This document shows, one piece after another, positions 1 to 64,000 of a DNA stretch of 64,000 nucleotides. The notes below the pieces were generated by a model. It had not been told where the DNA came from, ran no database searches, and worked only from the letters and a program-made list of their open reading frames with translations. The DNA lies in assembly GCA_030390025.1 (NCBI GenBank), contig CM059432.1, positions 47,866,001 through 47,930,000 on the forward strand. Reading direction: 5' to 3'. The position numbers and the translations under genes are program-made. The stretch is from Squalus acanthias (taxonomy: Eukaryota). Each line of letters opens with the position of its first letter. Position 1 is the first letter of the stretch.

Positions 1-340
1 ATCAACTTCAACTCAAACTCATTGCTTCTTGGGACCTGAAAACTGTGGAACTCCTTATTTCCTTCAGTCTACCCTCCCTCATAAAAGCCATGATTTTAAA
101 ACTCAAGCTTGGATCATTTAATCACAACCTCTTGATTTACTTTGTCTTCTCTCATTCTCTTGTCATCCTTGGTGGTGTCCTGCACTATGGGATATACCCC
201 TTCAACTCGGAAGCTCTATGTATCTACCCCATCAAATCCGTTAATCATTTTCAATATCTCGATTAGATCACCCCTCAACCTTCTAAAATCAAGGGAATAC
301 AATCCAAGTTTATGCAACCTGTCCTCATATTTAACCCTTA
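1..340 (-). mobile_element. CR1 LINE 3' fragment
   Basis: Reverse strand reads like the CR1 ORF2 C-terminus (LHKLGLYSLDFRRLRGDLIEI), as in the other CR1 copies here. Confidence 0.8.
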
Positions 341-349
341 TAAGTGGAA

Positions 350-794
350 TGTTAGCATAGTGGTTATGTTACTGGACTAGTAATCCATGAGGCCTGGACT
401 AATGATCTGGAAACGTGAGTTCAAATCCCACCATGGCAGCTGGGCAATTAATTAAATAAATCTGGAATAAAAAGCTAGTAACAGTAATGGTGATCATGAA
501 ACTATTGGATTGTCGTAAAAAAAATCTGGTTCACTAATGTCCTTCAGGGAAGGAAATCTGCTGTCCTCACCTGGTCTGGCCTATATGTGACTCCAGACCC
601 ACAGCAATGTGGTTGACTCTTAACTACCCTCTGAAATGGCCTAGCAAGCCACTCAGTTGTATCAAAGTGCTAGGAAAACACCACATGGACTGCAGCGGTT
701 CAAGATGGCGGCTCACCACCACCTTCTGAAGGGCAATTAGGGATGGGCAATAAATGCTGGCCTTGCCAGCGACATCCACATCCCATGAATGAAT
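350..794 (+). mobile_element. tRNA-headed SINE; internally deleted form of the LINE at 3883-7005
   Basis: A-box TAGCATAGTGG, B-box GAGTTCAAATCC. Body matches the reverse complement of ~6715-7005; tail (GGGCAATTAGGGATGGGCAATAAATGCTGG) matches the LINE 3' end. Confidence 0.85.
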
Positions 795-1319
795 TTTTAA
801 AAATGGGAGCAGTGTTTTTACAGTAAGTATATGGGAGAATTTGCAGTTTAGAATTAGAAAACTTCATAATGTAATGTGTCAGAGATTCAAATCAAGTTTG
901 AATTATGCTACAAAACATGTTAATATTTCCCTTTATAGACTCACTTACAGTCATGAGGCACAGATCAATGTTCATGCGAGTTCATTCTGAATATATTTCC
1001 CCCCGTCAAAGGGAAAGCGTCGAGGTGAGGGCAAGGTGGGGAACAACGAGCCTTCAAGGGAAAGGGTTAACGTTTTTAAAATGCCATTCAAATGTGGTAT
1101 TTCTTTCAGAAGTACGGGCTCTCGTTTTACTGCCAACTTGCAAAATGATTGAAAATGTGTTGTAATTTTACTGATAAAACAATGGAAATCGTTGCTCAGC
1201 AAAACAAAAAAAAACTACTGGGGAAACACTAAAGTTATGACGTTGGGATAAACCTGTCGTTCCCCTCAAAACTAAGTTCGGAATGAATTCAGAATTGCTT
1301 GCCCACTGTGGCCAGTTAC

Positions 1320-1546
1320 CTTGCTGTTACTTTCGGATCAAACTTGGCTCTGTACTTGGCCACTTTGGTTCTCCTTGCTCCATCGGGGCAGCTCCCGTCG
1401 CTTTGCCCATTGCCCACTCCCTTGGATCCCGGTTTCAGCGGCCCCTCGTCGCACACCTTCGGCTTGCCCTTCACCACCGTCTTCACAAAATCCACGTAGC
1501 AGTTCCTCGGCGGCTCTGGCAGCACTTTACTCGTCCCGCAGCCCAT
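1320..1546 (-). CDS. PSKH2: First coding exon of a protein serine kinase H family gene (probably PSKH2); the rest of the gene lies left of the window
   Basis: ATG at 1546 gives MGCGTSKVLPEPP...RRTKVAKYRAKFDPKVTAR, matching the PSKH N-terminus (MGC acylation motif; VAKYRAKFDPxVTA just before the kinase domain). The exon ends at a phase-2 donor AG|GTAACT at 1320/1319. As I recall, an intron here is PSKH2-type, whereas PSKH1 has a long first coding exon. Family call is strong; paralogue call is moderate. Confidence 0.85.
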
Positions 1547-1830
1547 CACTCGGACATGCTGCAGTCAACGAGCTGCCTCTGGCCGGTGCAGACCCAGCTC
1601 GACTCAGCCTGTGATCGCACACTGCTGGTAAGGCAGCCACAGACTGGCACTCTGCATCATAGCGCTACTGCTCCCAAGCGACCCGAGAGGGAAAGAGCAG
1701 CCAGCGATCCTGCAGGTCCCTTCAACATTCCTTTAACATTCACCTGAACTGAAACCAATGCCGAGCCCGCCCGTAACACAGGAGTGGGTGTGTCGACTGA
1801 TCTGACTGCAGAGAGCCCGGTCGGGATTTT
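1547..1830 (-). promoter_or_regulatory. Putative 5'UTR/proximal promoter of the PSKH gene
   Basis: CpG-rich non-repetitive segment directly upstream of the ATG, with CCAAT (~1755) and a GC-box-like CCCGCCC (~1766). TSS not determinable. Confidence 0.5.
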
Positions 1831-2489
1831 TCCAACATATAAATTCCAGGATCTGATGCCACCTTTATGTCAACGTGTGGATCAACTCCATTGCCGAGCA
1901 GCACCAGACCATAATAATACCATTGTTTCCAGCATTTCCTGTTCTAATTTTAGATTTCCAGCATCTGCAGTATTTTGCTTTTATAATACCAGCAACAGGC
2001 ACCAATTACATTGGCACCGTAAACGGGACCAATTGATGACACTACCCACACCAACATCCCAACCTACACAAACTGACGCCTCACCCTATACAAATCAACA
2101 CTTACACCACAACCTCCACATCACTGGCTGGTATGCAGACTGCCACTTCAATGAGTCAGTTATTTTCAGATGAACCGCTTAATCGGGGTTAATTGCCAAG
2201 TCCACATAGGAAACAGAAAAACTTAATATTGATCACTGGGGCAGAAGGAGCTAATCATTTGTGATTGTTTGTCCCATCAGGGAAGTCTATTAGCCAGGCC
2301 CCCACAGGTTGGCTTTGTTCTTCAAGAGGGTTTGTGACTGGAAACAAGTTTCTTGAAGAATAACTTGATGTCTTTGAACCTGATGCGATTAGCGGCTGTA
2401 TTTAATTGTTAATGCTTTTTTATAATATCCCTTTGCCTCAGTTTAGATTTCAAAACAGAGAGTGAGTATTACTGTTACCAAATTCTAGG

Positions 2490-3875
2490 ATCCTTAGTGA
2501 ATTTCTGCGTTACCAAATAGTTGATGAGCTGGAGCTAGTGGAATCACTCTGTGAATAACCAGCATCACATATAAGCTGCTACTCACTGATTGGCGGGATG
2601 TAACAAGTGGTGTTCCCCAGGGATTTGTATTGAGGCCTTAACATTTCACCATATATATGTTAATGACTTTCATGAAGGAATAGAGAGTTGAATACATTAA
2701 GTAGGAGGCACAGTAAGTTGTGCGGATGGGAAGAGAAAGTTATAAAGGGACATAGACTAAGTGAGTGGGCAAACTATGGCAGATGGAGTTCAATGTGAGG
2801 AAGTGTGAGGTCATCTACTTTGTATCTAAGAGAGTCAAATTGTTTCTTTTCTAAATAGTGAGACAAGGAGCTGTGGAGGAGCAAAGGGAGTGAGGGCCTG
2901 GAGTTTCTGCTCAATTGTGCTACTTTTTCAGCGCAATTGCCTCGATATCATCATAACTGGTGCAAAAGATCGCAGAATTTTACGCGCAAATTGTGTTCAG
3001 CGCAACTCAAGTTTCCACGATCTTTTGCGCTAGTTTTAAAAACATTGCGCTAGAAGCAGGCCCCTCCCACAAAACTGCCAACGTCCCCCAGAGTGAATTA
3101 ATCACCATTGCAAGTTTCTGCTAATTGCGCTTGTTTGCAGGCCTTTGAGGAGGCTCCAAAAATGAAGCTGGATCGTTTGGGTGTAAGGACACTAATAGGT
3201 ACGTTTTGAAAGCTTTTGAATGAATTAAAAAAAATACTAAGGAACTGACTACTGTACCCCAATCTAACTGGAAAATAGTTTTGTATATTTTTTTAAAGTC
3301 ATTTTCAGTAATTTAAAATCGGGTTACTCACAGGTGGTGGGTGGATTGACACTGATTTAAATGCTTATTTTTTGTGATAAACTCATTTTCAGCTGTAATA
3401 ATAAAAATTTACCAAGTTAATACTCTTAAATATATCAAGGAATATTTTTTAAAGCATTTTTTTAAATTACGTTTTAAAACACTGCCCGATTCCGCTGGTT
3501 CATGGCAGATTTTGCATTTGGGGATATGCAAATGAGTTTGAGCAGAAACTCAGTGGCAAAAAAAGTTTTCAAGATGAGCGTAATTTTGGGTGCAATTTTC
3601 ACCAGAATCGCTGATTGTGCCCAAAGCGGAAACTGTGTCTATGTACAAAAATTACTAAAAGCTAGTGCACATGTACAAAAATTAATCAAACAGGCTAATG
3701 GCCTTTATCTCAAGTGGACTGGAATTCAAAAGTGAGGAAATGATGCATCAGTTGTACAGAGCCTTGGATAGACCCCATCTGGAGTACTGTGTTCAGTTTT
3801 GGGCACAGAACCTCAGGAAGGATATATTGGCCTTGAAGGGGTACAGCCCAGATTCACTAGAATGATACCAGGACT
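2490..3875 (+). mobile_element. Degenerate CR1 RT fragment split by a DNA-transposon insertion
   Basis: SGVPQG, EWAKLWQMEFNV and RPHLEYCVQFW-like coding remnants on both sides of 2895-3641. Confidence 0.8.
2895..3641. mobile_element. Non-autonomous Harbinger-like element (~745 bp)
   Basis: Interrupts the CR1. Weak TIR (GAGTTTCTGC / GCGGAAACTG), GC-rich arms with repeated GCGCAA/TGCGCTA motifs, AT-rich core. Confidence 0.6.
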
Positions 3876-3882
3876 TTTTAAA

Positions 3883-6800
3883 AATTCGTTCCTGTGTTGT
3901 GAACGTCGCTGGCAATGCCAGCATTTATTGCCCATCCCTAATTGCCCTTGAGAAGGCGGTGGTGAGCCGCTGCCTTGAACCACTGCAGTCTGAGAGGTGA
4001 AGGTACTCCCACAGTACTGTTAGGCTGGGAGTTCCAGTATTTTGACCCAGGGATGATGAAGGAACGGCGATATATTTCCAAGTCAGGATGGTGTGTAACT
4101 TGGAAGGGAACTTGGAGGTGGTGGTGTTCCATGCGCCTGCTGCCCTTGTCCTTCTAGGTGGTAGAGGTCGCAGGTTTGGGAGGTGCGGTCGAAGAAGCCT
4201 TGGCAAATTGCTGCAGTGCATCTTGTAGATGGTACACACTGCAGCCATGGTGCACTGGTGGTGGAGAGAGTGAATGTTTGAGGTGGTGGATGGGGTGCCA
4301 ATCAAGCGGGCTGCTTTGTCCTGGATGGTGTCGAGCTTCTTGAGTGTTGTTGGAGCTGCACTCATCCAGGCAAGTGGTTGGTATTCCATCTCACTCCTGA
4401 CTTGTGCCTTGTAGATGGTGAAAAGGCTTTGGGAGTCAGGAGGTGAGACACTCACCGTAGAATACTCAGCCTCTGACCTGCTCTTGGAGCCACAGTATTT
4501 ATGTGGCTTGTCCAGTTAAGTTTCTGGTCAATGGTGAACCCCAGAATGTTGATGGTGGGGGATTTGGCGAAGGTAATGCTGTTGAATGTCAAGGGGTGAT
4601 GGTTAGACTCTCTCTTGTAGGAGATAGTCATTGCCTGGCACATATATTACTTGCCACTTATCAGCCCAAGCCTGAATGTTGTCCAGGTCTTGCTGCATGC
4701 GGGCATGGATGACTTTATTATCTGGGGAGTTGCGAATGGAACTGAACACTGTGCAATCATCAGTGAACATCCCCACTTCTGAATTTATGATGGAGGGAAG
4801 GTCATTGATGAAGCAGCTGAAGATGGTTGGGCCTAGGACACTGCCCTGAGGAACTCCTGCAGCAATGTCAAGGGGCTGAGATGATAGGCCTCCAACAACC
4901 ACAACCATCTTCCATTGTGCTAGGTATGACTCCAACCAGCAGAGATTTTTCCCTCTGATTCCCACTGACTTCAATTTTACTAGGGCTCCTTGATGCCACA
5001 CTCAGTCAAATGCTGCCTTGATGTCAAGGGCTGTCACTCTCACCTCACCTCTGGAATTCAGCTCTTTTGCCCATGATTGGACCATGGCTGTAATGAGGTC
5101 TGGAGCCGAGTGGTCCTGTTGGATCCCAATCTGAGCATCGGTGAGCAGGATATTGGGGAGTAAGTGCCACTTGATAGCACTGTCAATGATACCTTCCATC
5201 ACTTTGCTGATAATTGAGAGTGGACTGTTGGGGCGGTAATTGGCTGGATTGGATTTGTCCTGCTTTTTGTGGGCAGGACATACCTAGGCAGTTTTTCACA
5301 TTGTCAGGTAGATGCCATTGTTGTAGCTGTACTGGAACATCTTGGCTGGAGGTGTAGCTAGTTCTGGAGCACAAGTCTTTAGCTCGACAGCCGGGATGTT
5401 GCCGGGGCCCATAGCCTTTGCTGTATCCAGTGAGGTCAGCCATTTCTTGATATCACGTGGAGTGAATCGAATTGGCTATAGACTGGCTTCTGCGATGGTG
5501 GGGACCTCAGGAGGAGGCCGAGATGGATCATCCACTCGGCACTTCTGGCTGAAGATGGTTGCAAACGCTTCAGCCTTGTCTTTTGCATTCGCGTGCTGGG
5601 CTCCACCATCATTGAGGATGGGGATGAACATGGAGTCTCCTCCTCCCTTTAGTTGTCCACCACTATTCACAACTGGATATGGCATGACTGCAGAGCTTTG
5701 ATTTGATCCATTGGTTGTGGGATCACTTACCTCTGTCTATAACATGCATGTAGTCCTGTGTTGCAGCTTCCCCAGATTGGCACCTCATGTTTATGTACGC
5801 CTGGTGCTGAATCTTCTACACTCCTCATTGAACCAGGGTTGGTCCCCTGGCTTGATGGTCATGGTAGAGTGAAGGATAGACTGGACCATGAGGTTACAGA
5901 TTGTGGTGGAATACAATTCTGCTGCTGCTGATGTCCCACAACGCCTCATGGATGCCCATTTTTGAGCTGCTAGATCTGTTCTGAATCTATCCCATTTAGC
6001 ACGGTAGTAGTGCCACACAACATGATGGAGGGTGTCAAGACGGGACTTCGCCTCCACAAGGGACTGTGCAATGGTCAGTCCTACCAATACTTTCATGGAC
6101 AGATGCATCTGCGACAGGAATATTGGTGAGTCAAGTAGGTTTTTCCCCTCATGTTGGTTCTCTCACCACCTGCCACAGGCCCTGTCTGGCAGCTATGTCC
6201 TTCAGGACTCAGCCAGTAGTGGTGCTACTGAGTCACTCTTGGTAATGGACAATGAAGTCCCCCACCCAGAGTACATTCTGTGCCCTTGCTACCCTCGATG
6301 CTTTTTCCAAGTAGTGATCAACATGGAGGAGTACTGATTCATCATCTGAGGGAGGGTAGGTGGTAATCAGCAGGAAATTTCCTTGCCCATATGCTTGACC
6401 TGAAGCCATGAGACTTCATGGGGTCCAGAGCCAATGTTGAGTACACTCCCTTCCCAACTGTACTGCCATTTCTGCATCGGTGGGACAAGACATAACATAA
6501 CATGGGGTCATGAAGGAGCCTGGGACATTGGCTGAAAGGTATGATTCTGTGAGTGTGACTATGTTAGGCATTCCCAATTTTGGCACAAGTCCCCAGATGT
6601 TAGTGAGGAGGACTTTGCAGGGTTGACTGGGCTAGGGGTGCTTTTTTCATGTCCAAAGCCATTGCCTAGGTCAATGCCAGGTGGTCCGTCGGTTTTATTC
6701 TTATTATTGCTTTTCATAGCGGCTAGGCCTTTAAGAGTGAACCACGTTGCTGTGGGTCTGGAGTCACATATTGGCCAGAGCAAGTAAGGATGGTAGATTT

Positions 6801-7005
6801 CCTTCCCTAAAGGAGAACCAGATGGGTTTTTACAACAATCCGGTAGTTTCATGGTCACTAGCTACTAGTTTTTTTATCCCAAATTTAATTAACTGAATTG
6901 AAATTCCCCAGCTGCTGTGGTGGGATTTGAACTCATGTCTCCAGATTATTAGTCCAGGCTTCTAGATTACTAGTGCCACTAATATAACCACTATGCTACC
7001 ATACC
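3883..7005 (-). mobile_element. Near full-length degenerate CR1/L2-group LINE (APE + RT) with a tRNA-like 5' head and no recognisable ORF1
   Basis: Frameshifted ORF2 pieces: NIWGLVPK (APE start, ~6600), PWFNEEC, ALDIKAAFD, GVPQGSVLGP, MFTDD. 3' tail at ~3885-3960; SINE-like head at ~6715-7005. Confidence 0.9.
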
Positions 7006-7686
7006 CTTGTTAAATTACAGATCAGCCATGATGGAGGTCTGATGAAGTCTTTCTTTCTTTCATCCATCTAGTTGGGCTGTTGCTGATTTAAAATGAGTAG
7101 TAGGAGTTGGGAGCAACAGCTGACAGCAATAAAAACAACAAATTCTTGAAATACACAGCAGGTATGTTAGACTATCTTTTTTTACAGATCCTAACATATT
7201 TGTTGGAGACACTTCTATCAATTTTGATGAAGGGTATATACCCAAATATTAACCTATACAAAGAAAGGTCAAACCTGAATTTATATAGGAATGGGAGGAG
7301 GCCATTCAGCCCATCAAACCAGTTCCATCATTCAATGAGATCATGGCTGATCTGTAACTCAACCCCATTTACCTGCCTTTGCTTCCCAGAAGCCACTATT
7401 TGAAACAGTTAAGGCAGTTTTTTTTTTTTTTACAACATCAAAACAAAGGCAAACCTTTTTCTGAAGTAACTTTGAAAACCAAAACAATGCTTAATATATA
7501 CAAGGGGAAACCTGAACTATACAATACAGCAATACAATGGCAGGAACCAACTTAAATTGTGATTTATCACATCTCAGCAGCACTGAAAGGGAGATCCAGG
7601 TGTGGCATTGAAAGGGAGAGCGAAGAGCAGGCCTGAGGGAAGGGAGCTGGAGTGGTGCTGATCTTCATCTGTGAGTGCGGACACAC

Positions 7687-8441
7687 GGCCCGTATTTTCC
7701 AATCCCTACAGGTGTGTACGAGCTGTGTACACACCCGTAGGGACCTCGCAAATGCCGGTTTCAGGCATGCGAAGCGCATGCGCTGAAAATCGGCATTTCC
7801 AATCTGTCAAGAATGCTCTTGACAGATCGGACGCCTGCCTTAGAGAAGGGCCTCCGCGGGTGGAGAGTTCCACTTTTTGCAGAACCTCCGCCCGCTGAAA
7901 TCCCTTAAAAATCTTACGCCTGGTAAAAGCAGGCATAAGGCCTACTTTTACCAGCATAAGAGTTTAAGAAAGTAAAAAAAAAAATTTTTCACTCATTTAT
8001 AATTTAAAAATACTTTTAAAAAAGGTAAGTTTATTTTTAGCCCCGTAAAAAACTTTAATTATTTTTTTCAAAAAATAATTTAAAAAAAAATATTTAATTT
8101 AATGTAATTTTAAGTCATTTTAAAAAGGTGATTTAAAAAAAAAATTATTTAATGTTTTAGTGTCTTTTTTCAGTGATCTCCATTCATACTTTTGACAGGT
8201 CTATCTGTCAAAAGTATGAAGGGAGATTCCCTTCTCCCATTGGCTCCCCCTGGCCCACATGATCCCAGGGACACTTGCGAACCGCATGCACCCGTGGGAT
8301 ACCTCGGCCTTGTGCATTTCGTTGTGGAGAGGCCCAGGATCGGAAATGGCCGGACCTCAGGAGCCCTCAGGTAAGGGCGTAGATTTTTTCCCGATAGGAG
8401 GCATCCGCACACAGGAAGCCTCCTATCGGAAATTATGGGCT
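7687..8441 (+). mobile_element. Hairpin-rich non-autonomous Harbinger-type element, family X copy 1 (755 bp)
   Basis: TIRs GGCCCGTATTTTCC / GGAAATTATGGGCT; close reverse-complement match to 49435-50174. Confidence 0.9.
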
Positions 8442-8689
8442 GTGAACACTGATCTGAAAATGCTGATGTCCAAGTGAAATGCAGATGGTTAGCAAGCTCT
8501 CTCCCACCACTAGCCTCCAACCTCTCCCTCTGTTGCAACCTTTGTTTCTATTTTATCTATACTATTACGGTCAGTGCTCCTTTGAATGTTTCTTTCTTCT
8601 TGCTAAACCATCCTACATGCTTTGCCTCCTTCAGGCATCTTTATTGTGCTGAAATGAAGACCCATTATACATTCTCCTATTCCAAATAG

Positions 8690-8985
8690 ATGTGGATCAG
8701 TTGGTAGCACTCTCACTTCTGAGTCAGAAGGTTGTGGGTTCAAGTCCAACTCCAGAGACTTAAGCACAAAAATCTCCAGTGCAGTACTGAGGCAGTGTTG
8801 CACTGTCAAAGGTGCCGTCTTTCAGATGAGACGTTAAACAGTGGGATCTTGCTGTGCACAAATTGGCTGCCGCATTTCCTACATTACCACAGTGACTACA
8901 CTTCAAAAGTACTTGGCAGTAAAGCGCTGTGGGACATCCTGAGGTTGTGAAAGGTGCCATATAAATGCAAGTCTTTCATTCTTTC
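8690..8985 (+). mobile_element. DeuSINE-like tRNA SINE with L2-type tail (internally deleted)
   Basis: Head and tail match the full copy at 47880-48322. Confidence 0.85.
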
Positions 8986-9236
8986 TAAGGACTTTGAACC
9001 TATGTACCTCCCTCATTCTTTCATTCCTTCTAGAATCTTTTGACTTTTAAAACCCATGGTCAGCATCACCTAAGGGTATATTTCCCTCTGTGTAAAGTTA
9101 AAGAAAAATTATCTTACTAAACTGTCATTGTAAACCAATCACAAATTCTATTACCGGATTTGGCTCATTGCCTCCTTTAATCTTTTCAACCATGATAGTG
9201 TCTTGCACTGTGCACCTTGGTCCTTCCTTCACCTTG

Positions 9237-9957
9237 GGGGTGATTTTGCCAATGGGGAGCTTTTGGAGGCGGGACTCCCACTTGTCAGGTTTCAGTCCCG
9301 CCTCCAACAACTTCTGGCCAACCCATGCTATTTTCCCTTGATTGCTCTGTGAAGCTGTCAAACAGTGACATTCTCTGTAGTTTGATGAGGTCTTGAATTC
9401 AAGACCTTATCAAACATCTTTCTTTTGCAGAAATGAGATGGTTGTTGCATTGGAGAATGCAACGGCCATCTCTCATCTCCAACGCGGAGGCGCGAGACTC
9501 TCCGCATACCCACCGACTGAAGCCTGCAGGAAGAAACAAAGGTAAGTACACTTTTACTAACACTTTACACTTACCTCAGATATTCACCTCTCCACAACTT
9601 GCACCCATCACTTACCTTCACACCACACTTTTGCACCCCCCCCGACCCCCGCAGACCCAGTACTCGCCTCGCTGACCTGGCGGGTTTCGGAGCCTTCAGG
9701 AAGCCCGCACTTGTGAGGGCAAAAAGGGGATAATCCTATTTTCTGCCTGTTAACTACCTGTTAACAGGCAGTTAATAGGCTTTAATTCCTTTCTGCCTCC
9801 TAGGAGACGGGACCCGGCGCGGGATGGCTGCCCGCTTCCTGGGAAGATGGCATGGAGGTGGGTTGGGGCGGGTTGGGCACCCACCCCCAAATTCTGCCAT
9901 TTTTCCGGCAGTTCCGCCTCCGTACCCACCTCCCCAGGGCTGGCAAGATCGTACCCC
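9237..9957. mobile_element. Harbinger internal-deletion derivative (721 bp)
   Basis: TIR GGGGTGATTTTGCCA / TGGCAAGATCGTACCCC and TTG TSD on both sides. The minus strand at ~9465-9530 resembles Myb exon 2 of the copy at ~51100. Confidence 0.7.
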
Positions 9958-11699
9958 TTGTTTTCTCAATCTTTGAAAAATCACTAGCAGTACCTATGTG
10001 TTCATTGTTACATTTTGTAGTTGCTTTTCAACGAATTTCATCTTTGTCTTACATTTTATGACCTTAGGGCTGCAAATTAAGGACCCTCAATTGCCATGGG
10101 CTTTGCAGATCCCAAGAAAGTTTGCAATTGAATAAGTTCAATTATTTTGAAATTCAGAAGATTTGCTTGCTTGAACTTTCAACAATTTAAATAGGGGGCT
10201 GTTGTCACCCAGTGGCCAACTTTAAAAGTTCAGGTAAACATCAGAATTAAAGCGGCCGACAAACCCAAACTTAGAAAACTCGATTGGACCAAGTTAAATT
10301 AAGTTTTGTCTGATTTGGTTTTGCATTGTGAGCAGTGCAGTCATAGGAAAAATCTAATGAAAATGGTGCTAAATGATTACATGAGGTGGAGATATGACAC
10401 GTACACCATCAAGAAAGAAATCTTCTGGTTGTTATATTAGAAATCTTCATATTTAACCATGTTGCTACACATCACCAAAGGAATTCTTCACTCCCCTGTG
10501 TGTGATCTTTGTCATTACTTGGAGAGAGAGAGTATATATTTCAAAGTTAAAAAAATGTACAGTACAAAAAGGCTTTGGTCAGTATTTGTACACTGTAACA
10601 ACATTGGGTATATTTATCCAGACTTGTGTCTTGTACTTTTAAGTTTGAATGGAAATTAATGTTTGGGATAGGAACAGACACATTGCATTGTAGACGTAAT
10701 ACGGAATGTGGCTGACTATGTGGGACAGGACAAGGGGTGGTACTGAATTCTGTTTCTATTCTACTCAGTTGTTTGCTTTTTAAAAAATAATTGATGTTTT
10801 ATTTTACATAAATTACTATGCTGTGTTTATGTTCCATATTGTATGTCTGTGTTGGTCATCTGGGCTTTTCCTTGCGTTATGTCTGGGTCTGTTGTAGACT
10901 AAATGATAGAGAATGATTGCCAGGATTAGTCAACAACTCCATTATCATTGTGTCATGTGACTACAGGGATGGTAGAAGGACCTTGGTCCTTTTGCGTCCA
11001 GCAATTCCTATGTTCCTAACTCATTACTGCCTACCCGTTTCTCCATCACATTACTTACTGGGCTGAGAACATAACTATTGTGAAAAATGCTTTAAAAATT
11101 GCCCTGTACTGCAACCCTCTCTCACCATGAGTTCTTTAATACTTTGTATGCAGTGATTTTTCCTTTTATTCCCTTTATGCTCATTTCTGTGCTGTTTCCA
11201 AATGTGTATTTTCATCTTATTGTCTTTATAATATCACTTCATACATTTATGAATCAACTTCCTTTCCTATTTGCTTAAAACAGTTAACAGTTAATTGTTT
11301 CTTTTCTATCGTTAATTTAATCATTTAGGTCTTGGCTGCTGCTATATATATATTTTATAAATCTGATTTTCACTCTCTCTCTAGAAAATCCTATAGTTAT
11401 TCAATTTTTCATCAGTGCTTCTTCACCCCCGCCGCCCCAACCCCCGCCGTACCTCAGTTTCATTTTCTAATTTATCCTCAGTTCTTCCTCATTACCTGAA
11501 CATTCAGCTTCCCTGAACACTTGTTCTCATTTCATTTATTTTTTCTCCAGCTGGAATAAACCATACTGAATCTAAGGACGTTCTGATCACTGTGTTCAAG
11601 GATATCCCATCTTCTAAATTTTCCAGCATTTCAGGCTCTCAATTAAACACCAGATAAGTGTGGCCTCTTCCCTTCTTCCCCTTTAGCAGCTCCCTCCAC

Positions 11700-11880
11700 A
11701 AACTGATTATCTGGTCATTATCACATTGCCGTTTGTGGGAGCTTGCTGTGCACAAATTGGCTGCCATGTTTCCTACATTACAGCAGCGACGACACTTCAA
11801 AAGTACTTTATTGGCTGTAAAGCGTTTTGGGACGTCCTGAGGTCGTGAAAGGTGCTATATAAATGCAAATCTTTCTTTTC
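11700..11880 (+). mobile_element. DeuSINE-like 3' fragment
   Basis: Matches the 3' half of 47880-48322. Confidence 0.8.
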
Positions 11881-12199
11881 TTTTATGAATTTAGCTTTAT
11901 CTCTTCAAGGCACTCCTTATTTTCCAATTGCCCATTTTTTAACACACTCTTTATTCGTTCAAATGTCTGCTTGATTCCTTTTGCTCCTGTAGCTTATGAC
12001 AAGGCACCTTGGTGTCACACTTTAGAATCCAAGTTGTCTCAGACCTGCACATACTTTTCTTCACTTGAGGTTGTAGAATTGTGCAGTTTGAATTCAAAAT
12101 CTGAATTGATCTAAATTATTTTTGATATTGCTTTACCATTTTAAAATGCTGTGTTGCACAGATAGTGCTATCAGAAAGAAGGCTACCAATATGTACCAT

Positions 12200-12940
12200 G
12201 GGCCGGATATTCCGATCCCTACGGGTGGGTACGCGCTGTGTACCCACCCGTAGGGACATCGGAAATGCCGGTTTCAGGCATGCACAGTGCATGCGCTGGA
12301 AACCGGCATTTCCAATCTGTCAAGAAAGCACTTGACAAATCCTCTGGCTGCCCGGGAGCAGGGCCTCTGCGGGCGGATAGTTCCGCTTTTTGGAGACCCT
12401 CCGCCTGCAGAAAACCCTTACAATTCTTGCGCCTGGTAAAAGCAGGCATAAGGCCTGCTTTTACCAGGATAAGAGTTGAAAAAAAGTTTATCTGATTTAT
12501 CATTTAAAAATACTTTAAAAGGTAAGTTTATTTTTAGCCCCGTAAAAAACTTTAATTCTTTTTTTCAAAAATTAAAATTTTTGTTTAAAATAGTTAATTT
12601 ATTGTAATTTCAAGTCATTTTAAAAATGTGATTTAAAAAAAAAAATTATTTAAAGTTTTACTATGTTTTGGGGTGATCTCCATTCATATATTTGACAGGT
12701 CTTCCTGTCAAATGTATGAAGGGAGATTCCCTTCTTTGATTGGGTCCCCATGGCCCACGTGATCCCAGGGACGCTGCGAACTATCTGCACCTCTGGGATA
12801 CGTGGGCCCTGCGCACCTACAGTTCGGAGAGGCCCAGCATCGGAATTGTGCGCGTCCCGGGAGCCCTCAGGTAAGGGCGCGGATTTTTCCAGATCGCAGC
12901 CCTCCGCCCGCGGGAGGCCTGCGATCGGAATATCTGGGCC
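12200..12940 (+). mobile_element. Family X non-autonomous Harbinger-type element, copy 2 (741 bp)
   Basis: 18-bp TIR GGGCCGGATATTCCGATC / GATCGGAATATCTGGGCC; CAT TSD at 12197-12199 and 12941-12943. Confidence 0.92.
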
Positions 12941-14109
12941 CATATCTACAACTTACATTGTTAGAAAAATTAACTTGATTTTAGGAGAAATTGAATGTGT
13001 ACTGCAAAAGCAATAGAGTTAATGCAGTGGTATATTTTAGCCACTAATGGGCGTGTTTCTAATACTAGCGCCCATAGAGGTTTGCATTAAAAGAAACAGA
13101 AAACTGAGAAACCATTGAATGCAGTATTTGCTGTGATTTAGTGTTATTCTAAATTTCCCGTTTATAGAAGCAGAAGATATTAACCGACTGCTCACTAATG
13201 CCAATTAAGGACTCAATAGACACTACTAACCCTTTTCCTGCTGGCTGCAATATTTACAGCCATTATAATAATATGACTGTATATAAAAGGTAGGTGGGAC
13301 TAGAGTTTGTATCTCACTGTCTCTGTGAGCTCCTGGAAATTGGGAAATTGTTTTGTTTGCTTAGGCGGTTGAAGAGGAATTTCTCGGATTCTTTTCCTGA
13401 ATTGGCATGAGGTGTTTTTATCTGGTTTTTTTTACCTCTCTCGGGAGGTTACATGGCTATGGGAGGAAACACTGCGAGTCACAATATTTTGTTGCACCAT
13501 GACTGTTTGGGACAGACTCGTTAGACCAGAAGCTCTTTCTTCATCCGTCTTTTCGTATGTATGTCTGTTCCTTCAAAGCTGAGCTAGAGTGGGCTTTCTG
13601 CAGCATACTTAAAGGCGTTACTGCATTTTTTCAACACTTAATTGTGGCAGGAAGCAGGAGAGGAGAACAGGAATGAAGGCTGCATGGGCAGCTCATTAAT
13701 ATCTGTATGAATCACCTCTGATGACAAGTCTACTGGCCAGGACAGGCTATCTGTCACAAAGAAGGTATCTCTCAACCACAGCACTTTTCAGCAGACAACC
13801 GGCTGAACCTGTGATGGGCAATGCCCACCTGTTAGCAGCTGAGATTGGTAACCTTTTCCAGCCCCGCTCCTCTGGAGTCTGAAGAGCAGCTCACGTAATA
13901 TATTGTAGACAGACTTATTTTCATGATAAATGTCTCTTTTTACACAAATTGTAGTAGTCCTGTGAAATGAATAAATCTATCAGTACACTTTAATTTTAAT
14001 GTGTTTGGAGTGCTGGCACTCTGCCTCTCACTGCCCACCTGACAGGGGAGGTTTTTGCTGGAGCAGGGGTTTTAACCTCTCTAAATTTGATTAGTTTATC
14101 AATTACTTC

Positions 14110-14545
14110 CACTATTAGACGGTCTGTAGAATACCCCTATTAACGTGATCAATCCTTTCTTATCCTTTATCTCAATCCATATAGATCCTGCTTCTATCTT
14201 ATTGCTAGTTATGTCCATTTTTTCTACTGCCATTATGTTGTCTCTATGTTAGTACAGCTACCCCACCCCTTTCTTCCTTCCCTAACCTTTCTAAATACGT
14301 TACATCCTGCAATATTTAACGGCCAGTTCTATTCTTTATATAGCCATGTTTCAATTATCCCTACTACATCTGGCTTCTCACTGGGAATGTTGTTTCGGAT
14401 GCTGTGCACACTGCTGTACAGCAACCTAATTTGTTTGTATTAATTGTTCCCTTCACTTTATTTTTAACAGTCATGTTACACTTTTGTTCTATAACTGTAT
14501 TTGTTCCCTGACTGTTTATGTTACCCTTATTCCTTTCCTTGGTCT
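14110..14545 (-). mobile_element. CR1 endonuclease-region fragment
   Basis: Reverse strand encodes WIEIKDKKG..IGVFYRP, similar to 26600-26660. Confidence 0.7.
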
Positions 14546-14914
14546 GACCTTTAGTAATTAACAGTACACAGGAAATGGACACAGGAAAGCACTTAAAGCT
14601 GGTCAGGAACACAGAGATATTTTGGTAAAAGATCAGTCAGGAGCTGGAACCCATATGGTTTGCAGAAAATCCAATTCATTTTTTTTTGTGCAAACCACCA
14701 TGAGGTAAATGAGTGCTGGGGAACGGAACATTTTCTCGCTTTGGAGCCAAACTCAGCATCAATAAATCCAAAGGTCAGATAAATACTGGGTTAGGTGCAG
14801 AATAAAGCTCTCTCTCTGCTGTCTGCCAAGAGCAACACCCCTGGTTTTCCTGAGCTGACATTGCGAAGGGAATCTAGGATTACATTTTTCTACAGTCTCT
14901 GAAGCTCTGAGAAG

Positions 14915-14985
14915 TTGTGTGTGTGTGTGGCGGTGGGGTGGGGTGGGGGGGGGGGGGGGGGTGGTGGAAATGGGGGGGTGGTGGC
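14915..14985 (+). repeat. (GT)n plus poly-G tract
   Basis: Seen directly; G-quadruplex-compatible runs. Confidence 0.85.
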
Positions 14986-15104
14986 AGATGATGATTTGTA
15001 TACAAGTGTTTCCTGTAGATTTTTGTAGATGTCTATCCTGGGGTGTCCAACCTCTGACCCTAGCAATCCGACCCTTGAAGCCCTGGAAAATCAGTTTGCA
15101 TTTC

Positions 15105-15340
15105 ATGAGGGTTGTGAGTCTTTGGAATTCTCTACCCCAGAGAGTTGCGGATGCTCAGTCATTGAGTATATTGAAGACGGAGATTGATAGATTTTTGGAT
15201 ATTAAAGGCATCAAGGGATATGGGGATAATGCGGGAAGGTGGGGTTGAGGTAGAAGATCAGTCATGATCTGATTGAATGGCAGAGCAGGCTTGAAAGGCC
15301 GAGTGGTCTACTCCTGCTCCTATTTCTTATGTTCTTATGA
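15105..15340 (+). mobile_element. CR1 3' end fragment
   Basis: RVVSLWNSLPQR motif and CTCCTGCTCCTATTTCTTATGTTCTTATG tail. Confidence 0.85.
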
Positions 15341-16405
15341 GCCTGGAGGTTTGCACAGGGCTGCACTTGGCACTGTTGCTTCATTAATGGATAAATCTTA
15401 AATTAGAACACCAGTTGCTATCAACAGCTTGAGATTTAAACAAACCACTGGAAATATTGATTTTAAACTTTACACGTGGCCCATGAGGCTCCATGGTACA
15501 CACCCATTGAGCCACCACAAAACAAAAACTTGGACACTCCCGATCTACACACACTGTGGCAGCCTGGCCATATGGGAAATTAGGAGATTTCTCAAGTGCC
15601 CCCATGAATGGTTTGTAGTGTTGTATTATTGCCCCCCCTTTTTCCATGAGAATCTCAAAAGGGAACCAGTCCACCCCTGAATGCACATCTTCAGGCCCAC
15701 TAACTTTGCAGATACTTCGGGGAAAAATTATCTCCCTGAAATCCATACGGCTTTTATATTAGGTGAGAAATAGGTGGGACCAAGGATAGATCCTTGGAGG
15801 ACTCCAGAGGTACTTGGGTGGAGACGAGAAGAGAAGCCAGTGCAGGATATTCTCTGTCTATGACTCGATAGGTAAGAGTGGAATGGATAGGTAAGAACTC
15901 GGCTTAAACTGGCCAACTCTCAAGACTCCCATTTTATATGAGAGAGGTGCACACTGTGGGAAAAATCTTGGCTGAAGATGCAAGAATTGATGTAGGACCT
16001 GATTTTTAATCGATGTAAATGAAGGCCATATGGCTTCATTAATTTGCCGCAAATCACACGTCACAAAAACTGGCAGGTAGCAAATCGTGCATGATTCTTC
16101 TGGTATCCACCTGTCGTCAATGAGACCCTGGACTGCTGGCAGGGTCTAACAAAATAGGCCATTATATTTCAAAAGGAATTTATTTTTGCTCATCTTAATA
16201 GAAACCTATAAATCACCTTTCCTGGTTTGCAATTTAATTCCCAACAGTCAAAATTAAGAGGTTCAAAAAGGAAAAAAAATCTGTGCTAAGGATGAAAAAT
16301 ACTGAATAAAAAGGCAAAGCATAGTGCTTGGAAAATACAAAGATGAAATACAACTTCTCTACAATGCTGTGGTACAAGAGTTCCCATTCTGCGTGCTGTG
16401 ACATT

Positions 16406-17168
16406 GGGCCAGAAATTCGGTTTTCCGGCTTCCTGCAGGTGCAAGCATCGCGCGTGTACTTACCTACCGCGCCTGCCGTTGTGTTTTGGGCCCACGAGAA
16501 CTTCGGGTCCTGGGCCTCCTGCAGCTGCCGGCGCGCAGTGCTTGTGTGTACCAGGGGCGCAGTTAGTTTGAAGCGTCCCCTGGGATCACGTGGGCCATGG
16601 AGAGCCAATCCTAGCAGGGCATTTTCATTCATAGAGTTGACAAGAAGACCTGTCAAATCTATGAATTGAAATCGGCCCCAAAACCACACTTAAACTTCAA
16701 ATAATTTTTTTTTAAAAATCACATTTTTAAAATAACTATAAGTTAATTAAATTAACTACTTTAAACAAAAATTTAAATTTTTGAAAAATTAATTATACTT
16801 TTTAACTGTGCTAAAAATAAACTTACCATTCTTTAAAGTATCTAAAAAAGATAAACCTGTTGAAAAATGTTTTAAATTGTAATTAATTAACCACTTACCT
16901 TGTTAAAAACGGGTCTTGCGCCTCCTTTTTAAAAGCGCAGCTTCTTCAATACTTACCTTCCCGGAGAAACCTGAAAAAAAAACGAAGTTTGCTGCGTGCG
17001 CGCAGCCTCTCCTGCGCACGTGGTTCACCTCTGAACCCCTCCCTTCACGAGACCGGAAGTTCCGGTTTCCCGCACATGCGCAGTGCATGCAGGAAACCGG
17101 CACTTCAAGTGGCCTTACGGGTGAGTACACAGCGCGTACTCACCCGACAAGCGCCGAATTTCTGGGCC
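16406..17168 (-). mobile_element. Family X element, copy 3 (763 bp)
   Basis: TIR GGGCCAGAAATTCGG / CCGAATTTCTGGGCC; flanks ATT/AAT; same hairpin series in reverse order. Confidence 0.9.
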
Positions 17169-18754
17169 AATATGCTTAGCTGATTCACTGAACAGTGATA
17201 GTGTACCACCCGATACAGCACACGTCCACCGTGAACAGATAAGATGACTAATGTTACCACTGAGCATCTTCCAGGGGCTAGGGGCTGTCATAGGAATTAT
17301 GCCAAATCCTTTTATGACTAACGAATGGATTAAAATGGATGTGGATTTGTGTATTAGCACGCATAATGTGCCGGATTAAATTTAATGCATATTAGCTACA
17401 ACTTTGGAACAAATATAGTAAAACAGGTCAAAGATCAATAATCATCAAATTCATTGCCTGGTAATCTCTATTAAGGTCAAAACATAAGCAATAGCTATCT
17501 ATTCCTTCTGAACCCTGCACACAAATGTCATGACAGTAATTCTATCACTTACACAACACAGACAGGTGCCAGAGTTCCTTCCTTGATCAAACCAATGCTG
17601 AGTCCTACCACCTGTTGTTCCTAGTCTGGGCCTACCCGAGTCTTTCAGAACGCATCCTGTAATGTACACAATCTTACACATGCCTTTGGTATTTGGCTGC
17701 TCTCAGTTGAATTCATTTTTAAATCATAGGAACCTAGGACTGGGTGTAGGCCATTCAGCCCCTGGAAAATATGCTAGAATTGGATTTTTTTGGTGAAAAG
17801 GATGCTTGGCCAGGTCTCTGGTTGAGAGAGAAAATGATTTTGGCTGCTTTTTATAATGTTCTTACCAGAAATACATTTGTTTCTCAGATAGTAACGACAC
17901 TGAAACAGATTGATTGTTGGTGATTGTTGGAGACTCCCTGGCTCTTCAGAATGAAAAAGAAAGCAATAACTCTTAAAAGGGCATTCAAGGAAAATTTGCA
18001 ATGGTTATTCTCAGAAGGTTGTTATCAAGTTTTCCCACACAATGTGACAAAGTAATTTGCCTCCCAAAGAGATAATTTGCATCACAAAACATAACCGTTG
18101 CTTGTGCGTGATATTTTGATAAATATAGTGTGGCTCTTCTGAGGTTTTTTTCCCCCGCTCCTCAGAATGGCAACAATTCTCCTTTAAAAAGAATGTTTCA
18201 TTAGGAGCTCATGGTTGGGATTATGGAAATAGTGCTTGTAAAACATTGTGACATTCATTTTGCTTCTAATTCCACAGATCTATAAATAAGCCTTTCAAGA
18301 TCCAGAAATGACCACCTTAGTAAACTTAGCTGTCCAATCTGTACTTAATTTCTTGCAGTTTCCGATTCAACAGACATTGATTAACAGTCTTAGCCATTAT
18401 TTAACTAACTAAATAATTATTAAGCCAATTGAGAGGCATGAAATAGGTATTACTGCAGACAGTCCTAACTAATTAGCATTTATATTCACTGCCCTTCAAA
18501 TAATTTAAAATTGTAAAGATTAATACCCTGGTTTTTAAAAGCAGAAAATATCCATGGTGAACATGAGCAAGGAGAAGGAATGGTTGACTGGGCGTAGGAG
18601 CAATTGAAGAGATGGACTAGCACAAGGGTAATTACAGAAGGCACACATCCTGAAAGTGATGAAAGGGATACTTTCAGGAGCAGATGTCTGGAGTCCAGCA
18701 AGTAAATTACTGAGACATAACCTATTGCTTTTAAATCTATCTTGTTTATCTTAC

Positions 18755-19048
18755 CCCATCTGCCTTCTCAGGTGGACATAAAAGATCCCATGGCACTATT
18801 CGAAGAAGAGCAGGAGAGTTCTCCCCAGTGTCCTGGCCAATATTTATCCCTCAACCAACACCACCAAAACAGTTAGCTGGTCATTTATCTCATTGCTGTT
18901 TGTGGGACCTTGCTGTGTGCAAATTGGCAGCCGCGTTCCCTACAATAACACAGTGACTACACTTCAAAAGTACTTCATTGGCTGTGAAGTGCTTTGGGAC
19001 GTTCTGAGGTCATGAAAGGCACTTTATAAATGTAAGTCTGTCTTTCTT
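18755..19048 (+). mobile_element. DeuSINE-like 3' two-thirds
   Basis: AAAGATCCCATGGCACTATT...GTGTCCTGGCCAA core plus L2-type tail. Confidence 0.85.
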
Positions 19049-19293
19049 ACTGACTTTTATGTTATATTAATAACTGTGACTCAAATAAAAGAAGTATCCA
19101 TTTTACAGCTTGTAAGAATTAAAAAAAATTGTAAAGATAGAAATGTATTTCTTTGTAGGCCCCATAATAGAGCAAATTCTTTCACAGTGTTCAGTTTTCA
19201 CAAATTGTAAACAATGTCAGCCTTGATTTAATGGTAGCACTCTTGCCTCTCAGTCAGAAAGTTGTGAATTCGAAATCTACTTCAAAGATATGA

Positions 19294-20027
19294 GGACAAG
19301 ACTTTGCTGAACGACGCACGCCATTATTAATGCACAGATTGGCCAGAAGCTTGTAGCGAGGAAGAGATATCCTGTGAATTGGTAATCGCCACAAGTTGCC
19401 GGCTGATTTGCGCCGTGCCGACGTTAGCTTCCCAAAAATGGCATCTCCTGCTTAACCTCCCCGTGATTTTCATGAAGTTTCTACGTTGGCACATTAATTG
19501 CCCATTAAACTCGTCACAAAAAGTTACGTCTAGTAATTAACAAGGTAAGCACCCTTTTAACAACTTGATAATTGTTAATGACTGACAATCAACCTTTCTT
19601 GCCCAGAAAGTGAACAATTATAAGTGTGGAGTCTCATTCCTTCAGGTTGTGAACTTTTTTAGAAGATTTAAAAAATGTAAATACTTTTTAAAATTCTTAC
19701 TTTTCCTTTCTGTCTCTTGTTTCTCTCTCTCTTAATCCAATCTTTATTTCCTTCTCTTTATTTCTCTTTCTGTACCTGATTTTACATTGAATTCATCCAC
19801 GTTTATTCATTCTCCTTTTTCAATCCTTAAATCTCATTGGTTAAGGAGATACACGGTTTGTCCCATTGTTCTCCAAGATCCCAGATGCCCTGTTGCCCTT
19901 GCTGCGCTGTTATCAGCTCGCACTTCCAGCAACTTTGTGGGCAAAAATGTTAAAACCTAAATGTGCACAAACAAGTCTAGCTAAAGGGGCCCACCGTGAG
20001 ATGCCCTGCTCCAGCAAACTCTGGTCC
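19294..20027. mobile_element. Non-autonomous Harbinger-like element, family Y (734 bp), inserted in a DeuSINE (~19225-20120)
   Basis: 16-bp TIR GGACAAGACTTTGCTG / CAGCAAACTCTGGTCC. SINE head lies to the left and SINE core to the right. Shares GAGTCTCATTCCTTCAG and other blocks with 34470-35800. Confidence 0.8.
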
Positions 20028-20164
20028 GTTATGTTAAACTGAGACCTCGTCTGGCCTCTCCGATGAATATAAAATATCCCATAGGACTATTTGTAGAAGA
20101 GTTCTCTTGGTGTCTTAGTGAAAGTGCCTTAAAGCAGCATTGTCTTCACAAAATAAATGTTTGA

Positions 20165-20686
20165 TAAATTCTTATCTAACTAATCATAGCCAGAGAATCA
20201 CCTACAATGGCTTCTTTTCCCGCTCCCGCACCGTTACCTCATGTATGCTGATGGCACCGAGCTATACCTCACCACTACCTATCTCGAACCCTCCACTGTC
20301 TCTAAATTGTCAGACTGCTTGTCCCACATCCAGTATTGGATGAGCAGAAATTTCATCCAACTAAATATTGGGAAGACCGAAGCCATTGTTTTCGGTCCCC
20401 GCCACAAACTCCGTTCCCTAGCCACCGACTCCATCCCGCTCCTGGCAACTGTCTGAGGCTGAACCAGACTGTTTGCAACTTAGTGTCATATTTGACCCCG
20501 AGACGAAATTCTGACCACATATCTGTACCATCACTAAGACCACCTATTTCCATCTCAGTAGCATCCTCGACTCCGCCCCTCCCTCAGCTCATCTGCTGCT
20601 GAAACCCTCATCCATGCCTTTGCTATCTCTAGACCTCTAGACTTGACTATTCCAATGCACTCCTGGCCGGCCTCCCACATTCTACC
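20165..20686 (+). mobile_element. L2 LINE fragment, left part (split by CR1)
   Basis: MYADGTELY and WMSRNFIQLNIGKTE motifs; continues at ~29853, colinear with the unsplit L2 at 42520-43260. Confidence 0.9.
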
Positions 20687-21313
20687 GCAGAGGCAGCGGA
20701 CCTGAGCGGGAGCGAGAGCGGAGGCTGAACAAATAAAGAGCGCGGCAGAGCAAGGCCCGAGAGCAGAGGTAGCGGACCTGAGCGGGACCTGTGAAAGAAA
20801 AAAATATCAAAGTGGGACATCACAGGAAAGCAGCGAAAGAACAACAAAAAACAAGGAGTGACGTCACAGGAAAGCAGGGAAGTGATTGGTTGGTCAGTAT
20901 TTCTCTCTTTTTCTTGGGCATTGGTTTAAATTAAGAGCCGGGATTAAAAACTAAGGGGGAAAAATTAGGTCGCGCCCCGTTTGGGGCGCAAATATCGTCT
21001 GGACGCAAATATTAGCGCCTGGCGCTAATTATCGCCACTGACTGGAAACTTCACTTTTACCGCCCCGGGAGGTGAGTGGAGCGCTAAATCAGGCGCTGCA
21101 CACCTGTCTTAAGGCGCAAAGGCCGAGCCGTGAGGCGCTAACTCAGCGCGCGAGCGCAGCGCAGCTGCTGCCAGTTAGCGAGGGAACACAGACACACTGG
21201 CGCCGGCCAGTTCTTAAAGCGGGGAGGGCCAACTTGCTCCCCAGCCACACCCTGCTCATTGCAGCCTTGAATCTCGGCCTGGAGAGACCTGTGAATCCAT
21301 TTTGCTGCCAAGG

Positions 21314-23133
21314 ATGGAGAGGGTGAGAGAACGAGCTCATCGCTTCACCGAGCGGGCCTTGGATGCTCTGGTTGGCGCGGTGGAGCGCAGAAGATGTATA
21401 CTCTTCCCTGAGAGTGGCAGGAGGCCTTTGCCACGCGAGTACAGAAGAGTGTGGAGGGAGGTGGCTCAGAGCGTCTCCTCCAGGAGCATGGTGCCCAGGA
21501 CCCATGTTCAATGCCGCAAAAAGTTCAACGACCTCACTCGGGTCGTCAGGGTGAGTGGCTTTTTCTCAATACCTCTCCATCCCTCCATCTCAACCTCACT
21601 CTATGGCCAGAGGGTCTTAAAACCACAATGCACAACACTCATCCAACACCTATGGCCCTTTCATGAAACACACACACACATTCCACACTTTGCATACAGT
21701 AAGGGCTATTCACCTCTGGGAGGCACATCAGGCAAGACCATGGCTGCATACAGTAAGGGCTATTCACCTATGGGAGGCACATCAGGCAAGACCATGGCTG
21801 TATATTTACTCAGATGCTGTCCTTTTTCTTGCAGGCCAAGCTGGCGCATAATCGGAGACAGCAGCAACGGACAGGTGGAGGGCGGCCTCAGCTGCAACCC
21901 CTCAGCGATCTTGAGGAGCGCGTCCACAGGATTGTGGCAAGCCGGGTGATCGGTCCCGTCACCACTGGAGACGCCGACCCCGTTCTGGACAGCAATGGTA
22001 AGGTCATCACCTTTTTGTCCTCTGTCCTTCCACTTGTCCCTCACAACACCAGCCTTTGACACTTTCAATCCAACTTGCTAACTCGCTGCACTTATTCCTC
22101 CCTTACTGCCACCCTGTCCTCACGCTAAAGCCACTCTTGTACCTCCCTGCTTTCAGATGGTGATTCACCAGCTGAGGAGACGGGCCCTGAAGCTGCCACT
22201 GGGAGTGAAGCTGCAGCCGAGGAGGAAGAGGAAGCCGGAGCATCAGTGCCACCCTCTCCCGAGGAAGCCCATGCCCACACTGGGAACACGCCTTCCCTGG
22301 AGGGGAGCAGGGGAGAAGGGTCTGATGAGGGTGAAGCTCCAGGACCCAGCAGGCTGCAGCAACGCCATGGGGGTAGGGAAGAACGGGGGCCTTCTCCCCA
22401 GAGGGAGAGTATGCCAGAGACTCATACTGCAATGGACGCAGAGGAGGAGCGGCTGATCGCAGAAATGAACACCCAGGCGGTGGGCATGCACACTGAGCTC
22501 ATGGGTGCAGTGGGAAGGGTGCCCGAATGCATTGAGTCACTGGCAAGGAGTGTGGAGCACTTCGCTGTAGCACAGGCGGATGCCACACTAACGCTTAGTG
22601 CTGCAATTCAGTCACTGGCTGCCGTGATCCCATCTCTGACTGCTCTCATGCAGACTCAGATTGAGGCCACGCGAGCACAGACTGCTGCCAACCTCGATGG
22701 TTTGTTCACATGTCCCCGGGGCTCTCACCGCGCCGCAGCAGGCCAGCAATCTGTTCTCCAGCAGATTGCTCCGGATGCTGAAGTGCTGCCCCGTGGGAGT
22801 GCCAGTGTGTTGGGCGAGCAGGGAGTTGCTGTCCTCTCTCACGATGACAGCATTCCTGCTGCCAACACTGTCACTTCTCCACTGCACTTGCCACCGCCTG
22901 TAGGACAGACTGCTGCCGCCCATGCAGAGTTGGTGCAGTCTGCAGCCGGGCCCTCCAGGCTCAGAACTGGGCGAGGCCGTCCTTCAGGGGCATCTGCACT
23001 GTCAGGGTCTGACGATCAGCAGCCTTCCACCAGCCTTGCTGCAGCCACTGAGGTCCCATTACGGAGGAGCAGTAGGGTTAGAAGGGGGGAAGTGCGCAAG
23101 GGAAGGAGATCACCCTCGAAGGGCAAAAAGTAG
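21314..23133 (+). CDS. Harbinger Myb/SANT-like DNA-binding protein, 3 exons (21314-21550, 21835-21997, 22157-23133), 458 aa
   Basis: RFTERALDAL...WREVAQSV...QCRKKFNDL trihelix motif and RTGGG motif. Canonical GT-AG introns (phase 0 and 1) join into one 1377-nt ORF ending in a basic NLS-like tail. Confidence 0.9.
21691..21800 (+). repeat. 54-bp tandem duplication in Myb intron 1
   Basis: TGCATACAGTAAGGGCTATTCACC...GACCATGGC occurs twice with one mismatch. Confidence 0.95.
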
Positions 23134-23445
23134 GAGGTGTGACAAAATGCTGGTCATTTTTTTATTAAAGGCCGAGGTTCGTGGTCCAACTTTTGTTTAG
23201 TGTTTTGGACATTATCTCCAGGTTGTGAGAACCAGTTATGTTATTGACTGTTTTTTTGTGTTTATTTCTATGAGTTTGTCATGAGGAAATGACACACACA
23301 GAGTTTGTAAAATAAATAAGTTTTTGTATTCAAAATATACATGTTTGGCGTTTGGAATTATTGGTGCCTTGGCCGGCTTAGGGGTTGCGTGCTGGGTTCA
23401 TTGATGTTGTTAGCAATGGCAGAAGCCATTTCCACAGCAGGGGCC

Positions 23446-24606
23446 CTAGAAGCGGCTTGCTATTAGCTGTTGACGGACGGCCCTTGCAGTTTCACCATTG
23501 TGGGCCGCCCTCCCGCCTTGGTGCTGCTGATGATCATCCTCCTCGTCCTCTTCCTCCTCTTCCTCCTCCTCCTCTGGTGGTGCTCCAAGGCCTGGTGGCA
23601 TTGGCTGGGTCCTGACGATTGCCATGTTATGCAACATGCAGCACACAACTACGAAGTTGGATACTCGTTCAGGCGAGTACTGCAGGGCTCCTCCAGAATG
23701 GTCGAGACAGCGGAACCGTTGCTTCAGCACGCCGATTGTGCGCTCAATGATGTTCCTGGTAGCTTGATGGCTCTCATTGTACCGCAGCTCAGCAGGGGTG
23801 TTGGGCGTACGGAGCGGTGTCATCAGCCAGGTGCTCAATGGATACCCCTTGTCCCCGAGAAGCCAACCAACTGGCTGATGCGGTGCCTCGAAAAGTTCTG
23901 CCACAGTAGTCTGGCGCAGGATAAAAGCATCGTGGCAGCTGCCAGGATAGTGGGCATTGACAGCGAGTATCAGCTGTCTGTGGTCACAGACCAACTGAAC
24001 ATTCAAGGAATGGAACCCCTTTCTGTTCCGGAATTCCTCGACATTCTCATGTGGAGCACGCAAAGCCACATGCGTGCAGTCAATGGCGCCCTGCACCATG
24101 GGGAAGCCCGCTATCCTCGCAAAGCCCAGAGCGCAGTCACGCTGCTTGTCTGGGGTCATGGGGAAAGAGATGAACTCTCGTCTCCTTTTAAAGAGGGCAT
24201 TTGTGACCTGCTGGATGCAGCAATGCACCGCGAACTGGGAGATATTGGCGAGGTCCCCAGCAGCAGCTTGAAATGAGCCAGTAGCATAGAAGTTGAGAGC
24301 CACTGTGACCTTCACTGCCACCGACAGAGACGTCCTGGACCTCAGTTGAGGCTGCAGATCTGGCTGCAGCAGGTGGCAGAGCTCAGTGACCACCTCCTTG
24401 CTGAATCGCAGCCTTCGCAAACACAGCTCCTCAGACATATGAATGTAGGAGAGCTGTTCACGATATACCCTGGGAGGGTAAGCTCTCCTGTACATACGCC
24501 TGTTGGCCCTCCTCCGTCTGGCCATCATTGCCACTCTCTCTCTGCGTCTCTGTGTCCTCCGATTCAGCTGGAGCAGGACGACGCCCCCAATCAGTGCAGC
24601 CCCCAT
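23446..24606 (-). CDS. Harbinger (HARBI1-like) DDE transposase, 386 aa, intronless
   Basis: GAIDCTHV, NRKGFHSLNVQ, LGDKGY and IERTIGVLKQRF motifs with the catalytic D/D/E intact; acidic tail. First ATG at 24606 (the ORF track begins at an upstream TTG). Confidence 0.96.
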   Translation of the reverse strand: MGAALIGGVVLLQLNRRTQRRRERVAMMARRRRANRRMYRRAYPPRVYREQLSYIHMSEELCLRRLRFSKEVVTELCHLLQPDLQPQLRSRTSLSVAVKVTVALNFYATGSFQAAAGDLANISQFAVHCCIQQVTNALFKRRREFISFPMTPDKQRDCALGFARIAGFPMVQGAIDCTHVALRAPHENVEEFRNRKGFHSLNVQLVCDHRQLILAVNAHYPGSCHDAFILRQTTVAELFEAPHQPVGWLLGDKGYPLSTWLMTPLRTPNTPAELRYNESHQATRNIIERTIGVLKQRFRCLDHSGGALQYSPERVSNFVVVCCMLHNMAIVRTQPMPPGLGAPPEEEEEEEEEDEEDDHQQHQGGRAAHNGETARAVRQQLIASRF

Positions 24607-25163
24607 AGTCTCTTTGCAAGCAAAGTAATGAAGGACAGCAACCAAAGTAGCAGCGAAGTTAGGATCAGTAGGCAAAACTATCTCACAAAGCTTAGACTCA
24701 ATGCAGAAGTCTCTCTTTCTCTCTCTCCTAATCTCTCTCTCTCTCTCAGAACGAGTGGTGCAAAAATGTCAACCACAGAAAAAGACAGGAAGAGGCCCCC
24801 TTTAAATAGCGCCCCCCCCCAGCCCCACAGCGATTGATAGCGTTCCAGTCTTCCGGTCGTTGGATGTGCCAGGCGGTAAGGCAGGGGGCGCCACTCAATT
24901 TCCGCTCCGGGGCGCCACAAGGGCGTTGCACCATGGAATGACGTCACAATCTGCGCGCGCAGGTGGTCGCAGCGGTAAAGTTTAGCGCCGCCGCACAATG
25001 TCTAGTTAAGTTCCGGAGCGGCGCAAACATCGCTGCGCCCGGGCGTTAGCGGCTTTGCGCCCCATTAGCGCCCTCTTAAGGCGCTAACGGGAGGCGCAAC
25101 CAACTGAATTTTTACCCCTAAGTGTTCAAAACTTAAACACTTAATTAATTAAATACATTAGCA

Positions 25164-26119
25164 ATGGCAGGGCAGGCGATGTGTTACTGCTGCAACATGT
25201 GGGAGCTGGTGGACACCATTGAGGTCCACGGCGACCACGTTTGCAGTAAGTGTTGGCTGCTTGAGGAACTTCGGCTCCGTGTTGATGAGCTGGAGTCTGA
25301 GCTTCAAACACTGTGACACATCAGGGAGGGGGAGAGTTACCGGGATGCTGTGTTCCAGGAGGCAGTCACACCCCTTAGATTAATTAATTCAAATTTGGTC
25401 CGTCATCAGGGACAGGTGGGTGTGACTATGAGCGAGGCAGGTATGGGGACCCAGGAGGTAGTGGTGGAGGAGCCTCAGCCTTGCTCTTGCCCAACAGTTA
25501 CGAGGTTCTTACTCTCTGTGTGGGTGAGAGCAGGGACTGCAGTGAGGATGAGCAAACTGACCACAGCACCGTGGTACAGGGAGCCATTCAAGTGGGGGGA
25601 GCAAAATGAAATGTGGTAGTGGTAGGGGACAGTATAGTTAGGGGGATAGACACTGTTCTCTGCAGCCAAGAGCATGAGTCCCGAAGGCTGTGTTGCCTGC
25701 CCGGTGCCAGGGTAGAGGACATCTTCTCTGGGCTGGAGAGGAACATAGAGTGGGAGGGGAAAGATCTTGTTGTCGTGGTCCATGTAGGTACCAACGACAT
25801 AGGTAGGACAAAGAAAGAGGTTCTGCTGAAGGAGTATGAGCACCTAGGGGCTAAATTAAAAAGCAGAACCACATAGGTAATAATCTCTGGATTACTACCT
25901 GAGCCACGTGCAAATTGGCATAGGGTAAATAAGATCAGAGAGATGAACGAGTGGCTCAAAGATTGGTGTGGGAGAAATGGGTTTCGATTCCTGGGGCACT
26001 GGCACCAGTACTGAGATAAGAGGGAGCTGTTCCATTGGGACGGGCTACATTTGAACCAGGCTGGGGCCAGTGTCCTGGTGAATCGAATAACTAGGGCTGT
26101 AGATAGGGCTTTAAACTAA
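25164..26119 (+). pseudogene. CR1 ORF1 (Cys-rich N-terminus, coiled coil, SGNH esterase), disrupted
   Basis: CYCCNMW..CSKC, VGDSIVRG, HVGTND and DGLHLN motifs; internal stops and frameshifts. Confidence 0.88.
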
Positions 26120-26122
26120 ATA

Positions 26123-29100
26123 GTGGGGGGGGAGGGATACGCTGAGCGGAAATTAAAAAAGTCAAAGAAAAATGAGAAGGCAAAAGGGCAGTGTAGCGAT
26201 AGGGGTAATGATAACCAGAGTGTGACAGGAAGGGACAGAACGTATACACATAAGAGTGCATCAGAAAGAAGGGTCAGAGTAGGGAAAAATGGTAAAAAGA
26301 CAAAATTAAAAGCTCTATATCTGAATGCATGCAGCATTCATAACAAGATAGATGAGTTGACAGCACAAATAGAAGAGTTGACAGCACAAATAGAAATAAA
26401 TGGGTATGATCTGATAGCCATTACAGAGACGTGGCTGCAAGGTGACCAAGGCTGGGAACTGAATATTCAGGGGTATTTGCCATTTCGTAAGGATAGGCAG
26501 AAAGGAAAAGGAGGTGGTGTAGCTCTGTTAATAAGGGATGAGATCAGTGCAGTAATGAGAAATTATATTGGCTTAGAAGATCAAGACGTAGAATCAGTTT
26601 GGGTGGAGATAAGAAATAATAAAGGTAAGAAGTCACTGATGGGAGTGGTCTACAGGCCCCCAAACAGTAGCCACACTGTAGGACAGAGTATAAATCAAGA
26701 AATAATAGAGGCTTGTAAGAAAGGTTTGGCTATAATCATGGGAGATTTTAATCTTCATATTGATTGGACAAAGCAAATTGGCAAAGGTAGACTTGAGGAA
26801 GAGTTCTTAGAGTGTATATGGGATGGTTTCTTGGAACAATACATTGTGGAGCCAACCAGGGAGAAGACTATTTTAGATCTGGTAATGTGTAACGAGACTG
26901 GATTAATTAATGATCTCGAAGTGAAGGATCCTCTTGGGAAGAGTGATCATAGCATGGTAGAATTTCAAATTCAGTTTGAGGGTGAGAAAGCTAGGCTCAA
27001 ACTAGTGTCCTGAACTTATACAAAGGTAATTACAAAGGTATGAAGGCAGACTTGGTTAAAGTGGACTGGGAAAATATATTACAGGGTAAGACTGTAGAAA
27101 AGCAGTGGCAAACATTTAAGGAGATATTTCATAACTCTCAGCAAAGATATATTCCAGTGAGAAAGAAAGACTCTAAGAGAAGGATGAACCAGCCGTGGCT
27201 AACTAAGGAAGTAAAGGATGGTATCAAATTGAAAACAAAAGCATACAATGTTGCGAAGAATAGTGGAAGGCCAGAGGATTGGGAAATTTTTAAAAACCAG
27301 CAAAGGACGACTAAAAAAATGATAAAGAGAGAGAAGATAGCTTATGAGAGTAAGCTAGCAAGAAATATAAAAACAGACAGTAAGAGCTTCTACAGGTATA
27401 TAAAAAGGAAGAGAGTAGCTAAAGTAAATGTTGGTCCCCTAGAGGATGAGTCTGGGGAATTAATAATGGGACACAGGGAAATGGCAGAGATTTTGAACAA
27501 ATATTTTGTATCGGTCTTCACGGTAGAAGACACTAAAAGCATCCCAATAATGGATAATCAAGGGGCTATTGGGGTGGGGGGGGGGGGAAACTTAAAACAC
27601 TCACTATCACTAGCGAGAAAGTACTAGGCAAACTAATGGGACTAAAGGTGGACAAGTCCCCTGGACCCGATAGCCTGCATCCTAGAGTCTTAAAAGAGGT
27701 GGCTGCAGAGATAGTGATGCATTGGTTGTAATCTACCAAAATTCCCTGGAGAGGTCTCAGCAGACTGGAAAACCACAAATGTAATGCCCCTATTTAAGAA
27801 AGGAGGGAGACAGAAAGCAGGCAACTATGCAGACAAATTTGCTGGAGTTCTTTGAGGATGTAATGAGCAGGATGGATAAAGGGGAACCAGTAGATGTCGT
27901 GTATTTGGATTTCCAGAAGGCATTCGATAAGGTGCCACATAAAAGGTTACTACACAAGATAAGAGCTCACGGGGTTGGGGGTAATATATTAGCATGGACA
28001 GAGGATTGGCTAACTAACAGAAAACAGAGAGTCGGGATAAATGGGTCATTTTCAGATTGGCAAACTGTAACTAGTAGGGTGCTGCAGGAATCAGTGCTGG
28101 GCCTCAACTATTTACAATCTATATTAATGACTTGGATGAAGGGACCAAATGTAATGTAGTCAAATTTGCTGATGATACAAAGATAGGTGGAAAAGCAAAT
28201 TGTGCGGAGGACGCAAATAATCTCCAAAGGGATATAGATAGGCTAAGTGAGTGGGCAAAAATCTGGCAGATGGAGTTTAATGTGGGAAAATGCAAGGTTA
28301 TCCACTTTGGTAGAAAAAATAAAAAAACAAATTATTATTTAAATGGGGAGAGATTACAAAATGCTGCGGTACAGAGGGATCTGGGGGTCCTTGTACATGA
28401 ATCACAAAAAGTTAGCATGCAGGTACAGCAAGTAATTAGGAAGGCAAATGGAGTGTTGGCCTTTATTGCAAAGGGAATCGAGTATAAAAGTAGGGAAGTC
28501 CTGTTACAACTGTACAGGGCGTTGGTGAGACCACACCTGGAGTACTGCGTACAGTTTTGGTCTCCTTATTTAAGGAAGGATATACTTGCATTGGAGGCAG
28601 TTCAGAGAAGGTTCACGAGGTTGATTCCGGAGATGAAGGGGTTGTCTTATGAAGAAAGGTTGAGCAAGTTGGGCTTATACTCATTGGAGTTTAGAAGCCT
28701 GAAAGGGGATCTTATTGAAACATATAGGGCCGAAAATTGATCCCGGGACGCGAGAGTACGCACTGCGTACTCTCGCGTATTCCCACTCCAATTGCCGGTT
28801 TTCTGCATGCCCTGCGCATGCGCTGAAAACCGGCAATTGCTCTTCTGAAAAGGGGGCGGGTCCTGGGTGCATCGCGTGCGCGCTACAGGCTGCGCGCACG
28901 CTGTGCACTTCATGCTTTGGACGCGCAGGTAAGTAGGGAAGATTTTGGAAATGTAAAAAGGAGGAGTAAGACCCGCTTTTAAGAAGGTAAGTAGTGAATT
29001 AAGTATTTTTTTGAATTTTTTTTTACAGGTATATCTTTTTTAGAGACTTTAAAGACAGGTAAGTTTATTTTTATAACTTTTTAAAAGATTTTAAATTTTT

Positions 29101-29710
29101 TCAAAAGTTTAATTTTTTATTTAAAATGGTTAATTTAATTAACTATACTTATTTTATTAATGTGATGGTTTTTTTTTTAAATTTAATTGAGGTTTAGCTG
29201 TTATTTTGGGGGGGTGTAAGATTCATAGATTTCACAGCAGGTCTGTGAAACTTATGAATGGAAGATGGTGTGCTGCCATTGGCTCTAACTGAGTCACGTG
29301 ATCCCACAGCTCGCACGAATTCACTACGCCGCTGGGATACGCAAGCCCAGCACAGCTGATGTCTGGAACATCAAGTTCGTGCGAGCTGGATCTGAAAAAG
29401 CACAAGCGAGGTGAGACATCGCGGGGAAGGCTTACCCCCGCGGGAACAGAGCGAGATCAATTTCTGGGCCATAAGATTCTGAAGGGGCTTGACAGGGTAG
29501 ATGCAGAGAGGATGTTTCCCCTCGTGGGGGAATCTAGAACTAGGGGGCATCATTTCAGAATAAGGGGGCACCCATTTAAATCGGAAATGAGGAGAAATTT
29601 CTTCTCTCAGAGGGTTGTGAATCTTTGGAATTCTCTTCCCCAGAGAGCTGTGGAAGGCTGGGTCATTGAATATATTTAAGGTGGAGATAGACAGATTTTT
29701 GAATGGTAAG
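26123..29710 (+). pseudogene. CR1 ORF2 (APE endonuclease + RT), disrupted
   Basis: AITETW, GDFN, SDH, YLDFQKAFD and KFADD motifs. Frameshifts, an in-frame 21-bp duplication (26354-26395), an apparent deletion at ~27828, and an insertion at 28727. Confidence 0.92.
28727..29470 (+). mobile_element. Family X element, copy 4 (744 bp)
   Basis: 16-bp TIR GGGCCGAAAATTGATC / GATCAATTTCTGGGCC; ATA TSD. Removing it restores the CR1 reading IETYKILKG. Confidence 0.95.
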
Positions 29711-29852
29711 GGAGTCAAGGGTTATGGGAAGCGGGCAGGGAAGTGGAGTTGAGGCCAAGATCAGATCAGCCATGAGCTTATTGAATGGTGGAGCAGGCTC
29801 GAAGGGCCAAATGTCCTACTCCTGCTCCTACGTCTTATGTTCTTATGTTATG

Positions 29853-30380
29853 TACCCTCCGTAAACTTGAGGTCATCCAAAACTCAGCTGTCCATGTCCT
29901 AACTCGCACTAAGTCCCGTTCACCCATCACCTCTGTGCTCGATGGCTTACATTGTCTCCCGGTTAAGCAACGCCTCGATTTTAAAATTCTCACCCTTGTT
30001 TTCAAATCCCTTTATGGCCTAGCCCCTCCCTATCTCTGTAATCTCCTCCAGCCCCACAACCCTCCCAGATATCTGCGCTCCTCTAATTCTGGCCTGTTGA
30101 GCATCCCTGATTTTAATCGCTCCACCATTAGTGGCCGTGCCTTCAGCTGCCAAGGCTCTAAGCTCTGGAATTCCCTCCCTAAACCTCTCCGCCTCTCTAC
30201 CTCTCTTTCCTCCTTTAAGACGATCTTTAAAACCTACCTCTTTGACCAAGCTTTTGGTCATCTGCCCTAATATCTCCTTATGTGGCTCGGTGTCAAATTT
30301 TGTTTTATAAAGCTCCTGTGAAGCACCTTGGGAAGTTTTACTACATTAAAGGCGCTATATAAATAAAAGGTGTTGTTGTT
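29853..30380 (+). mobile_element. L2 LINE 3' part
   Basis: KLEVIQNSA..LHCLPVKQR..KTYLF motif and AAAGGCGCTATATAAATA tail. Confidence 0.9.
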
Positions 30381-30699
30381 TGACAATGATGCATTCCAGT
30401 TGAATCTATGTCATTTCATTATTTATAAACCAAAAAGAAAAGACTATGCAGATGCTATCTTGAGAAGAAGGTGCTCCTTTAAAACCATTGATTATACTAT
30501 GCTGATAAATGATAGGCGCTAATGTAAATGGTGCCTAATCAGCGCCGCATAGAAGGTATCTATGAAGGGTGGGCTTCAGCAACAAGATGGGAAATCTTGA
30601 GAGCTGGAAAGCAACACTTCAGATAAAAAAGCTGAGAGACCCAGCTCAACCTACTCCTTGTCTGAACAGCACCATTGCATGATACAAGAATTACAAGGG

Positions 30700-30980
30700 C
30701 AAAAGCAAAATACTGCGGATGCTGGAAATCTGAAATAAAAACAGAAAATGCTGGAAATATTCAGCAGGTCAGGCAGCATCTGTTGAGAGAGTTAATGTTT
30801 CAGGTCGATGACCTTTTGTCAGAACTGGAAAAAGTTAGGGATGTCACAGATTTTAAGCAAGTGCAGGGGCAGGGAAATGGGGGAGGGGGGGGGAAAGAAC
30901 AAAAGGGAAGGTCTGTGATAGGGTGGAAGGCAGGAGTGATTAAATGACAAAAGGTATGATTGTACAAAGCAAAAGGAGCA
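30700..30980 (-). mobile_element. Penelope-like terminal-repeat fragment with a decayed hammerhead motif
   Basis: Minus strand: AGTT-CTGACAA-AAGGTCATCGACCT-GAAA-CATT-AACT. Related pieces at ~1925-1985, ~31775-31855 and ~33175-33230. Confidence 0.65.
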
Positions 30981-31149
30981 AAATTAACCGGGCAATGTCA
31001 TAATAGTGAAATACAAGGCCATTTATTCAAGGTTTATAGGTCAGAGAGGGCACAATGATGTGATGGACAAAGAGATATAATTGCATTGCAGGTCACAACT
31101 GGGGTAAAAAATTAAATTTCTGTTGTTTTTTTTCTTCCTTTTTCTACAG

Positions 31150-31520
31150 CAACACCTTGGACTTATATAAGTATCTTTTACATAGAAAAACTTTCCAAGG
31201 TACTTCACGAAGGAGAAGGAGGCGAAGGCGAATGGATGTCAAGTCAAAGAAGGTGAGATTAGGAGGGGTGATCAAAATCTTGGGTTAAAAGAATGGATTT
31301 TAAGAAGAGATGAAGTCAGTGGGGAGGGTATGGAGTTTGTGGTGGGGCTGAAAACAATGACTTTGGTCTCCCCAATGTTTAGCTGGAGGAAATTACAGCT
31401 CATCCAAGACTGGATGTCGGACAAGCTGTCTGACGGCACAGAAGCAGTGGAGGAGTCAAGAGAGGTTCTGGAAAGTAGGAACCGCATTCCATCAGTTTAC
31501 ATGGGGAAGCTGACCCTGAA
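31150..31520 (-). mobile_element. Degenerate L2 fragment
   Basis: LSDIQSWMSCNFLQLNIGETK on the minus strand. Confidence 0.75.
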
Positions 31521-34469
31521 GACATTGATTGATTGCTGGGGTATGATTCCATCTGATTGGTTGCCCACCAAGTCCTCACCCAAATAATAGTCTTCATATA
31601 CAAGACAGTGAATGTTGATCTGCCTTTTAACAGCAGGGGGCATCAGAACTGTGCCTAGTGTTGTCTTTACCTGACATGCATACACACACACTTCCAGCAG
31701 TGGTAACGTAATAGTGTTTATGAGCAGAAACCCTAATTATCTTCAATATTAAAAAAAGGAGAACATTCTGATGAAATACATAGCAGGCCAGTCAGCATAT
31801 GTAAAGAGAAAAGACCAGTTACAGCATTTCAGGAATGTACCCTTCATCAGAACATGGAATATTTGCCCACCCCTTACAAGGCAATAGTCAGGGCATGGAG
31901 CTGGGCTGGGGGAGTGAAGTCCCCCTACACCAGGGGTTCCCGCTTTCCCGGCTTATTTGGGTCCCAGCATTAGTACTGGAAGTCAGTACGTCCAGTGTGA
32001 TCAGGTGTACTGGCCTCCAATGAGCATAAGTGGACCCCACGGAGGGGTTGGTGGGTGGGGGTGGGATGGCAGGGTAGTCCAGGCCAGACAAGTGCCTAGA
32101 CCCCCAAAAAATAGTAATTAAAAAATATATACATCTTAACTGGTTCCCTTACACATTTTATGGGTTAGGAGCCTTTACCACTTGTGTATGGCTATAAATG
32201 CAAGTTCTTTCTTTCTTACTTTCTCTATAGTGCATAAAATGGTCTCCCTGGTATGCATTTAATATGTAGTTGGATTTAAAAACATTATAAAGTCTATCCT
32301 TGGAACATAGAATAAATGAGTTATCTTTTTCTTATTTGCAGCCCAAGCAATTTTTCAACAACAAATTTTAATTTATCAAACTGCATAATATAGAAAGGTT
32401 TGAAAAAAATGCTTCTATTAGCGCTATTTCTTGGAAATGTTTATGTCATGGCAGGGTGGACTAAAATGTTACTGTAGATAGCCAGAGGCACCCAAATCCA
32501 CACGTCCTGCCTGTCTGTGCAGCACTGGTTCAATGATAAATAAAATGTTTACGTTTTATCACATTCCAGAGCCTGTTAACTCTTCCACCAGCTACTGGTG
32601 ATTATGCGGAAGGTGTTTGTTTAGCAACAATATAAAATTATGTTAAACGTTGCAGAATTCAATTTTAGGGCAAGGTAAAACATTTCTACTATTCTTCCCC
32701 CTCCATTTTCCACAACTCATCTATGGGGAGGGAATGGGGCTGAGACTGGGTGAAGAAGGTGTTCGATGTTGTTCAACTTACTGCTTTAAAAAAAAAATAA
32801 ACCAACCCACTGTACCACATAATAAACGTCAGTCTTCCATGTAGTATTGGATCTAGTAAATGATTATATTTAAGGGTGAAGGATAAGAGGCCACCCGGGA
32901 CAGCACTGGAATAGTCAAGTCTGGAGGTTTCAAATACACAGGTGAGAATTTCATCTGGAGACGGCTCAGGCAGAGGCAGAGGTGGTCAATGTTACCGAGG
33001 TGACTTGACTCTGGAAGGAAGTTGTCTGAGACACCCTAGAGATCGTGGCCTCGCCCGACTTGGGTTGGACACCACATGGGATGTAAATGGGGTGTAAAAC
33101 ATGCTCAGAGGGTCTCTTACGTGAACAGGGCAGGAAAATTGCAGTTTACAACCAGACAGTGTAAACGGGAATATAAACAGAAAATGCTGGAGATACTCAG
33201 CAGGTCAGGCAGCATCTATTGAGAGAGAAAAGGGATACTGGCTGGCTGGAACCCAAACTGCAGCTACCAGCACCACAACTCTGCTTTACTCCACACTACC
33301 AGTAATCAGATCAATGCATTGTCACCCCAAGGCTGCACGACCCCTTCATTACAAGAACACCACAGGCTGATAGGTACACAGTGATGCAAAATCTGCAATA
33401 TAACTCTAATCTGAGGTTGCCAATGTAAGTGAACTTTAACAAGTGATACAAGACCATATCAAGGAGCTAAGCCCACATTGCTTGGGCATTACAGCATAAC
33501 TGGAACTGGTGGGAAACCTTCTAAAAGTTAAAAAGATCTGCAGGAATGCCTTCATGTTTTTAATTTTAGTAAAAAGCCAACATGACACTTGCCCCTTCAC
33601 GAATTGAAAATATCTAACCAGCATCCTGAGAGCAGCTCTGTGCGCGAGTTTAAGTATGTACACATGCTCGCACAGGGCAGGGGTGGCATTTGCCTTGTGG
33701 GGGCCCCGTGCCAAGGTTCGGCTTGGGGCCCCTACGTTTTACTAGACAAGTTAAAATCTCCCAGGCCTCACGCTGCCGAGGTCTGGACGGCTTGCCCTCC
33801 ACCTCGGTTTCCGTTCCCAAGTTAAAATCGTGGCTTTGGAACCTAAGGCCCTTCTCCTTGTTACCACCAGGGGGCAGACAAGATGTATTTTTGAAACACC
33901 AACAGACGCTAGCCAATCACTCGCCCACCATCCTACATTGTGAGAGGGGGAGGTAATTGTAGAAGAAGGAAAACTACAGTGTGCACCAGTAAAAGGACTT
34001 CTTTCTGCCTGTTATGAAATTTCGCAGGAATTCTTCTGTTAATTACACAGAATAATCCATCGTTTTGCTAAAATTTGTGGTGGTTTGTGCCTTTGTCATT
34101 ATGACGTTGTATTTTACTGTTTGAAGTGCCATTGTCTCTTCACCAGAGTGTTATCAGTCAGGCTCAATTGCAGTTATTTAATGAGCCAGAGGAAATTTTT
34201 CATTGATGAGCCATTTATCTGTCACAGGTAAAACATTTTAATGTTTTTACATTCTTTAGTTATATTTAAAAGGGAAGGAAATTCCGGGGGGATATTTACT
34301 CTTCACATGCTCTTACTATTGTTGTCTGAAAGGTAGATATCCACCGGAGATTCATCATTTCTCTTCTCAGTCACTTTGCCACGCAGGTAATGGGGAGGGT
34401 CACATGCATTCTGAAGCAACTCCATTCATTTCAATCAGTGTTGGCATTTTGGAGCAGCCTGGGACCATT

Positions 34470-35800
34470 GGCCCGGATTTTGTGGTAAAAATAATGGCGA
34501 GTCTATCAGCACTCACCGTTATTAAGGAATAAATTGGACAGTAACATGTGCAGTTCAACGCGGAAATCAGGAAGTTGCTGTCCGAGTTGCCCTGCTCCCC
34601 CACAAGCTTCGCTATACCAGTACCTCGGCCAGATACTCGGCATTCAAACACATGCAACGGCGTAATTTTTTAAATGTTGCGGTCCTTACCCACTAGATAC
34701 CCACTAAACACGGCAGAAAAAGCTAGTGCTTGTCCATTCAAGTGTAAGTGAATTTTTAACGACGTGGTAAGGAATGTTCCCTGTAACTTTCTTTACGTGC
34801 GCGGTCCCTTTAAATTTGATGCACGTGTGCGGTATCTCTTCCAGCAGCAGGAGCTGGTGAGTGGCCGGCGTGTGGAACTCTCGATTGGTACGAGGCCGTA
34901 CGGCCACGCACCTTAGGGCAAACATTGGTGGTAAGTCTTAATTACTGCCAAACAACCTCTTTGTCACTGAAAAAAGGATGAGTCTCATTCCTTCAGATTT
35001 TAATTATTGTTGGAGATTTAAAAAAAAACCATTTTTTTTAACTTTTGTTTCTGTCTTTTTTATCTCTCTCTAAATCCCATCTTCCTTTCCTCTCTTTAAT
35101 TTGCTTTCTGTACATGATTTTACATTGAATTAAGTATTCTAACTTACAGTATGTTGAGGATTGTTTTAATAATTGTATTTATGAAAATGTGTGACTCAGT
35201 CGGGATTCTTCAATCTGATTGGTTGAGGAGACACACTGCTGCTGCATAGTGGTTAGCACTGGTGGCATAGTGGTTAGCACTGGTGCTTCACAGCGCCAGG
35301 GACCCGGGTTCGAATCTGACCTCAGGTGACTGTCTGTGTGGAGTTTGCACATTCTCCCCGTGTCTGCGTGGGTTTCCTCCGGGTGCTCCGGTTTCCTCCC
35401 ACAGTCCAAAAATGTGCGGGTTAGGTTGATTTGGCTATGATAAATTGACCCTTAGTGTTAGGGGGGGATTAAATATGTGGGGTTATGGGGATAAGATGGG
35501 ATATGTTAGGGGGAATTAAATACGTGGGGTTACGGGGGTAGGGTGGGATATGTGTACTGTGGGGATTAAAGCAGGGGACAGGGTACTGGATTTGGATGAT
35601 CAGCCATGATCGTATTGAATGGTGGAGCAGGCTCGACGGGCCGAATGGCCTACTCCTGCTCCTAGATTCTATGTTTCTATGCTTGCCCTGTTCACACAGG
35701 TCCCAGATCCCCAGTAGAGGGCACTGTGTTCTCTCACAGCAGCCAAAACACAGCGGCGGTTTGCCCATTAGTGGAACGCAGCAAATTAATTGCAGCAGCA
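34470..35800. mobile_element. Family Y-related Harbinger-like element interrupted by a SINE; right end unclear
   Basis: Starts GGCCCGGATTTTG; internal similarity to 19294-20027. Confidence 0.65.
35244..35680 (+). mobile_element. V-SINE (HE1-like) with CR1-type tail
   Basis: tRNA head, V-domain TGTGTGGAGTTTGCACATTCTCCCCGTGTCTGCGTGGGTTTCCTCCGG, CR1 3' tail; 21-bp duplication at the 5' end. Confidence 0.88.
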
Positions 35801-36419
35801 TAACTCATGACTTACATGATACCGAAGGCTACTAGCGTCACAGATGTAATGTTTGTAATACAATTTACCTGCTGCTTTAGAAAACATACTTAAGATGCTT
35901 TGTTTGTCCCTCTGTTCTGTCCTCAACCTCTTGCTCTCAGTTATTTAAATTGTATAATATATTTATTTGGATCTGACTTCCATGTGGACTTGCAGCATTT
36001 GCTTAAGATGCAAGTAGTTTCATTTATTTATCCTTCCCTCCTCCATTCCCCCAAACCATTTTTTCAGTTATTTACATGACTGTCAACCATATTTTCCTCC
36101 CCACCTTACTTGTCAAGGTGGATTTGTAGCTCTTGCAGAAGTAATTGTTGGAGCAGAACACCCAAGGCAGGTTTTTCCCATTGTGAAGTCTTCAACGAGC
36201 AGGACTTTTAGCATGCAGTCATTCACCATAGTCTGAGGATGATTGACTAGCTGACTCTGGCCACCCTGTCTAAGCTCAGTATCAAAGAACCTCATAAAGG
36301 CCCACTTCCAGCCCCAGTGCAAACATCAATCCCTGCCACTGACACAAAAACCTCACCCCAAATGACTTTGCCACAGAAAAGGTTATTTAAAAGCGTAAAC
36401 TATAAAATGTTTTTTTTAT

Positions 36420-36760
36420 GCATTTATGGGATGTGGGCAATGCCAGCATTTATTGCCCATCCCTAATTGCCCTTGAGAAGGTGGTGGTGAGCCGCCTTCT
36501 TGAACCGCTGCAGTCTGTGTGGTGAAGGTACTCCCACAGTGCTGTTAAGCAGGGATTTCCAGGAGTTTGACCCAGCGACGATGAAGGATCGGCGATATAC
36601 TTCTAAGTAAGGATGGTGTGTGACTTGGAGGGGAACTTGGAGGTGATGGTGTTTCCATGCGCCTACTGCCCTTGTCCTTCTAGGTGGAAGAGGTCGCGGG
36701 TTTGGGAGGTGCTGCCGAAGAAGCCTTGGTGAGTTGCTGCAGTGCATCTTGTAAATGGTT
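36420..36760 (-). mobile_element. 3' fragment of the LINE family of 3883-7005
   Basis: Close match to ~3900-4230. Confidence 0.9.
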
Positions 36761-37819
36761 AAAGATATGAATGTTTTAATTTATTTTCTGTTTGCATCTC
36801 ATGGTTGTTATTTGTAAATGTTTTATCTAATTGTCACCTGGTAAAGGGGGCGATTTGGTGAATTCTATGTATTGCAGTTCCACAAGAAATGGATGAAAAG
36901 AACTCTCATAATGCATCTCATACATATAGAATTTGTCAACAGGGGCTGGTAATCTTTGCCTCAGTTGATGGTTTATTGTCTGCATGGTTATCATGTAATG
37001 TGAGTTGTCAGTGCAATCTTGGTGTTATAGGTCCACAGAAGAAGGATTAAAACTGCAACTCTCATAATCTATCTTTCACACACGCTAAGAGAGAAGGGCG
37101 AAACTTCTGGCAAGCATTTTCAATGTATAATGGCTAAGTTTTTCCAGAATCATATTATTCTTAATGTATTTATTATAGTTTAAATTAAATTTTTATACAT
37201 AAGTACTGGGCCGTATGAGGAAACAACATGGTTACTGAAAGAATGATGAAAATTGAACAATTTAAATGATTTTGTAGCTATGGAAAAAAAAGTACTTTTA
37301 TTGATTGGTTGGCTTTTTGGTGGTTGTTAGGTAGCGTTTCGTACCTAGTGAATGGAACTGGTATTTGGTTGGTTCAATGCAGTGTTTGAGGCAATCAGCA
37401 TGGCTATCTTAACAACATAGTTATTTGAGCCAATCATAAATTTTTGCCTTTACCTTTGTATGACTTTACCTTTGATATGTTGATGCCTTTGTCAGCTGTG
37501 GGCACGTACTAAATGTAAGACTTCTAACAGGGAGACAGACATTATGTGTAATTAGCACACTGAAGGTTAAAAGCTTCTATGGATGCTTATTAAACATTAG
37601 TGTGGTGGTAGATTATTTTGTTTGTCAAAATGGAAAATGTTCTGATTAAACAGATATTGTACAGCAGTGATGAAACACAAATAAAGAGGCGCTCAGTACC
37701 AGGCAGTGCTAAAATCTGAAATCTGCTCTTTAATTACATTTAATACAAAGCAGAGTGAAAATCACAGACACGCAAAAGAACCAAATCCTGTATTTGTGCC
37801 AATAAACAGCTGTAACAAA

Positions 37820-38266
37820 GAAAGAAAGACTTACATTTATATAGTACCTTTCACAACTACCAGACATTCCAAAGCACTTTACAGCCAATGAAGTACTTTT
37901 TGAAGTGTAACCACTGTTGTAATGTAGGAAACGCGGCAGCCAATTTGCGCACAGCAAGCTCCCACAAACAGCAATGTGATAATGACCAGATAATCTGTTT
38001 TTAGTGATGTTGATTGAGGGATAAATATTGGCCAGGACACCGGGGAGAACTCCCCTGCTCTTCTTCGAAATAGCGGCATGGGATCTTTTACATCCACCTG
38101 AGCAAGCGTCCGAAAGACAGCACCATCCGACAGTGCAGCACTCCCTCCGTACTGCACTGAAGTGTCAGTGTAGATTTTTGTGCTCACGTGTCTGGAGTGG
38201 GTCTTGAACCCACAACCTCCTGACCTCAGAAGATGAGATTTCTACCTGCTGAGCCACGGCTGACAC
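37820..38266 (-). mobile_element. DeuSINE-like, near full length
   Basis: Reverse complement of 47880-48322. Confidence 0.88.
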
Positions 38267-38332
38267 TAGAAATATTGCAACAATTTTTCTTTATCAAAAG
38301 GCATGAAAATATTTAACAGCTTATATAATTTG

Positions 38333-39500
38333 GACCCAAAGTTCTGATGCTGCAGATACGCCTGGGGTGGGGGTGGGGGAGGGGAAGGAGGGGTAATATT
38401 GAATGGCTGCCACTGAGTGGGTGGGGGTGTGGAAAATAGTGAGGGGAGAGAAACCTGCTGCTGCTTAAAGTGGAACTGGCAGCACTGGAGCAAGCAAGAA
38501 ATCGGGAAGATTGTGATGGTAGCCAGAACTAAGATGAGAGCAGGCAACTTCACAGACCAAACTGTATGTCCTCCCAGGAGGCAGAAGGTGTTTTAGAGTC
38601 AGGGGCAGGAAGCTCAAGAAGAATGCTGTCAACACTCTGTATAGAGGAAGGTCGCAGTAGCTGTCAGTACCACTTCCTTGAACCCCAGGACTCCTTTACA
38701 GTGTCACAAGAAGTTCAATGATTTGCATAGGTAAGCTAGCTGCCTCTCACTTACCCTTCCTTCCAGTCTCATATATCTGTGGCATTTTGTCTTTAATTCA
38801 TCTCTCTTGCTCCAGGACCTGTGATCCCTTTTCCTATCGTGGTTTACCTGCTATCTATAAATGTCGAGTCTGTATTTCTTTACTTCACCTGAGGAAGGGG
38901 CGATCGATAGCTCCGAAAGCTTGTGATTTCAAATAAAACTGTTGGACTATAACCTGGTGTTGTGCGACCTCTCAATTTTGTCCACCCCAGTCCAACACCG
39001 GCATCTCCGCATCATGATCTATAAATGCGCCATCCCTAACTCGCCACACCTGCCCTTTCTTGATTTTTGGTTTGGGAGTGCAAACACAGTAGCAAGAAAT
39101 ATGATTGGGCACTTTCAAATTCTACAGAGGAACTGCTGTGGTAGCTGCATATCATTATAACATCTCTTCATTTTCTTTTCCTCGAGGTAACCCAAAGCAA
39201 TAATCTGCAGCGGAGGAGGAAGAAGGAAGAGGCAGATTTTTCACCTCTGGCCAACCAGCCGTATCCTTACTCATGGCACCATTCATCCTTTCTCTTTCAC
39301 TCATCAGCCCAGAGAAATGCACCTGGGATATTTTGATAGCTGAGTGAGATACAACCCATTCTGGTGCTGGAGGGGTCAGAGGTTAAAGTAGGATCTGACA
39401 GTGACAGGAGGTGGTGGAAGGGCCGCAGAAATCAGCCCCAGACTCGAGAGCTTGCAGGGCAATGCAACCTGCAGAAGAGTCCTCCTAGTACTCAGGAGCC
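38333..39500 (+). mobile_element. Very old Harbinger remnant (Myb exon 1 relic)
   Basis: CAGTGTCACAAGAAGTTCAATGATTTG = QCHKKFNDL followed closely by a GTAAG donor at ~38732. Boundaries uncertain. Confidence 0.6.
38885..38926 (+). ncRNA. Minimal type I hammerhead ribozyme motif in a Penelope-like fragment (~38860-39015)
   Basis: TCAC-CTGAGGA-(A GGGGC..GCTCC)-GAAA-GCTT-GTGA. Confidence 0.75.
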
Positions 39501-39959
39501 CCAAGACTAGGGCCATCTTGGTTTCAAGAAGTTCACAATGTTACAAAGGAGCATGGGTAATGAATAATGTTTTCTAGAGCAGTTACTGTTCGCAATTAAG
39601 AGGAAATGGTATTGCCATGAAACCAAGTGAAGTACTAAGTTCTGTTGCCTCTTATCTATTAGATTAAAAACATCATATGGCATGAGATGCCAGAGTCTTT
39701 ACCAAGTAGCCATGTTTCAATATTTGCCTTCTTTACCAGACGGCAGCTCTTTCTGTTCCCATCTGATGAGGTTCCAGTTTATATTGGTCTTGTGCACAGA
39801 TTAGTTGATGCTGTGTCCTTTTGAACTCCAGCAATAACAACCAATACCACACAACTTTGAAAGTTTATGCAGTTGTCACTTACAATATCATACCAGTGTT
39901 GTCACTACAATGCTTTCATACTGATATAGTGCAACAAGTGCAAATAGGGAACCAGCTTT

Positions 39960-40090
39960 TAGTAGGAGTTGTGCGTGGGACTAAATGTGAACATTGTCCT
40001 TTTACCTCTTGGACATGGGTTTGAATCCAGTCTGGACTGATGGAGTGAAAGTCTCTCTCTGCCAGCTACAAGCACCTTATATAAAATGAC
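39960..40090 (+). mobile_element. Ancient tRNA-derived SINE relic; related copy at ~62100-62270
   Basis: B-box-like GGGTTTGAATCC followed by GTGAAAGT...CTACAAG in both copies. Confidence 0.45.
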
Positions 40091-40689
40091 AAGATCTAAT
40101 CTACATGCTGCCCTTTGACAACAACTTCCGAAGACATGGGGAGTGAATTTTGTTGGGGCTTCTCCCGCTCTGCTGTCGTAACTTCAGCGGAAGTTCTAGC
40201 ACAGGCTCCTCCTTCTGTGCTGTAATTCTATGATGCAATGCTTTTGTGCAGCCACAATCCACTCTCCAGTGGGTCTGGGCCTACAGCACAAGACTACCAA
40301 TAATTGGCAGAAGTTGGCACTAATTTCAATCTCACTAATAATGTCAGAGTAGTGCAGTTAGAGGTGCTGTTTACATGGTTGCAGTTAAAGAATATTGTTG
40401 GCTAATGTACAGGGAACTATACATTTAGTTCATATACACTATACCTAGCCTGGGTATGCTTGATGTTAATACAGGATGCATGCTAACCCTCAGTGTTTCA
40501 TTCTGACAGTGAGCATTTGCTGACAAAAATCAGTGGAGTCCAAGCCACTTTCCCCTCAATGGTGCTCCTGCTGCTGATCTCAACTGCTACATACTGTGGG
40601 CAAGAATTCATTAAAAAAACAGAATCCCCAACCTATAGAACATAGTGACTGGAATCACTTTAACAAACAGATGGACTTGGGTCGGAGTG

Positions 40690-41035
40690 GTGTTGAAGGG
40701 AGACGGGAGGCAGAGGGAAAGAGGAAATGAAGGGGGAAAGGGGAAGAGAGGAGAAGTTGAGCGCAGTTCTTTGTGGTTGAAGAGTATCAGAATAAACTGA
40801 AAGGGTAGGAAAGAGTGCCAGTATTAACTGATGGGTTGGGGGTGGGGGTGGGGGAGTGCCTTCATTAACTGGAGGGGGGAGAAGAATGCCAGCTTGATTG
40901 GGAGGGGTAAAAGAGTACCAGCTCAAACTGCAGTGGGAGAAAAGTACTAGGCTGAAGTGATGGTAGAGAGAGAGAAGAATGCCATTATGAACTGTGAGTG
41001 TTGGAGGAAGCGAGAGTGTCTCTATGAAAATGTGG
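40690..41035 (+). repeat. Degenerate purine-rich minisatellite-like tract
   Basis: Recurring AGA(G/A)T(G/A)CCAG-like core about every 30-45 bp. Confidence 0.5.
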
Positions 41036-41504
41036 GGTTAATGAGTGCACTACTTTTGATGTAAAAATTCAAACTTTTGGGGGGAACCAAGCTCCCAGAC
41101 CACCTAGAAAGGCACCATATATTTGTCCCTTCAGGCTTTCATGTTCTTTCCCTCCAGTATATGTGATGGGATGTTGGGTATTCCCAAAGTCCATGTAACT
41201 ACTTGTTTTCACATGTCATAGGCTTATGTTCAGAGCCTTTTTTGTGTGGTCAGCTTTTAGGGGTTTGTGTCAGCCTTTGTGAAGCTGTTGGTTAACTTTT
41301 GGAAGTTTTCTAGGTTGTAATGTATGACACTGGGTAAAAAAGGTGGAAAAATGGGTTGCATCTCACTCAGCGAAAATTTAATGTGCATTAAAATCCAAGG
41401 AATGTCTGTGTTGGGTATATTAAAAAAAAATTATACTCATTAATGGGATGTGGGCATCGCTGGCAAGACCTGCATTTATTGCCCAACCCCTGTATAAAAT
41501 TTCT

Positions 41505-42068
41505 AGACTCCCCAAAGCCTTTCAACCACCTACAAGGCGCAAGTCAGGACTGTGATGGAATACTCTCCACTTGCCTGGATGAGTGCAGCTGCAACAACAC
41601 TCAAAAAGCTCAACACCATCCAAGACAAAGCAGCCCGCTTGATTGGCACCCCATCCACCACCATAAACATTCACTCCCTCCACCACCGGCACACCGTGGC
41701 TGCAGTGTGTACCATCTACAAGATGCACCGTAGCAACTCACCAAGGCTTCTTCGGCAGCACCTCATAACCCGCGACCTCTTCCACCTAGAAGGACACAGG
41801 CAGCAGGCGCATGGGAACACCACCACCTCCAAGTTCCCCTCCAAGTCACACAACATCCTGACTTGGAAATATATCACCGTTCCTTCATAGTTGCTGGGTC
41901 AAACTCCTGGAACTCCCTCCCTAACAGCACTGTGGGAGTACCTTCACCACACAGACTGCAGCGGTTCAAGGCAGCGGCTCACCACCACCTTCTCAAGGGC
42001 AATTAGGGATGGGCAATAAATGCTGGCATTGCCAGCGACGCCCACATTCCGTGAATGAATAAAAAAAA
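41505..42068 (+). mobile_element. 3' fragment of the LINE family of 3883-7005, preceded by an inverted tail piece (~41440-41490)
   Basis: MEYSPLAWMSAA..IQDKAARLI and the family tail. Confidence 0.9.
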
Positions 42069-42519
42069 ATTACTTCCTAAAATCTGTTTCTGTTACTTTT
42101 CTGGACAGCGCAGAAACAGATTCTCATATTTGAATAGATTTCAAATTAAATTTTCCTCTGTATCTGCTATATAACAGGTTGTGGCACCTTTTTACATCAT
42201 AAATGAAATCATGGGTATAAGCTGATAAATGAACCCAAAAGCTTCAACAATATAACAGGGGCAGATTTTATAAACACACGAACAAAACCAGCTAAGACTG
42301 GTTTTCACATACACAAAGAATTAAAAAAGCCTTCATATGGCAAACTGACATACAGTTTTCCTAATTTTAAATAACTTTGTATTTGTCATAGACTATTTTT
42401 AATATTTCAACGGCTTGTGTACAAGACATAATGCAACTATAACAGGATATAGGATAAGATGTATCTCTATGCTGCACATTCATTGAGAACTGCTGCCAGT
42501 TAAGGAAGATATTTTTAGG

Positions 42520-43260
42520 TTCGCAACCTTGGTGTCATATTTGACCCTGAAATGAGCTTCTGAACACATATCCGTGGCATAACTAAAACCGCCTATTTCC
42601 ACCTCCATAACATCGCCTGTCTCTGTCGTTGTCTCATCTCATCCGCTGCTGAAACCCTCATCCATGCCTTTGTTACCTCTAGACTTGACTATTGCAACGC
42701 ACTCCTGGCTGGCCTCCCACGTTTTACCCAAGTAAACTTGAGGTCATCCAAAACTCGGCTGCCCATGTCCTAACTCACACCAAGTCCCGTTCACCCAACA
42801 CCCCTGTACTCGCTGACCTACATTGGCTCCCGGTTAAGCAACGCCTCAATTTCAAAATTTTCATCCTTGTTTTCAAATCCCTCCATGGCCTCGCCCCTTC
42901 CTATCTCTGTAATCTCCTCTAGCCTCACAACCCCCCAAGATATCTGCGCTCCTCAAATTCTGCTCTCTTGAGCATCCCTGATTATAATCGCTCAACCATT
43001 TGTGGTCATGCCTTCAGTTGCCAAGGCCCTAAGCTCTGGAATTCCCTGCCTAAACCTCTCCGCCTCGCTACCTCTCTTTCCTACTTTAAGACGCTCCTTA
43101 AAACCTACCTCTTTGACCAAGCTTTTGGTCATCTGCCCTAATTTCTCCTTATGTGACTCGGTGTCAAATTGTTTGTCTTATAATACTCCTGTGAAGCGCA
43201 TTGGGACGTTTAATTTTGTTAAAGGCGCTATATAAGTACAAGTTGTTGTTGAAGTTGTTG
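42520..43260 (+). mobile_element. L2 3' fragment
   Basis: LADLHWLPVKQR motif; (GTT)n tail. Confidence 0.9.
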
Positions 43261-43739
43261 TAGGTTATATTTTTGCAAGCACCAAAAGATTCGCTGTTTA
43301 CTGAAATCAGTACTTATAGGTTCTACTTAATGGGTATGAGCTCATAAATGAATCCATAAGCTTTAACAATGTAACATTTATACAATACCAGTCAAGGGGA
43401 ATCAAGGGAAATGGAGATCGGGCGGGAAAGTGGAGTTGCGGTCGAAGATCAGCCATGATCTATTGAATGGCGGAGCAGGCTCGAGGGGCCGTACGACCTA
43501 CTCCTGTTCCTATTTTTTATGTTCTTATGTACACCTTTATTTGTGTTATTCTTCTATTATTGTGTATAGGTGGGCTATTCAACATGAGGATTATCACAGT
43601 TCAGCTTAATCCTATCCTCAACCAAAATCCCTGCACAAGCACTTTTAGAAAATGGTCATTGGATAATTTGTCCCTTCCCATTATGGGGACTCTAAGGCCC
43701 ACTGTAATGTCCCCACAACTTCCCTGGCTGAGATGACCT

Positions 43740-44555
43740 TACATTACATAGGATTACATAGGATATACGACACAGAAATAGGCCCTTCTGCCCAACCAGT
43801 CCATGCCGGTGTTTATGCTCCACTCGAGCCTCCTCCCGTCTTTCCTCACCTAAATCTATCAGCATAACCCTCCATTCCCTTCTCCCTCATATGCTTGTCT
43901 AGCCTCCCCTTAAATGCATCTATACTATTCATTTCAACCACTCCCTGTGGTAGCGAGTTCCACATTCTCACCACTCTTTGGGTAAAGAAGTTTCTTCTGA
44001 ATTCCCTATTGGATTTCTTGGTGACTACCTTATATTGATGGCCTCTAGTTATGCTCTTCCCCACAAGTGGAAACATTCTCTCTCTATCCACTCTATCAAA
44101 ACCTTTCAGAATTTTAAAGATCTCTATTAGGTCACCCCTCAGCCTTCTTTTTTCAAGAGAAAAGAGACCCAGCCTATTCAACCTTTCCGGATATGTATAC
44201 CCTCGCATTTCTGGTATCATCCTTGTAAATCTTCTCTGCACCCTCTCCAGTGCCTCTATATCCTTTTTATAATATGGTGACAAGAATTGTACACAGTACT
44301 CTAAGTGTGGTTTAACCAAGGTTCGATACAGGTTTAGCATAACTTCCCTACTTTTCAATTCTATACCTCTAGAAATAAACACTAGTGCTTGGTTTGCTTT
44401 TATTATGGGTGTCATCTGCAAATTTAGAAATTGTGCTTTTGATTCCAAAGTCTAAATCGTTAATATAAATTGTGAACAACAGTGGTCACAGCACTGATCC
44501 TTGTGGAACACCACTACCCATCTTCTGCCACTGTGAATAGCTACCTTTTACCCCT
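43740..44555 (-). mobile_element. CR1 3' fragment (short CR1 and L2 tail pieces adjacent at ~43395-43528 and ~44557-44655)
   Basis: ORF 43846-44448: LVKPHLEYCVQF...RVVRMWNSLP. Confidence 0.9.
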
Positions 44556-44665
44556 GCCGGTGTCAAATTTTTTATCTTTTAATACTCCTGTGAAGCGCCT
44601 TGGGACGTTTTACTACGTTAAAGGCGCTATATAAATACAAGTTGTTGTAGTAGTAGTTGTACCTT

Positions 44666-45176
44666 GTCCCAGATATTCCAACCCAGAGCCAGGATTATAC
44701 CACCAGTTCTGGTGGGATTCTGTCCCATGTCAAGTGCTGCCTTAAATTCCGGTGGGACAGGAGTGGGCAAGTTTTCCACCCTCTCCCCCATATCAGGGGC
44801 AAGTGTGTCTGGGAAGTTCCTAGACTACCTTAGGAATTCCATACAAAATGCCCTTATAAGACCTCAACAGACCTCTCATCAGCTGCTTCCAGAGGGAATT
44901 GATTACTTTTTAAAATTCAGCAGAGCAAACAAAAAAAATGAAGTGGTTATTGTCTTGGGTTCCCCCTATCGAGTGGCTGTATTTTGCTCCACATCTGCCA
45001 GTGGATTGGGGCGGGTGCGTCTGAAGTATCCTTACGGGTGTAGGTGGCCCATCCCACCATGTAAATGACCCCATCCCGGGATTTGGGATGGGGTCTGTGG
45101 CCTTCCATTATGGCAGACACTAATTCTGATCCACTACACTTGCACTGGAGGGGTAGAACCATTTGAATTTTGGTCC
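44666..45176. mobile_element. Old non-autonomous Harbinger-like element (~510 bp)
   Basis: Imperfect TIR GTCCCAGATATTC / GAATTTTGGTCC; GC arms with an AT centre. Confidence 0.5.
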
Positions 45177-45431
45177 TTTTATCTTTACCTGAGCATCAAA
45201 TGCTGAAGGAGCAAGGTACCGATTATATCAACCTGTCGCTTGATTAATTGCCAAGATTAATTAAAGGTGCCCATATGTTGACATATATTTTGAAAAGTAT
45301 TTGCAGTGGAGACAGCTCTTGATGTCAACATGTTCAACATGTATGTAATTAGTTAATATGAATAGCCACTGTTGCCGGACCTCTAGCCAGGCCGTGCAGA
45401 GTGATAAAGCTGAAACCTGAAACTAGACAAT

Positions 45432-47850
45432 GACCCCGATATTAATATGAAGGCGGCTTCCGAGTGGGGGATGGGGGCTGGAATTGCGTGGGGAAACCCG
45501 TAAGTCAACTGAGTGGGTCAGAATTTGCGATCACAACTGAATTGTACCAATTAATTTTGACTTTGCTTCTCTAAGCTGCGCAGCGGGCATGATGCGCATC
45601 CGCATGGCGTGATCTCAGCTGTATTTAAAGGGACAGTGCACAAATGGAAATTGAAGGCGTTCCGGATGGATGATGGATAAAGGGCAATGGCAGCATCAGA
45701 TTTAATGACGCCTTGCTGGAATTACTGCTGGGTGCAGTCAGGAGGAGGAGGGACATACTATTCCCCAGCAATGGGAGGAAGAAACCTGCAGCTCTCACCA
45801 AGAAGGCATGGTTGGAGGTAGCTGAGGAGGTGAGCAGCAGGAGCGTTGTGCCCATGACATGGATTTGCTGTTTCAACTATATCCTGTGCTTGAGGCCCTC
45901 TACCTTTCACTCTGTCCTGCCAAACGTTCGCCATCACATCACTCCTCACACCCACTCAACTTTCAGCAGCACACCGCCTTCACTTTCTATGCATTTCATC
46001 ACCTCTACATTTATCCATTCACTGTTGACTCTCACCCTAATCCTTATGCAATGTGATGCATGTGTCTCATAGTCACCCTCACCGAATGCACTGCATCCAT
46101 TAGGTGAATATCTGACCTTCAGTCACTCACAGGTATGTTTTATCGGCCCTTGTAGGAAAAGAGAGCGCAAAATACAAGGGAGAGGGACAGGACTGGAGGT
46201 GGGCTGCCACAAATAGTCCAGCTCACTGATGCAGAGGAGGACATCCTGGAGATAAGTGGCACATCTATGTCCCTCACAGTTGGAGATGGAGAGACAGGGA
46301 GCTCGCAAATAGCTGGTGACAGAATTACAAATATCTCTGACACACGTATGCTGACTTTATTTCATCAATGACTGAACTATGAGAAGACTGAGTATGGTCA
46401 TTGTCAAGGTTATTACTTTATCACAACTAAATCATATCCCTTTCTTTTGTCTTCTAGGGCCTTCACATGTACGGCAAATGTTGCAGGATATCCACGAGGA
46501 CGATTCCTCAGAGGACCTCATTCCTTCTGATGGTGCACCATCACAGAACGTACAGCCATGCACTAGTGCAGATACTCGCACTTCGGTGGGTCCATTTAAA
46601 CAGTTAGTTGGGTTTTCACATAGTGATTCACACCTCACAAGTGAACATGAGCAGATAATGTTGGCAGGGACAGCTGTGGAGAGTCTGCGTCGGGGATGCA
46701 ATGCTTTCCAAGCTCTGCTCAGCTGGACACAGATGCTGAACCCCAGGGCCATCGTAGAGAAGGAGAATGCTAGAGGTGCATCAGCAACTTAGCCAGGTAC
46801 TAGCAGACATGCCATGCACACTCTCCACAATAGCGGAGAGGAAGGAGGAGTCCAACCCGGTCACTAGTGGATTGGTGGCACAGGGAATTGCAAGAATGTC
46901 AGCCATTGAGAGGCCATCTCCATGGAGCTTCAAGCAAGGCTCTCATATGAGTCCATGCAGGCCATGACCACGGCCATGCAGACTTTAGATGCCTACGTGT
47001 CTGCCACTTTAAACAGGATGACAGATACCTTATCCGTGGCCTCATAATGTGTTACTGATCTCCACCAAGCTGGTCTGCAGCAGAGTGGTAGGAGTGATGT
47101 TCTGCTGGCCCAGGAGAGAGATGATGGTGAAAGATGGAAGTGGGAACTCCACTCAACGCGCTCCCACTTCTCACCCGTTGCTCGGATTGCCACGTGTGTG
47201 TAGTCGATGGCACCCTGTACCTGTGGAAATCCAGCCAGAGAGGCGAATCCGAGTGCCCGCTCTCTCTGACTATTGTCATCACTGGGGAAATTTACATAAT
47301 TGCCGGCCTTGGCAAACAATCCATCAGTGACCTGCCTTATGCATTTTGTACAGCCGACTGGGAGAACCATGGCTATGTCGCCGGTAGCGCCCTGGAAGGA
47401 CCTGGAGGTGAAAAAGGTGAGGGTGATGGTGACTTTCACAGCCATTGGTTCTGTTTGGCCACCATATCCAGCAGGGAGCAGGTCTTCCTTTAGGAGCTGT
47501 AGATATCTGCCACCACCTGACGTGACAAACTCAGCCTGTGGAAGCACTGCTCTTCTGAGAGGTCAAGGAAGCTGAGGCTCTGTCTGTAAACCCTGTGATG
47601 TGGGTAGTGCCTCCTGCAACCTCGGCCCCTCTCCAGTGCACTTCTCACCTGCGCAAGTCCCTCCTGCGTACCTCCTCCCAGTGCACCTCCACCTGATGCA
47701 ACTCCCCCCGGTGCAACCCTGTCTGGTGCACCTCTCTTCTGTGCATGTGCTGATCCCACCACAGCACATCGTCGCTGTCATGGATGGTGATGGTCTTCCT
47801 CTTCTGAGGAAAACAGAAATTTGCACTGGTTTGTGAAAGCTGAACATTGT
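45432..47850. pseudogene. Decayed Harbinger: Myb pseudogene (+, ~45680-47183) abutting a truncated transposase (-, ~47184-47800)
   Basis: LELLLGAVRRRRDILFP..AWLEVAEEV on plus; AGFPQVQGAIDYTHVAI on minus. Confidence 0.9.
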
Positions 47851-47879
47851 TGTCATACTTTTTATAATGGGAAATTCAG

Positions 47880-48322
47880 CCATGGCTCAGTTGGTAGCAC
47901 TCTTGCCTCTGAGTCAGGAGGTTGTGGATTCAAGTCCCACTCCGGAGAGTCGAGCACAAAAGTCCAGGCTGACACTCCAGCGCAGTACTGAGGGAGTGCT
48001 GCATTGTCGGAGGTGCCGTCTTTTGGATGGGATGTCAAACTGAGGCCTCGTCTGCTCTCTCAGGTGGACGTAAAAATCCCATGGCATTTCAAAGAAGAGC
48101 AGCGGAGTTATCCCCAGCTTCTTGGACAATATTTATCCCTCAGCACCACTAACCAGATTATCTGGTCATTATCACGTTGCTCCTTGCTGTGAGAAAGTTG
48201 TCTGCCGCGTTTCCTACATTGCAACAGTGATTATGCTTCAAAAAGTACATCATTGGCTGTAAAGCGCTTTGGAATGTCCTGAGGTTGTGAAAGGCGCTAT
48301 AGAAATGCAAGTCTTTCTTTCT
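47880..48322 (+). mobile_element. DeuSINE-like, full length
   Basis: A-box TGGCTCAGTTGG, B-box GGATTCAAGTCC, Deu-like core AAAAATCCCATGGCA, L2-type tail. Confidence 0.9.
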
Positions 48323-49074
48323 TTAATCAATTTTTCCATTACACGTACTGTTGTCTGAACATTTTTGAATTTTATCTGCTCAGCAGATGGCACCAGAGAT
48401 GCACTTTAGGAGAAAGCATGCTGGGGAAAGGCACCTGAGAGAGCGAAGAGGAGCAACACATGAGGATGGATGAAGAAAACATACCACAACACTCACAATG
48501 GACTTGCAATGTAAGAAAGGGACTGTTTGTTAGAACTGAAATGTTCCAGTGTCGTGTGTCTGAATTCCCCTCTCTCGCCCACTCTATTTGCTCCCTTCCT
48601 GCTCTCACTCTCAGTGATAAGAAACTGCTTTCAGAGTGCGAAAGAAAAAGGCATACCTGCACCTTCCAACTACAATCACCGCAGGAGCGGGAGAGCAACA
48701 CGGACACGCATTGGGTGGGGGCAGATTGCTAAGGTGTATATTAGACGTAGTGCTATAGAAAATGGGGAGTCATGGAATGAGTGAAGGAGGGAATCAACTG
48801 GAGGGGGAGTGTAAGTGATAGAGGCTTAGCTGGTGGATGGAACAGGAAGGAAGGGAATATAAAAGGAGTTGATACTACTGTCTATTCTTTCTGAAGGTTT
48901 CGATTTATTCACACGTCAGACATCACGGAATGAATGAAACTCTAATTGACCTCTGGATGTTGACCTCACTGTTGTGTGCAACATCCAAAGGGTCTGGGTG
49001 CAGGTGAGAAAGAAAATAGCCAGCCAGAGAAAATCTGCTAAGATAAGGCTACCCAGCCTTTTCCTATACCAAGT

Positions 49075-49350
49075 GTATGGTAGCTGAGTGATTATGGTAC
49101 TGGATTACCAACACAGAGTTGTGAAGTTCAACGCCCAACATGCAAGTTGTAAAAGTGAATTCAATAAATCTTGAACGAAGGGAGTGGGCGAGAGAGGGGA
49201 ATTCAGACACACGACACTGTTTAAATCAACTAAATTAGTTCACTAATGGCCTTCAGGGAGGGATGCCAGTCCCACACCCATGTGCTTGACTCTTAATGCC
49301 CTCAAGGCAGCAAGCGACGGGCAATAAATACATACATCCTAAGAACAAAT
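49075..49350 (+). mobile_element. Degenerate copy of the SINE at 350-794
   Basis: Head and GTTCACTAATGGCCTTCAGGGA / GGGCAATAAAT blocks retained. Confidence 0.65.
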
Positions 49351-49434
49351 ATTAAAACAATTACAGCATTCCTTAGTTTGCAAAGGAAGAAGCCAGTTGT
49401 GCACAGCTCCACATTAACAGCACACTAATACATT

Positions 49435-50174
49435 GGCCCGTAATTTCCGATAGGAGGCTTCCTGCGTGCGGATGCCTCCTAGCGGGAAAAAATCTATGCC
49501 CTTACTGAGGGCTCCCGAGGTCCGGCCATTTCTGCTCCTGGGCCTCTCCTGGTGTGCGCGCGCAGAGACCCAGGTATCCCCGGGGCGCAGGCGGTTCGCA
49601 AGCGTCCCTGGGATCACGTGGGCCAGGGGGAGCCAATGGGAGAAGGGAATCCCCCTTCATACTTTTGACAGGTAGACCTGTCAAAAGTATGAATGGGGAT
49701 CACTGAAAAAAGACACTAAAACATTAAATACATTTTTAAAAAACCATCACGATTTTAAAATGAGTTAAAATTACATTAAATATTTTAAACAAAACTGTAA
49801 TTTTTTGAACAAAGTAATTAAAGTTTTTTACGGGGCTAAAAATAAACTTACCTTTTTTAAAAGTATTTTAAAATTATAAATGTGTGAAAAAAAATATTTT
49901 TTAACTTTTTTAAACTCTTATGCTGGTAAAAGCAGGCCTTATGCCTGCTTTTACTAGGCGTAAGATTTTTAAGGGATTTCAGCGGGCGGAGGTCCTGCAG
50001 AAAGCGGAACTCTCCACCCGCAGAGGCCCTTCTCCAGGGCAGGCGGATGATCTGTCAAGAGGATTCTTGACAGATCGGAAATGCCGGTTTTCAGCGCATG
50101 CGCTTCCGCATGCCTGAAACCGGCACTTGCGAGGTCCCTACGTACACACCCGTAGGGAGCGGAAAATACGGGCC
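49435..50174 (-). mobile_element. Family X element, copy 5 (740 bp)
   Basis: TIR GGCCCGTAATTTCCG / CGGAAAATACGGGCC. Confidence 0.92.
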
Positions 50175-50219
50175 AATGTATATTACATGGTATATTGGGC
50201 CTGCCCATGTGAAACATTT

Positions 50220-53200
50220 GACTGGATTTTAAGATCGCGATGCGCTGGGAGCTGGGGCTGGAGGTCAAGTAATGTGTGAGAAACCTAGAAGTCAGTGCTG
50301 CGCGTCTGTCAGTGGGTTTTTAAGCCAGCCGTTGCATTACCATATCATTTCCAGACTTCCCACCAATTAGCACCAGCAGGCGTGATGACAACCCGCATGA
50401 CGCGATTTCAACTGCAGTATTTAAAGGGACACTGCAAACATGTAATTTGAAGGAGTTTGGAGTTGGGAGCCAAGTGGGGGAAGAAGGTCAAAGGTTGTGC
50501 CTCGGTTCAGTGACGCGTCCCTAGATGTGCTGCTGGGGGCTGTGAGGTACTGTTCCCTAGCGACGGGAGGAAGAAGCCGACTGGGGACACCATGAAGGCA
50601 TGGTTGGAGGTAGCGGAGGAGGTCAACAGCAGGAGTGTGGTGCTACGCTCCTGGATTCAATGCCGAAAGCTGTTTAATGACCTAAGCAGGGCAGGAAAGG
50701 TGAGAGCATTGGTACATTCATCTACACCTGATGTGCATATCACCCCAAACCCCTCACTCTGCCTTCTCAAGCCTTCTCCAGCTCATCAGTCCTCACAGCA
50801 ACTTACCTTGCAGGTACATCCATCCCTCTCTGTCTATGTACTTCCTCACATCCCCAACTGTCCACCCACCACTCTCACTCACCCTCATCCTGATGCAATA
50901 TCATGCCTCTCCCTCATAGTCACCTTCAACAAATGCCATCCATCCATCCGTTCAACACATGCCATTACTCTCACTCGTAGGTCTCTTCTTTCCTTGCTTA
51001 CAGGAGAAGAGAGCACAGAACACGAGGGAGAGGCAGAGAATCGGAGGTGGCTCTCCACAGATCCCACAGCTAACAAGTGCAGAGGAGGAGGCACTGGAAA
51101 TCAGCGGAGTCTCGGCGTGCTTGGACGTCGGAGATGGGGAGATGAGGGCCACCCAGCGACCTGGTGACAGAATTAAATATCAGACAGCCACGTGGCATAC
51201 AACACTCACTCATGGTGACTTGGTGTCAACAGCGATTGAAATATGATCATGTGCATAATGATAACTTCAAACATTCTTACCTTGAGCGTACTCATTCATG
51301 TCATTTATCTCCCATAGGACCTTCATCCGTCCCGCAGGAGGTGGTCGAGATCACCGCCTCCGCCGCCGACTCCTCAGAGGAGCTCAATCCCTCTGAGGGT
51401 GCACCGTCACAGGACTCATGCAGACCATGCACCAGCTCAGATACTCACACTTCGGTGGGACCAGTAAGACAGAATTTCACCTGGTGACTCGCACTTCACA
51501 AGTGAGCACGAGCAGATGGTGGAGACAGGGATAGTAGTGGAGAGTCTGCGTTGGAGGGCGCAGGACGCTCCAAGCTGTGCTCAGCTGGGCGCAGATGTTG
51601 TACCTCGGGGGCCGTCGACGAACAGGATACTACTGGAGCAGCAGCAGAGAATGTGCGATGTACTGGCAGGTGTTCCAGCCGCACTGTGCATGCTTGCAGA
51701 GAATTGGAGGAGTCTTTCTCAAGCATGAGTGGCATGATATGGCAGGCCTTTGCGATGATGTCTTCATCCATGGAAAGAGTGGCCTCCTGCTTAGAGCATC
51801 AAACGCAGCAATCACATGAGTGCATGCAGGCATTCACCAATGGCTTGCACACTATGAATGCCGCCTTAAATAGGATGACTGATACCCTAGTCTTGGCCGT
51901 TCAGCGCTCCAATGATCTGCAGCAAAGTGCTCTCCAGCTCATTGCTAGCAGGGAAGTACGGCTGGGCCATGAGAGGGATGATGGTGAAAGGGTACATGGA
52001 AGTGGGAACTCTGCTCAAAGCACTTCCACTTCTCACTCATTGCCCCCTCCCCTCCTCAGTCAGTACACCACATACGCCTCCAGATCTGTCCAAGCACCTG
52101 AAGCGTACCTTCAGCACGCCGATGGCTTGTTCGATGACACATCTGGTGGTCATCAGGCATTCATCGTATTGCTCCTGGGCCTCATTCCTGAGAGGCGTCA
52201 TCAGCCACGTTTAAAGTGGTATCCCCTGTCTCCGAGGAGCCAGGTACGAAGACATTTGGGAGGGTGGACTGCCGCAGGACGAAAGCATCATGGCAGCTGT
52301 CTGCATAAACATCTTTCTATGGTTGCACACCAACTGCACATTGATGGAGTGGAAGCCCTTGTGGTTGACAAACACTCCTGGGTGATCTATGGGTGCCTTA
52401 ATTGCCACATGGGTGCATTCGATGATGCCCTGTACCTGTGGGAAGCCAGTCAGAGCCTGAGCACCCGCTCATTCTGACTGGCATCATCGGAAGTGAAGTT
52501 GATATAACTGCCAGCCCTGGCAAAGAAGCCATCTTGTGCATTTCTAGGCCGCTAACAGTGAGATCCTGCAGATGTCGCCAGATGAGCCGTGGAAGGATCC
52601 AGAGGCAAAAAAGTTGAGGCTGGTGGTGACTTTGACAGCCACTGGTAAAGCCTGGGTACCTGGTCCTGCTGGCAGCAGATCTTGTTCCAAGAGGCTGCAA
52701 ATGTCTGCCACCACCTCACGTGACACCCTGAGCCTCCTGAGACACTGGTGTTCCAACATGTCGAGAAAGCTTATCCTCTGCCTGTAGACCCTGTGTGCCG
52801 GGTATGGCCTCCTGCGAGCTGCACCTCTCTGCTGATCCCCTCTCTCTTGTGCAGCTGCAGGTCTGTGAGCAGCAGACTGTTGCTAGTGCAGATCCTGCAG
52901 CTTCTGGTGCTGCTAGGTCATCTTGGTCCTCATCTGTGGTCCAAAGTAACACAGCATAAGCGGCACCCATGCTGATCTGATAGATCAGATCTCCGAACCT
53001 TCAAACTGTTGCCCCTAATTTTTAGGGGTTGCGTGGCCCATTCACAGTTTCGCGCATGCGTGAAACCTAACATTGAAAAAGCCGGTCCCGTGCTGCGTGC
53101 AGCTTAGAGGGAACTTTGTACATGACACCTCCAAAGTGTACAAAGTAACCTCCAAAGTGTGTAAAGTAACCTCTCAGCACAAGTACTGTGAACAAACCCT

Positions 53201-53578
53201 TTCACACAAGCAGGTAAGAAAGCAGCTGTGAGTACTCAGTACTTATTGGCATATTTCCCTATCATGGCTTCAGCCCCCTCAATGGCCACTGACTTCACAC
53301 CTTGCCTTCGCTGGCGAGTTCCAAGAAGCCCGGGAAACCTGTGGAGCCAAAGTTAAACTCCAAAAGCCATGTTAATATCGCTATAGTTGACCTATTAGCA
53401 TATTGAAATTGACAACCTGCCTCTTCCGAGGGGTTGCTCGCATGCAGCCTAACGCGCTGCAGTTAAATGCGGAAGTTGGTGGGTTGGAGCTGACTTCCCG
53501 ACGTGTTGTCAGTTTCGCTGGTTTTAATCCGCCCCCCGCTCTCAAACCCATGTGCTCTTCCACATTAAAATTCTGCTC
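50220..53578. pseudogene. Decayed Harbinger related to 45432-47850: Myb pseudogene (+, ~50470-52057) and transposase pseudogene (-, ~52058-52970)
   Basis: AWLEVAEEV..QCRKLFNDL on plus; [16 protein letters not shown] and NHKGFHSINVQLVC on minus; weak TIRs. Confidence 0.9.
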
Positions 53579-54048
53579 AGTGTTTCCTTCAATTTATTGT
53601 ACAAAATAACACAGGAAATCCACTAGTTTTTTTTATTAATGGTTTAATATTCCAGGGTTCATATGCAGCCTTTTGTTATTATACATACATGGAACGTCAA
53701 CTCCAGGACTTCATAATTGGGAAAAATTAAATATAGTCAATAATGTTCACTCTTTATGAGGTAAGACAGGCAATTCAGGCATATAAAACTTGTTGTAAAC
53801 TCTGAACCCTGCCAGTATGTTTACATCTTCTGATTAACTGCTCCTTAATGTGACGTGGCAGTACTTGTTTTCTAAACCAGTTTAACCCCCAGTGTATAAG
53901 AAACCAAATCAGCTTGAGAGAACTGGGCTGGATTGGATTTGGTGAATCAAGTGCAGTGTTTTTTTTTTAGGAAACTATAACATGAAGAATAAACAACTGA
54001 CAGGGCTATCAGCACTTTAGGTAACAAAGCATCGCAAGTTAGAATATT

Positions 54049-54608
54049 GGCACTGAAATCCCACGGGCCTTCGAACCTAGTCTAAGTGCCAGGGTCTGCC
54101 TGCCGGTGACCTCCAGCACTAATCCAGGAAATCTCTCTAATTTAAATAATGACGGTGGGCACATTTCAGGTGCCTGCCTGCCAAAAGTCCAGAAATTGTG
54201 GCCCAGAGTGCTGGATCTGTGTGGGGTGGCGGGGAGGGTTGGGTGGGGGTGGTGGGGTGATAGGCCCCATCCAGAAACATTATTTTAGTGCTCCATCAGA
54301 TCTCTTTGTAGAGAGGACAAAAAATGCAGTCAACACTTTTTTTTTTACACTTTTTGAGGGGTGGGGGTGGAGGGAGGGGAGTCAGACCACAATCCAGGCC
54401 TGATTCCAGGTAGGCCCCTCGTCTAGCCTTCACCAGGTCAGTATGTCTGCTCTCACCTGGCGTACTAGCCCGGTGACTTTGCTTAGGGAAGGCAGAGGTA
54501 AGGGACAGGTGGCGGTATCCAGGTTCTAGCCAAATCCAAGACCCTTCTGCTGCACTCCTGCGGGAGTTGCACTGGGAGTGCTGAAGTGGGGCCAAGTAAT
54601 TTTGGCCC
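54049..54608. mobile_element. Old non-autonomous Harbinger-like element (560 bp)
   Basis: ATT TSD on both sides; imperfect TIR GGCACTGAAAT / AATTTTGGCCC. Confidence 0.5.
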
Positions 54609-55989
54609 ATTAAATGCAATTTTAATTAAAATAGACATGTTGAACCCTTTAATTCTGCTTGCTTTATTCACTACCCATCCTTTCTTCTTTACCATTAACT
54701 ATCAGTCCTATTTTTATGTCTTATTCTTTATTTTTTTTTCTACCTAAACTATCTTTTCTAACTTTAAAATTAACTTTAAAGTCTTTTTCTTACCTTTCTC
54801 TTCTTCATCTTGGCTTCTATCATCTATTTTGGAGGCAGGAATAGTTAAGTCGCATTGGTTGAAAAATAGGGAATTTATTAGCCAATCAAAAGCCTCAACA
54901 GTGATGATCGACATGGTCACTTTGATGAAATCAATCTTTAATGTGTCAGACAGGGAGAGGCTGCCGGTGAAGGAGTCCAGTCATTGACAACCCCTGAAGC
55001 AATAATGTCCCCAGACAAATAACTTCATTCATGATGCACTAATGATATGCTGTAGTACAATATCAGTGGACGGGAATTCACAGAACTAGATGGCCCTTAT
55101 TCAGCGTCAATTGAGATTAAATGAATAGCCTCACTCAGTGCCACATGGATGACTACTGTGGCAAATGGTATGCTGGGATGGCTTGTCTGAGGCTTAAAAT
55201 AGGCAGGATAATGGCAGGTTAAAAAAGCAAAAGGAATTTCATGCAAGTGCATTAAGTGTTCATATGCTAACACCACACTAATTGCTAGCTCTTTGAGTCC
55301 CAATTCATATTGTCGAAATGTAAGAATTGCTGCGTATGCCATTAGTTTCTGCTGAAATATATTCGATAAGTGGGAAACTGAGGGGCAAAGTGAAACTTTC
55401 ATTGCATGCCTGGAGCTTCAGTTGGAAGATTTCAATAAATGTGCTTGTTATTTACATTGTGGAAAAACTGGCAATAAAGTAGGGGGTAATTCTGCAATCT
55501 CATACTCCTAACAAGGACGCCGGACCAAAGAAATGGGGCTACTGTGTTGTAGTCCTGTTTCCGACCAGTGTTCTTTGCACAGCGCATTTTCCTACTGGGA
55601 TCACAGGATTACGGAATGACTTTTATAGAGTCCTCATACAGAGGACATTTAATTTCTTGTTATCACCAACTCAAGCGCAGAAGTAAGAGAAATATAAATG
55701 TTACTTTTGCTGATTCCACTAAATTCAATTTTTTAGTTATTTGTAAGAATTTTATCAGTTCACATTCAGAATAATCGAAATTGCTGCTGAGACATCTGCA
55801 TTGTATCTCCCTTAGTGTGGCACCACTGTCTATAACACTGCTCATTCCCCCATGGTGTTACACACGGGTTGTGAAGCTTCAATGGAGGCCTGAGCTCAAG
55901 TGGGGAAAGAGGACAGGGACCTGGGAGATGGATGACTGTGACATTGGAGCCGAGAGGAGGTTATATGGGGAAGCTAGAGCATTGCGCTC

Positions 55990-56392
55990 GCAGGGGGGAA
56001 GTAGAGTGGGGTGGGGAGGTGGGGGGAAACAGAATAGGGTTAGAGAAGGGATAAAGGATGGAGGAAGACGGCAAAACAGAATTAGTGGCTGTAGCGGCAA
56101 GGGGGCAGGTATAGCATGGATAGAGGCTGAAGGAGAGCGAAAGGGAGAGAAGGGTGGGAGTGATAGTGAGGTGGAGCAGAGGGGGCAGGAGGTGTATGGG
56201 AGGAAGGAGCAGAGGAGAAGGAGAAGGCAGTGGGAAAGAGAGGAGGGGGAAGCAGAAGGAGGAGAAGGCAAGGTGGAGGAGAGAGAAGAAAAGGAGGAAG
56301 TTAGTGTTGAGGGGAGGAGGGGACAGGGAGTCCGAAGGTGCAAGGGAGTGAGGGAAAGGGGTTGATGGGGAGGATGATGTAAGGGGAGAGGT
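55990..56392 (+). repeat. GA-rich low-complexity tract
   Basis: Strongly purine-skewed for ~400 bp. Confidence 0.8.
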
Positions 56393-58101
56393 AGCACAAA
56401 ACAAAAGAATTTTAAAATCAGGTATAAATCTTATTGCTTTAATTAAAGTTTAATGTATACACCATTTTAATATATTATTTTATTTAGAGCTTAATTTATA
56501 TATTATTTTATAAATTTAGGCCTTTACTAAACAAAACTTGCTGAGCGAAATTATTTATAAACTCATATATTAGATGGGCTAAGGGCTGCAGAGTAGCAAG
56601 GACCAACAATAGGCTTGAGGTCCACGGCGTGGGGAGGGAATGGAGTGGGAGTAGCAGTGGGCAGTGCGCCAAAAGAAACTGGCAGGGGACAGTGAGCTTT
56701 GCAGAGCTGGGGCAGACTGCCAAAATAATGGGGCAGCAACGCGCCTGAGGAGTGGAGGCGCATTGGCTAATCGCCAACAGTGAGAACCAGGAGTGGGCCA
56801 AAGGGCAGGGGGAAAGCAAAGGCCCAAAAAGAGCCTTTAGAGAATTGGAAGTAACTGGTGGGAAAGAGCAGTGACCATGAGGGCAGTAGGAGTGGCCGAG
56901 AGCAGGTGACTGGCAGAAGGTGGGGAAAAAAACAGAATGGGCCAGGAGGAAATGAAGAGCAGAAAGTTTGGCCGTCATGTTTAGGAGAGTGCATGGAGAA
57001 GCAGAGTAGGGGTAGAGCCCAGAGTGGACTCTCACTGGTCCTAAAAAGAAGGGGAGGGGGAGGACAGGAACACTAAATAAACCTGTAAACATGTTTAAGA
57101 TTTTAAATTAAAAGAATAATTTAAAATGTAATGACTTACCTGAGCAGTTTCTAAAGGGCAATTAGCGGTGAAGAGGAAGCTCAGAAACCAGTGCTCCACA
57201 GCGGCTCCTGGTGGCAGTGCGTGAAACTGTAGGCAGACTCATGCCAAAGTTGTAAATAGGGAATTTTTCAGAGTCACTGGGGGCTAAATTGGATAGCCCC
57301 CGAAAACGGGCGCAGGGATCACGATGCACGATTAACCCATGCCCGTTGATTGAAATGCAGGTAGCACGGCAACTTCGTGTTGCCTGCTCATTTTAATGAT
57401 TTCTGCCTGCAGCCAGCACTAACTGCGCTGTTCATTGGCTGCACACATCAGCAAGGGGCCCAAAATCGTAACATTTACCTCACTATGACAAAGAATGTTG
57501 TGACCCACTCAATGATTTTAGTATTTGATAGATGTGTTTCTTATGGGCTTTTGGTGCAATTAAGACCATGTTTTTCATTACATTAATACATGGGACAATA
57601 CTTAAAAGGAACCATTGTGTGACGTGATAATCAATGAAATAATGGAAAAGAGCTTTCCAGAGTATTTACCAACAAACAATTAACTTAATTAATTAGTCCT
57701 ATCCTTTCTGTTATCAGTGATTTAAATTCGACAAAAAAAATCTATGGCCTATATATGAGGAGCAATGTAATGTCACGCATCATTAACTATGCCCTTCTCG
57801 TAAAGGTTACTGCAGCATTCCTTTTCTGTACTAGCTAGTTTATATTATACAGGCCACTTCACATAGAAGTTGTTTTATGTGGCTTGGCCAATAGTCCTGT
57901 GAAATCTGCTCTGTTTACATAGTGAGGCGAATGACACTGCATCTAAAGCAGCATGAAAGGCACTGCTATATAAAGGGAGTATCGCCGATGAGAACCACAT
58001 GAATCTCCCAGCATCACGTACACACTAATGTTGATGTTATAATATGTAAAAAATGAGAAGTCGCACAACACCAGGTTATAGTCCAACAGATTTATTTAAT
58101 T

Positions 58102-58139
58102 TTACAAGCTTTCGGAGCTGTCGCTCCTTCCTCAGGTAA
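58102..58139 (-). ncRNA. Minimal type I hammerhead ribozyme motif in a Penelope-like fragment (~58055-58140)
   Basis: Minus strand: TTAC-CTGAGGA-A-GGAGC GACA GCTCC-GAAA-GCTT-GTAA. Confidence 0.8.
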
Positions 58140-58224
58140 GTTAGCACTCCACATCATAATATGTAAAAGCAGGGCTATGAGCGTGCCATCAGGTCAAGTC
58201 AGTCCCTGCAATTTAGACAAAGCA

Positions 58225-59010
58225 ACATGTCTGTGCACATTTGCACCACACAAGTGCCAGGCAATGACTATCTCCAACAAGAGAGAATCTAACGACAATC
58301 CCTTGACATTCAATTGCATTACCATTATCAAATGCCGAATCCCCCACCATCAACATCCTGGGGGCCACCATTGACCAGAAATTGAACTGGACCAGCCACA
58401 AAAATACTGTGGCTACAAGACCAGGTCAGAGGCTGGGTATTCTGTGGCGAGTGACTCACCTCTGGCTCCCCAAAGCCTTTCAACCACCTACAAGGCACAA
58501 GTCAGGAGTGTGATGGAATACTCTCCACTTGCCTGGATGAGTTCAGCTCCAACAACACTCAAGAAGCTCAACACCTTCCAGGACAAAGTAGCCCGCTTGA
58601 TTGGCACCCCATCCACCACCTTAAACATTCACTCCCTCCACCACCAGCGTACCATGGCTGCAGTGTGTACCAAGATGCACTGCAGCAACTCGCCAAGGCT
58701 TCTTCGGCAGCACCTCCCAAACCCACAATCCCTACCATCTAAAAGGACATGGGCAGCAGACGCATAGGAGCACCACCTCCTCCAAGTTCCCCTCCAAGTC
58801 ACACACCATCCTGACTTGGAAGTATATCGCCGTTCCTTCATCGTCGCTGGGTCAAAATCCTGGAACTCCCTCCCTAACAGCACTGTGGGAGTACCTTCAC
58901 CACATGGACTGCAATGATTCAAGAAGGTGGCTCACCACCACCTTCTCAAGGGCAATTAGGGATGGGCAATAAATGTCAGTGACGTCCACATCCCATAAAT
59001 GAATAAAAAA
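58225..59010 (+). mobile_element. 3' fragment of the LINE family of 3883-7005
   Basis: ORF 58444-58767 and the family tail. Confidence 0.9.
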
Positions 59011-59039
59011 AAAGAAACTGGACAGCAGAGCTGAGCATA

Positions 59040-60860
59040 CAAGCATACGAACATACGAACAATGACGGAGAGGTAAAGACCATCTGGTCCATCAAGCCTG
59101 TCCTGCACAATTGCATTACCTTGCGTATCACAACATATAGCTACCCCACCCAAAACCATGTAATCTCCTGGTAGAGGCAAAAAAAACAGATAAAAACCCA
59201 GGCTAATTTAGGGAAAAGAAAATCTGGGAAATTCCTCTCCGACCCATCTAAGTGATCAAAACTAGTCCAGGAGATCACTCTGGCCTTGAATTCCCTGCAG
59301 TTCCTACCTTCTGTAAGAGGTGATCCCCAACCCAGCCAGAAACAGGTCCAGCTCTCGCTTGAAGGAATTCAGCGAATCAGCATCCACCGCACAAGGTGGC
59401 AGCCTATTCCAGAGATCCACTATTCTCTGGGAAAAGAACCACCTCCTGACATCTAACCTAGATCTGGCCTTATGCAACTTAAAATTGTAACCCCTGGCCC
59501 TTCCTAACCTATTTACTTGGAACAAACTGTCAGCTGGAACACAATCTATTCCCTTCATTATCTTGTAAACCTCAATCAGATCACCTCTAAGTCTACGCTT
59601 CTCTAAAGTGTAGAGTCCCAACTCTTTTAGCCTATCTTGATAACTAAGATGCTTTAGTCTGGGAATCAGTCTAGTGGCCCTCCTCTGCACCCTCTCCAAA
59701 GCCTCAATATCACCCGCCAATATGAGGAGACCAAAACTGGACACAGTATTCCAAGTGCGGCCTGACTAAGGTCTTGTACAAGGACAAAACAGAGTACCTC
59801 GTCTTGTACTCAATTGTCCTATGGATACACCCCAACACCCTATTTGCTCCAGCTATCGTTCCACAGTAGTGCTCATGTAACTTTAAGGATGTATGCACTA
59901 GAATGCCCAAATCTCTTTCTATCTCCACCTTCTTTAATGCCATTCCCTGAAGGGTGTATGAATGTTGAGCATTTGCCCTGCCCACATGCATAACACTGCA
60001 CTTATCTAAGTTATACATCGGCCCAGAAATTAAACATCGATGTTTCCCGCGGGGGTAAGGATTCCCCGCGATATCGCACTCCACGCCTACCTTTTTGTTT
60101 GGGGCCCACACGAACTTTAGTTTCAGAGCCTCTCCCTGTTGCAACCGTGCAGTGCTTGCGTGACCCAGAGCGCAATTAGTTCGTGCGAGCTCTGGGATCA
60201 TGTGATTCAGTTAGAGCCAATGGCAGCACACCATCTTTCATTCATAGTTTTGACAGCAAGGGCTGTCAAAGCTATGAATACTACAAACCCCCAAAAGAAC
60301 AGCTAAACCTCAATTAAATTTAAAAAAAAAGCCATCACATTAATAAAATAAGTATAGTTAAATAAATTAACCACTTTAAACAAAAAATTAAATTTTTGAA
60401 AAAATTTAAAATCTTTTTAAAAGTTATAAAAATAAACTTACCTTTCTTTAAAGTCTCTAAAAAAGATAAACCTGTTGAAAAAAATTAAAAATAACACTTT
60501 ATTAACTACTTACCTTGTTAAAAGGGGGTCCTACGCCTGCTTTCTTTATGTATAAAATCTTCACCACTTACCTGCGCGTTCAAACCTGAAAAAAAAACTA
60601 AGTGCACTGCGTGCGCACAACCTGTAGTGCGCACGCGGTTCACTTAGGAACCGCCCCCTTTGCAATACATGAAGTGCTGGTTTCCCGCGCATGCGCAGTG
60701 CATGCAGGAAACCGACAATTCGGGACCTAATACGCGAGAGTACACAGTGCGTACTCTCGCGTATTAGGTTTAATTTTCGGGATCTGCCTGAAGCAGACGA
60801 GCATCAGCGACAGTCCTAATCTCGGTATCGTCTGCAAATTTGCAGATTGTGCCCCCAACA
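59040..60860 (-). mobile_element. CR1 3' fragment split by family X copy 6
   Basis: KFADDT at ~60840, RPHLEYCVQFW, and FFSQRIVDLWN. Confidence 0.9.
60020..60781 (-). mobile_element. Family X element, copy 6 (762 bp)
   Basis: TIR GGCCCAGAAATTAAAC / GTTTAATTTTCGGG (2 nt apparently lost); ATC TSD; closest to copies 3 and 4. Confidence 0.9.
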
Positions 60861-61545
60861 GCTATATCACAATCAACACCCAACTGAAAACTAAAAGGGG
60901 TAGAGCAGCACTAAGATGAAAAGTGTCAGTGTAAAAGTGCCATAAACACTGTATGTGCGCTTGTTTGAAAGTTGTAATTGCATCTTTAATTTCTTCCTGC
61001 TGAACCTTCACCATGGCAGATTGGGCAGAGAGCAAAAGATACAATGTAGGAATTGACAGCAGTATGGAAAACCTGGAGGCATCAAACGATTATATAGCTG
61101 CTCAAAACAAATGTAAAGCTCTTGTATACAGCTCCATTTAAGATCATGGGATATGTTGGGTAGACAGGCACAACTGGTGAATTGTAATGGCTGAGATGAT
61201 TAGAACAATTATGAATAGGATTCCAATAGATCTTGTATGTTTTTATTTTCCAGTTTTGTCAAAAACTATCTGTGAAACGAGACTACTGAATCAGACCCTG
61301 CTCCATTGCTCATTGTTGGATTGACCTTGCTGACCTCTTTGGCTGAAAGAAGCACAAGAACTGAACTTGGCTAGTGAATGAAGTATGCTTTCACTGGGAA
61401 TGCTGTAAAGAAAAAAAAAAACACAAATGAAAAGATTAATCCTATATTCCAAACAAAGGAGCTCAGAAAGCTACAAGAATAATTGTTTAGTCATGCAAAG
61501 GGAAATAATTGTCCTCATTCATAACAAAAAAAAGGCAAAGAACAT

Positions 61546-62007
61546 GGGGTAGAAATTTGTCTGGGCCCGTTAGGTTTGGCACTCTGCAGGCAGTGCACGC
61601 CCCTACCTAAAGACCTGAGGCCGGCCTGAAATTGGGCCTCGGGCCTCGTTAACGTTTTATGCGCGAGCTTCTGGCACCTGTTGCATCTCCACAAGCAGCT
61701 CACACGTTTGAAGAGCACGAATGTTGGGCTGTTTGACTCGCCAGCAGCAGCCCAAAGGTAAGTCCAGTTTACCTGCCCAGTTTCTTTGAGGGACCTAAAA
61801 CAGGTGTTAGGTTTTTTATTTACATACGTAAGTGACCCAAGACCTGTTTTAGGTGGCTAACAGGGATGCCTGAGAAATGGTCCAATCCAATTTTGGGTCA
61901 GACTTTTTTCAGGCATCCTTGCAGCATAGGATGTTGGTCCACGAAATAGGACTTTGCTACACTTATTTTATGCCTGTAAAATGGGCAAATGGTCCAATTT
62001 CTACCCC
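61546..62007. mobile_element. Non-autonomous Harbinger MITE (462 bp)
   Basis: 12-bp perfect TIR GGGGTAGAAATT / AATTTCTACCCC; CAT TSD. Confidence 0.85.
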
Positions 62008-63294
62008 CATATTTTTCTTAATGTAATTGTTATCCTTATGCTTAAGGGTCCTCCTAGTCATTGACTGAAAGGTCAATATAAAAAGTGCCCAACCCTTAGG
62101 GATTGGATGCTGCAATAGGTTCGTACGCTGTCCTTTCAGCTCTGCAACCTGGGTTTGAAGCTAGAATGAGGGGTGAAAGTGTCCTATCGCTGTCCTGCCT
62201 ACAAGGTTTCTATGTGAAAGGCAGTGGGGCAGCCTTATCTGAACTCTCAGTGCATGTCAGTTCTAACTTCAAAACTCCACCTACTTTGCCCCTTAACTTA
62301 TGATCTCACTCAGAGAGACCATAAGGATAGTTGGTTTGAAAGTGGACAATCTGAAGTCCTCTTTCGAATTTGAAGATTAATGCAAAATGGAACGTATTCT
62401 TGTAAGTGAATTTTATTGTATTGAGTTTTAATCTTCTTTCCTCTCTTCTCTTGTTCCAGCTGCATAATTTATGTTCTTTAAATGTAACATTGTTCTGAAA
62501 ATTAAACAAACTACTAAAATATCAGTATATTAATCTGGAATTGTCATGATGTCATCCAAGGTCAGCTGAAAATTGTTTTATAATGAGCTTATTCAACAAT
62601 GTCAATTAAATTGCTCTCAAATGACTGACATTGGATGCATAAAGAAGTGCATCAGCAACTTGCGTTAACTTAATTTTGCACTTCACCTCATTCATAAATT
62701 AATCCTCGGAAATGTCTTAATTGCTGCAATGTGACATTGTGCGGAACAAAGTCCAGGAGCCCAGAGAAACACATTGCACTCTGGGGTTTTATATTTTGGC
62801 AGCTGGATACCACATAATCACCTAAATAGCGTGTTCTAAGTTCTGCTATACTCTATCACAGCGGGGAAAAAATAATTGCCATATTGCAAATTTTTATATC
62901 TTAGCTGTGGGCAGGAGACAAGGGATAAAGAACTGGGGAGACATGAGTGAAAAGACTTTTTAAATATACTGTATCGTGCAGCATTGCACTGTATTATTTG
63001 CATCCCTTGTAATAGAATATAGCTATATGTTGAAATGCAAATCTAAGATGCAAGAGTAAAGCATGGTTGTTTGAAACAAACACTCAGATGTCACGATTTC
63101 CATTTGACCCTCTGAATTATTGTATTCTTGTTAGCGTGCCAAATAAAATGTAACAATGCAAGTAAACCTCAAGAAATTGCCACTGGTACAGAATAATGTG
63201 TGTCCAGCAGTTGATATCATAGATCTAGAAACAAAATTGAGTCTGCAAACGTTCTCACTACTATCGCATCCAGAACACATGGGCATGAGCCAAT

Positions 63295-63632
63295 TGCTTA
63301 GTGTCGTGGTTATGTTACTGGACTAATAATCTAATGAATGTGAATTCAAATCCCACCATGGGAATTTGAATAGAGTTTAAAATAAAAGCTGGAAATAAAA
63401 AGCTGGTATCAGTAAAAGTAAAAACCCATCTGGTTCACTGATGTCTTTAAGGGAAGGAAACCTGCCATCCTTACCTGGTCTGGCTTATATGTGACTAAAG
63501 TCCCACACCAACATGGTTGAGTCTGAAGTGGTTAGGAAGCCACTCAGTTGTATCAAATCGCCAGAAAGACTAACTTGCAACGGTTCAAGATGATGGCCCC
63601 CCAACACCTTCTCAGGGTAACTGTTGCCAGCA
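63295..63632 (+). mobile_element. Copy of the SINE at 350-794
   Basis: GTGGTTATGTTACTGGACTAATAATC head, same body, and a similar jump to the LINE tail. Confidence 0.8.
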
Positions 63633-64000
63633 GTTGTCCAGTTCATTGCAAGTGGATAGTTTTATGATGCCCCTGATCCTTCTGGAAAGCCAACACATTT
63701 TCATATTGTACTCTAGGTGGCAATCGAAATAGAGATAGAAATGCAGCATCACAAGAGCAAGAAAAATTAATTAGCACACAAAATAATAAATACACTCTTG
63801 TGATTTGACAGGGAAGTATGTGCTACATGTTTCTAGAAAAATAAGTTAATTGGGATATTTCTCCTAAATCCCAGACAAGGTTAGAACAGAGGTGGAATAT
63901 CTTAGTCAAGTTAATTCAAAGTTGTTTTTTGCGGAATAAAAAATCTGATCATCTAGTAGTTTAGTTTAAGCGATTTAAATGAGACAGCACAGGAAGTGTT

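Follow-up and report, generated by a model that had tools for sequence, protein, structure and literature searches.

The working split between retroelement classes treats LINEs as Pol II-transcribed and protein-coding, and SINEs as Pol III-transcribed and non-coding. Pol III terminates at T-runs, and its RNAs are uncapped and rarely translated; for CR1-group LINEs, insertion by target-primed reverse transcription is established. The described elements closest to the one reported here are the Zenon LINEs, which Stuart et al. 2026 documented in elasmobranchs, coelacanth and hagfish, all without ORF1 and all poly-A-tailed in the parts of the publication available to us (PMC13343379). In the same parts, the consensus sequences were extended automatically, those of elasmobranchs are more than 84% identical to each other, the legible entries of the table score from 59 to 2,313 copies per elasmobranch family, and hardly any copy has an intact ORF2 (0/2,313, 1/1,419 and 3/612). 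ORF-less bipartite forms, made of the two ends of a LINE, were listed by Kojima 2018 for RTE, Ingi, Vingi and R2 only and not for the CR1 group, within the sections available (PMC5786205).

We examined a window of 64 kb (64,000 nucleotides) from Squalus acanthias. Positions 7006 to 3875, on the minus strand, were found to contain a full-length but decayed 3.1-kb LINE that starts with a tRNA-Thr-like head. Its parts run from the tRNA-like head through a 5' UTR of about 290 nt to a single endonuclease-RT frame, without ORF1. The features of the element and of its relatives in the window are as follows.

6909..7006, minus strand: tRNA-derived head (Thr-AGT-like), 5' end of the LINE; anticodon-arm region duplicated internally over 21 nt
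6988..6998, minus strand: Pol III type-2 A box, from element position +9
6923..6934, minus strand: Pol III type-2 B box
6712..6908, minus strand: 5' UTR body, common to the LINE and the short derivative (comparison with published rows by eye)
6620..6711, minus strand: linker between body and endonuclease, LINE-only, multi-copy
3938..6619, minus strand: single decayed ORF2 with AP endonuclease, reverse transcriptase and C-terminal region
about 4651..5259, minus strand: RVT_1 domain (E 2.5e-26)
3875..3999, minus strand: 3' tail common to the LINE and the short derivative (sequence comparison)
345..803, plus strand: bipartite short derivative, head and 5' UTR from 345 to about 678, followed by the LINE 3' tail at about 679-803
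63300..63620, plus strand: second, more decayed short derivative with the same 5'/3' joint and a head without the duplication
58254..59004, plus strand: 5'-truncated LINE copy, 87% identity
41506..42060, plus strand: 5'-truncated LINE copy, 90% identity
36418..36759, minus strand: 5'-truncated LINE copy, 90% identity

The initial annotation had placed an A box and a B box at the start of a minus-strand element, and both were present at 6998-6988 and 6934-6923. The element itself was shifted slightly, its 5' end to about 7006, with GGTAGC from 7000, and its 3' end to about 3875 rather than 3883. No target-site duplication was detected, the flanks sharing no word longer than 5 letters, and the copy is old. 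Numerous stops and frameshifts interrupt ORF2. The endonuclease begins with CKVLLTNIWGLVPK at 6619, which aligned to the N-terminal end of a 971-residue relative that is intact (E 1e-13), and the 387 nt ahead of it are too little for an ORF1, as had been claimed. A 100-codon open frame at 6559-6861 was considered as an ORF1 and rejected; it had no Pfam match, and its openness depends on small private deletions of this copy, which lie in the 5' UTR body near 6815, 6731 and 6720. The ORF1-less, single-frame layout contrasts with the canonical CR1 of the window, which has an esterase-like ORF1. That second LINE, at 25400-28730 on the plus strand, is near-full and combines an SGNH-esterase-like ORF1 (motifs read) with an endonuclease-RT; it served as an internal control. 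The absence of ORF1 had been presented as unusual, a premise that is wrong for Zenon, where it is universal according to the available parts of PMC13343379, so that this part of the finding is ordinary and already known.

The 3' end of the LINE carries AATAAA (3929-3924), T5 (3884-3880) and A5 (3879-3875). The same three signals close 345-803, so that they are present in each headed copy whose 3' end can be read. Near 41449-41489, a short fragment also has a 3' T-run, while in the three 5'-truncated copies a plain A-run forms the end. Since the T-run was encountered in only three of six 3' ends, it may not be encoded by the family. The poly-A tail is present as A-runs of 8-9 in the three truncated copies and as T5 followed by A5 in the 7006-3875 copy.

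Judged by its sequence, the LINE is a Zenon element of the CR1 group. A quick RT tree of 115 rows, built for clade assignment, placed it in a Zenon-type set of 27 rows together with moth, butterfly and beetle elements and apart from canonical vertebrate CR1 (support 98), with bird CR1 located elsewhere. The tips of this tree carry no Zenon label, and the name was taken from the match to the published elasmobranch consensus rows, which consists of exact short terms and a comparison by eye within the first 400 nt provided. Pieces of the same RT, at 58-74% identity, were encountered in shark gene models, which points to a shark-like host. For the endonuclease, the exact start motif had no match in the metagenome and viral contigs, and none came from searching proteins by words of the endonuclease piece. 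A HMMER search gave 10 matches, two of them unrelated repeat proteins. It was noted that a relative from the Zenon-type set, protein P0009, has an N-terminus that ends in a DIHPNPGP motif ahead of the endonuclease, a motif which we take to be 2A-like.

The head was then assessed for tRNA likeness. Only three pairs of A and B boxes occur in the window (6998/6932, 353/419 and 35263/35308), all of them at the heads of repeats. The two boxes of the LINE are spaced 66 nt apart, and between them the anticodon-arm region is duplicated over 21-22 nt. A related head at 345-440 had been described as tRNA-Thr-like (AGT) with a partial duplicate; the duplication is real, and ARAGORN at 90% of threshold called tRNA-Thr(agt) whether the duplication was left in or taken out. 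The more decayed head of the LINE itself received a call only at the laxer 80% threshold, with unstable identity, and at that threshold 10 of 200 shuffles also yielded a call. At the default threshold ARAGORN made no tRNA call on the heads, Rfam had no tRNA match for them, no cloverleaf-like fold stood out (z about +1.1), and the folding of head and tail was not above that of shuffles. With respect to SINE2 traits, the LINE does have a tRNA-derived head that contains both boxes (called by relaxed ARAGORN only), and at 3.1 kb with endonuclease and RT it is neither short nor non-coding, properties encountered only in the derivative 345-803.

We sought the head in the published rows, for which the supplement of PMC13343379 gave the first 400 letters per consensus, and our comparison is limited to those. 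Within them, the head opens all seven elasmobranch Zenon consensus rows, from five species including a stingray (by eye). All seven continue with the same body and linker, and the endonuclease start is visible in two. The A box begins at position 6-11, matching the layout of tRNA genes, and the B box is intact in 6/7. Two B-box terms occurred six times among the approximately 1,000 consensus 5' ends of the supplement, each time in an elasmobranch Zenon row, and none of the three coelacanth and hagfish Zenon rows had the head within its first 400 nt. For five Zenon families the supplement lists longest insertions equal to consensus length (3,220-3,322 nt). These consensus rows were automatic extensions, and the genomic copy 7006-3875 displays the same order of parts.

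Sequencing data were consistent with this picture. The linker was found to be multi-copy in the contigs of four organisms. In three DNA runs, the linker bins (6636-6727) had summed contig depths of 3,854-24,416 compared to 0-50 in the flank bins (7050-7095 and 7188-7250); this depth is a sum and not a copy number, and all four runs consist of contigs. One contig matched the 5' flank of this locus together with the head at 99%, and none among the matches listed (32 pieces) bridged the junction of head and linker. In contigs of one sequencing run, an alternative linker variant was observed behind 6633. Whale-shark gene model P0127 carries body-like and then endonuclease-like sequence at another locus and, being a spliced prediction, offers a weak independent hint. 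The family was present in run X17, which had been considered as a record of transcription; this run consists of contigs whose RNA nature was a guess, and it was set aside as demonstrating no transcription. By its sequence distribution, the tRNA head is a trait of the elasmobranch Zenon family and not a local accident.

The short element at 345-803 was compared with the LINE, with which it shares 80% identity at the 5' end and 89% at the 3' tail. It equals the first 330 nt and the last 125 nt of the LINE and has nothing of its own. The composition is that of a bipartite non-autonomous derivative, which contains only the 5' and 3' ends of its LINE. The stretch 624-678, missing from the LINE copy at 7006-3875, is present in the first 400 letters of the published Zenon rows (by eye), and the 5'/3' joint is identical in both short copies of the window. 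The breakpoint that had been proposed at 6731 proved to be an artefact of the private deletions of the LINE copy, and the common sequence reaches to about 6712. Loose contig ends do pile up at 6731; they carry the letters of the published rows, as far as these extend, and so reflect the deletion in this copy. Lacking sequence of its own, the short element is best read, from its composition, as an internal-deletion derivative of the LINE and not as the donor of the head. Of the stable union of SINE and LINE that the initial annotation had envisaged, a family-wide union of tRNA head and LINE was supported (7/7 rows as provided, with a multi-copy linker in four organisms), and the SINE does not look like the donor of the head.

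Other SINEs of the window were also examined. A separate tRNA-headed family with an L2-type tail occurs at 47876-48324 (plus) and 37817-38263 (minus), with fragments at 8693-8984, 11700-11883 and 18767-19048, and is presumably SacSINE1/Deu-like. A third type at 35250-35682 (plus), which we assume to be HE1/V-SINE-like, has A and B boxes of its own; its 5' start is duplicated, and its tail is common to CR1 3' ends. Neither 47876-48324 nor 35250-35682 showed similarity to the head, body or tail of the LINE above that of shuffles. A SacSINE1/Deu label for the LINE body was tried and dropped. The lack of a match to the presumed Deu-type SINE of the window argues against a Deu domain.

The window also contains several repeats of other kinds. 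A Myb/SANT frame at 21218-21949 (plus) faces a DDE_Tnp_4 transposase frame at 23446-24768 (minus) in a PIF/Harbinger layout, and the transposase frame is open over 440 codons. A repeat family of approximately 750 nt has at least six copies at 71-87% identity (7684-8440, 12191-12943, 49432-50183, 16467-17177, 28718-29470 and 60020-60780). A pair of related repeats, GC-rich and about 2 kb long, lies at 45581-47633 and 50374-52829; the two share 66-70% identity and carry several long open frames, one of which was run against Pfam and gave no match.

We then analyzed the distribution of T-runs on the sense strand of the LINE. Runs of three or more T were observed 10 times compared to 26.5 expected (Poisson P 0.0002), while runs of A, C and G were normal at 0.87, 0.92 and 1.34 of expectation. 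The ratio of observed to expected T-runs was 0.27-0.38 in the Zenon LINE and 0.61-1.67 in 38 control LINE frames, the former being lowest. These controls were the 38 of 80 metagenome loci with a match of at least 2 kb, the other 42 having been dropped. The CR1 of the window had a ratio of 1.16 and seven T4+ runs in 2.4 kb. Under protein-preserving nulls over 718 in-frame codons, four runs were observed compared to 11.2 (P 0.0015) and 16.8 (0/2,000) expected, and phenylalanine was encoded by TTT in 2/20 cases compared to 46/118 for the other NNY codons (P 0.011). Neither the protein-preserving deficit nor the TTT shortage was detected in the CR1 control. Runs of four or more T, the count named in the initial annotation, pointed in the same direction (1 compared to 3.4 expected) and were not significant against dinucleotide shuffles (P 0.12). 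Pooling four non-independent copies gave P 0.024 for these runs, and the depletion was gone under trinucleotide shuffles. The sole internal T4 (4424) is T3 in both of the other copies that cover the site.

The TTT avoidance fits selection against Pol III terminators. A like argument from Pol III termination at T-runs appears in the available text of Kojima 2015 (PMC4494074). The controls are almost all non-Zenon elements from other hosts, so the avoidance could be a general Zenon trait. In a scan of relatives, four of 81 loci (80 metagenome and one viral) lay nearer to the Zenon set, by a narrow margin. No metagenome relative matched the head, and none of the 40 scanned gave a tRNA call.

We slightly favor the reading that 7006-3875 is a dead, full-length, single-ORF Zenon LINE of sharks and rays, with a family-wide tRNA-Thr-like head from which it was likely transcribed by Pol III. 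It likewise seems somewhat probable that the RNA made from the internal boxes was copied by the element's own endonuclease-RT through target-primed reverse transcription. From the geometry of the 5' end and the TTT avoidance, we infer that the head may act as a promoter. Template switching in the elasmobranch lineage would have joined a tRNA, or a tRNA-headed RNA, to the 5' UTR of a Zenon that lacked ORF1. TFIIIC would bind the A and B boxes, Pol III would make a 3.3-kb RNA from tRNA +1, and transcription of the full-length RNA would select against internal T-runs. The endonuclease-RT protein would bind the 3' tail and insert copies by target-primed reverse transcription, and an internal deletion would yield the 450-nt SINE, riding on the LINE's enzyme. 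Translation would be the weakest step, since the RNA would be uncapped, with AUGs upstream and none evidently in frame; ORF2 protein could arise by cap-independent or non-AUG initiation, or by Pol II read-through of some copies. In the 7006-3875 copy, no AUG in the ORF2 frame is present within the linker or ahead of the endonuclease. Six of the seven published elasmobranch rows, as provided, conserve an upstream AUG; read by eye, the stingray row has it out of frame, and one gappy dogfish row has it in frame. It was also observed that the ORF2 frame appears to continue upstream through 6620-6711 (minus) in the published rows, as a basic, arginine-rich and AUG-less stretch (by eye, first 400 letters). 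The full scenario for sharks and rays, of an autonomous Pol III-driven 3.3-kb LINE with purged terminators, cap-free translation and a SINE obtained by simple deletion, is offered more tentatively and falls a little short of an even chance.

The head might instead be a family-wide passenger, with Pol II transcribing the LINE either through host read-through or from a promoter that lies in the 5' UTR body, and with only the short derivative making use of the boxes. In its favor, Pol II is the usual polymerase of LINEs, translation would proceed without any special step, the T4 test taken alone falls short of significance and the T-run controls are almost all non-Zenon. Signals for Pol II and Pol III may also conflict, according to the available sections of Kojima 2018 (PMC5786205). 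A passenger leaves unexplained, however, an avoidance of TTT that is specific to strand and base over 2.7 kb of coding sequence, as well as consensus 5' ends with the geometry of tRNA +1 and boxes kept in five species in the rows provided, and we consider it unlikely. Less probable still is a headed 3.3-kb form acting as a long passenger RNA made by Pol III, a giant SINE with ORF2 sequence left in it, its protein supplied in trans from Pol II transcripts of the Zenon family itself or by a headless subfamily. The T-run avoidance would then require no translation of an uncapped RNA, and the missing in-frame AUG and the near absence of intact ORF2 in the published counts would agree. Few intact frames are equally expected of an old, extinct family, and every elasmobranch Zenon consensus provided is headed at more than 84% mutual identity, leaving no other driver on record there.

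That a SINE and a 5'-truncated LINE were juxtaposed once at this locus, or that the automated extension of consensus sequences produced an artefact, appears highly improbable and is refuted at the family level. The automatic extension in the published source, the missing target-site duplication and the pile-up of loose ends at 6731 could suggest it; yet those ends trace to the deletion in this copy, the linker is multi-copy in four organisms, and the part order of a genomic copy agrees with seven independently built consensus sequences, in the portions provided, whose heads are species-specific. The reading that we favor remains that of a Zenon LINE transcribed by Pol III from its own head.

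The family-wide head is a real feature of a known LINE family for which we found no description. Searches of the open literature turned up no published description of a Zenon tRNA head and no paper that joined Zenon, shark, SINE and tRNA. The main text of PMC13343379, as available, has no match for "tRNA" or "polymerase III", and neither head nor T-run avoidance is described there. A description of the head was likewise not encountered in the available text of PMC7245038, PMC11481361, PMC10468316 and PMC5804259, and a whale-shark preprint, in the part provided, names CR1-Zenon once and tRNA never. If the favored reading is true, a LINE that kept a tRNA promoter in sharks and rays, with codons reshaped against T-runs, would break the LINE/SINE split, and it would represent a natural long Pol III RNA that yields protein. 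For the CR1 group, deletion in a LINE that already bore its head would be a route to a SINE that is absent from the cited papers in the sections available.

Among known systems, the elasmobranch Zenon elements (CarCar_, HypSab_, RhiTyp_ and ScyCan_Zenon-1 and SquAca_Zenon-1/2/3; PMC13343379) have a head, body and linker near-identical by eye over the letters provided. In the available parts they resemble 7006-3875 in their length (3.2-3.3 kb), single endonuclease-RT frame, lack of ORF1 and A-run tail, and the SquAca rows are closest by eye, with no difference in kind. The shark SINEs SacSINE1 (Deu) and HE1 (V) are likewise tRNA-headed and have a tail common with a partner LINE (PMC5499810, PMC4824008; available sections), though unlike the Zenon derivative they have only the tail in common with it. 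The mammalian SINEs B2, Dip and Ves, with AATAAA, Pol III terminator and A-tail, resemble the two headed Zenon copies with their series of AATAAA, T-run and A-run, and differ in being short and non-coding, while the Zenon T-run occurs in three of six 3' ends (PMC8466645, part of the text). RTE-1_DAn and elements related to it are autonomous-type LINEs with a tRNA-like sequence that matches many SINE2 elements, and are a possible precedent; they belong to the RTE clade, and the passage available gives neither a position nor a Pol III role (PMC5786205). Bov-B/Bov-A/Bov-tA, SINE2-1_ACar on Vingi-2_ACar and the RTE-derived SINEs, as far as the sources were available, likewise combine the 5' and 3' ends of a LINE with a tRNA head (PMC5786205, PMC4494074). 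In systems of the Bov-tA and SINE2-1_ACar type, within those sources, the head joined a deleted, non-coding form, whereas in Zenon it is the full-length coding LINE that is headed.

Follow-up and report, generated by a model that had tools for sequence, protein, structure and literature searches.

The hairpin stems of Family X, a transposon of the Squalus acanthias genome, have kept their pairing while their sequence changed, and this symmetry is maintained only in the transposing lineage of the element and not in its inserted copies. The observation of stem compensation is real and well controlled, and it concerns an element of a known kind (a PIF/Harbinger MITE) with an unusual anatomy and history. 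With about even confidence, we propose that the matching stem changes arose in the jumping lineage alone, through repair synthesis after excision in which one arm is copied onto the other. It is an old question how MITEs of the cut-and-paste kind come to number tens of thousands and remain compatible with a changing transposase. Here it becomes testable, since the subfamilies form a ladder that can be dated, intact partners form a matching one, and one branch is very young. The stems report on the fate of the element during transposition.

Identity, anatomy and target sites of Family X

Family X is a non-autonomous, non-coding PIF/Harbinger element (a Tourist-like MITE), which is very abundant and recently mobile. 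The majority sequences of eight subfamilies are 744–765 bp long with imperfect terminal inverted repeats (TIRs) of 14–18 bp, and two chance open reading frames of 151–166 codons run across copy edges in the window, which is the whole 64,000-nucleotide stretch of DNA that was analysed. In the 3.7-Gb genome assembly that was scanned, its copy number is about 37,000 (range 10,000–95,000, older relatives counted in), based upon four interior-bearing copies in 40 fixed-position 10-kb stretches (400 kb); genome searches with the window copies gave 1,275–10,735 first-look candidates per query. A preliminary description of this DNA had reported six copies, all of which were found in their places, with lengths of 740–765 bp. 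It counted at least two subfamilies among them, which falls short of the five that are present in the window and the at least nine that are known overall, and its assignment of the element to PIF/Harbinger is borne out by the coding partner that has now been identified. The six copies are as follows.

7687..8441, plus strand: copy 1, subfamily c1, 5.2% from the c1 majority
12200..12940, plus strand: focal MITE copy (subfamily c2) with an exact flanking CAT duplication
16406..17168, minus strand: copy 3, subfamily c3, 2.9% from the c3 majority
28727..29470, plus strand: copy 4, youngest subfamily c4, 0.1% from the majority, exact ATA duplication
49435..50174, minus strand: copy 5, subfamily c1, 6.7% from the majority, deletion within stem 1
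60020..60781, minus strand: copy 6, subfamily c6, 1.8% from the majority, stem 1 lengthened to 19 bp, its two terminal Gs missing

The surrounding DNA of the window is rich in fragments of LINE-type reverse transcriptase and endonuclease. Two broken Harbinger relics, 66–70% alike, lie at about 45500–47700 and 50300–53000, with copy 5 between them. Among four other loci (L024, L071, L087 and L168), X copies are nested in other X copies, within the AT core and stem 5, and there is also an X insertion into an apparent end of a Harbinger of the GGGG family.

The anatomy of the focal copy is given below, together with a repeat of copy 4 in the last line.

12200..12217, plus strand: left TIR, complementary to the right TIR at 16 of 18 bases
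12216..12256: stem 1, 17 bp with a GTAC core, common to the autonomous partner; GTA(A/C)G at element position 30
12258..12316: stem 2, GCCGGTTT arms flanking a GCATGC dyad, common to the partner
12318..12337: stem 3, TGTCAAG/CTTGACA, restricted to old subfamilies
12369..12408: stem 3a, GCGGGCGGA arms, in c1 and c2 only, with a different stem in young subfamilies
12432..12468: stem 4, CTGGTAAAAGCAGGC, decaying in young subfamilies
12469..12675: AT-rich core without strong stems, the slowest-changing part of the ladder, with no clear partner match
12676..12727: stem 5 (TTCATA stem), MITE-only, the stem retained and its sequence replaced over time
12752..12808: stem 6, GGCCCACGT and ATCCCAGGG arms, MITE-only, perfect in old subfamilies and absent in the youngest
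12892..12926: stem 7, its right arm overlapping the right TIR
12923..12940, minus strand: right TIR
29307..29388: new 13-bp perfect inverted repeat in copy 4 (29307–29319 and 29376–29388)

The stems that had been named in the preliminary description are present (7703–7743, 12216–12256, 60725–60769, 8176–8227, 12432–12468 and 12258–12316), and the G-C to C-G swap that it noted between copies 1 and 4 in the TTCATA stem is real. The constant, ordered set of stems that it described holds for stems 1, 2 and the TTCATA stem, which are found in all eight subfamilies, but not for the others: the CTGGTAAAAGCAGGC, GTCAAG and GATCCCAGGG stems decay in young subfamilies and new stems arise there, the repeat of copy 4 having originated in the youngest subfamilies while stem 6 decayed. 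Comparison with the partner indicates that the left arm and loop of stem 4 are partner-like and that its right arm is absent from the partner. The AT core holds a conserved AGGTAAGT at 12520. The TTCATA stem of copy 4 contains two mismatches, passed over in the preliminary description, that are common to 27 of the 30 c4 copies; in three younger-looking copies these have been re-matched, two adjacent left-arm changes making the stem perfect again. A foldback MITE, in which the whole element would be one hairpin, was ruled out, the element consisting of local stems apart from its short TIRs.

The predicted fold of the focal copy, as DNA, has an energy of −204 kcal/mol versus −98 ± 5 for 20 shuffles (z = −20). 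For the eight subfamily majorities z lies between −10 and −28, about equally on both strands, and the predicted folding weakens from about −200 to −135 kcal/mol toward the youngest, still mobile subfamily. The motif GTA(A/C)G is over-represented in seven of the eight subfamilies and lies near both TIRs in MITE and partner, and it recurs in the partner-shared stems 1–2. Splice-donor-like GGT(A/G)AG motifs are seen at window positions 12520 and 12868; further sites occur in c3, n136, c6 and c4, the number rising from one in n95 to five in c3 and in n136 (plus strand), and at least one is homologous to the left end of the partner. These may be relics of a leader or instances of the GTA(A/C)G DNA motif. 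The ends of both elements are also rich in what we take to be housekeeping-promoter-like sites (GCGCATGCGC, CGGAAGT, TGACGTCA, CACGTG, CCAAT and a GC box).

The target-site duplications of Family X are 3 bp long and mostly AAT or ATT, the preferred target being AWT inside an AT-rich palindrome. Although the 3-bp duplications reported earlier are exact in only three of the six window copies, they are clear at the level of the family, where an exact duplication flanks 23 of 30 c2, 17 of 30 c4, 24 of 30 L166a-type and 10 of 22 scored c6 copies, and most of the inexact ones are off by one base. Inexact duplications occur despite a copy divergence of 0.3–1.2% (13 of 30 c4, 6 of 30 L166a-type and 12 of 22 scored c6 copies), and nine of the 13 in c4 are inexact at the middle base, six reading AAT/ATT. 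Those in young copies fit the carry-over of donor-site bases, provided that cleavage is staggered inside the duplication, as proposed for mPing in the available part of its description (PMC4561436). Three of four public runs cover the copy-4 element and two contain joints at this site that skip 748–749 bases and resemble an empty site, these runs being contigs whose RNA status is guessed.

Compensation between subfamilies and its absence after insertion

The eight subfamilies that were sampled can be ordered by age into a ladder, in which each is closest to its age neighbours. Eight natural copies were used as genome queries with 40 full or near-full matches each, 30 of which were fetched; the removal of a duplicate locus (L040) and the addition of window copy 5 gave an alignment set of 240 copies. 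Based upon these top-ranked matches, with similar values for the unranked query copies, mean divergence from the majority is 9.1% in n95, 6.1% in c1, 3.9% in c2, 3.1% in n47, 2.8% in c3, 2.3% in n136, 1.2% in c6 and 0.3% in c4, and a ninth type (L166a-type, 0.66%) falls between c6 and c4. The oldest and the youngest subfamily are 47% identical.

Neighbouring subfamilies were compared in pairs, the stems of the older one serving as the reference for scoring the younger. Counted as neighbour contrasts (not by R-scape or by full ancestral reconstruction), in which adjacent pairs are non-independent and some of the doubles lie within replaced segments, the 657 stem pairs comprised 521 that were unchanged, 85 with a one-sided change, 13 doubly changed without pairing and 38 doubly changed with pairing kept, versus 5.8 pairing-preserving doubles expected under independence. 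In slid registers, where the pairing partner was moved by 1–3 bases, such doubles made up 14 of 280 changed pairs, compared to 38 of 136 in the true register (p = 2e-10). Without the deepest step and the replaced segment there were 19 versus 46 other changes (slid registers, 5 versus 150), and the MITE-only stems 5–6 considered separately had nine versus 20 (slid registers, 2 versus 69; p = 2e-4). Compensation across subfamily majorities, for which a covariation check had been suggested, is above chance by these contrasts and this control. The idea that symmetry outlasts sequence also stands, as paired changes go beyond the controls and the stems keep their slots through about 50% divergence; stem 5 of older relatives occupies the same slot with a different sequence.

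Changes that improve symmetry exceed the random expectation in existing stems (23 of 53 versus 9.2), and a general symmetrisation was not found outside them, either in linkers (6 of 100 versus 3.7) or in the AT core (1 of 50 versus 0.3). The extension of stem 1 in c6/L209 is a block-like symmetrising change, the right TIR and stem 7 were altered together in a c1 haplotype, and the new stem of c4, assembled over several steps, was completed by five right-arm changes within 7 nt. At one pair in c1 there are 16 copies with T-A, four with C.A and seven with C-G, the one-sided state preceding the double swap, and in amplified partner masters stem 1 shows C.C and A.A states between two perfect forms. 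The TIRs behave similarly: positions 7–18 of the left and right ends covary, and they match the other end of their own subfamily better than those of other subfamilies (10.25 versus 6.9 of 12; 2 of 40,320 permutations).

Positions in stems 5–6 change at half the rate of the unpaired positions next to them (35/415 versus 73/456, p = 7e-4), and the rate in the AT core (119/1245) is equal to that of these stems. A broader statement, that stems are conserved twice as well as the background, was weakened, since that background included replaced ends and the AT core is equally slow. A conserved TGACAG site was rejected as the cause of stem 5, since the oldest relatives lack it in this stem and c4 has an altered form.

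In the inserted copies, stems and loops mutate alike. Among the 240 copies, private non-CpG mutations at G/C were seen at 305 of 17,987 stem and 516 of 33,961 loop positions (p = 0.13), and private mutations at A/T at 183 of 17,096 and 417 of 40,813 positions, respectively (p = 0.59); private CpG mutations are slightly faster in stems than in loops (p = 0.018). Private non-CpG doubles number four versus 443 singles, and CpG doubles 33 versus 36 expected. The excess of double changes is confined to c1, where it consists of two swaps; as each is common to seven copies, they come from sub-lineage masters. No strand bias was detected, G-T numbering 21 and A-C 15 among singles (p = 0.41), and nine and eight inside stems.

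The transposing lineage has a rate about ten times that of dormant copies. Distances from the common ancestor, measured in the MITE-only interior, increase from 0.07 (c1, c2) to 0.62 (c4) in exact inverse order of age, with an age gap of 0.03–0.05 behind these distances and non-CpG subfamily ages that span 0.053 to 0.002. Raw interior differences total 228 over six ladder steps of about 358 columns each, and the AT core alone shifted by about 0.45 from c2 to c4, versus an age gap of about 0.05. In comparison to private changes, those of the lineage include fewer transitions (67/228 versus 285/741) and more C-G transversions (27/228 versus 42/741), and they are clustered in three of the six steps, homopolymer-adjacent alignment being able to inflate clustering. 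As only 11 of 111 four-fold sites of the partner transposase differ between c3-like and c4-like types, the MITE moved about three times further than its partner. If the tenfold rate holds, host-clock dates of subfamily splits in DNA transposons would be far off.

The autonomous partner

The partner of Family X is a 4.5-kb Harbinger encoding a transposase and a Myb protein, which shares both ends and stems 1–2 with the MITE. Among 20 transposase loci that were extended to 8 kb, 13 had X-type TIRs detected at both ends, 11 of these with a spacing of 4.5–4.7 kb; of the remaining loci, one X-type end was detected in two, and four belong to a family with GGGG TIRs. The sequence shared with Family X comprises stems 1–2 and the last 40–100 bp. 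Partner copy L201 matches DDE_Tnp_4 (PF13359, E = 2e-43) and Myb_DNA-bind_5 (PF13873, E = 4e-14), and in one annotated copy the Myb/SANT exon and the transposase are on opposite strands. A transposase frame of at least 330 codons is open in 40 of 53 partner left-end sequences, some of which repeat one locus. The left end of the MITE corresponds to the region upstream of the transposase gene, and no stems were found in the non-coding interior of the partner. The Harbinger load of the genome is very large and was recently active.

The first 117 bp of c3, c6 and c4 are 93%, 93% and 90% identical, respectively, to three different partner types, and at positions 118–255 the resemblance of c6 and c4 to the matching partners falls to about 60%. 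For the AT core and stems 5–6, only short low-complexity matches were present among those listed for 13 autonomous sequences. No partner of the old subfamilies n95, c1 and c2 turned up among the transposase loci examined, because the family search favours the most intact ones. We infer from these comparisons that one MITE interior persisted, with repeated renewal of its ends from the contemporary partner or exchange of ends with it. Based upon the shared ends and the match of young subfamilies to open-frame partners, it is likely that the partner mobilises Family X in trans by means of its two proteins.

Between partner copies L204 and L211 the ends diverge by 0.34–0.41, versus 0.12–0.23 in the non-coding interior. 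A simple gradient of mutation from the ends was considered and rejected, as it is broken by the synonymous sites of Myb exon 1: about 500–730 bp from the right end of the partner, 16 of 25 four-fold sites of this exon differ, compared to 5 of 52 for the last exon of Myb, and amino-acid changes are few. The divergence of Myb exon 1 may reflect the exchange of this module for that of a diverged family, or else selection that favours nucleotide change. In another partner copy (L205, element positions 3620–3783) there is a 164-bp near-perfect foldback insert with 63-bp arms, and apparently the same foldback sequence interrupts an old X relative (L342, near 7230–7280).

A search with the Pfam family DDE_Tnp_4 gave 63,885 first-look candidates genome-wide, with many open frames among the best 150. 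One full-length Harbinger of another family lies in the window at 20955–25118, with a GGGG TIR, a TAA duplication, Myb and transposase frames, and short GCGC-rich hairpins of its own at each end. It was rejected as the partner, its ends being unlike those of X.

Explanations and comparison with known systems

In the explanation that we prefer, the Myb-like protein of the partner would bind subterminal sites of the GTA(A/C)G type, and its transposase would cut at the TIRs and excise the MITE. Strand-annealing synthesis would then refill the donor gap, and the displaced single strand could fold, whereupon template switches or mismatch repair would match imperfect arms, and the two TIRs, to one another. 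The same error-prone step would raise the substitution rate, occasional switches of synthesis to the partner would import partner ends, and the cores of stems 1–2 would be kept as binding sites, likely via selection among elements. A single repair process would then account for the rapid change, for the re-matching of arms and TIRs and for the capture of ends, only in lineages that jump. This explanation is favoured because compensation is present between subfamilies but not after insertion; because the lineage is fast, with the shortage of transitions, the surplus of C-G transversions and the partial clustering noted above; because symmetrising changes are block-like (stem 1, stem 5, the new c4 stem, and the c1 TIR with stem 7); and because inner TIR positions match their own other end and subfamily ends track contemporary partner types. 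In the accessible parts of the sources, break repair in yeast has a mutagenicity 1000 times that of replication, turns quasipalindromes into perfect ones and involves template switching (bioRxiv 2023.08.09.552703), and error-prone repair is described at DNA-transposon sites in grasses (PMC5023962). Against it, these precedents are from yeast and plants, the symmetrising excess is limited to existing stems with the partner interior being stemless, and the slower change of stems 5–6 relative to adjacent loops is not predicted by neutral symmetric copying alone. In addition, many compensations passed through amplified one-sided states and the c4 stem was built stepwise, both of which fit stepwise selection.

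Selection among elements is the main rival explanation, to which we give tentative credence and to which the ssDNA/cruciform scaffold and the dimeric sites of the preliminary description belong: DNA hairpins, cruciforms or dyad protein sites would raise excision, re-copying or protection, and those copies, among thousands, that restore pairing would found the next subfamily, base by base. The persistence of stems in their slots, the halved rate of stems 5–6, the restriction of symmetrising changes to stems, the one-sided intermediates before double swaps (the c1 pair, and C.C/A.A in partner stem 1) and the overlap of the new stem with the slot of the decaying stem 6 all agree with it. So do the over-representation of GTA(A/C)G near both TIRs and, in the portion of the report at hand, the binding of a 9-bp subterminal motif by the Myb-like protein of Harbinger3_DR (PMC9710019). 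However, predicted folding weakens toward the youngest subfamily, which is still mobile, mismatches that strongly destabilise the stems were amplified, and selection alone gives no speed-up of neutral change such as that of the AT core. As the inner TIR bases match the other end of the MITE itself and not that of the partner, a fixed protein specificity does not explain them. Selection and copying during repair are not mutually exclusive, and perfect pairing is inferred not to be needed for jumping. A stronger claim, which we regard as rather unlikely, is that a vertebrate DNA transposon amplifies via a folded single-stranded copy of itself, in rounds that mutate about ten times faster than the host clock, re-match arms and TIRs and import partner ends, the hairpin array being selected for copying efficiency. 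If true, this would offer a working explanation for the greater number and longer persistence of MITEs relative to their masters.

It is improbable that the lineage evolved in a different, faster-evolving host or vector, from which it came back into this genome several times, and that the ladder, its speed and the compensation have an outside origin. Near-identical c4 sequence is present in runs under six organism codes (share of words 0.53–0.80), but these may be close relatives, and the uneven divergence of the partner (Myb exon 1, 16/25; transposase, 11/111), which suggests mosaic sources, has to be set against the short terminal branches of c2, n47, c3 and n136 (0.015–0.036), the presence in the same genome of intermediates for the ladder steps, and a joint arrival of MITE and partner that would have to occur at least six times, in order. 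The structured RNA suggested in the preliminary description, in which the element would be transcribed and its fold selected for element or host, is highly improbable and was not supported by the analysis. Strong predicted folding and real covariation would suit it, as would the bias of the splice-donor-like motifs towards one strand and the location of the left end upstream of the transposase gene in the partner. However, no Rfam family matched the window at gathering score (the focal copy had six weak miRNA-like matches, the best with 26.7 bits versus a cut-off of 99), and G-T and A-C states are balanced, with no G-T excess on either strand. Further, C-C and A-A states were amplified, stems are lost at the loop rate with no constraint after insertion, and the TIRs, 3-bp duplications and DDE partner imply a DNA intermediate. 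No GT..AG joint was observed in three public runs, which are contigs with a guessed RNA status and so do not count for or against splicing. The case provides a warning for RNA discovery, as strong, relatedness-controlled covariation can occur in a DNA element without signs of RNA function. Lastly, arm-to-arm gene conversion, which had been named as a possible refutation of maintained pairing, is scarcely credible as a background process keeping stems symmetric in all genomic copies. It is said to be known for inverted repeats generally, but in the 240 copies private mutations are equal in stems and loops and doubles are within independence; only a form tied to transposition survives.

Chompy of crocodilians is an abundant, Harbinger-type, MITE-like element of vertebrates that tends to form secondary structure. 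The GTA(A/C)G motif of Family X is possibly, on our assumption, equal to the 9-mer published for Harbinger3_DR of zebrafish, an element reportedly described by Sinzelle et al. in 2008. Like the partner of X, Harbinger3_DR has a transposase and a Myb-like gene, and the two systems are also alike in a short subterminal motif (Myb-bound in Harbinger3_DR) and a palindromic target preference, the central triplet being CWG in Harbinger3_DR and AWT in X; serial hairpins or compensation like those of X were not found in the parts of these papers that were available (PMC9710019, PMC9179366, PMC3016246). In the literature covered, mainly papers outside subscription and exclusive of Dfam and Repbase, no account was found of Family X or of lineage-restricted stem compensation in vertebrate Harbinger MITEs. 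Harbingers were not detected in the elephant shark in one survey, the available part of which urged that other cartilaginous fish be checked.

The mPing element of rice, with Ping/Pong, resembles Family X in being short, non-coding and high-copy, with a 3-bp duplication that has a free middle base and ends in common with a two-gene autonomous element (PMC4561436, in part). In contrast to mPing, X is longer (about 750 bp), with five to eight local stems and an AT core, and it has a long age ladder with compensation, none being found for mPing in the same portion of that source. The hypermutation, perfected palindromes and switches to diverged templates of quasipalindrome correction in yeast (bioRxiv 2023.08.09.552703, PMC4215184; accessible sections) are like the X ladder, although the yeast case involves an engineered break and not the donor site of a vertebrate transposon, as proposed for X. 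As far as the available text of the two reports extends, the P-MITEs of Anopheles gambiae (PMC1562414) and Gnome/Elf/Goblin of Aedes (PMC3814204) share ends of about 100 bp with their masters, have unrelated interiors and emerged successively, as in X, and gap repair with template switching is proposed there for the origin of MITEs. These mosquito cases concern the birth of MITEs, whereas the interior of X persists through at least eight subfamilies with its ends refreshed and its stems re-matched.

Follow-up and report, generated by a model that had tools for sequence, protein, structure and literature searches.

The window analysed here, i.e. the whole stretch of 64,000 nucleotides of DNA, contains a full-length Harbinger (PHIS) DNA transposon of 4164 bp (20955-25118) with a TAA triplet on each side. 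The element encodes a transposase and a Myb/SANT protein, and it is inserted in a LINE, which we take to be of the CR1 type from its ORF motifs and which is itself inserted in an older LINE. The features of the locus are collected in Table 1.

Table 1. Features of the Harbinger element and its insertion site (positions are those of the window)
Feature	Position	Strand	Description
Host CR1-type LINE	20687..29847 (approximate ends)	+	Disrupted by stops and frameshifts; Harbinger lies within its 5' UTR
Left target-site duplication, TAA	20952..20954		Target C-TAA-G; empty paralogous site
Left terminal inverted repeat (TIR)	20955..20966	+	12 bp, 1 mismatch against right TIR
Left subterminal region	20967..21313		5 copies of the 7-bp motif GGCGC(T/A)A; candidate Myb-binding sites and putative Myb promoter
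Myb/SANT exon 1, DNA-binding domain	21314..21550	+	PF13873, by homology
Intron 1	21551..21834	+	GT..AG, phase 0, 284 nt; 54-bp tandem duplication at 21691-21798
Myb exon 2	21835..21997	+	
Intron 2	21998..22156	+	GT..AG, phase 1, 159 nt; in-frame stops if retained; predicted from frame and consensus
Myb exon 3	22157..23133	+	Low-complexity C-terminal part, basic tail; no Pfam match
Convergent 3' region	23134..23445		AATAAA at 23311 (+), 23161 (-) and 23261 (-)
DDE transposase	23446..24606	-	386 aa, intronless; D176/D252/E288 and conserved D226
Transposase upstream and right subterminal region	24607..25106		7 copies of the 7-bp motif
Right terminal inverted repeat	25107..25118	-	12 bp
Right target-site duplication, TAA	25119..25121		Empty paralogous site

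The original prediction had placed the element at these same coordinates and had described a perfect target-site duplication. Both points were borne out: TAA is present at both ends next to the 12-bp TIRs, and a paralogous CR1 copy that lacks the element has a single TAA and the same length (joint 20954>25124, in three contigs of sequencing run X1). It is this empty site that proves the ends, because a TIR+TAA/TTA signature so short arises four times with equal strength in the window, the other three occurrences being AT-rich. The TIRs, with their one mismatch, begin with G, as required of the PHIS/Harbinger superfamily. A duplication of 5 bp, CTAAG (20951-20955), fits the target equally well as the 3-bp TAA. 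In a post hoc test, C and G flanks were found around 76 of the 2398 TWA sites in the window. A left end in another X1 contig is preceded by C-TTA, but a right end there is followed by AGA-G. Comparison of the element ends with six MITE-like repeats gave no useful similarity (all E>=0.27). The GGCGC(T/A)A motif is present in 12 copies across the two ends and in none in the 3293-bp interior. These 12 motifs are candidate Myb-binding sites by analogy with the zebrafish Myb protein, which is described as binding transposon ends (PMC2836001, PMC9392472).

The transposase ORF reads from 24606 to 23446 on the reverse strand without an internal stop and matches the Pfam domain DDE_Tnp_4 (E=8.8e-40). 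In agreement with the original prediction of an uninterrupted 386-aa ORF with an intact DDE triad, all three acidic residues are present. In a predicted model (pLDDT 84), D176 is in the strand 171-182, D252 follows the strand 248-250 and E288 is in the helix 271-297, while predicted helices at 96-140 precede the catalytic core; a D in a strand, a D after a strand and an E in a helix is the layout described for PHIS transposases (PMC4482050). No solved structure was found at E<=0.001 by sequence or by fold. The fold search returned weak matches only, and these were to DDE transposases and integrases. The best 47 of the 120 transposase homologues listed are all from sharks and rays and are at most 71% identical, which makes an elasmobranch the most likely host; the closest of those listed has 71% identity over 79% of the length, and the second, from Pristiophorus japonicus, has 61% over the whole length. 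This copy keeps D/D/E, as do only 51 of the 109 homologues that cover all three sites (120 aligned). The sole residue to leave a column conserved at >=75% is A236, which takes the place of a proline conserved in 79% of the homologues and is shared as alanine with 3 of 114.

The three exons of the Myb/SANT gene join in frame to give a predicted protein of 458 aa. Thus, the spliced protein of this length and the intact splice sites that had been proposed stood up, with both introns having GT..AG ends. Exon 1 contains a Myb_DNA-bind_5 domain (PF13873, Pfam E=6.3e-10), the second ORF being of the Myb/SANT kind by which the PHIS superfamily is recognized. Junction 1 (21550/21835) is backed by homology in that the predicted protein aligns without a gap across the splice point with homologue P0008 (46% over 112 aa), and intron 1 has the same position in both of the decayed Harbingers in the window. 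Junction 2 (21997/22157) is predicted from the reading frame and the splice consensus. In protein searches, exon 1 gave one homologue among 187 candidates, and the database search with exon 3 gave none.

We file the element as Harbinger/PHIS and, on one site and a by-eye comparison, as a probable member of the NuwaII subgroup. Its one target site fits the C-TNA-G described for NuwaII (Han et al. 2015, PMC4482050), with the same 3-bp/5-bp ambiguity, and it also shares GG termini, DDE_Tnp_4 and Myb/SANT ORFs and a similar length. By eye, its motif blocks and the spacer of 23 residues that precedes GDxGY are similar to those of NuwaII-4_XTro and NuwaI-2_DRer, in a figure without rows for narrow-sense PIF/Harbinger elements. 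By contrast, the TIR of 12 bp compares with 13-46 bp reported for NuwaII, and cartilaginous fish are absent from the 12 hosts listed for that subgroup (PMC4482050). With narrow-sense PIF/Harbinger elements it shares a TAA target, which is a form of TWA, two ORFs and the predicted helices before the core, and its length is close to their mean of ~4124 (PMC4482050); however, the C and G flanks, at the single site here, point to NuwaII. According to the same source (PMC4482050), this subgroup includes the turtle Harbinger_CPB and Xenopus Harbinger-2 families, and many RepBase "Harbinger" families belong to it.

Two more Harbingers are found in the window, at ~45.6-47.7 kb and ~50.4-52.9 kb; both are decayed, with a transposase identity of 44-50%. 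The data support that the intact element is younger than these neighbours and younger than its host CR1. Abundant CpGs, in contrast to the decayed CR1, had been taken as a further sign of youth. The contrast itself is real: the CpG o/e of the element is 0.56, compared with 0.32 for the body of the CR1 and 0.42 for the window as a whole. As a clock, we rejected it, because the excess sits in the ends of the element (o/e 0.86 and 0.92), where the subterminal 7-bp motifs account for much of it, and the 5' UTR of the CR1 itself also reaches 0.82. CpG content is, therefore, weak evidence of youth.

In public sequencing runs, at least half of the element's words were recovered in 18 of the 23 runs listed, with 0.86 in the best run and 0.57-0.69 in organisms B, D and E. 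The detailed comparison covered four of the 23 runs, and ~55% of X1 was read; the small word shares in X19 and X20 were disregarded. Summed contig depth in X1, which is not a copy number, was 2.1e5-1.35e6 over the bins of the element and highest at its ends, with single contigs listed at 24-107. On the basis of this depth, the family is interspersed and highly repeated, and a rough reading gives hundreds to thousands of copies. In one X1 contig, position 21089 is linked to 24780, which would fit deletion derivatives.

Run X9, for which the label RNA was a guess, behaves like low-coverage DNA and was not counted as evidence of RNA: it reads through intron 2 in unspliced form at 0 differences and carries both introns and the flanking repeats. 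Horizontal transfer of the element to organism C was rejected because run X8 also has the flanking LINE repeats, with a ratio of repeats to element close to that in X1, at ~1/10,000 of the depth. Run X23, which has the same organism label as X8, contains 0.00 of the element's words, and the element in X8 is presumably explained by a trace of shark DNA. In run X21, 126 of 10,085,944 reads were hits, mostly on a CT repeat, and there is no evidence of the element in this run.

As an approximation of the dominant family sequence, we took those X9 and X8 contigs that are both long and of high depth. The copy differs from it at 18 of 1273 bases (X9) and 19 of 1689 bases (X8), i.e. by ~1.1-1.4%; three X8 pieces of the element at lower depth, with 5-14 differences apiece, and two from X9, with 13 apiece, were set aside as other subfamilies. 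In the comparison with X1, 40 of the 200 difference rows were examined, and 34 of these 40 lie within the element. A change was counted as near-private if >=85% of the X1 depth carries another letter, a threshold set by us. By this measure, 15 of the 34 element rows, and thus at least 15 substitutions, are near-private. Four of the 15 are CpG decay, above the expected fraction of 0.09 (p=0.04). The nine coding changes comprise six non-synonymous and three synonymous ones, which over only nine sites does not depart from the neutral expectation of 0.72 (p=0.49). In other words, the near-private changes have the appearance of neutral decay, and the divergence data tend to speak against the insertion being very recent. 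At the epaulette-shark mutation rate of 7e-10 per generation (PMC10587355), 0.36-0.48% divergence would correspond to roughly 5-7 million generations, or 2.6-34 million over the interval given in that paper, with the caveat that the rate is that of a different shark and that CpG-rich DNA mutates faster.

No disabling change was seen in the ORFs, splice sites or catalytic residues of this copy. In a neutral simulation (600 trials), both ORFs, the splice sites and the acidic residues were intact in 33-61% of cases at 0.5% change, in 7-34% at 1.1% and in at most 0.5% at 4.8%. Because neutral copies so often stay intact at 0.5% change, intactness does not demonstrate activity; what it does is limit the age to a divergence of a few percent. 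Clear divergence from the family consensus together with disabling substitutions had been named in the original prediction as evidence against it; a divergence of ~1.1-1.4% was found, while a disabling substitution was not seen. With a DDE transposase and a Myb/SANT gene in this state, the proposal of a two-component element of the autonomous type is supported. By contrast, its description as young and possibly naturally active finds no support in the differences from the X9 and X8 contigs, the best word share or the neutral-looking near-private changes.

Based on these data, we suggest, with a probability of roughly two in three, that the element is a drifting, possibly competent copy left by a past burst. 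A copy of a high-copy Harbinger family of a shark or ray (PHIS, probably of the NuwaII type) would have inserted at C-TAA-G in the 5' UTR of the CR1 in the course of a burst that was comparatively recent but probably lies millions of generations back. Since then, it would have drifted neutrally, so far without acquiring stops and without damage to splice sites and catalytic residues.

We regard it as unlikely that the element is currently mobile, as a member of a very young subfamily whose host species is not represented among the runs compared. The differences from the organism A family would then be subfamily traits, in line with the seven difference rows that cluster at 24627-24694 and look more like a haplotype than like scattered mutation. 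Moreover, none of the listed X1 pieces matches the flank of the locus without differences, so organism A may not be the host species, and the coding, splice and catalytic features are all intact, as they would be in just the 7-34% of copies given above for 1.1% neutral divergence. However, the ratio of non-synonymous to synonymous changes looks neutral, CpG decay is over-represented and includes both non-synonymous changes in the transposase, no run has more than 0.86 of the element's words, and no splice joint is present among the 15 of 137 X1 joints listed.

Less likely still is a dead copy that is intact in looks only and is disabled by missense changes, the TIR mismatch or silencing. Four of the six near-private non-synonymous changes fall in the poorly conserved Myb tail, and the remaining two, Q132 and Q380, are tolerated in homologues (the same residues in 8 of 120 and 22 of 120, respectively). 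Such a copy would nonetheless be in keeping with the number of these changes, with A236 at the conserved proline, although this residue alone departs from a column conserved at >=75%, with the mismatch in the TIRs and with methylation, which the CpG decay implies. Finally, that the two genes form a domesticated pair like HARBI1/NAIF1 is very hard to credit, although homologues are named "putative nuclease HARBI1" in databases and Harbinger domestication is reported as recurrent in jawed vertebrates (PMC9392472), because such genes are single copy without TIR or TSD, while this element has TIRs, a TSD, an empty site, a position internal to CR1, a very high family depth and neutral-looking changes.

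For the drifting copy that we favor, the proposed mechanism follows the two-protein cut-and-paste cycle reported as established for Harbinger3_DR and Ping/Pong (PMC2836001, PMC9392472). By analogy, the spliced Myb/SANT protein would bind the ends, with the 12 subterminal motifs as candidate sites, and would also bind the transposase and carry it into the nucleus. The DDE transposase would cut both ends and reinsert the element elsewhere, with a 3-bp duplication of the target, and the same two proteins would mobilise deletion derivatives in trans. The age of the insertion, the binding sites and competence are what we infer here; judged from its sequence, the copy may still encode working proteins, and present activity is possible.

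The two-protein design is shared with zebrafish Harbinger3_DR, which was rebuilt from a consensus and assayed (Sinzelle et al. 2008, via PMC2836001), whereas the element here is a genomic copy; the two were compared by description only. The original prediction implied that such a copy is rare, which is overstated: an intact vertebrate copy is unsurprising because intact and expressed Harbingers are known in other vertebrates. For instance, sea krait Harbinger-Snek, coelacanth and newt Harbingers are described as recent expansions with intact two-ORF copies (PMC8437027, PMC5381603, PMC5741667). In sea kraits, there are reportedly 269 fully intact copies (Laticauda colubrina) and one, with RNA over both ORFs in the one-copy species (PMC8437027), coelacanth Harbingers show ongoing accumulation (PMC5381603, citing Smith 2012), and a burst in the newt is both recent and expressed (PMC5741667). 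These comparisons are by description, and they set RNA or insertion evidence in other hosts against a shark element known from DNA. Teleost Harbingers are also reported to be transcribed (PMC9179366), a spontaneous Harbinger insertion has been reported in a nematode (PMC13668399), and Han et al. give two intact ORFs for 88 families in PIF/Harbinger and for 22 in NuwaII (PMC4482050). The shark and ray proteins annotated as "putative nuclease HARBI1" (P0002-P0048) are homologous to the transposase, with 71% identity for the best match listed.

Among cartilaginous fish, a 2022 survey found no Harbingers in the elephant shark and urged that others be examined (PMC9179366), and Tourist/Harbinger elements are given as the commonest DNA transposons in a reef-shark genome (PMC12498223). 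Our search of the open literature, mostly of titles and the openings of abstracts and with subscription papers largely outside it, found neither a paper dedicated to the Harbinger families of sharks nor an assay in cells of a native Harbinger from a vertebrate; the family may already appear in the repeat tables of published shark genomes. As it stands, the element is one intact copy of known design, and its significance is modest in that it documents a large, comparatively recent expansion of Harbingers in an elasmobranch. We think it rather doubtful that the family is still mobile in the shark germline and that its native proteins transpose in vertebrate cells with a C-TNA-G preference. If so, however, the element would provide a ready-made, native and unreconstructed two-component Harbinger/NuwaII system of a vertebrate. 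If the native proteins work, it would conveniently lend itself to tests of how Myb guides the recognition of the ends and of how targets are chosen, with binding and catalysis under separate control.

Organism A, which was the source of the public sequencing run X1, may not be the species of the window. In X1, a contig of depth 47 runs across 10 bases from the right end of one family copy into the left end of another (joint 25118>20954). This joint is a head-to-tail pair of family copies at another place in organism A, and local hopping was perhaps its source. Joint 21089>24780 in the same run fits a derivative with an internal deletion that lacks both genes, and depth in X1 is higher in the end bins of the element than in the interior bins. 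Intron 1 of the focal Myb gene contains a 54-bp tandem duplication (21691-21798). Contigs of both X8 and X9, two other public runs, break off 30 bases inside this duplication, a pattern that points to a family-wide feature.

The region 20190-30378 has three levels of nesting, i.e. an older LINE contains a near full-length CR1, which in turn contains a Harbinger and a MITE; a short TACC repeat is present at both ends of the CR1. The window also contains two decayed Harbingers that are 66% identical in DNA to each other across 1.3 kb, and their transposases have 44-50% amino acid identity to the focal transposase. Six non-coding repeats of ~750 bp are mutually related and MITE-like, with GG-rich inverted termini in all five of those checked. 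The repeat at 28.7 kb is inserted within the CR1 that hosts the focal Harbinger, with an apparent ATA duplication.

Other Harbinger remains and MITE-like repeats in the window
Feature	Position
Decayed two-gene Harbinger, family other than focal	~45600-47700
Decayed two-gene Harbinger, family other than focal	~50400-52900
Remnant of Myb exon 1	38639-38731
MITE-like repeat, ~750 bp	7684-8440
MITE-like repeat, ~750 bp	12191-12943
MITE-like repeat, ~750 bp	16400-17180
MITE-like repeat, ~750 bp	28720-29480
MITE-like repeat, ~750 bp	49432-50183
MITE-like repeat, ~750 bp	60020-60780

Among the database homologues of the transposase, the annotated Pristiophorus protein P0008 has a Myb domain and a Harbinger transposase within a single chain, which is either a genuine fusion or a gene-model artefact. 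Other "HARBI1-like" proteins form pairs of close similarity (P0005/P0006, P0012/P0013, P0024/P0027 and P0043/P0049). In three of these four pairs, the partners come from sharks or rays of different named genera, and the catalytic E is absent from several of the proteins. These pairs may represent unreported domestications in elasmobranchs.
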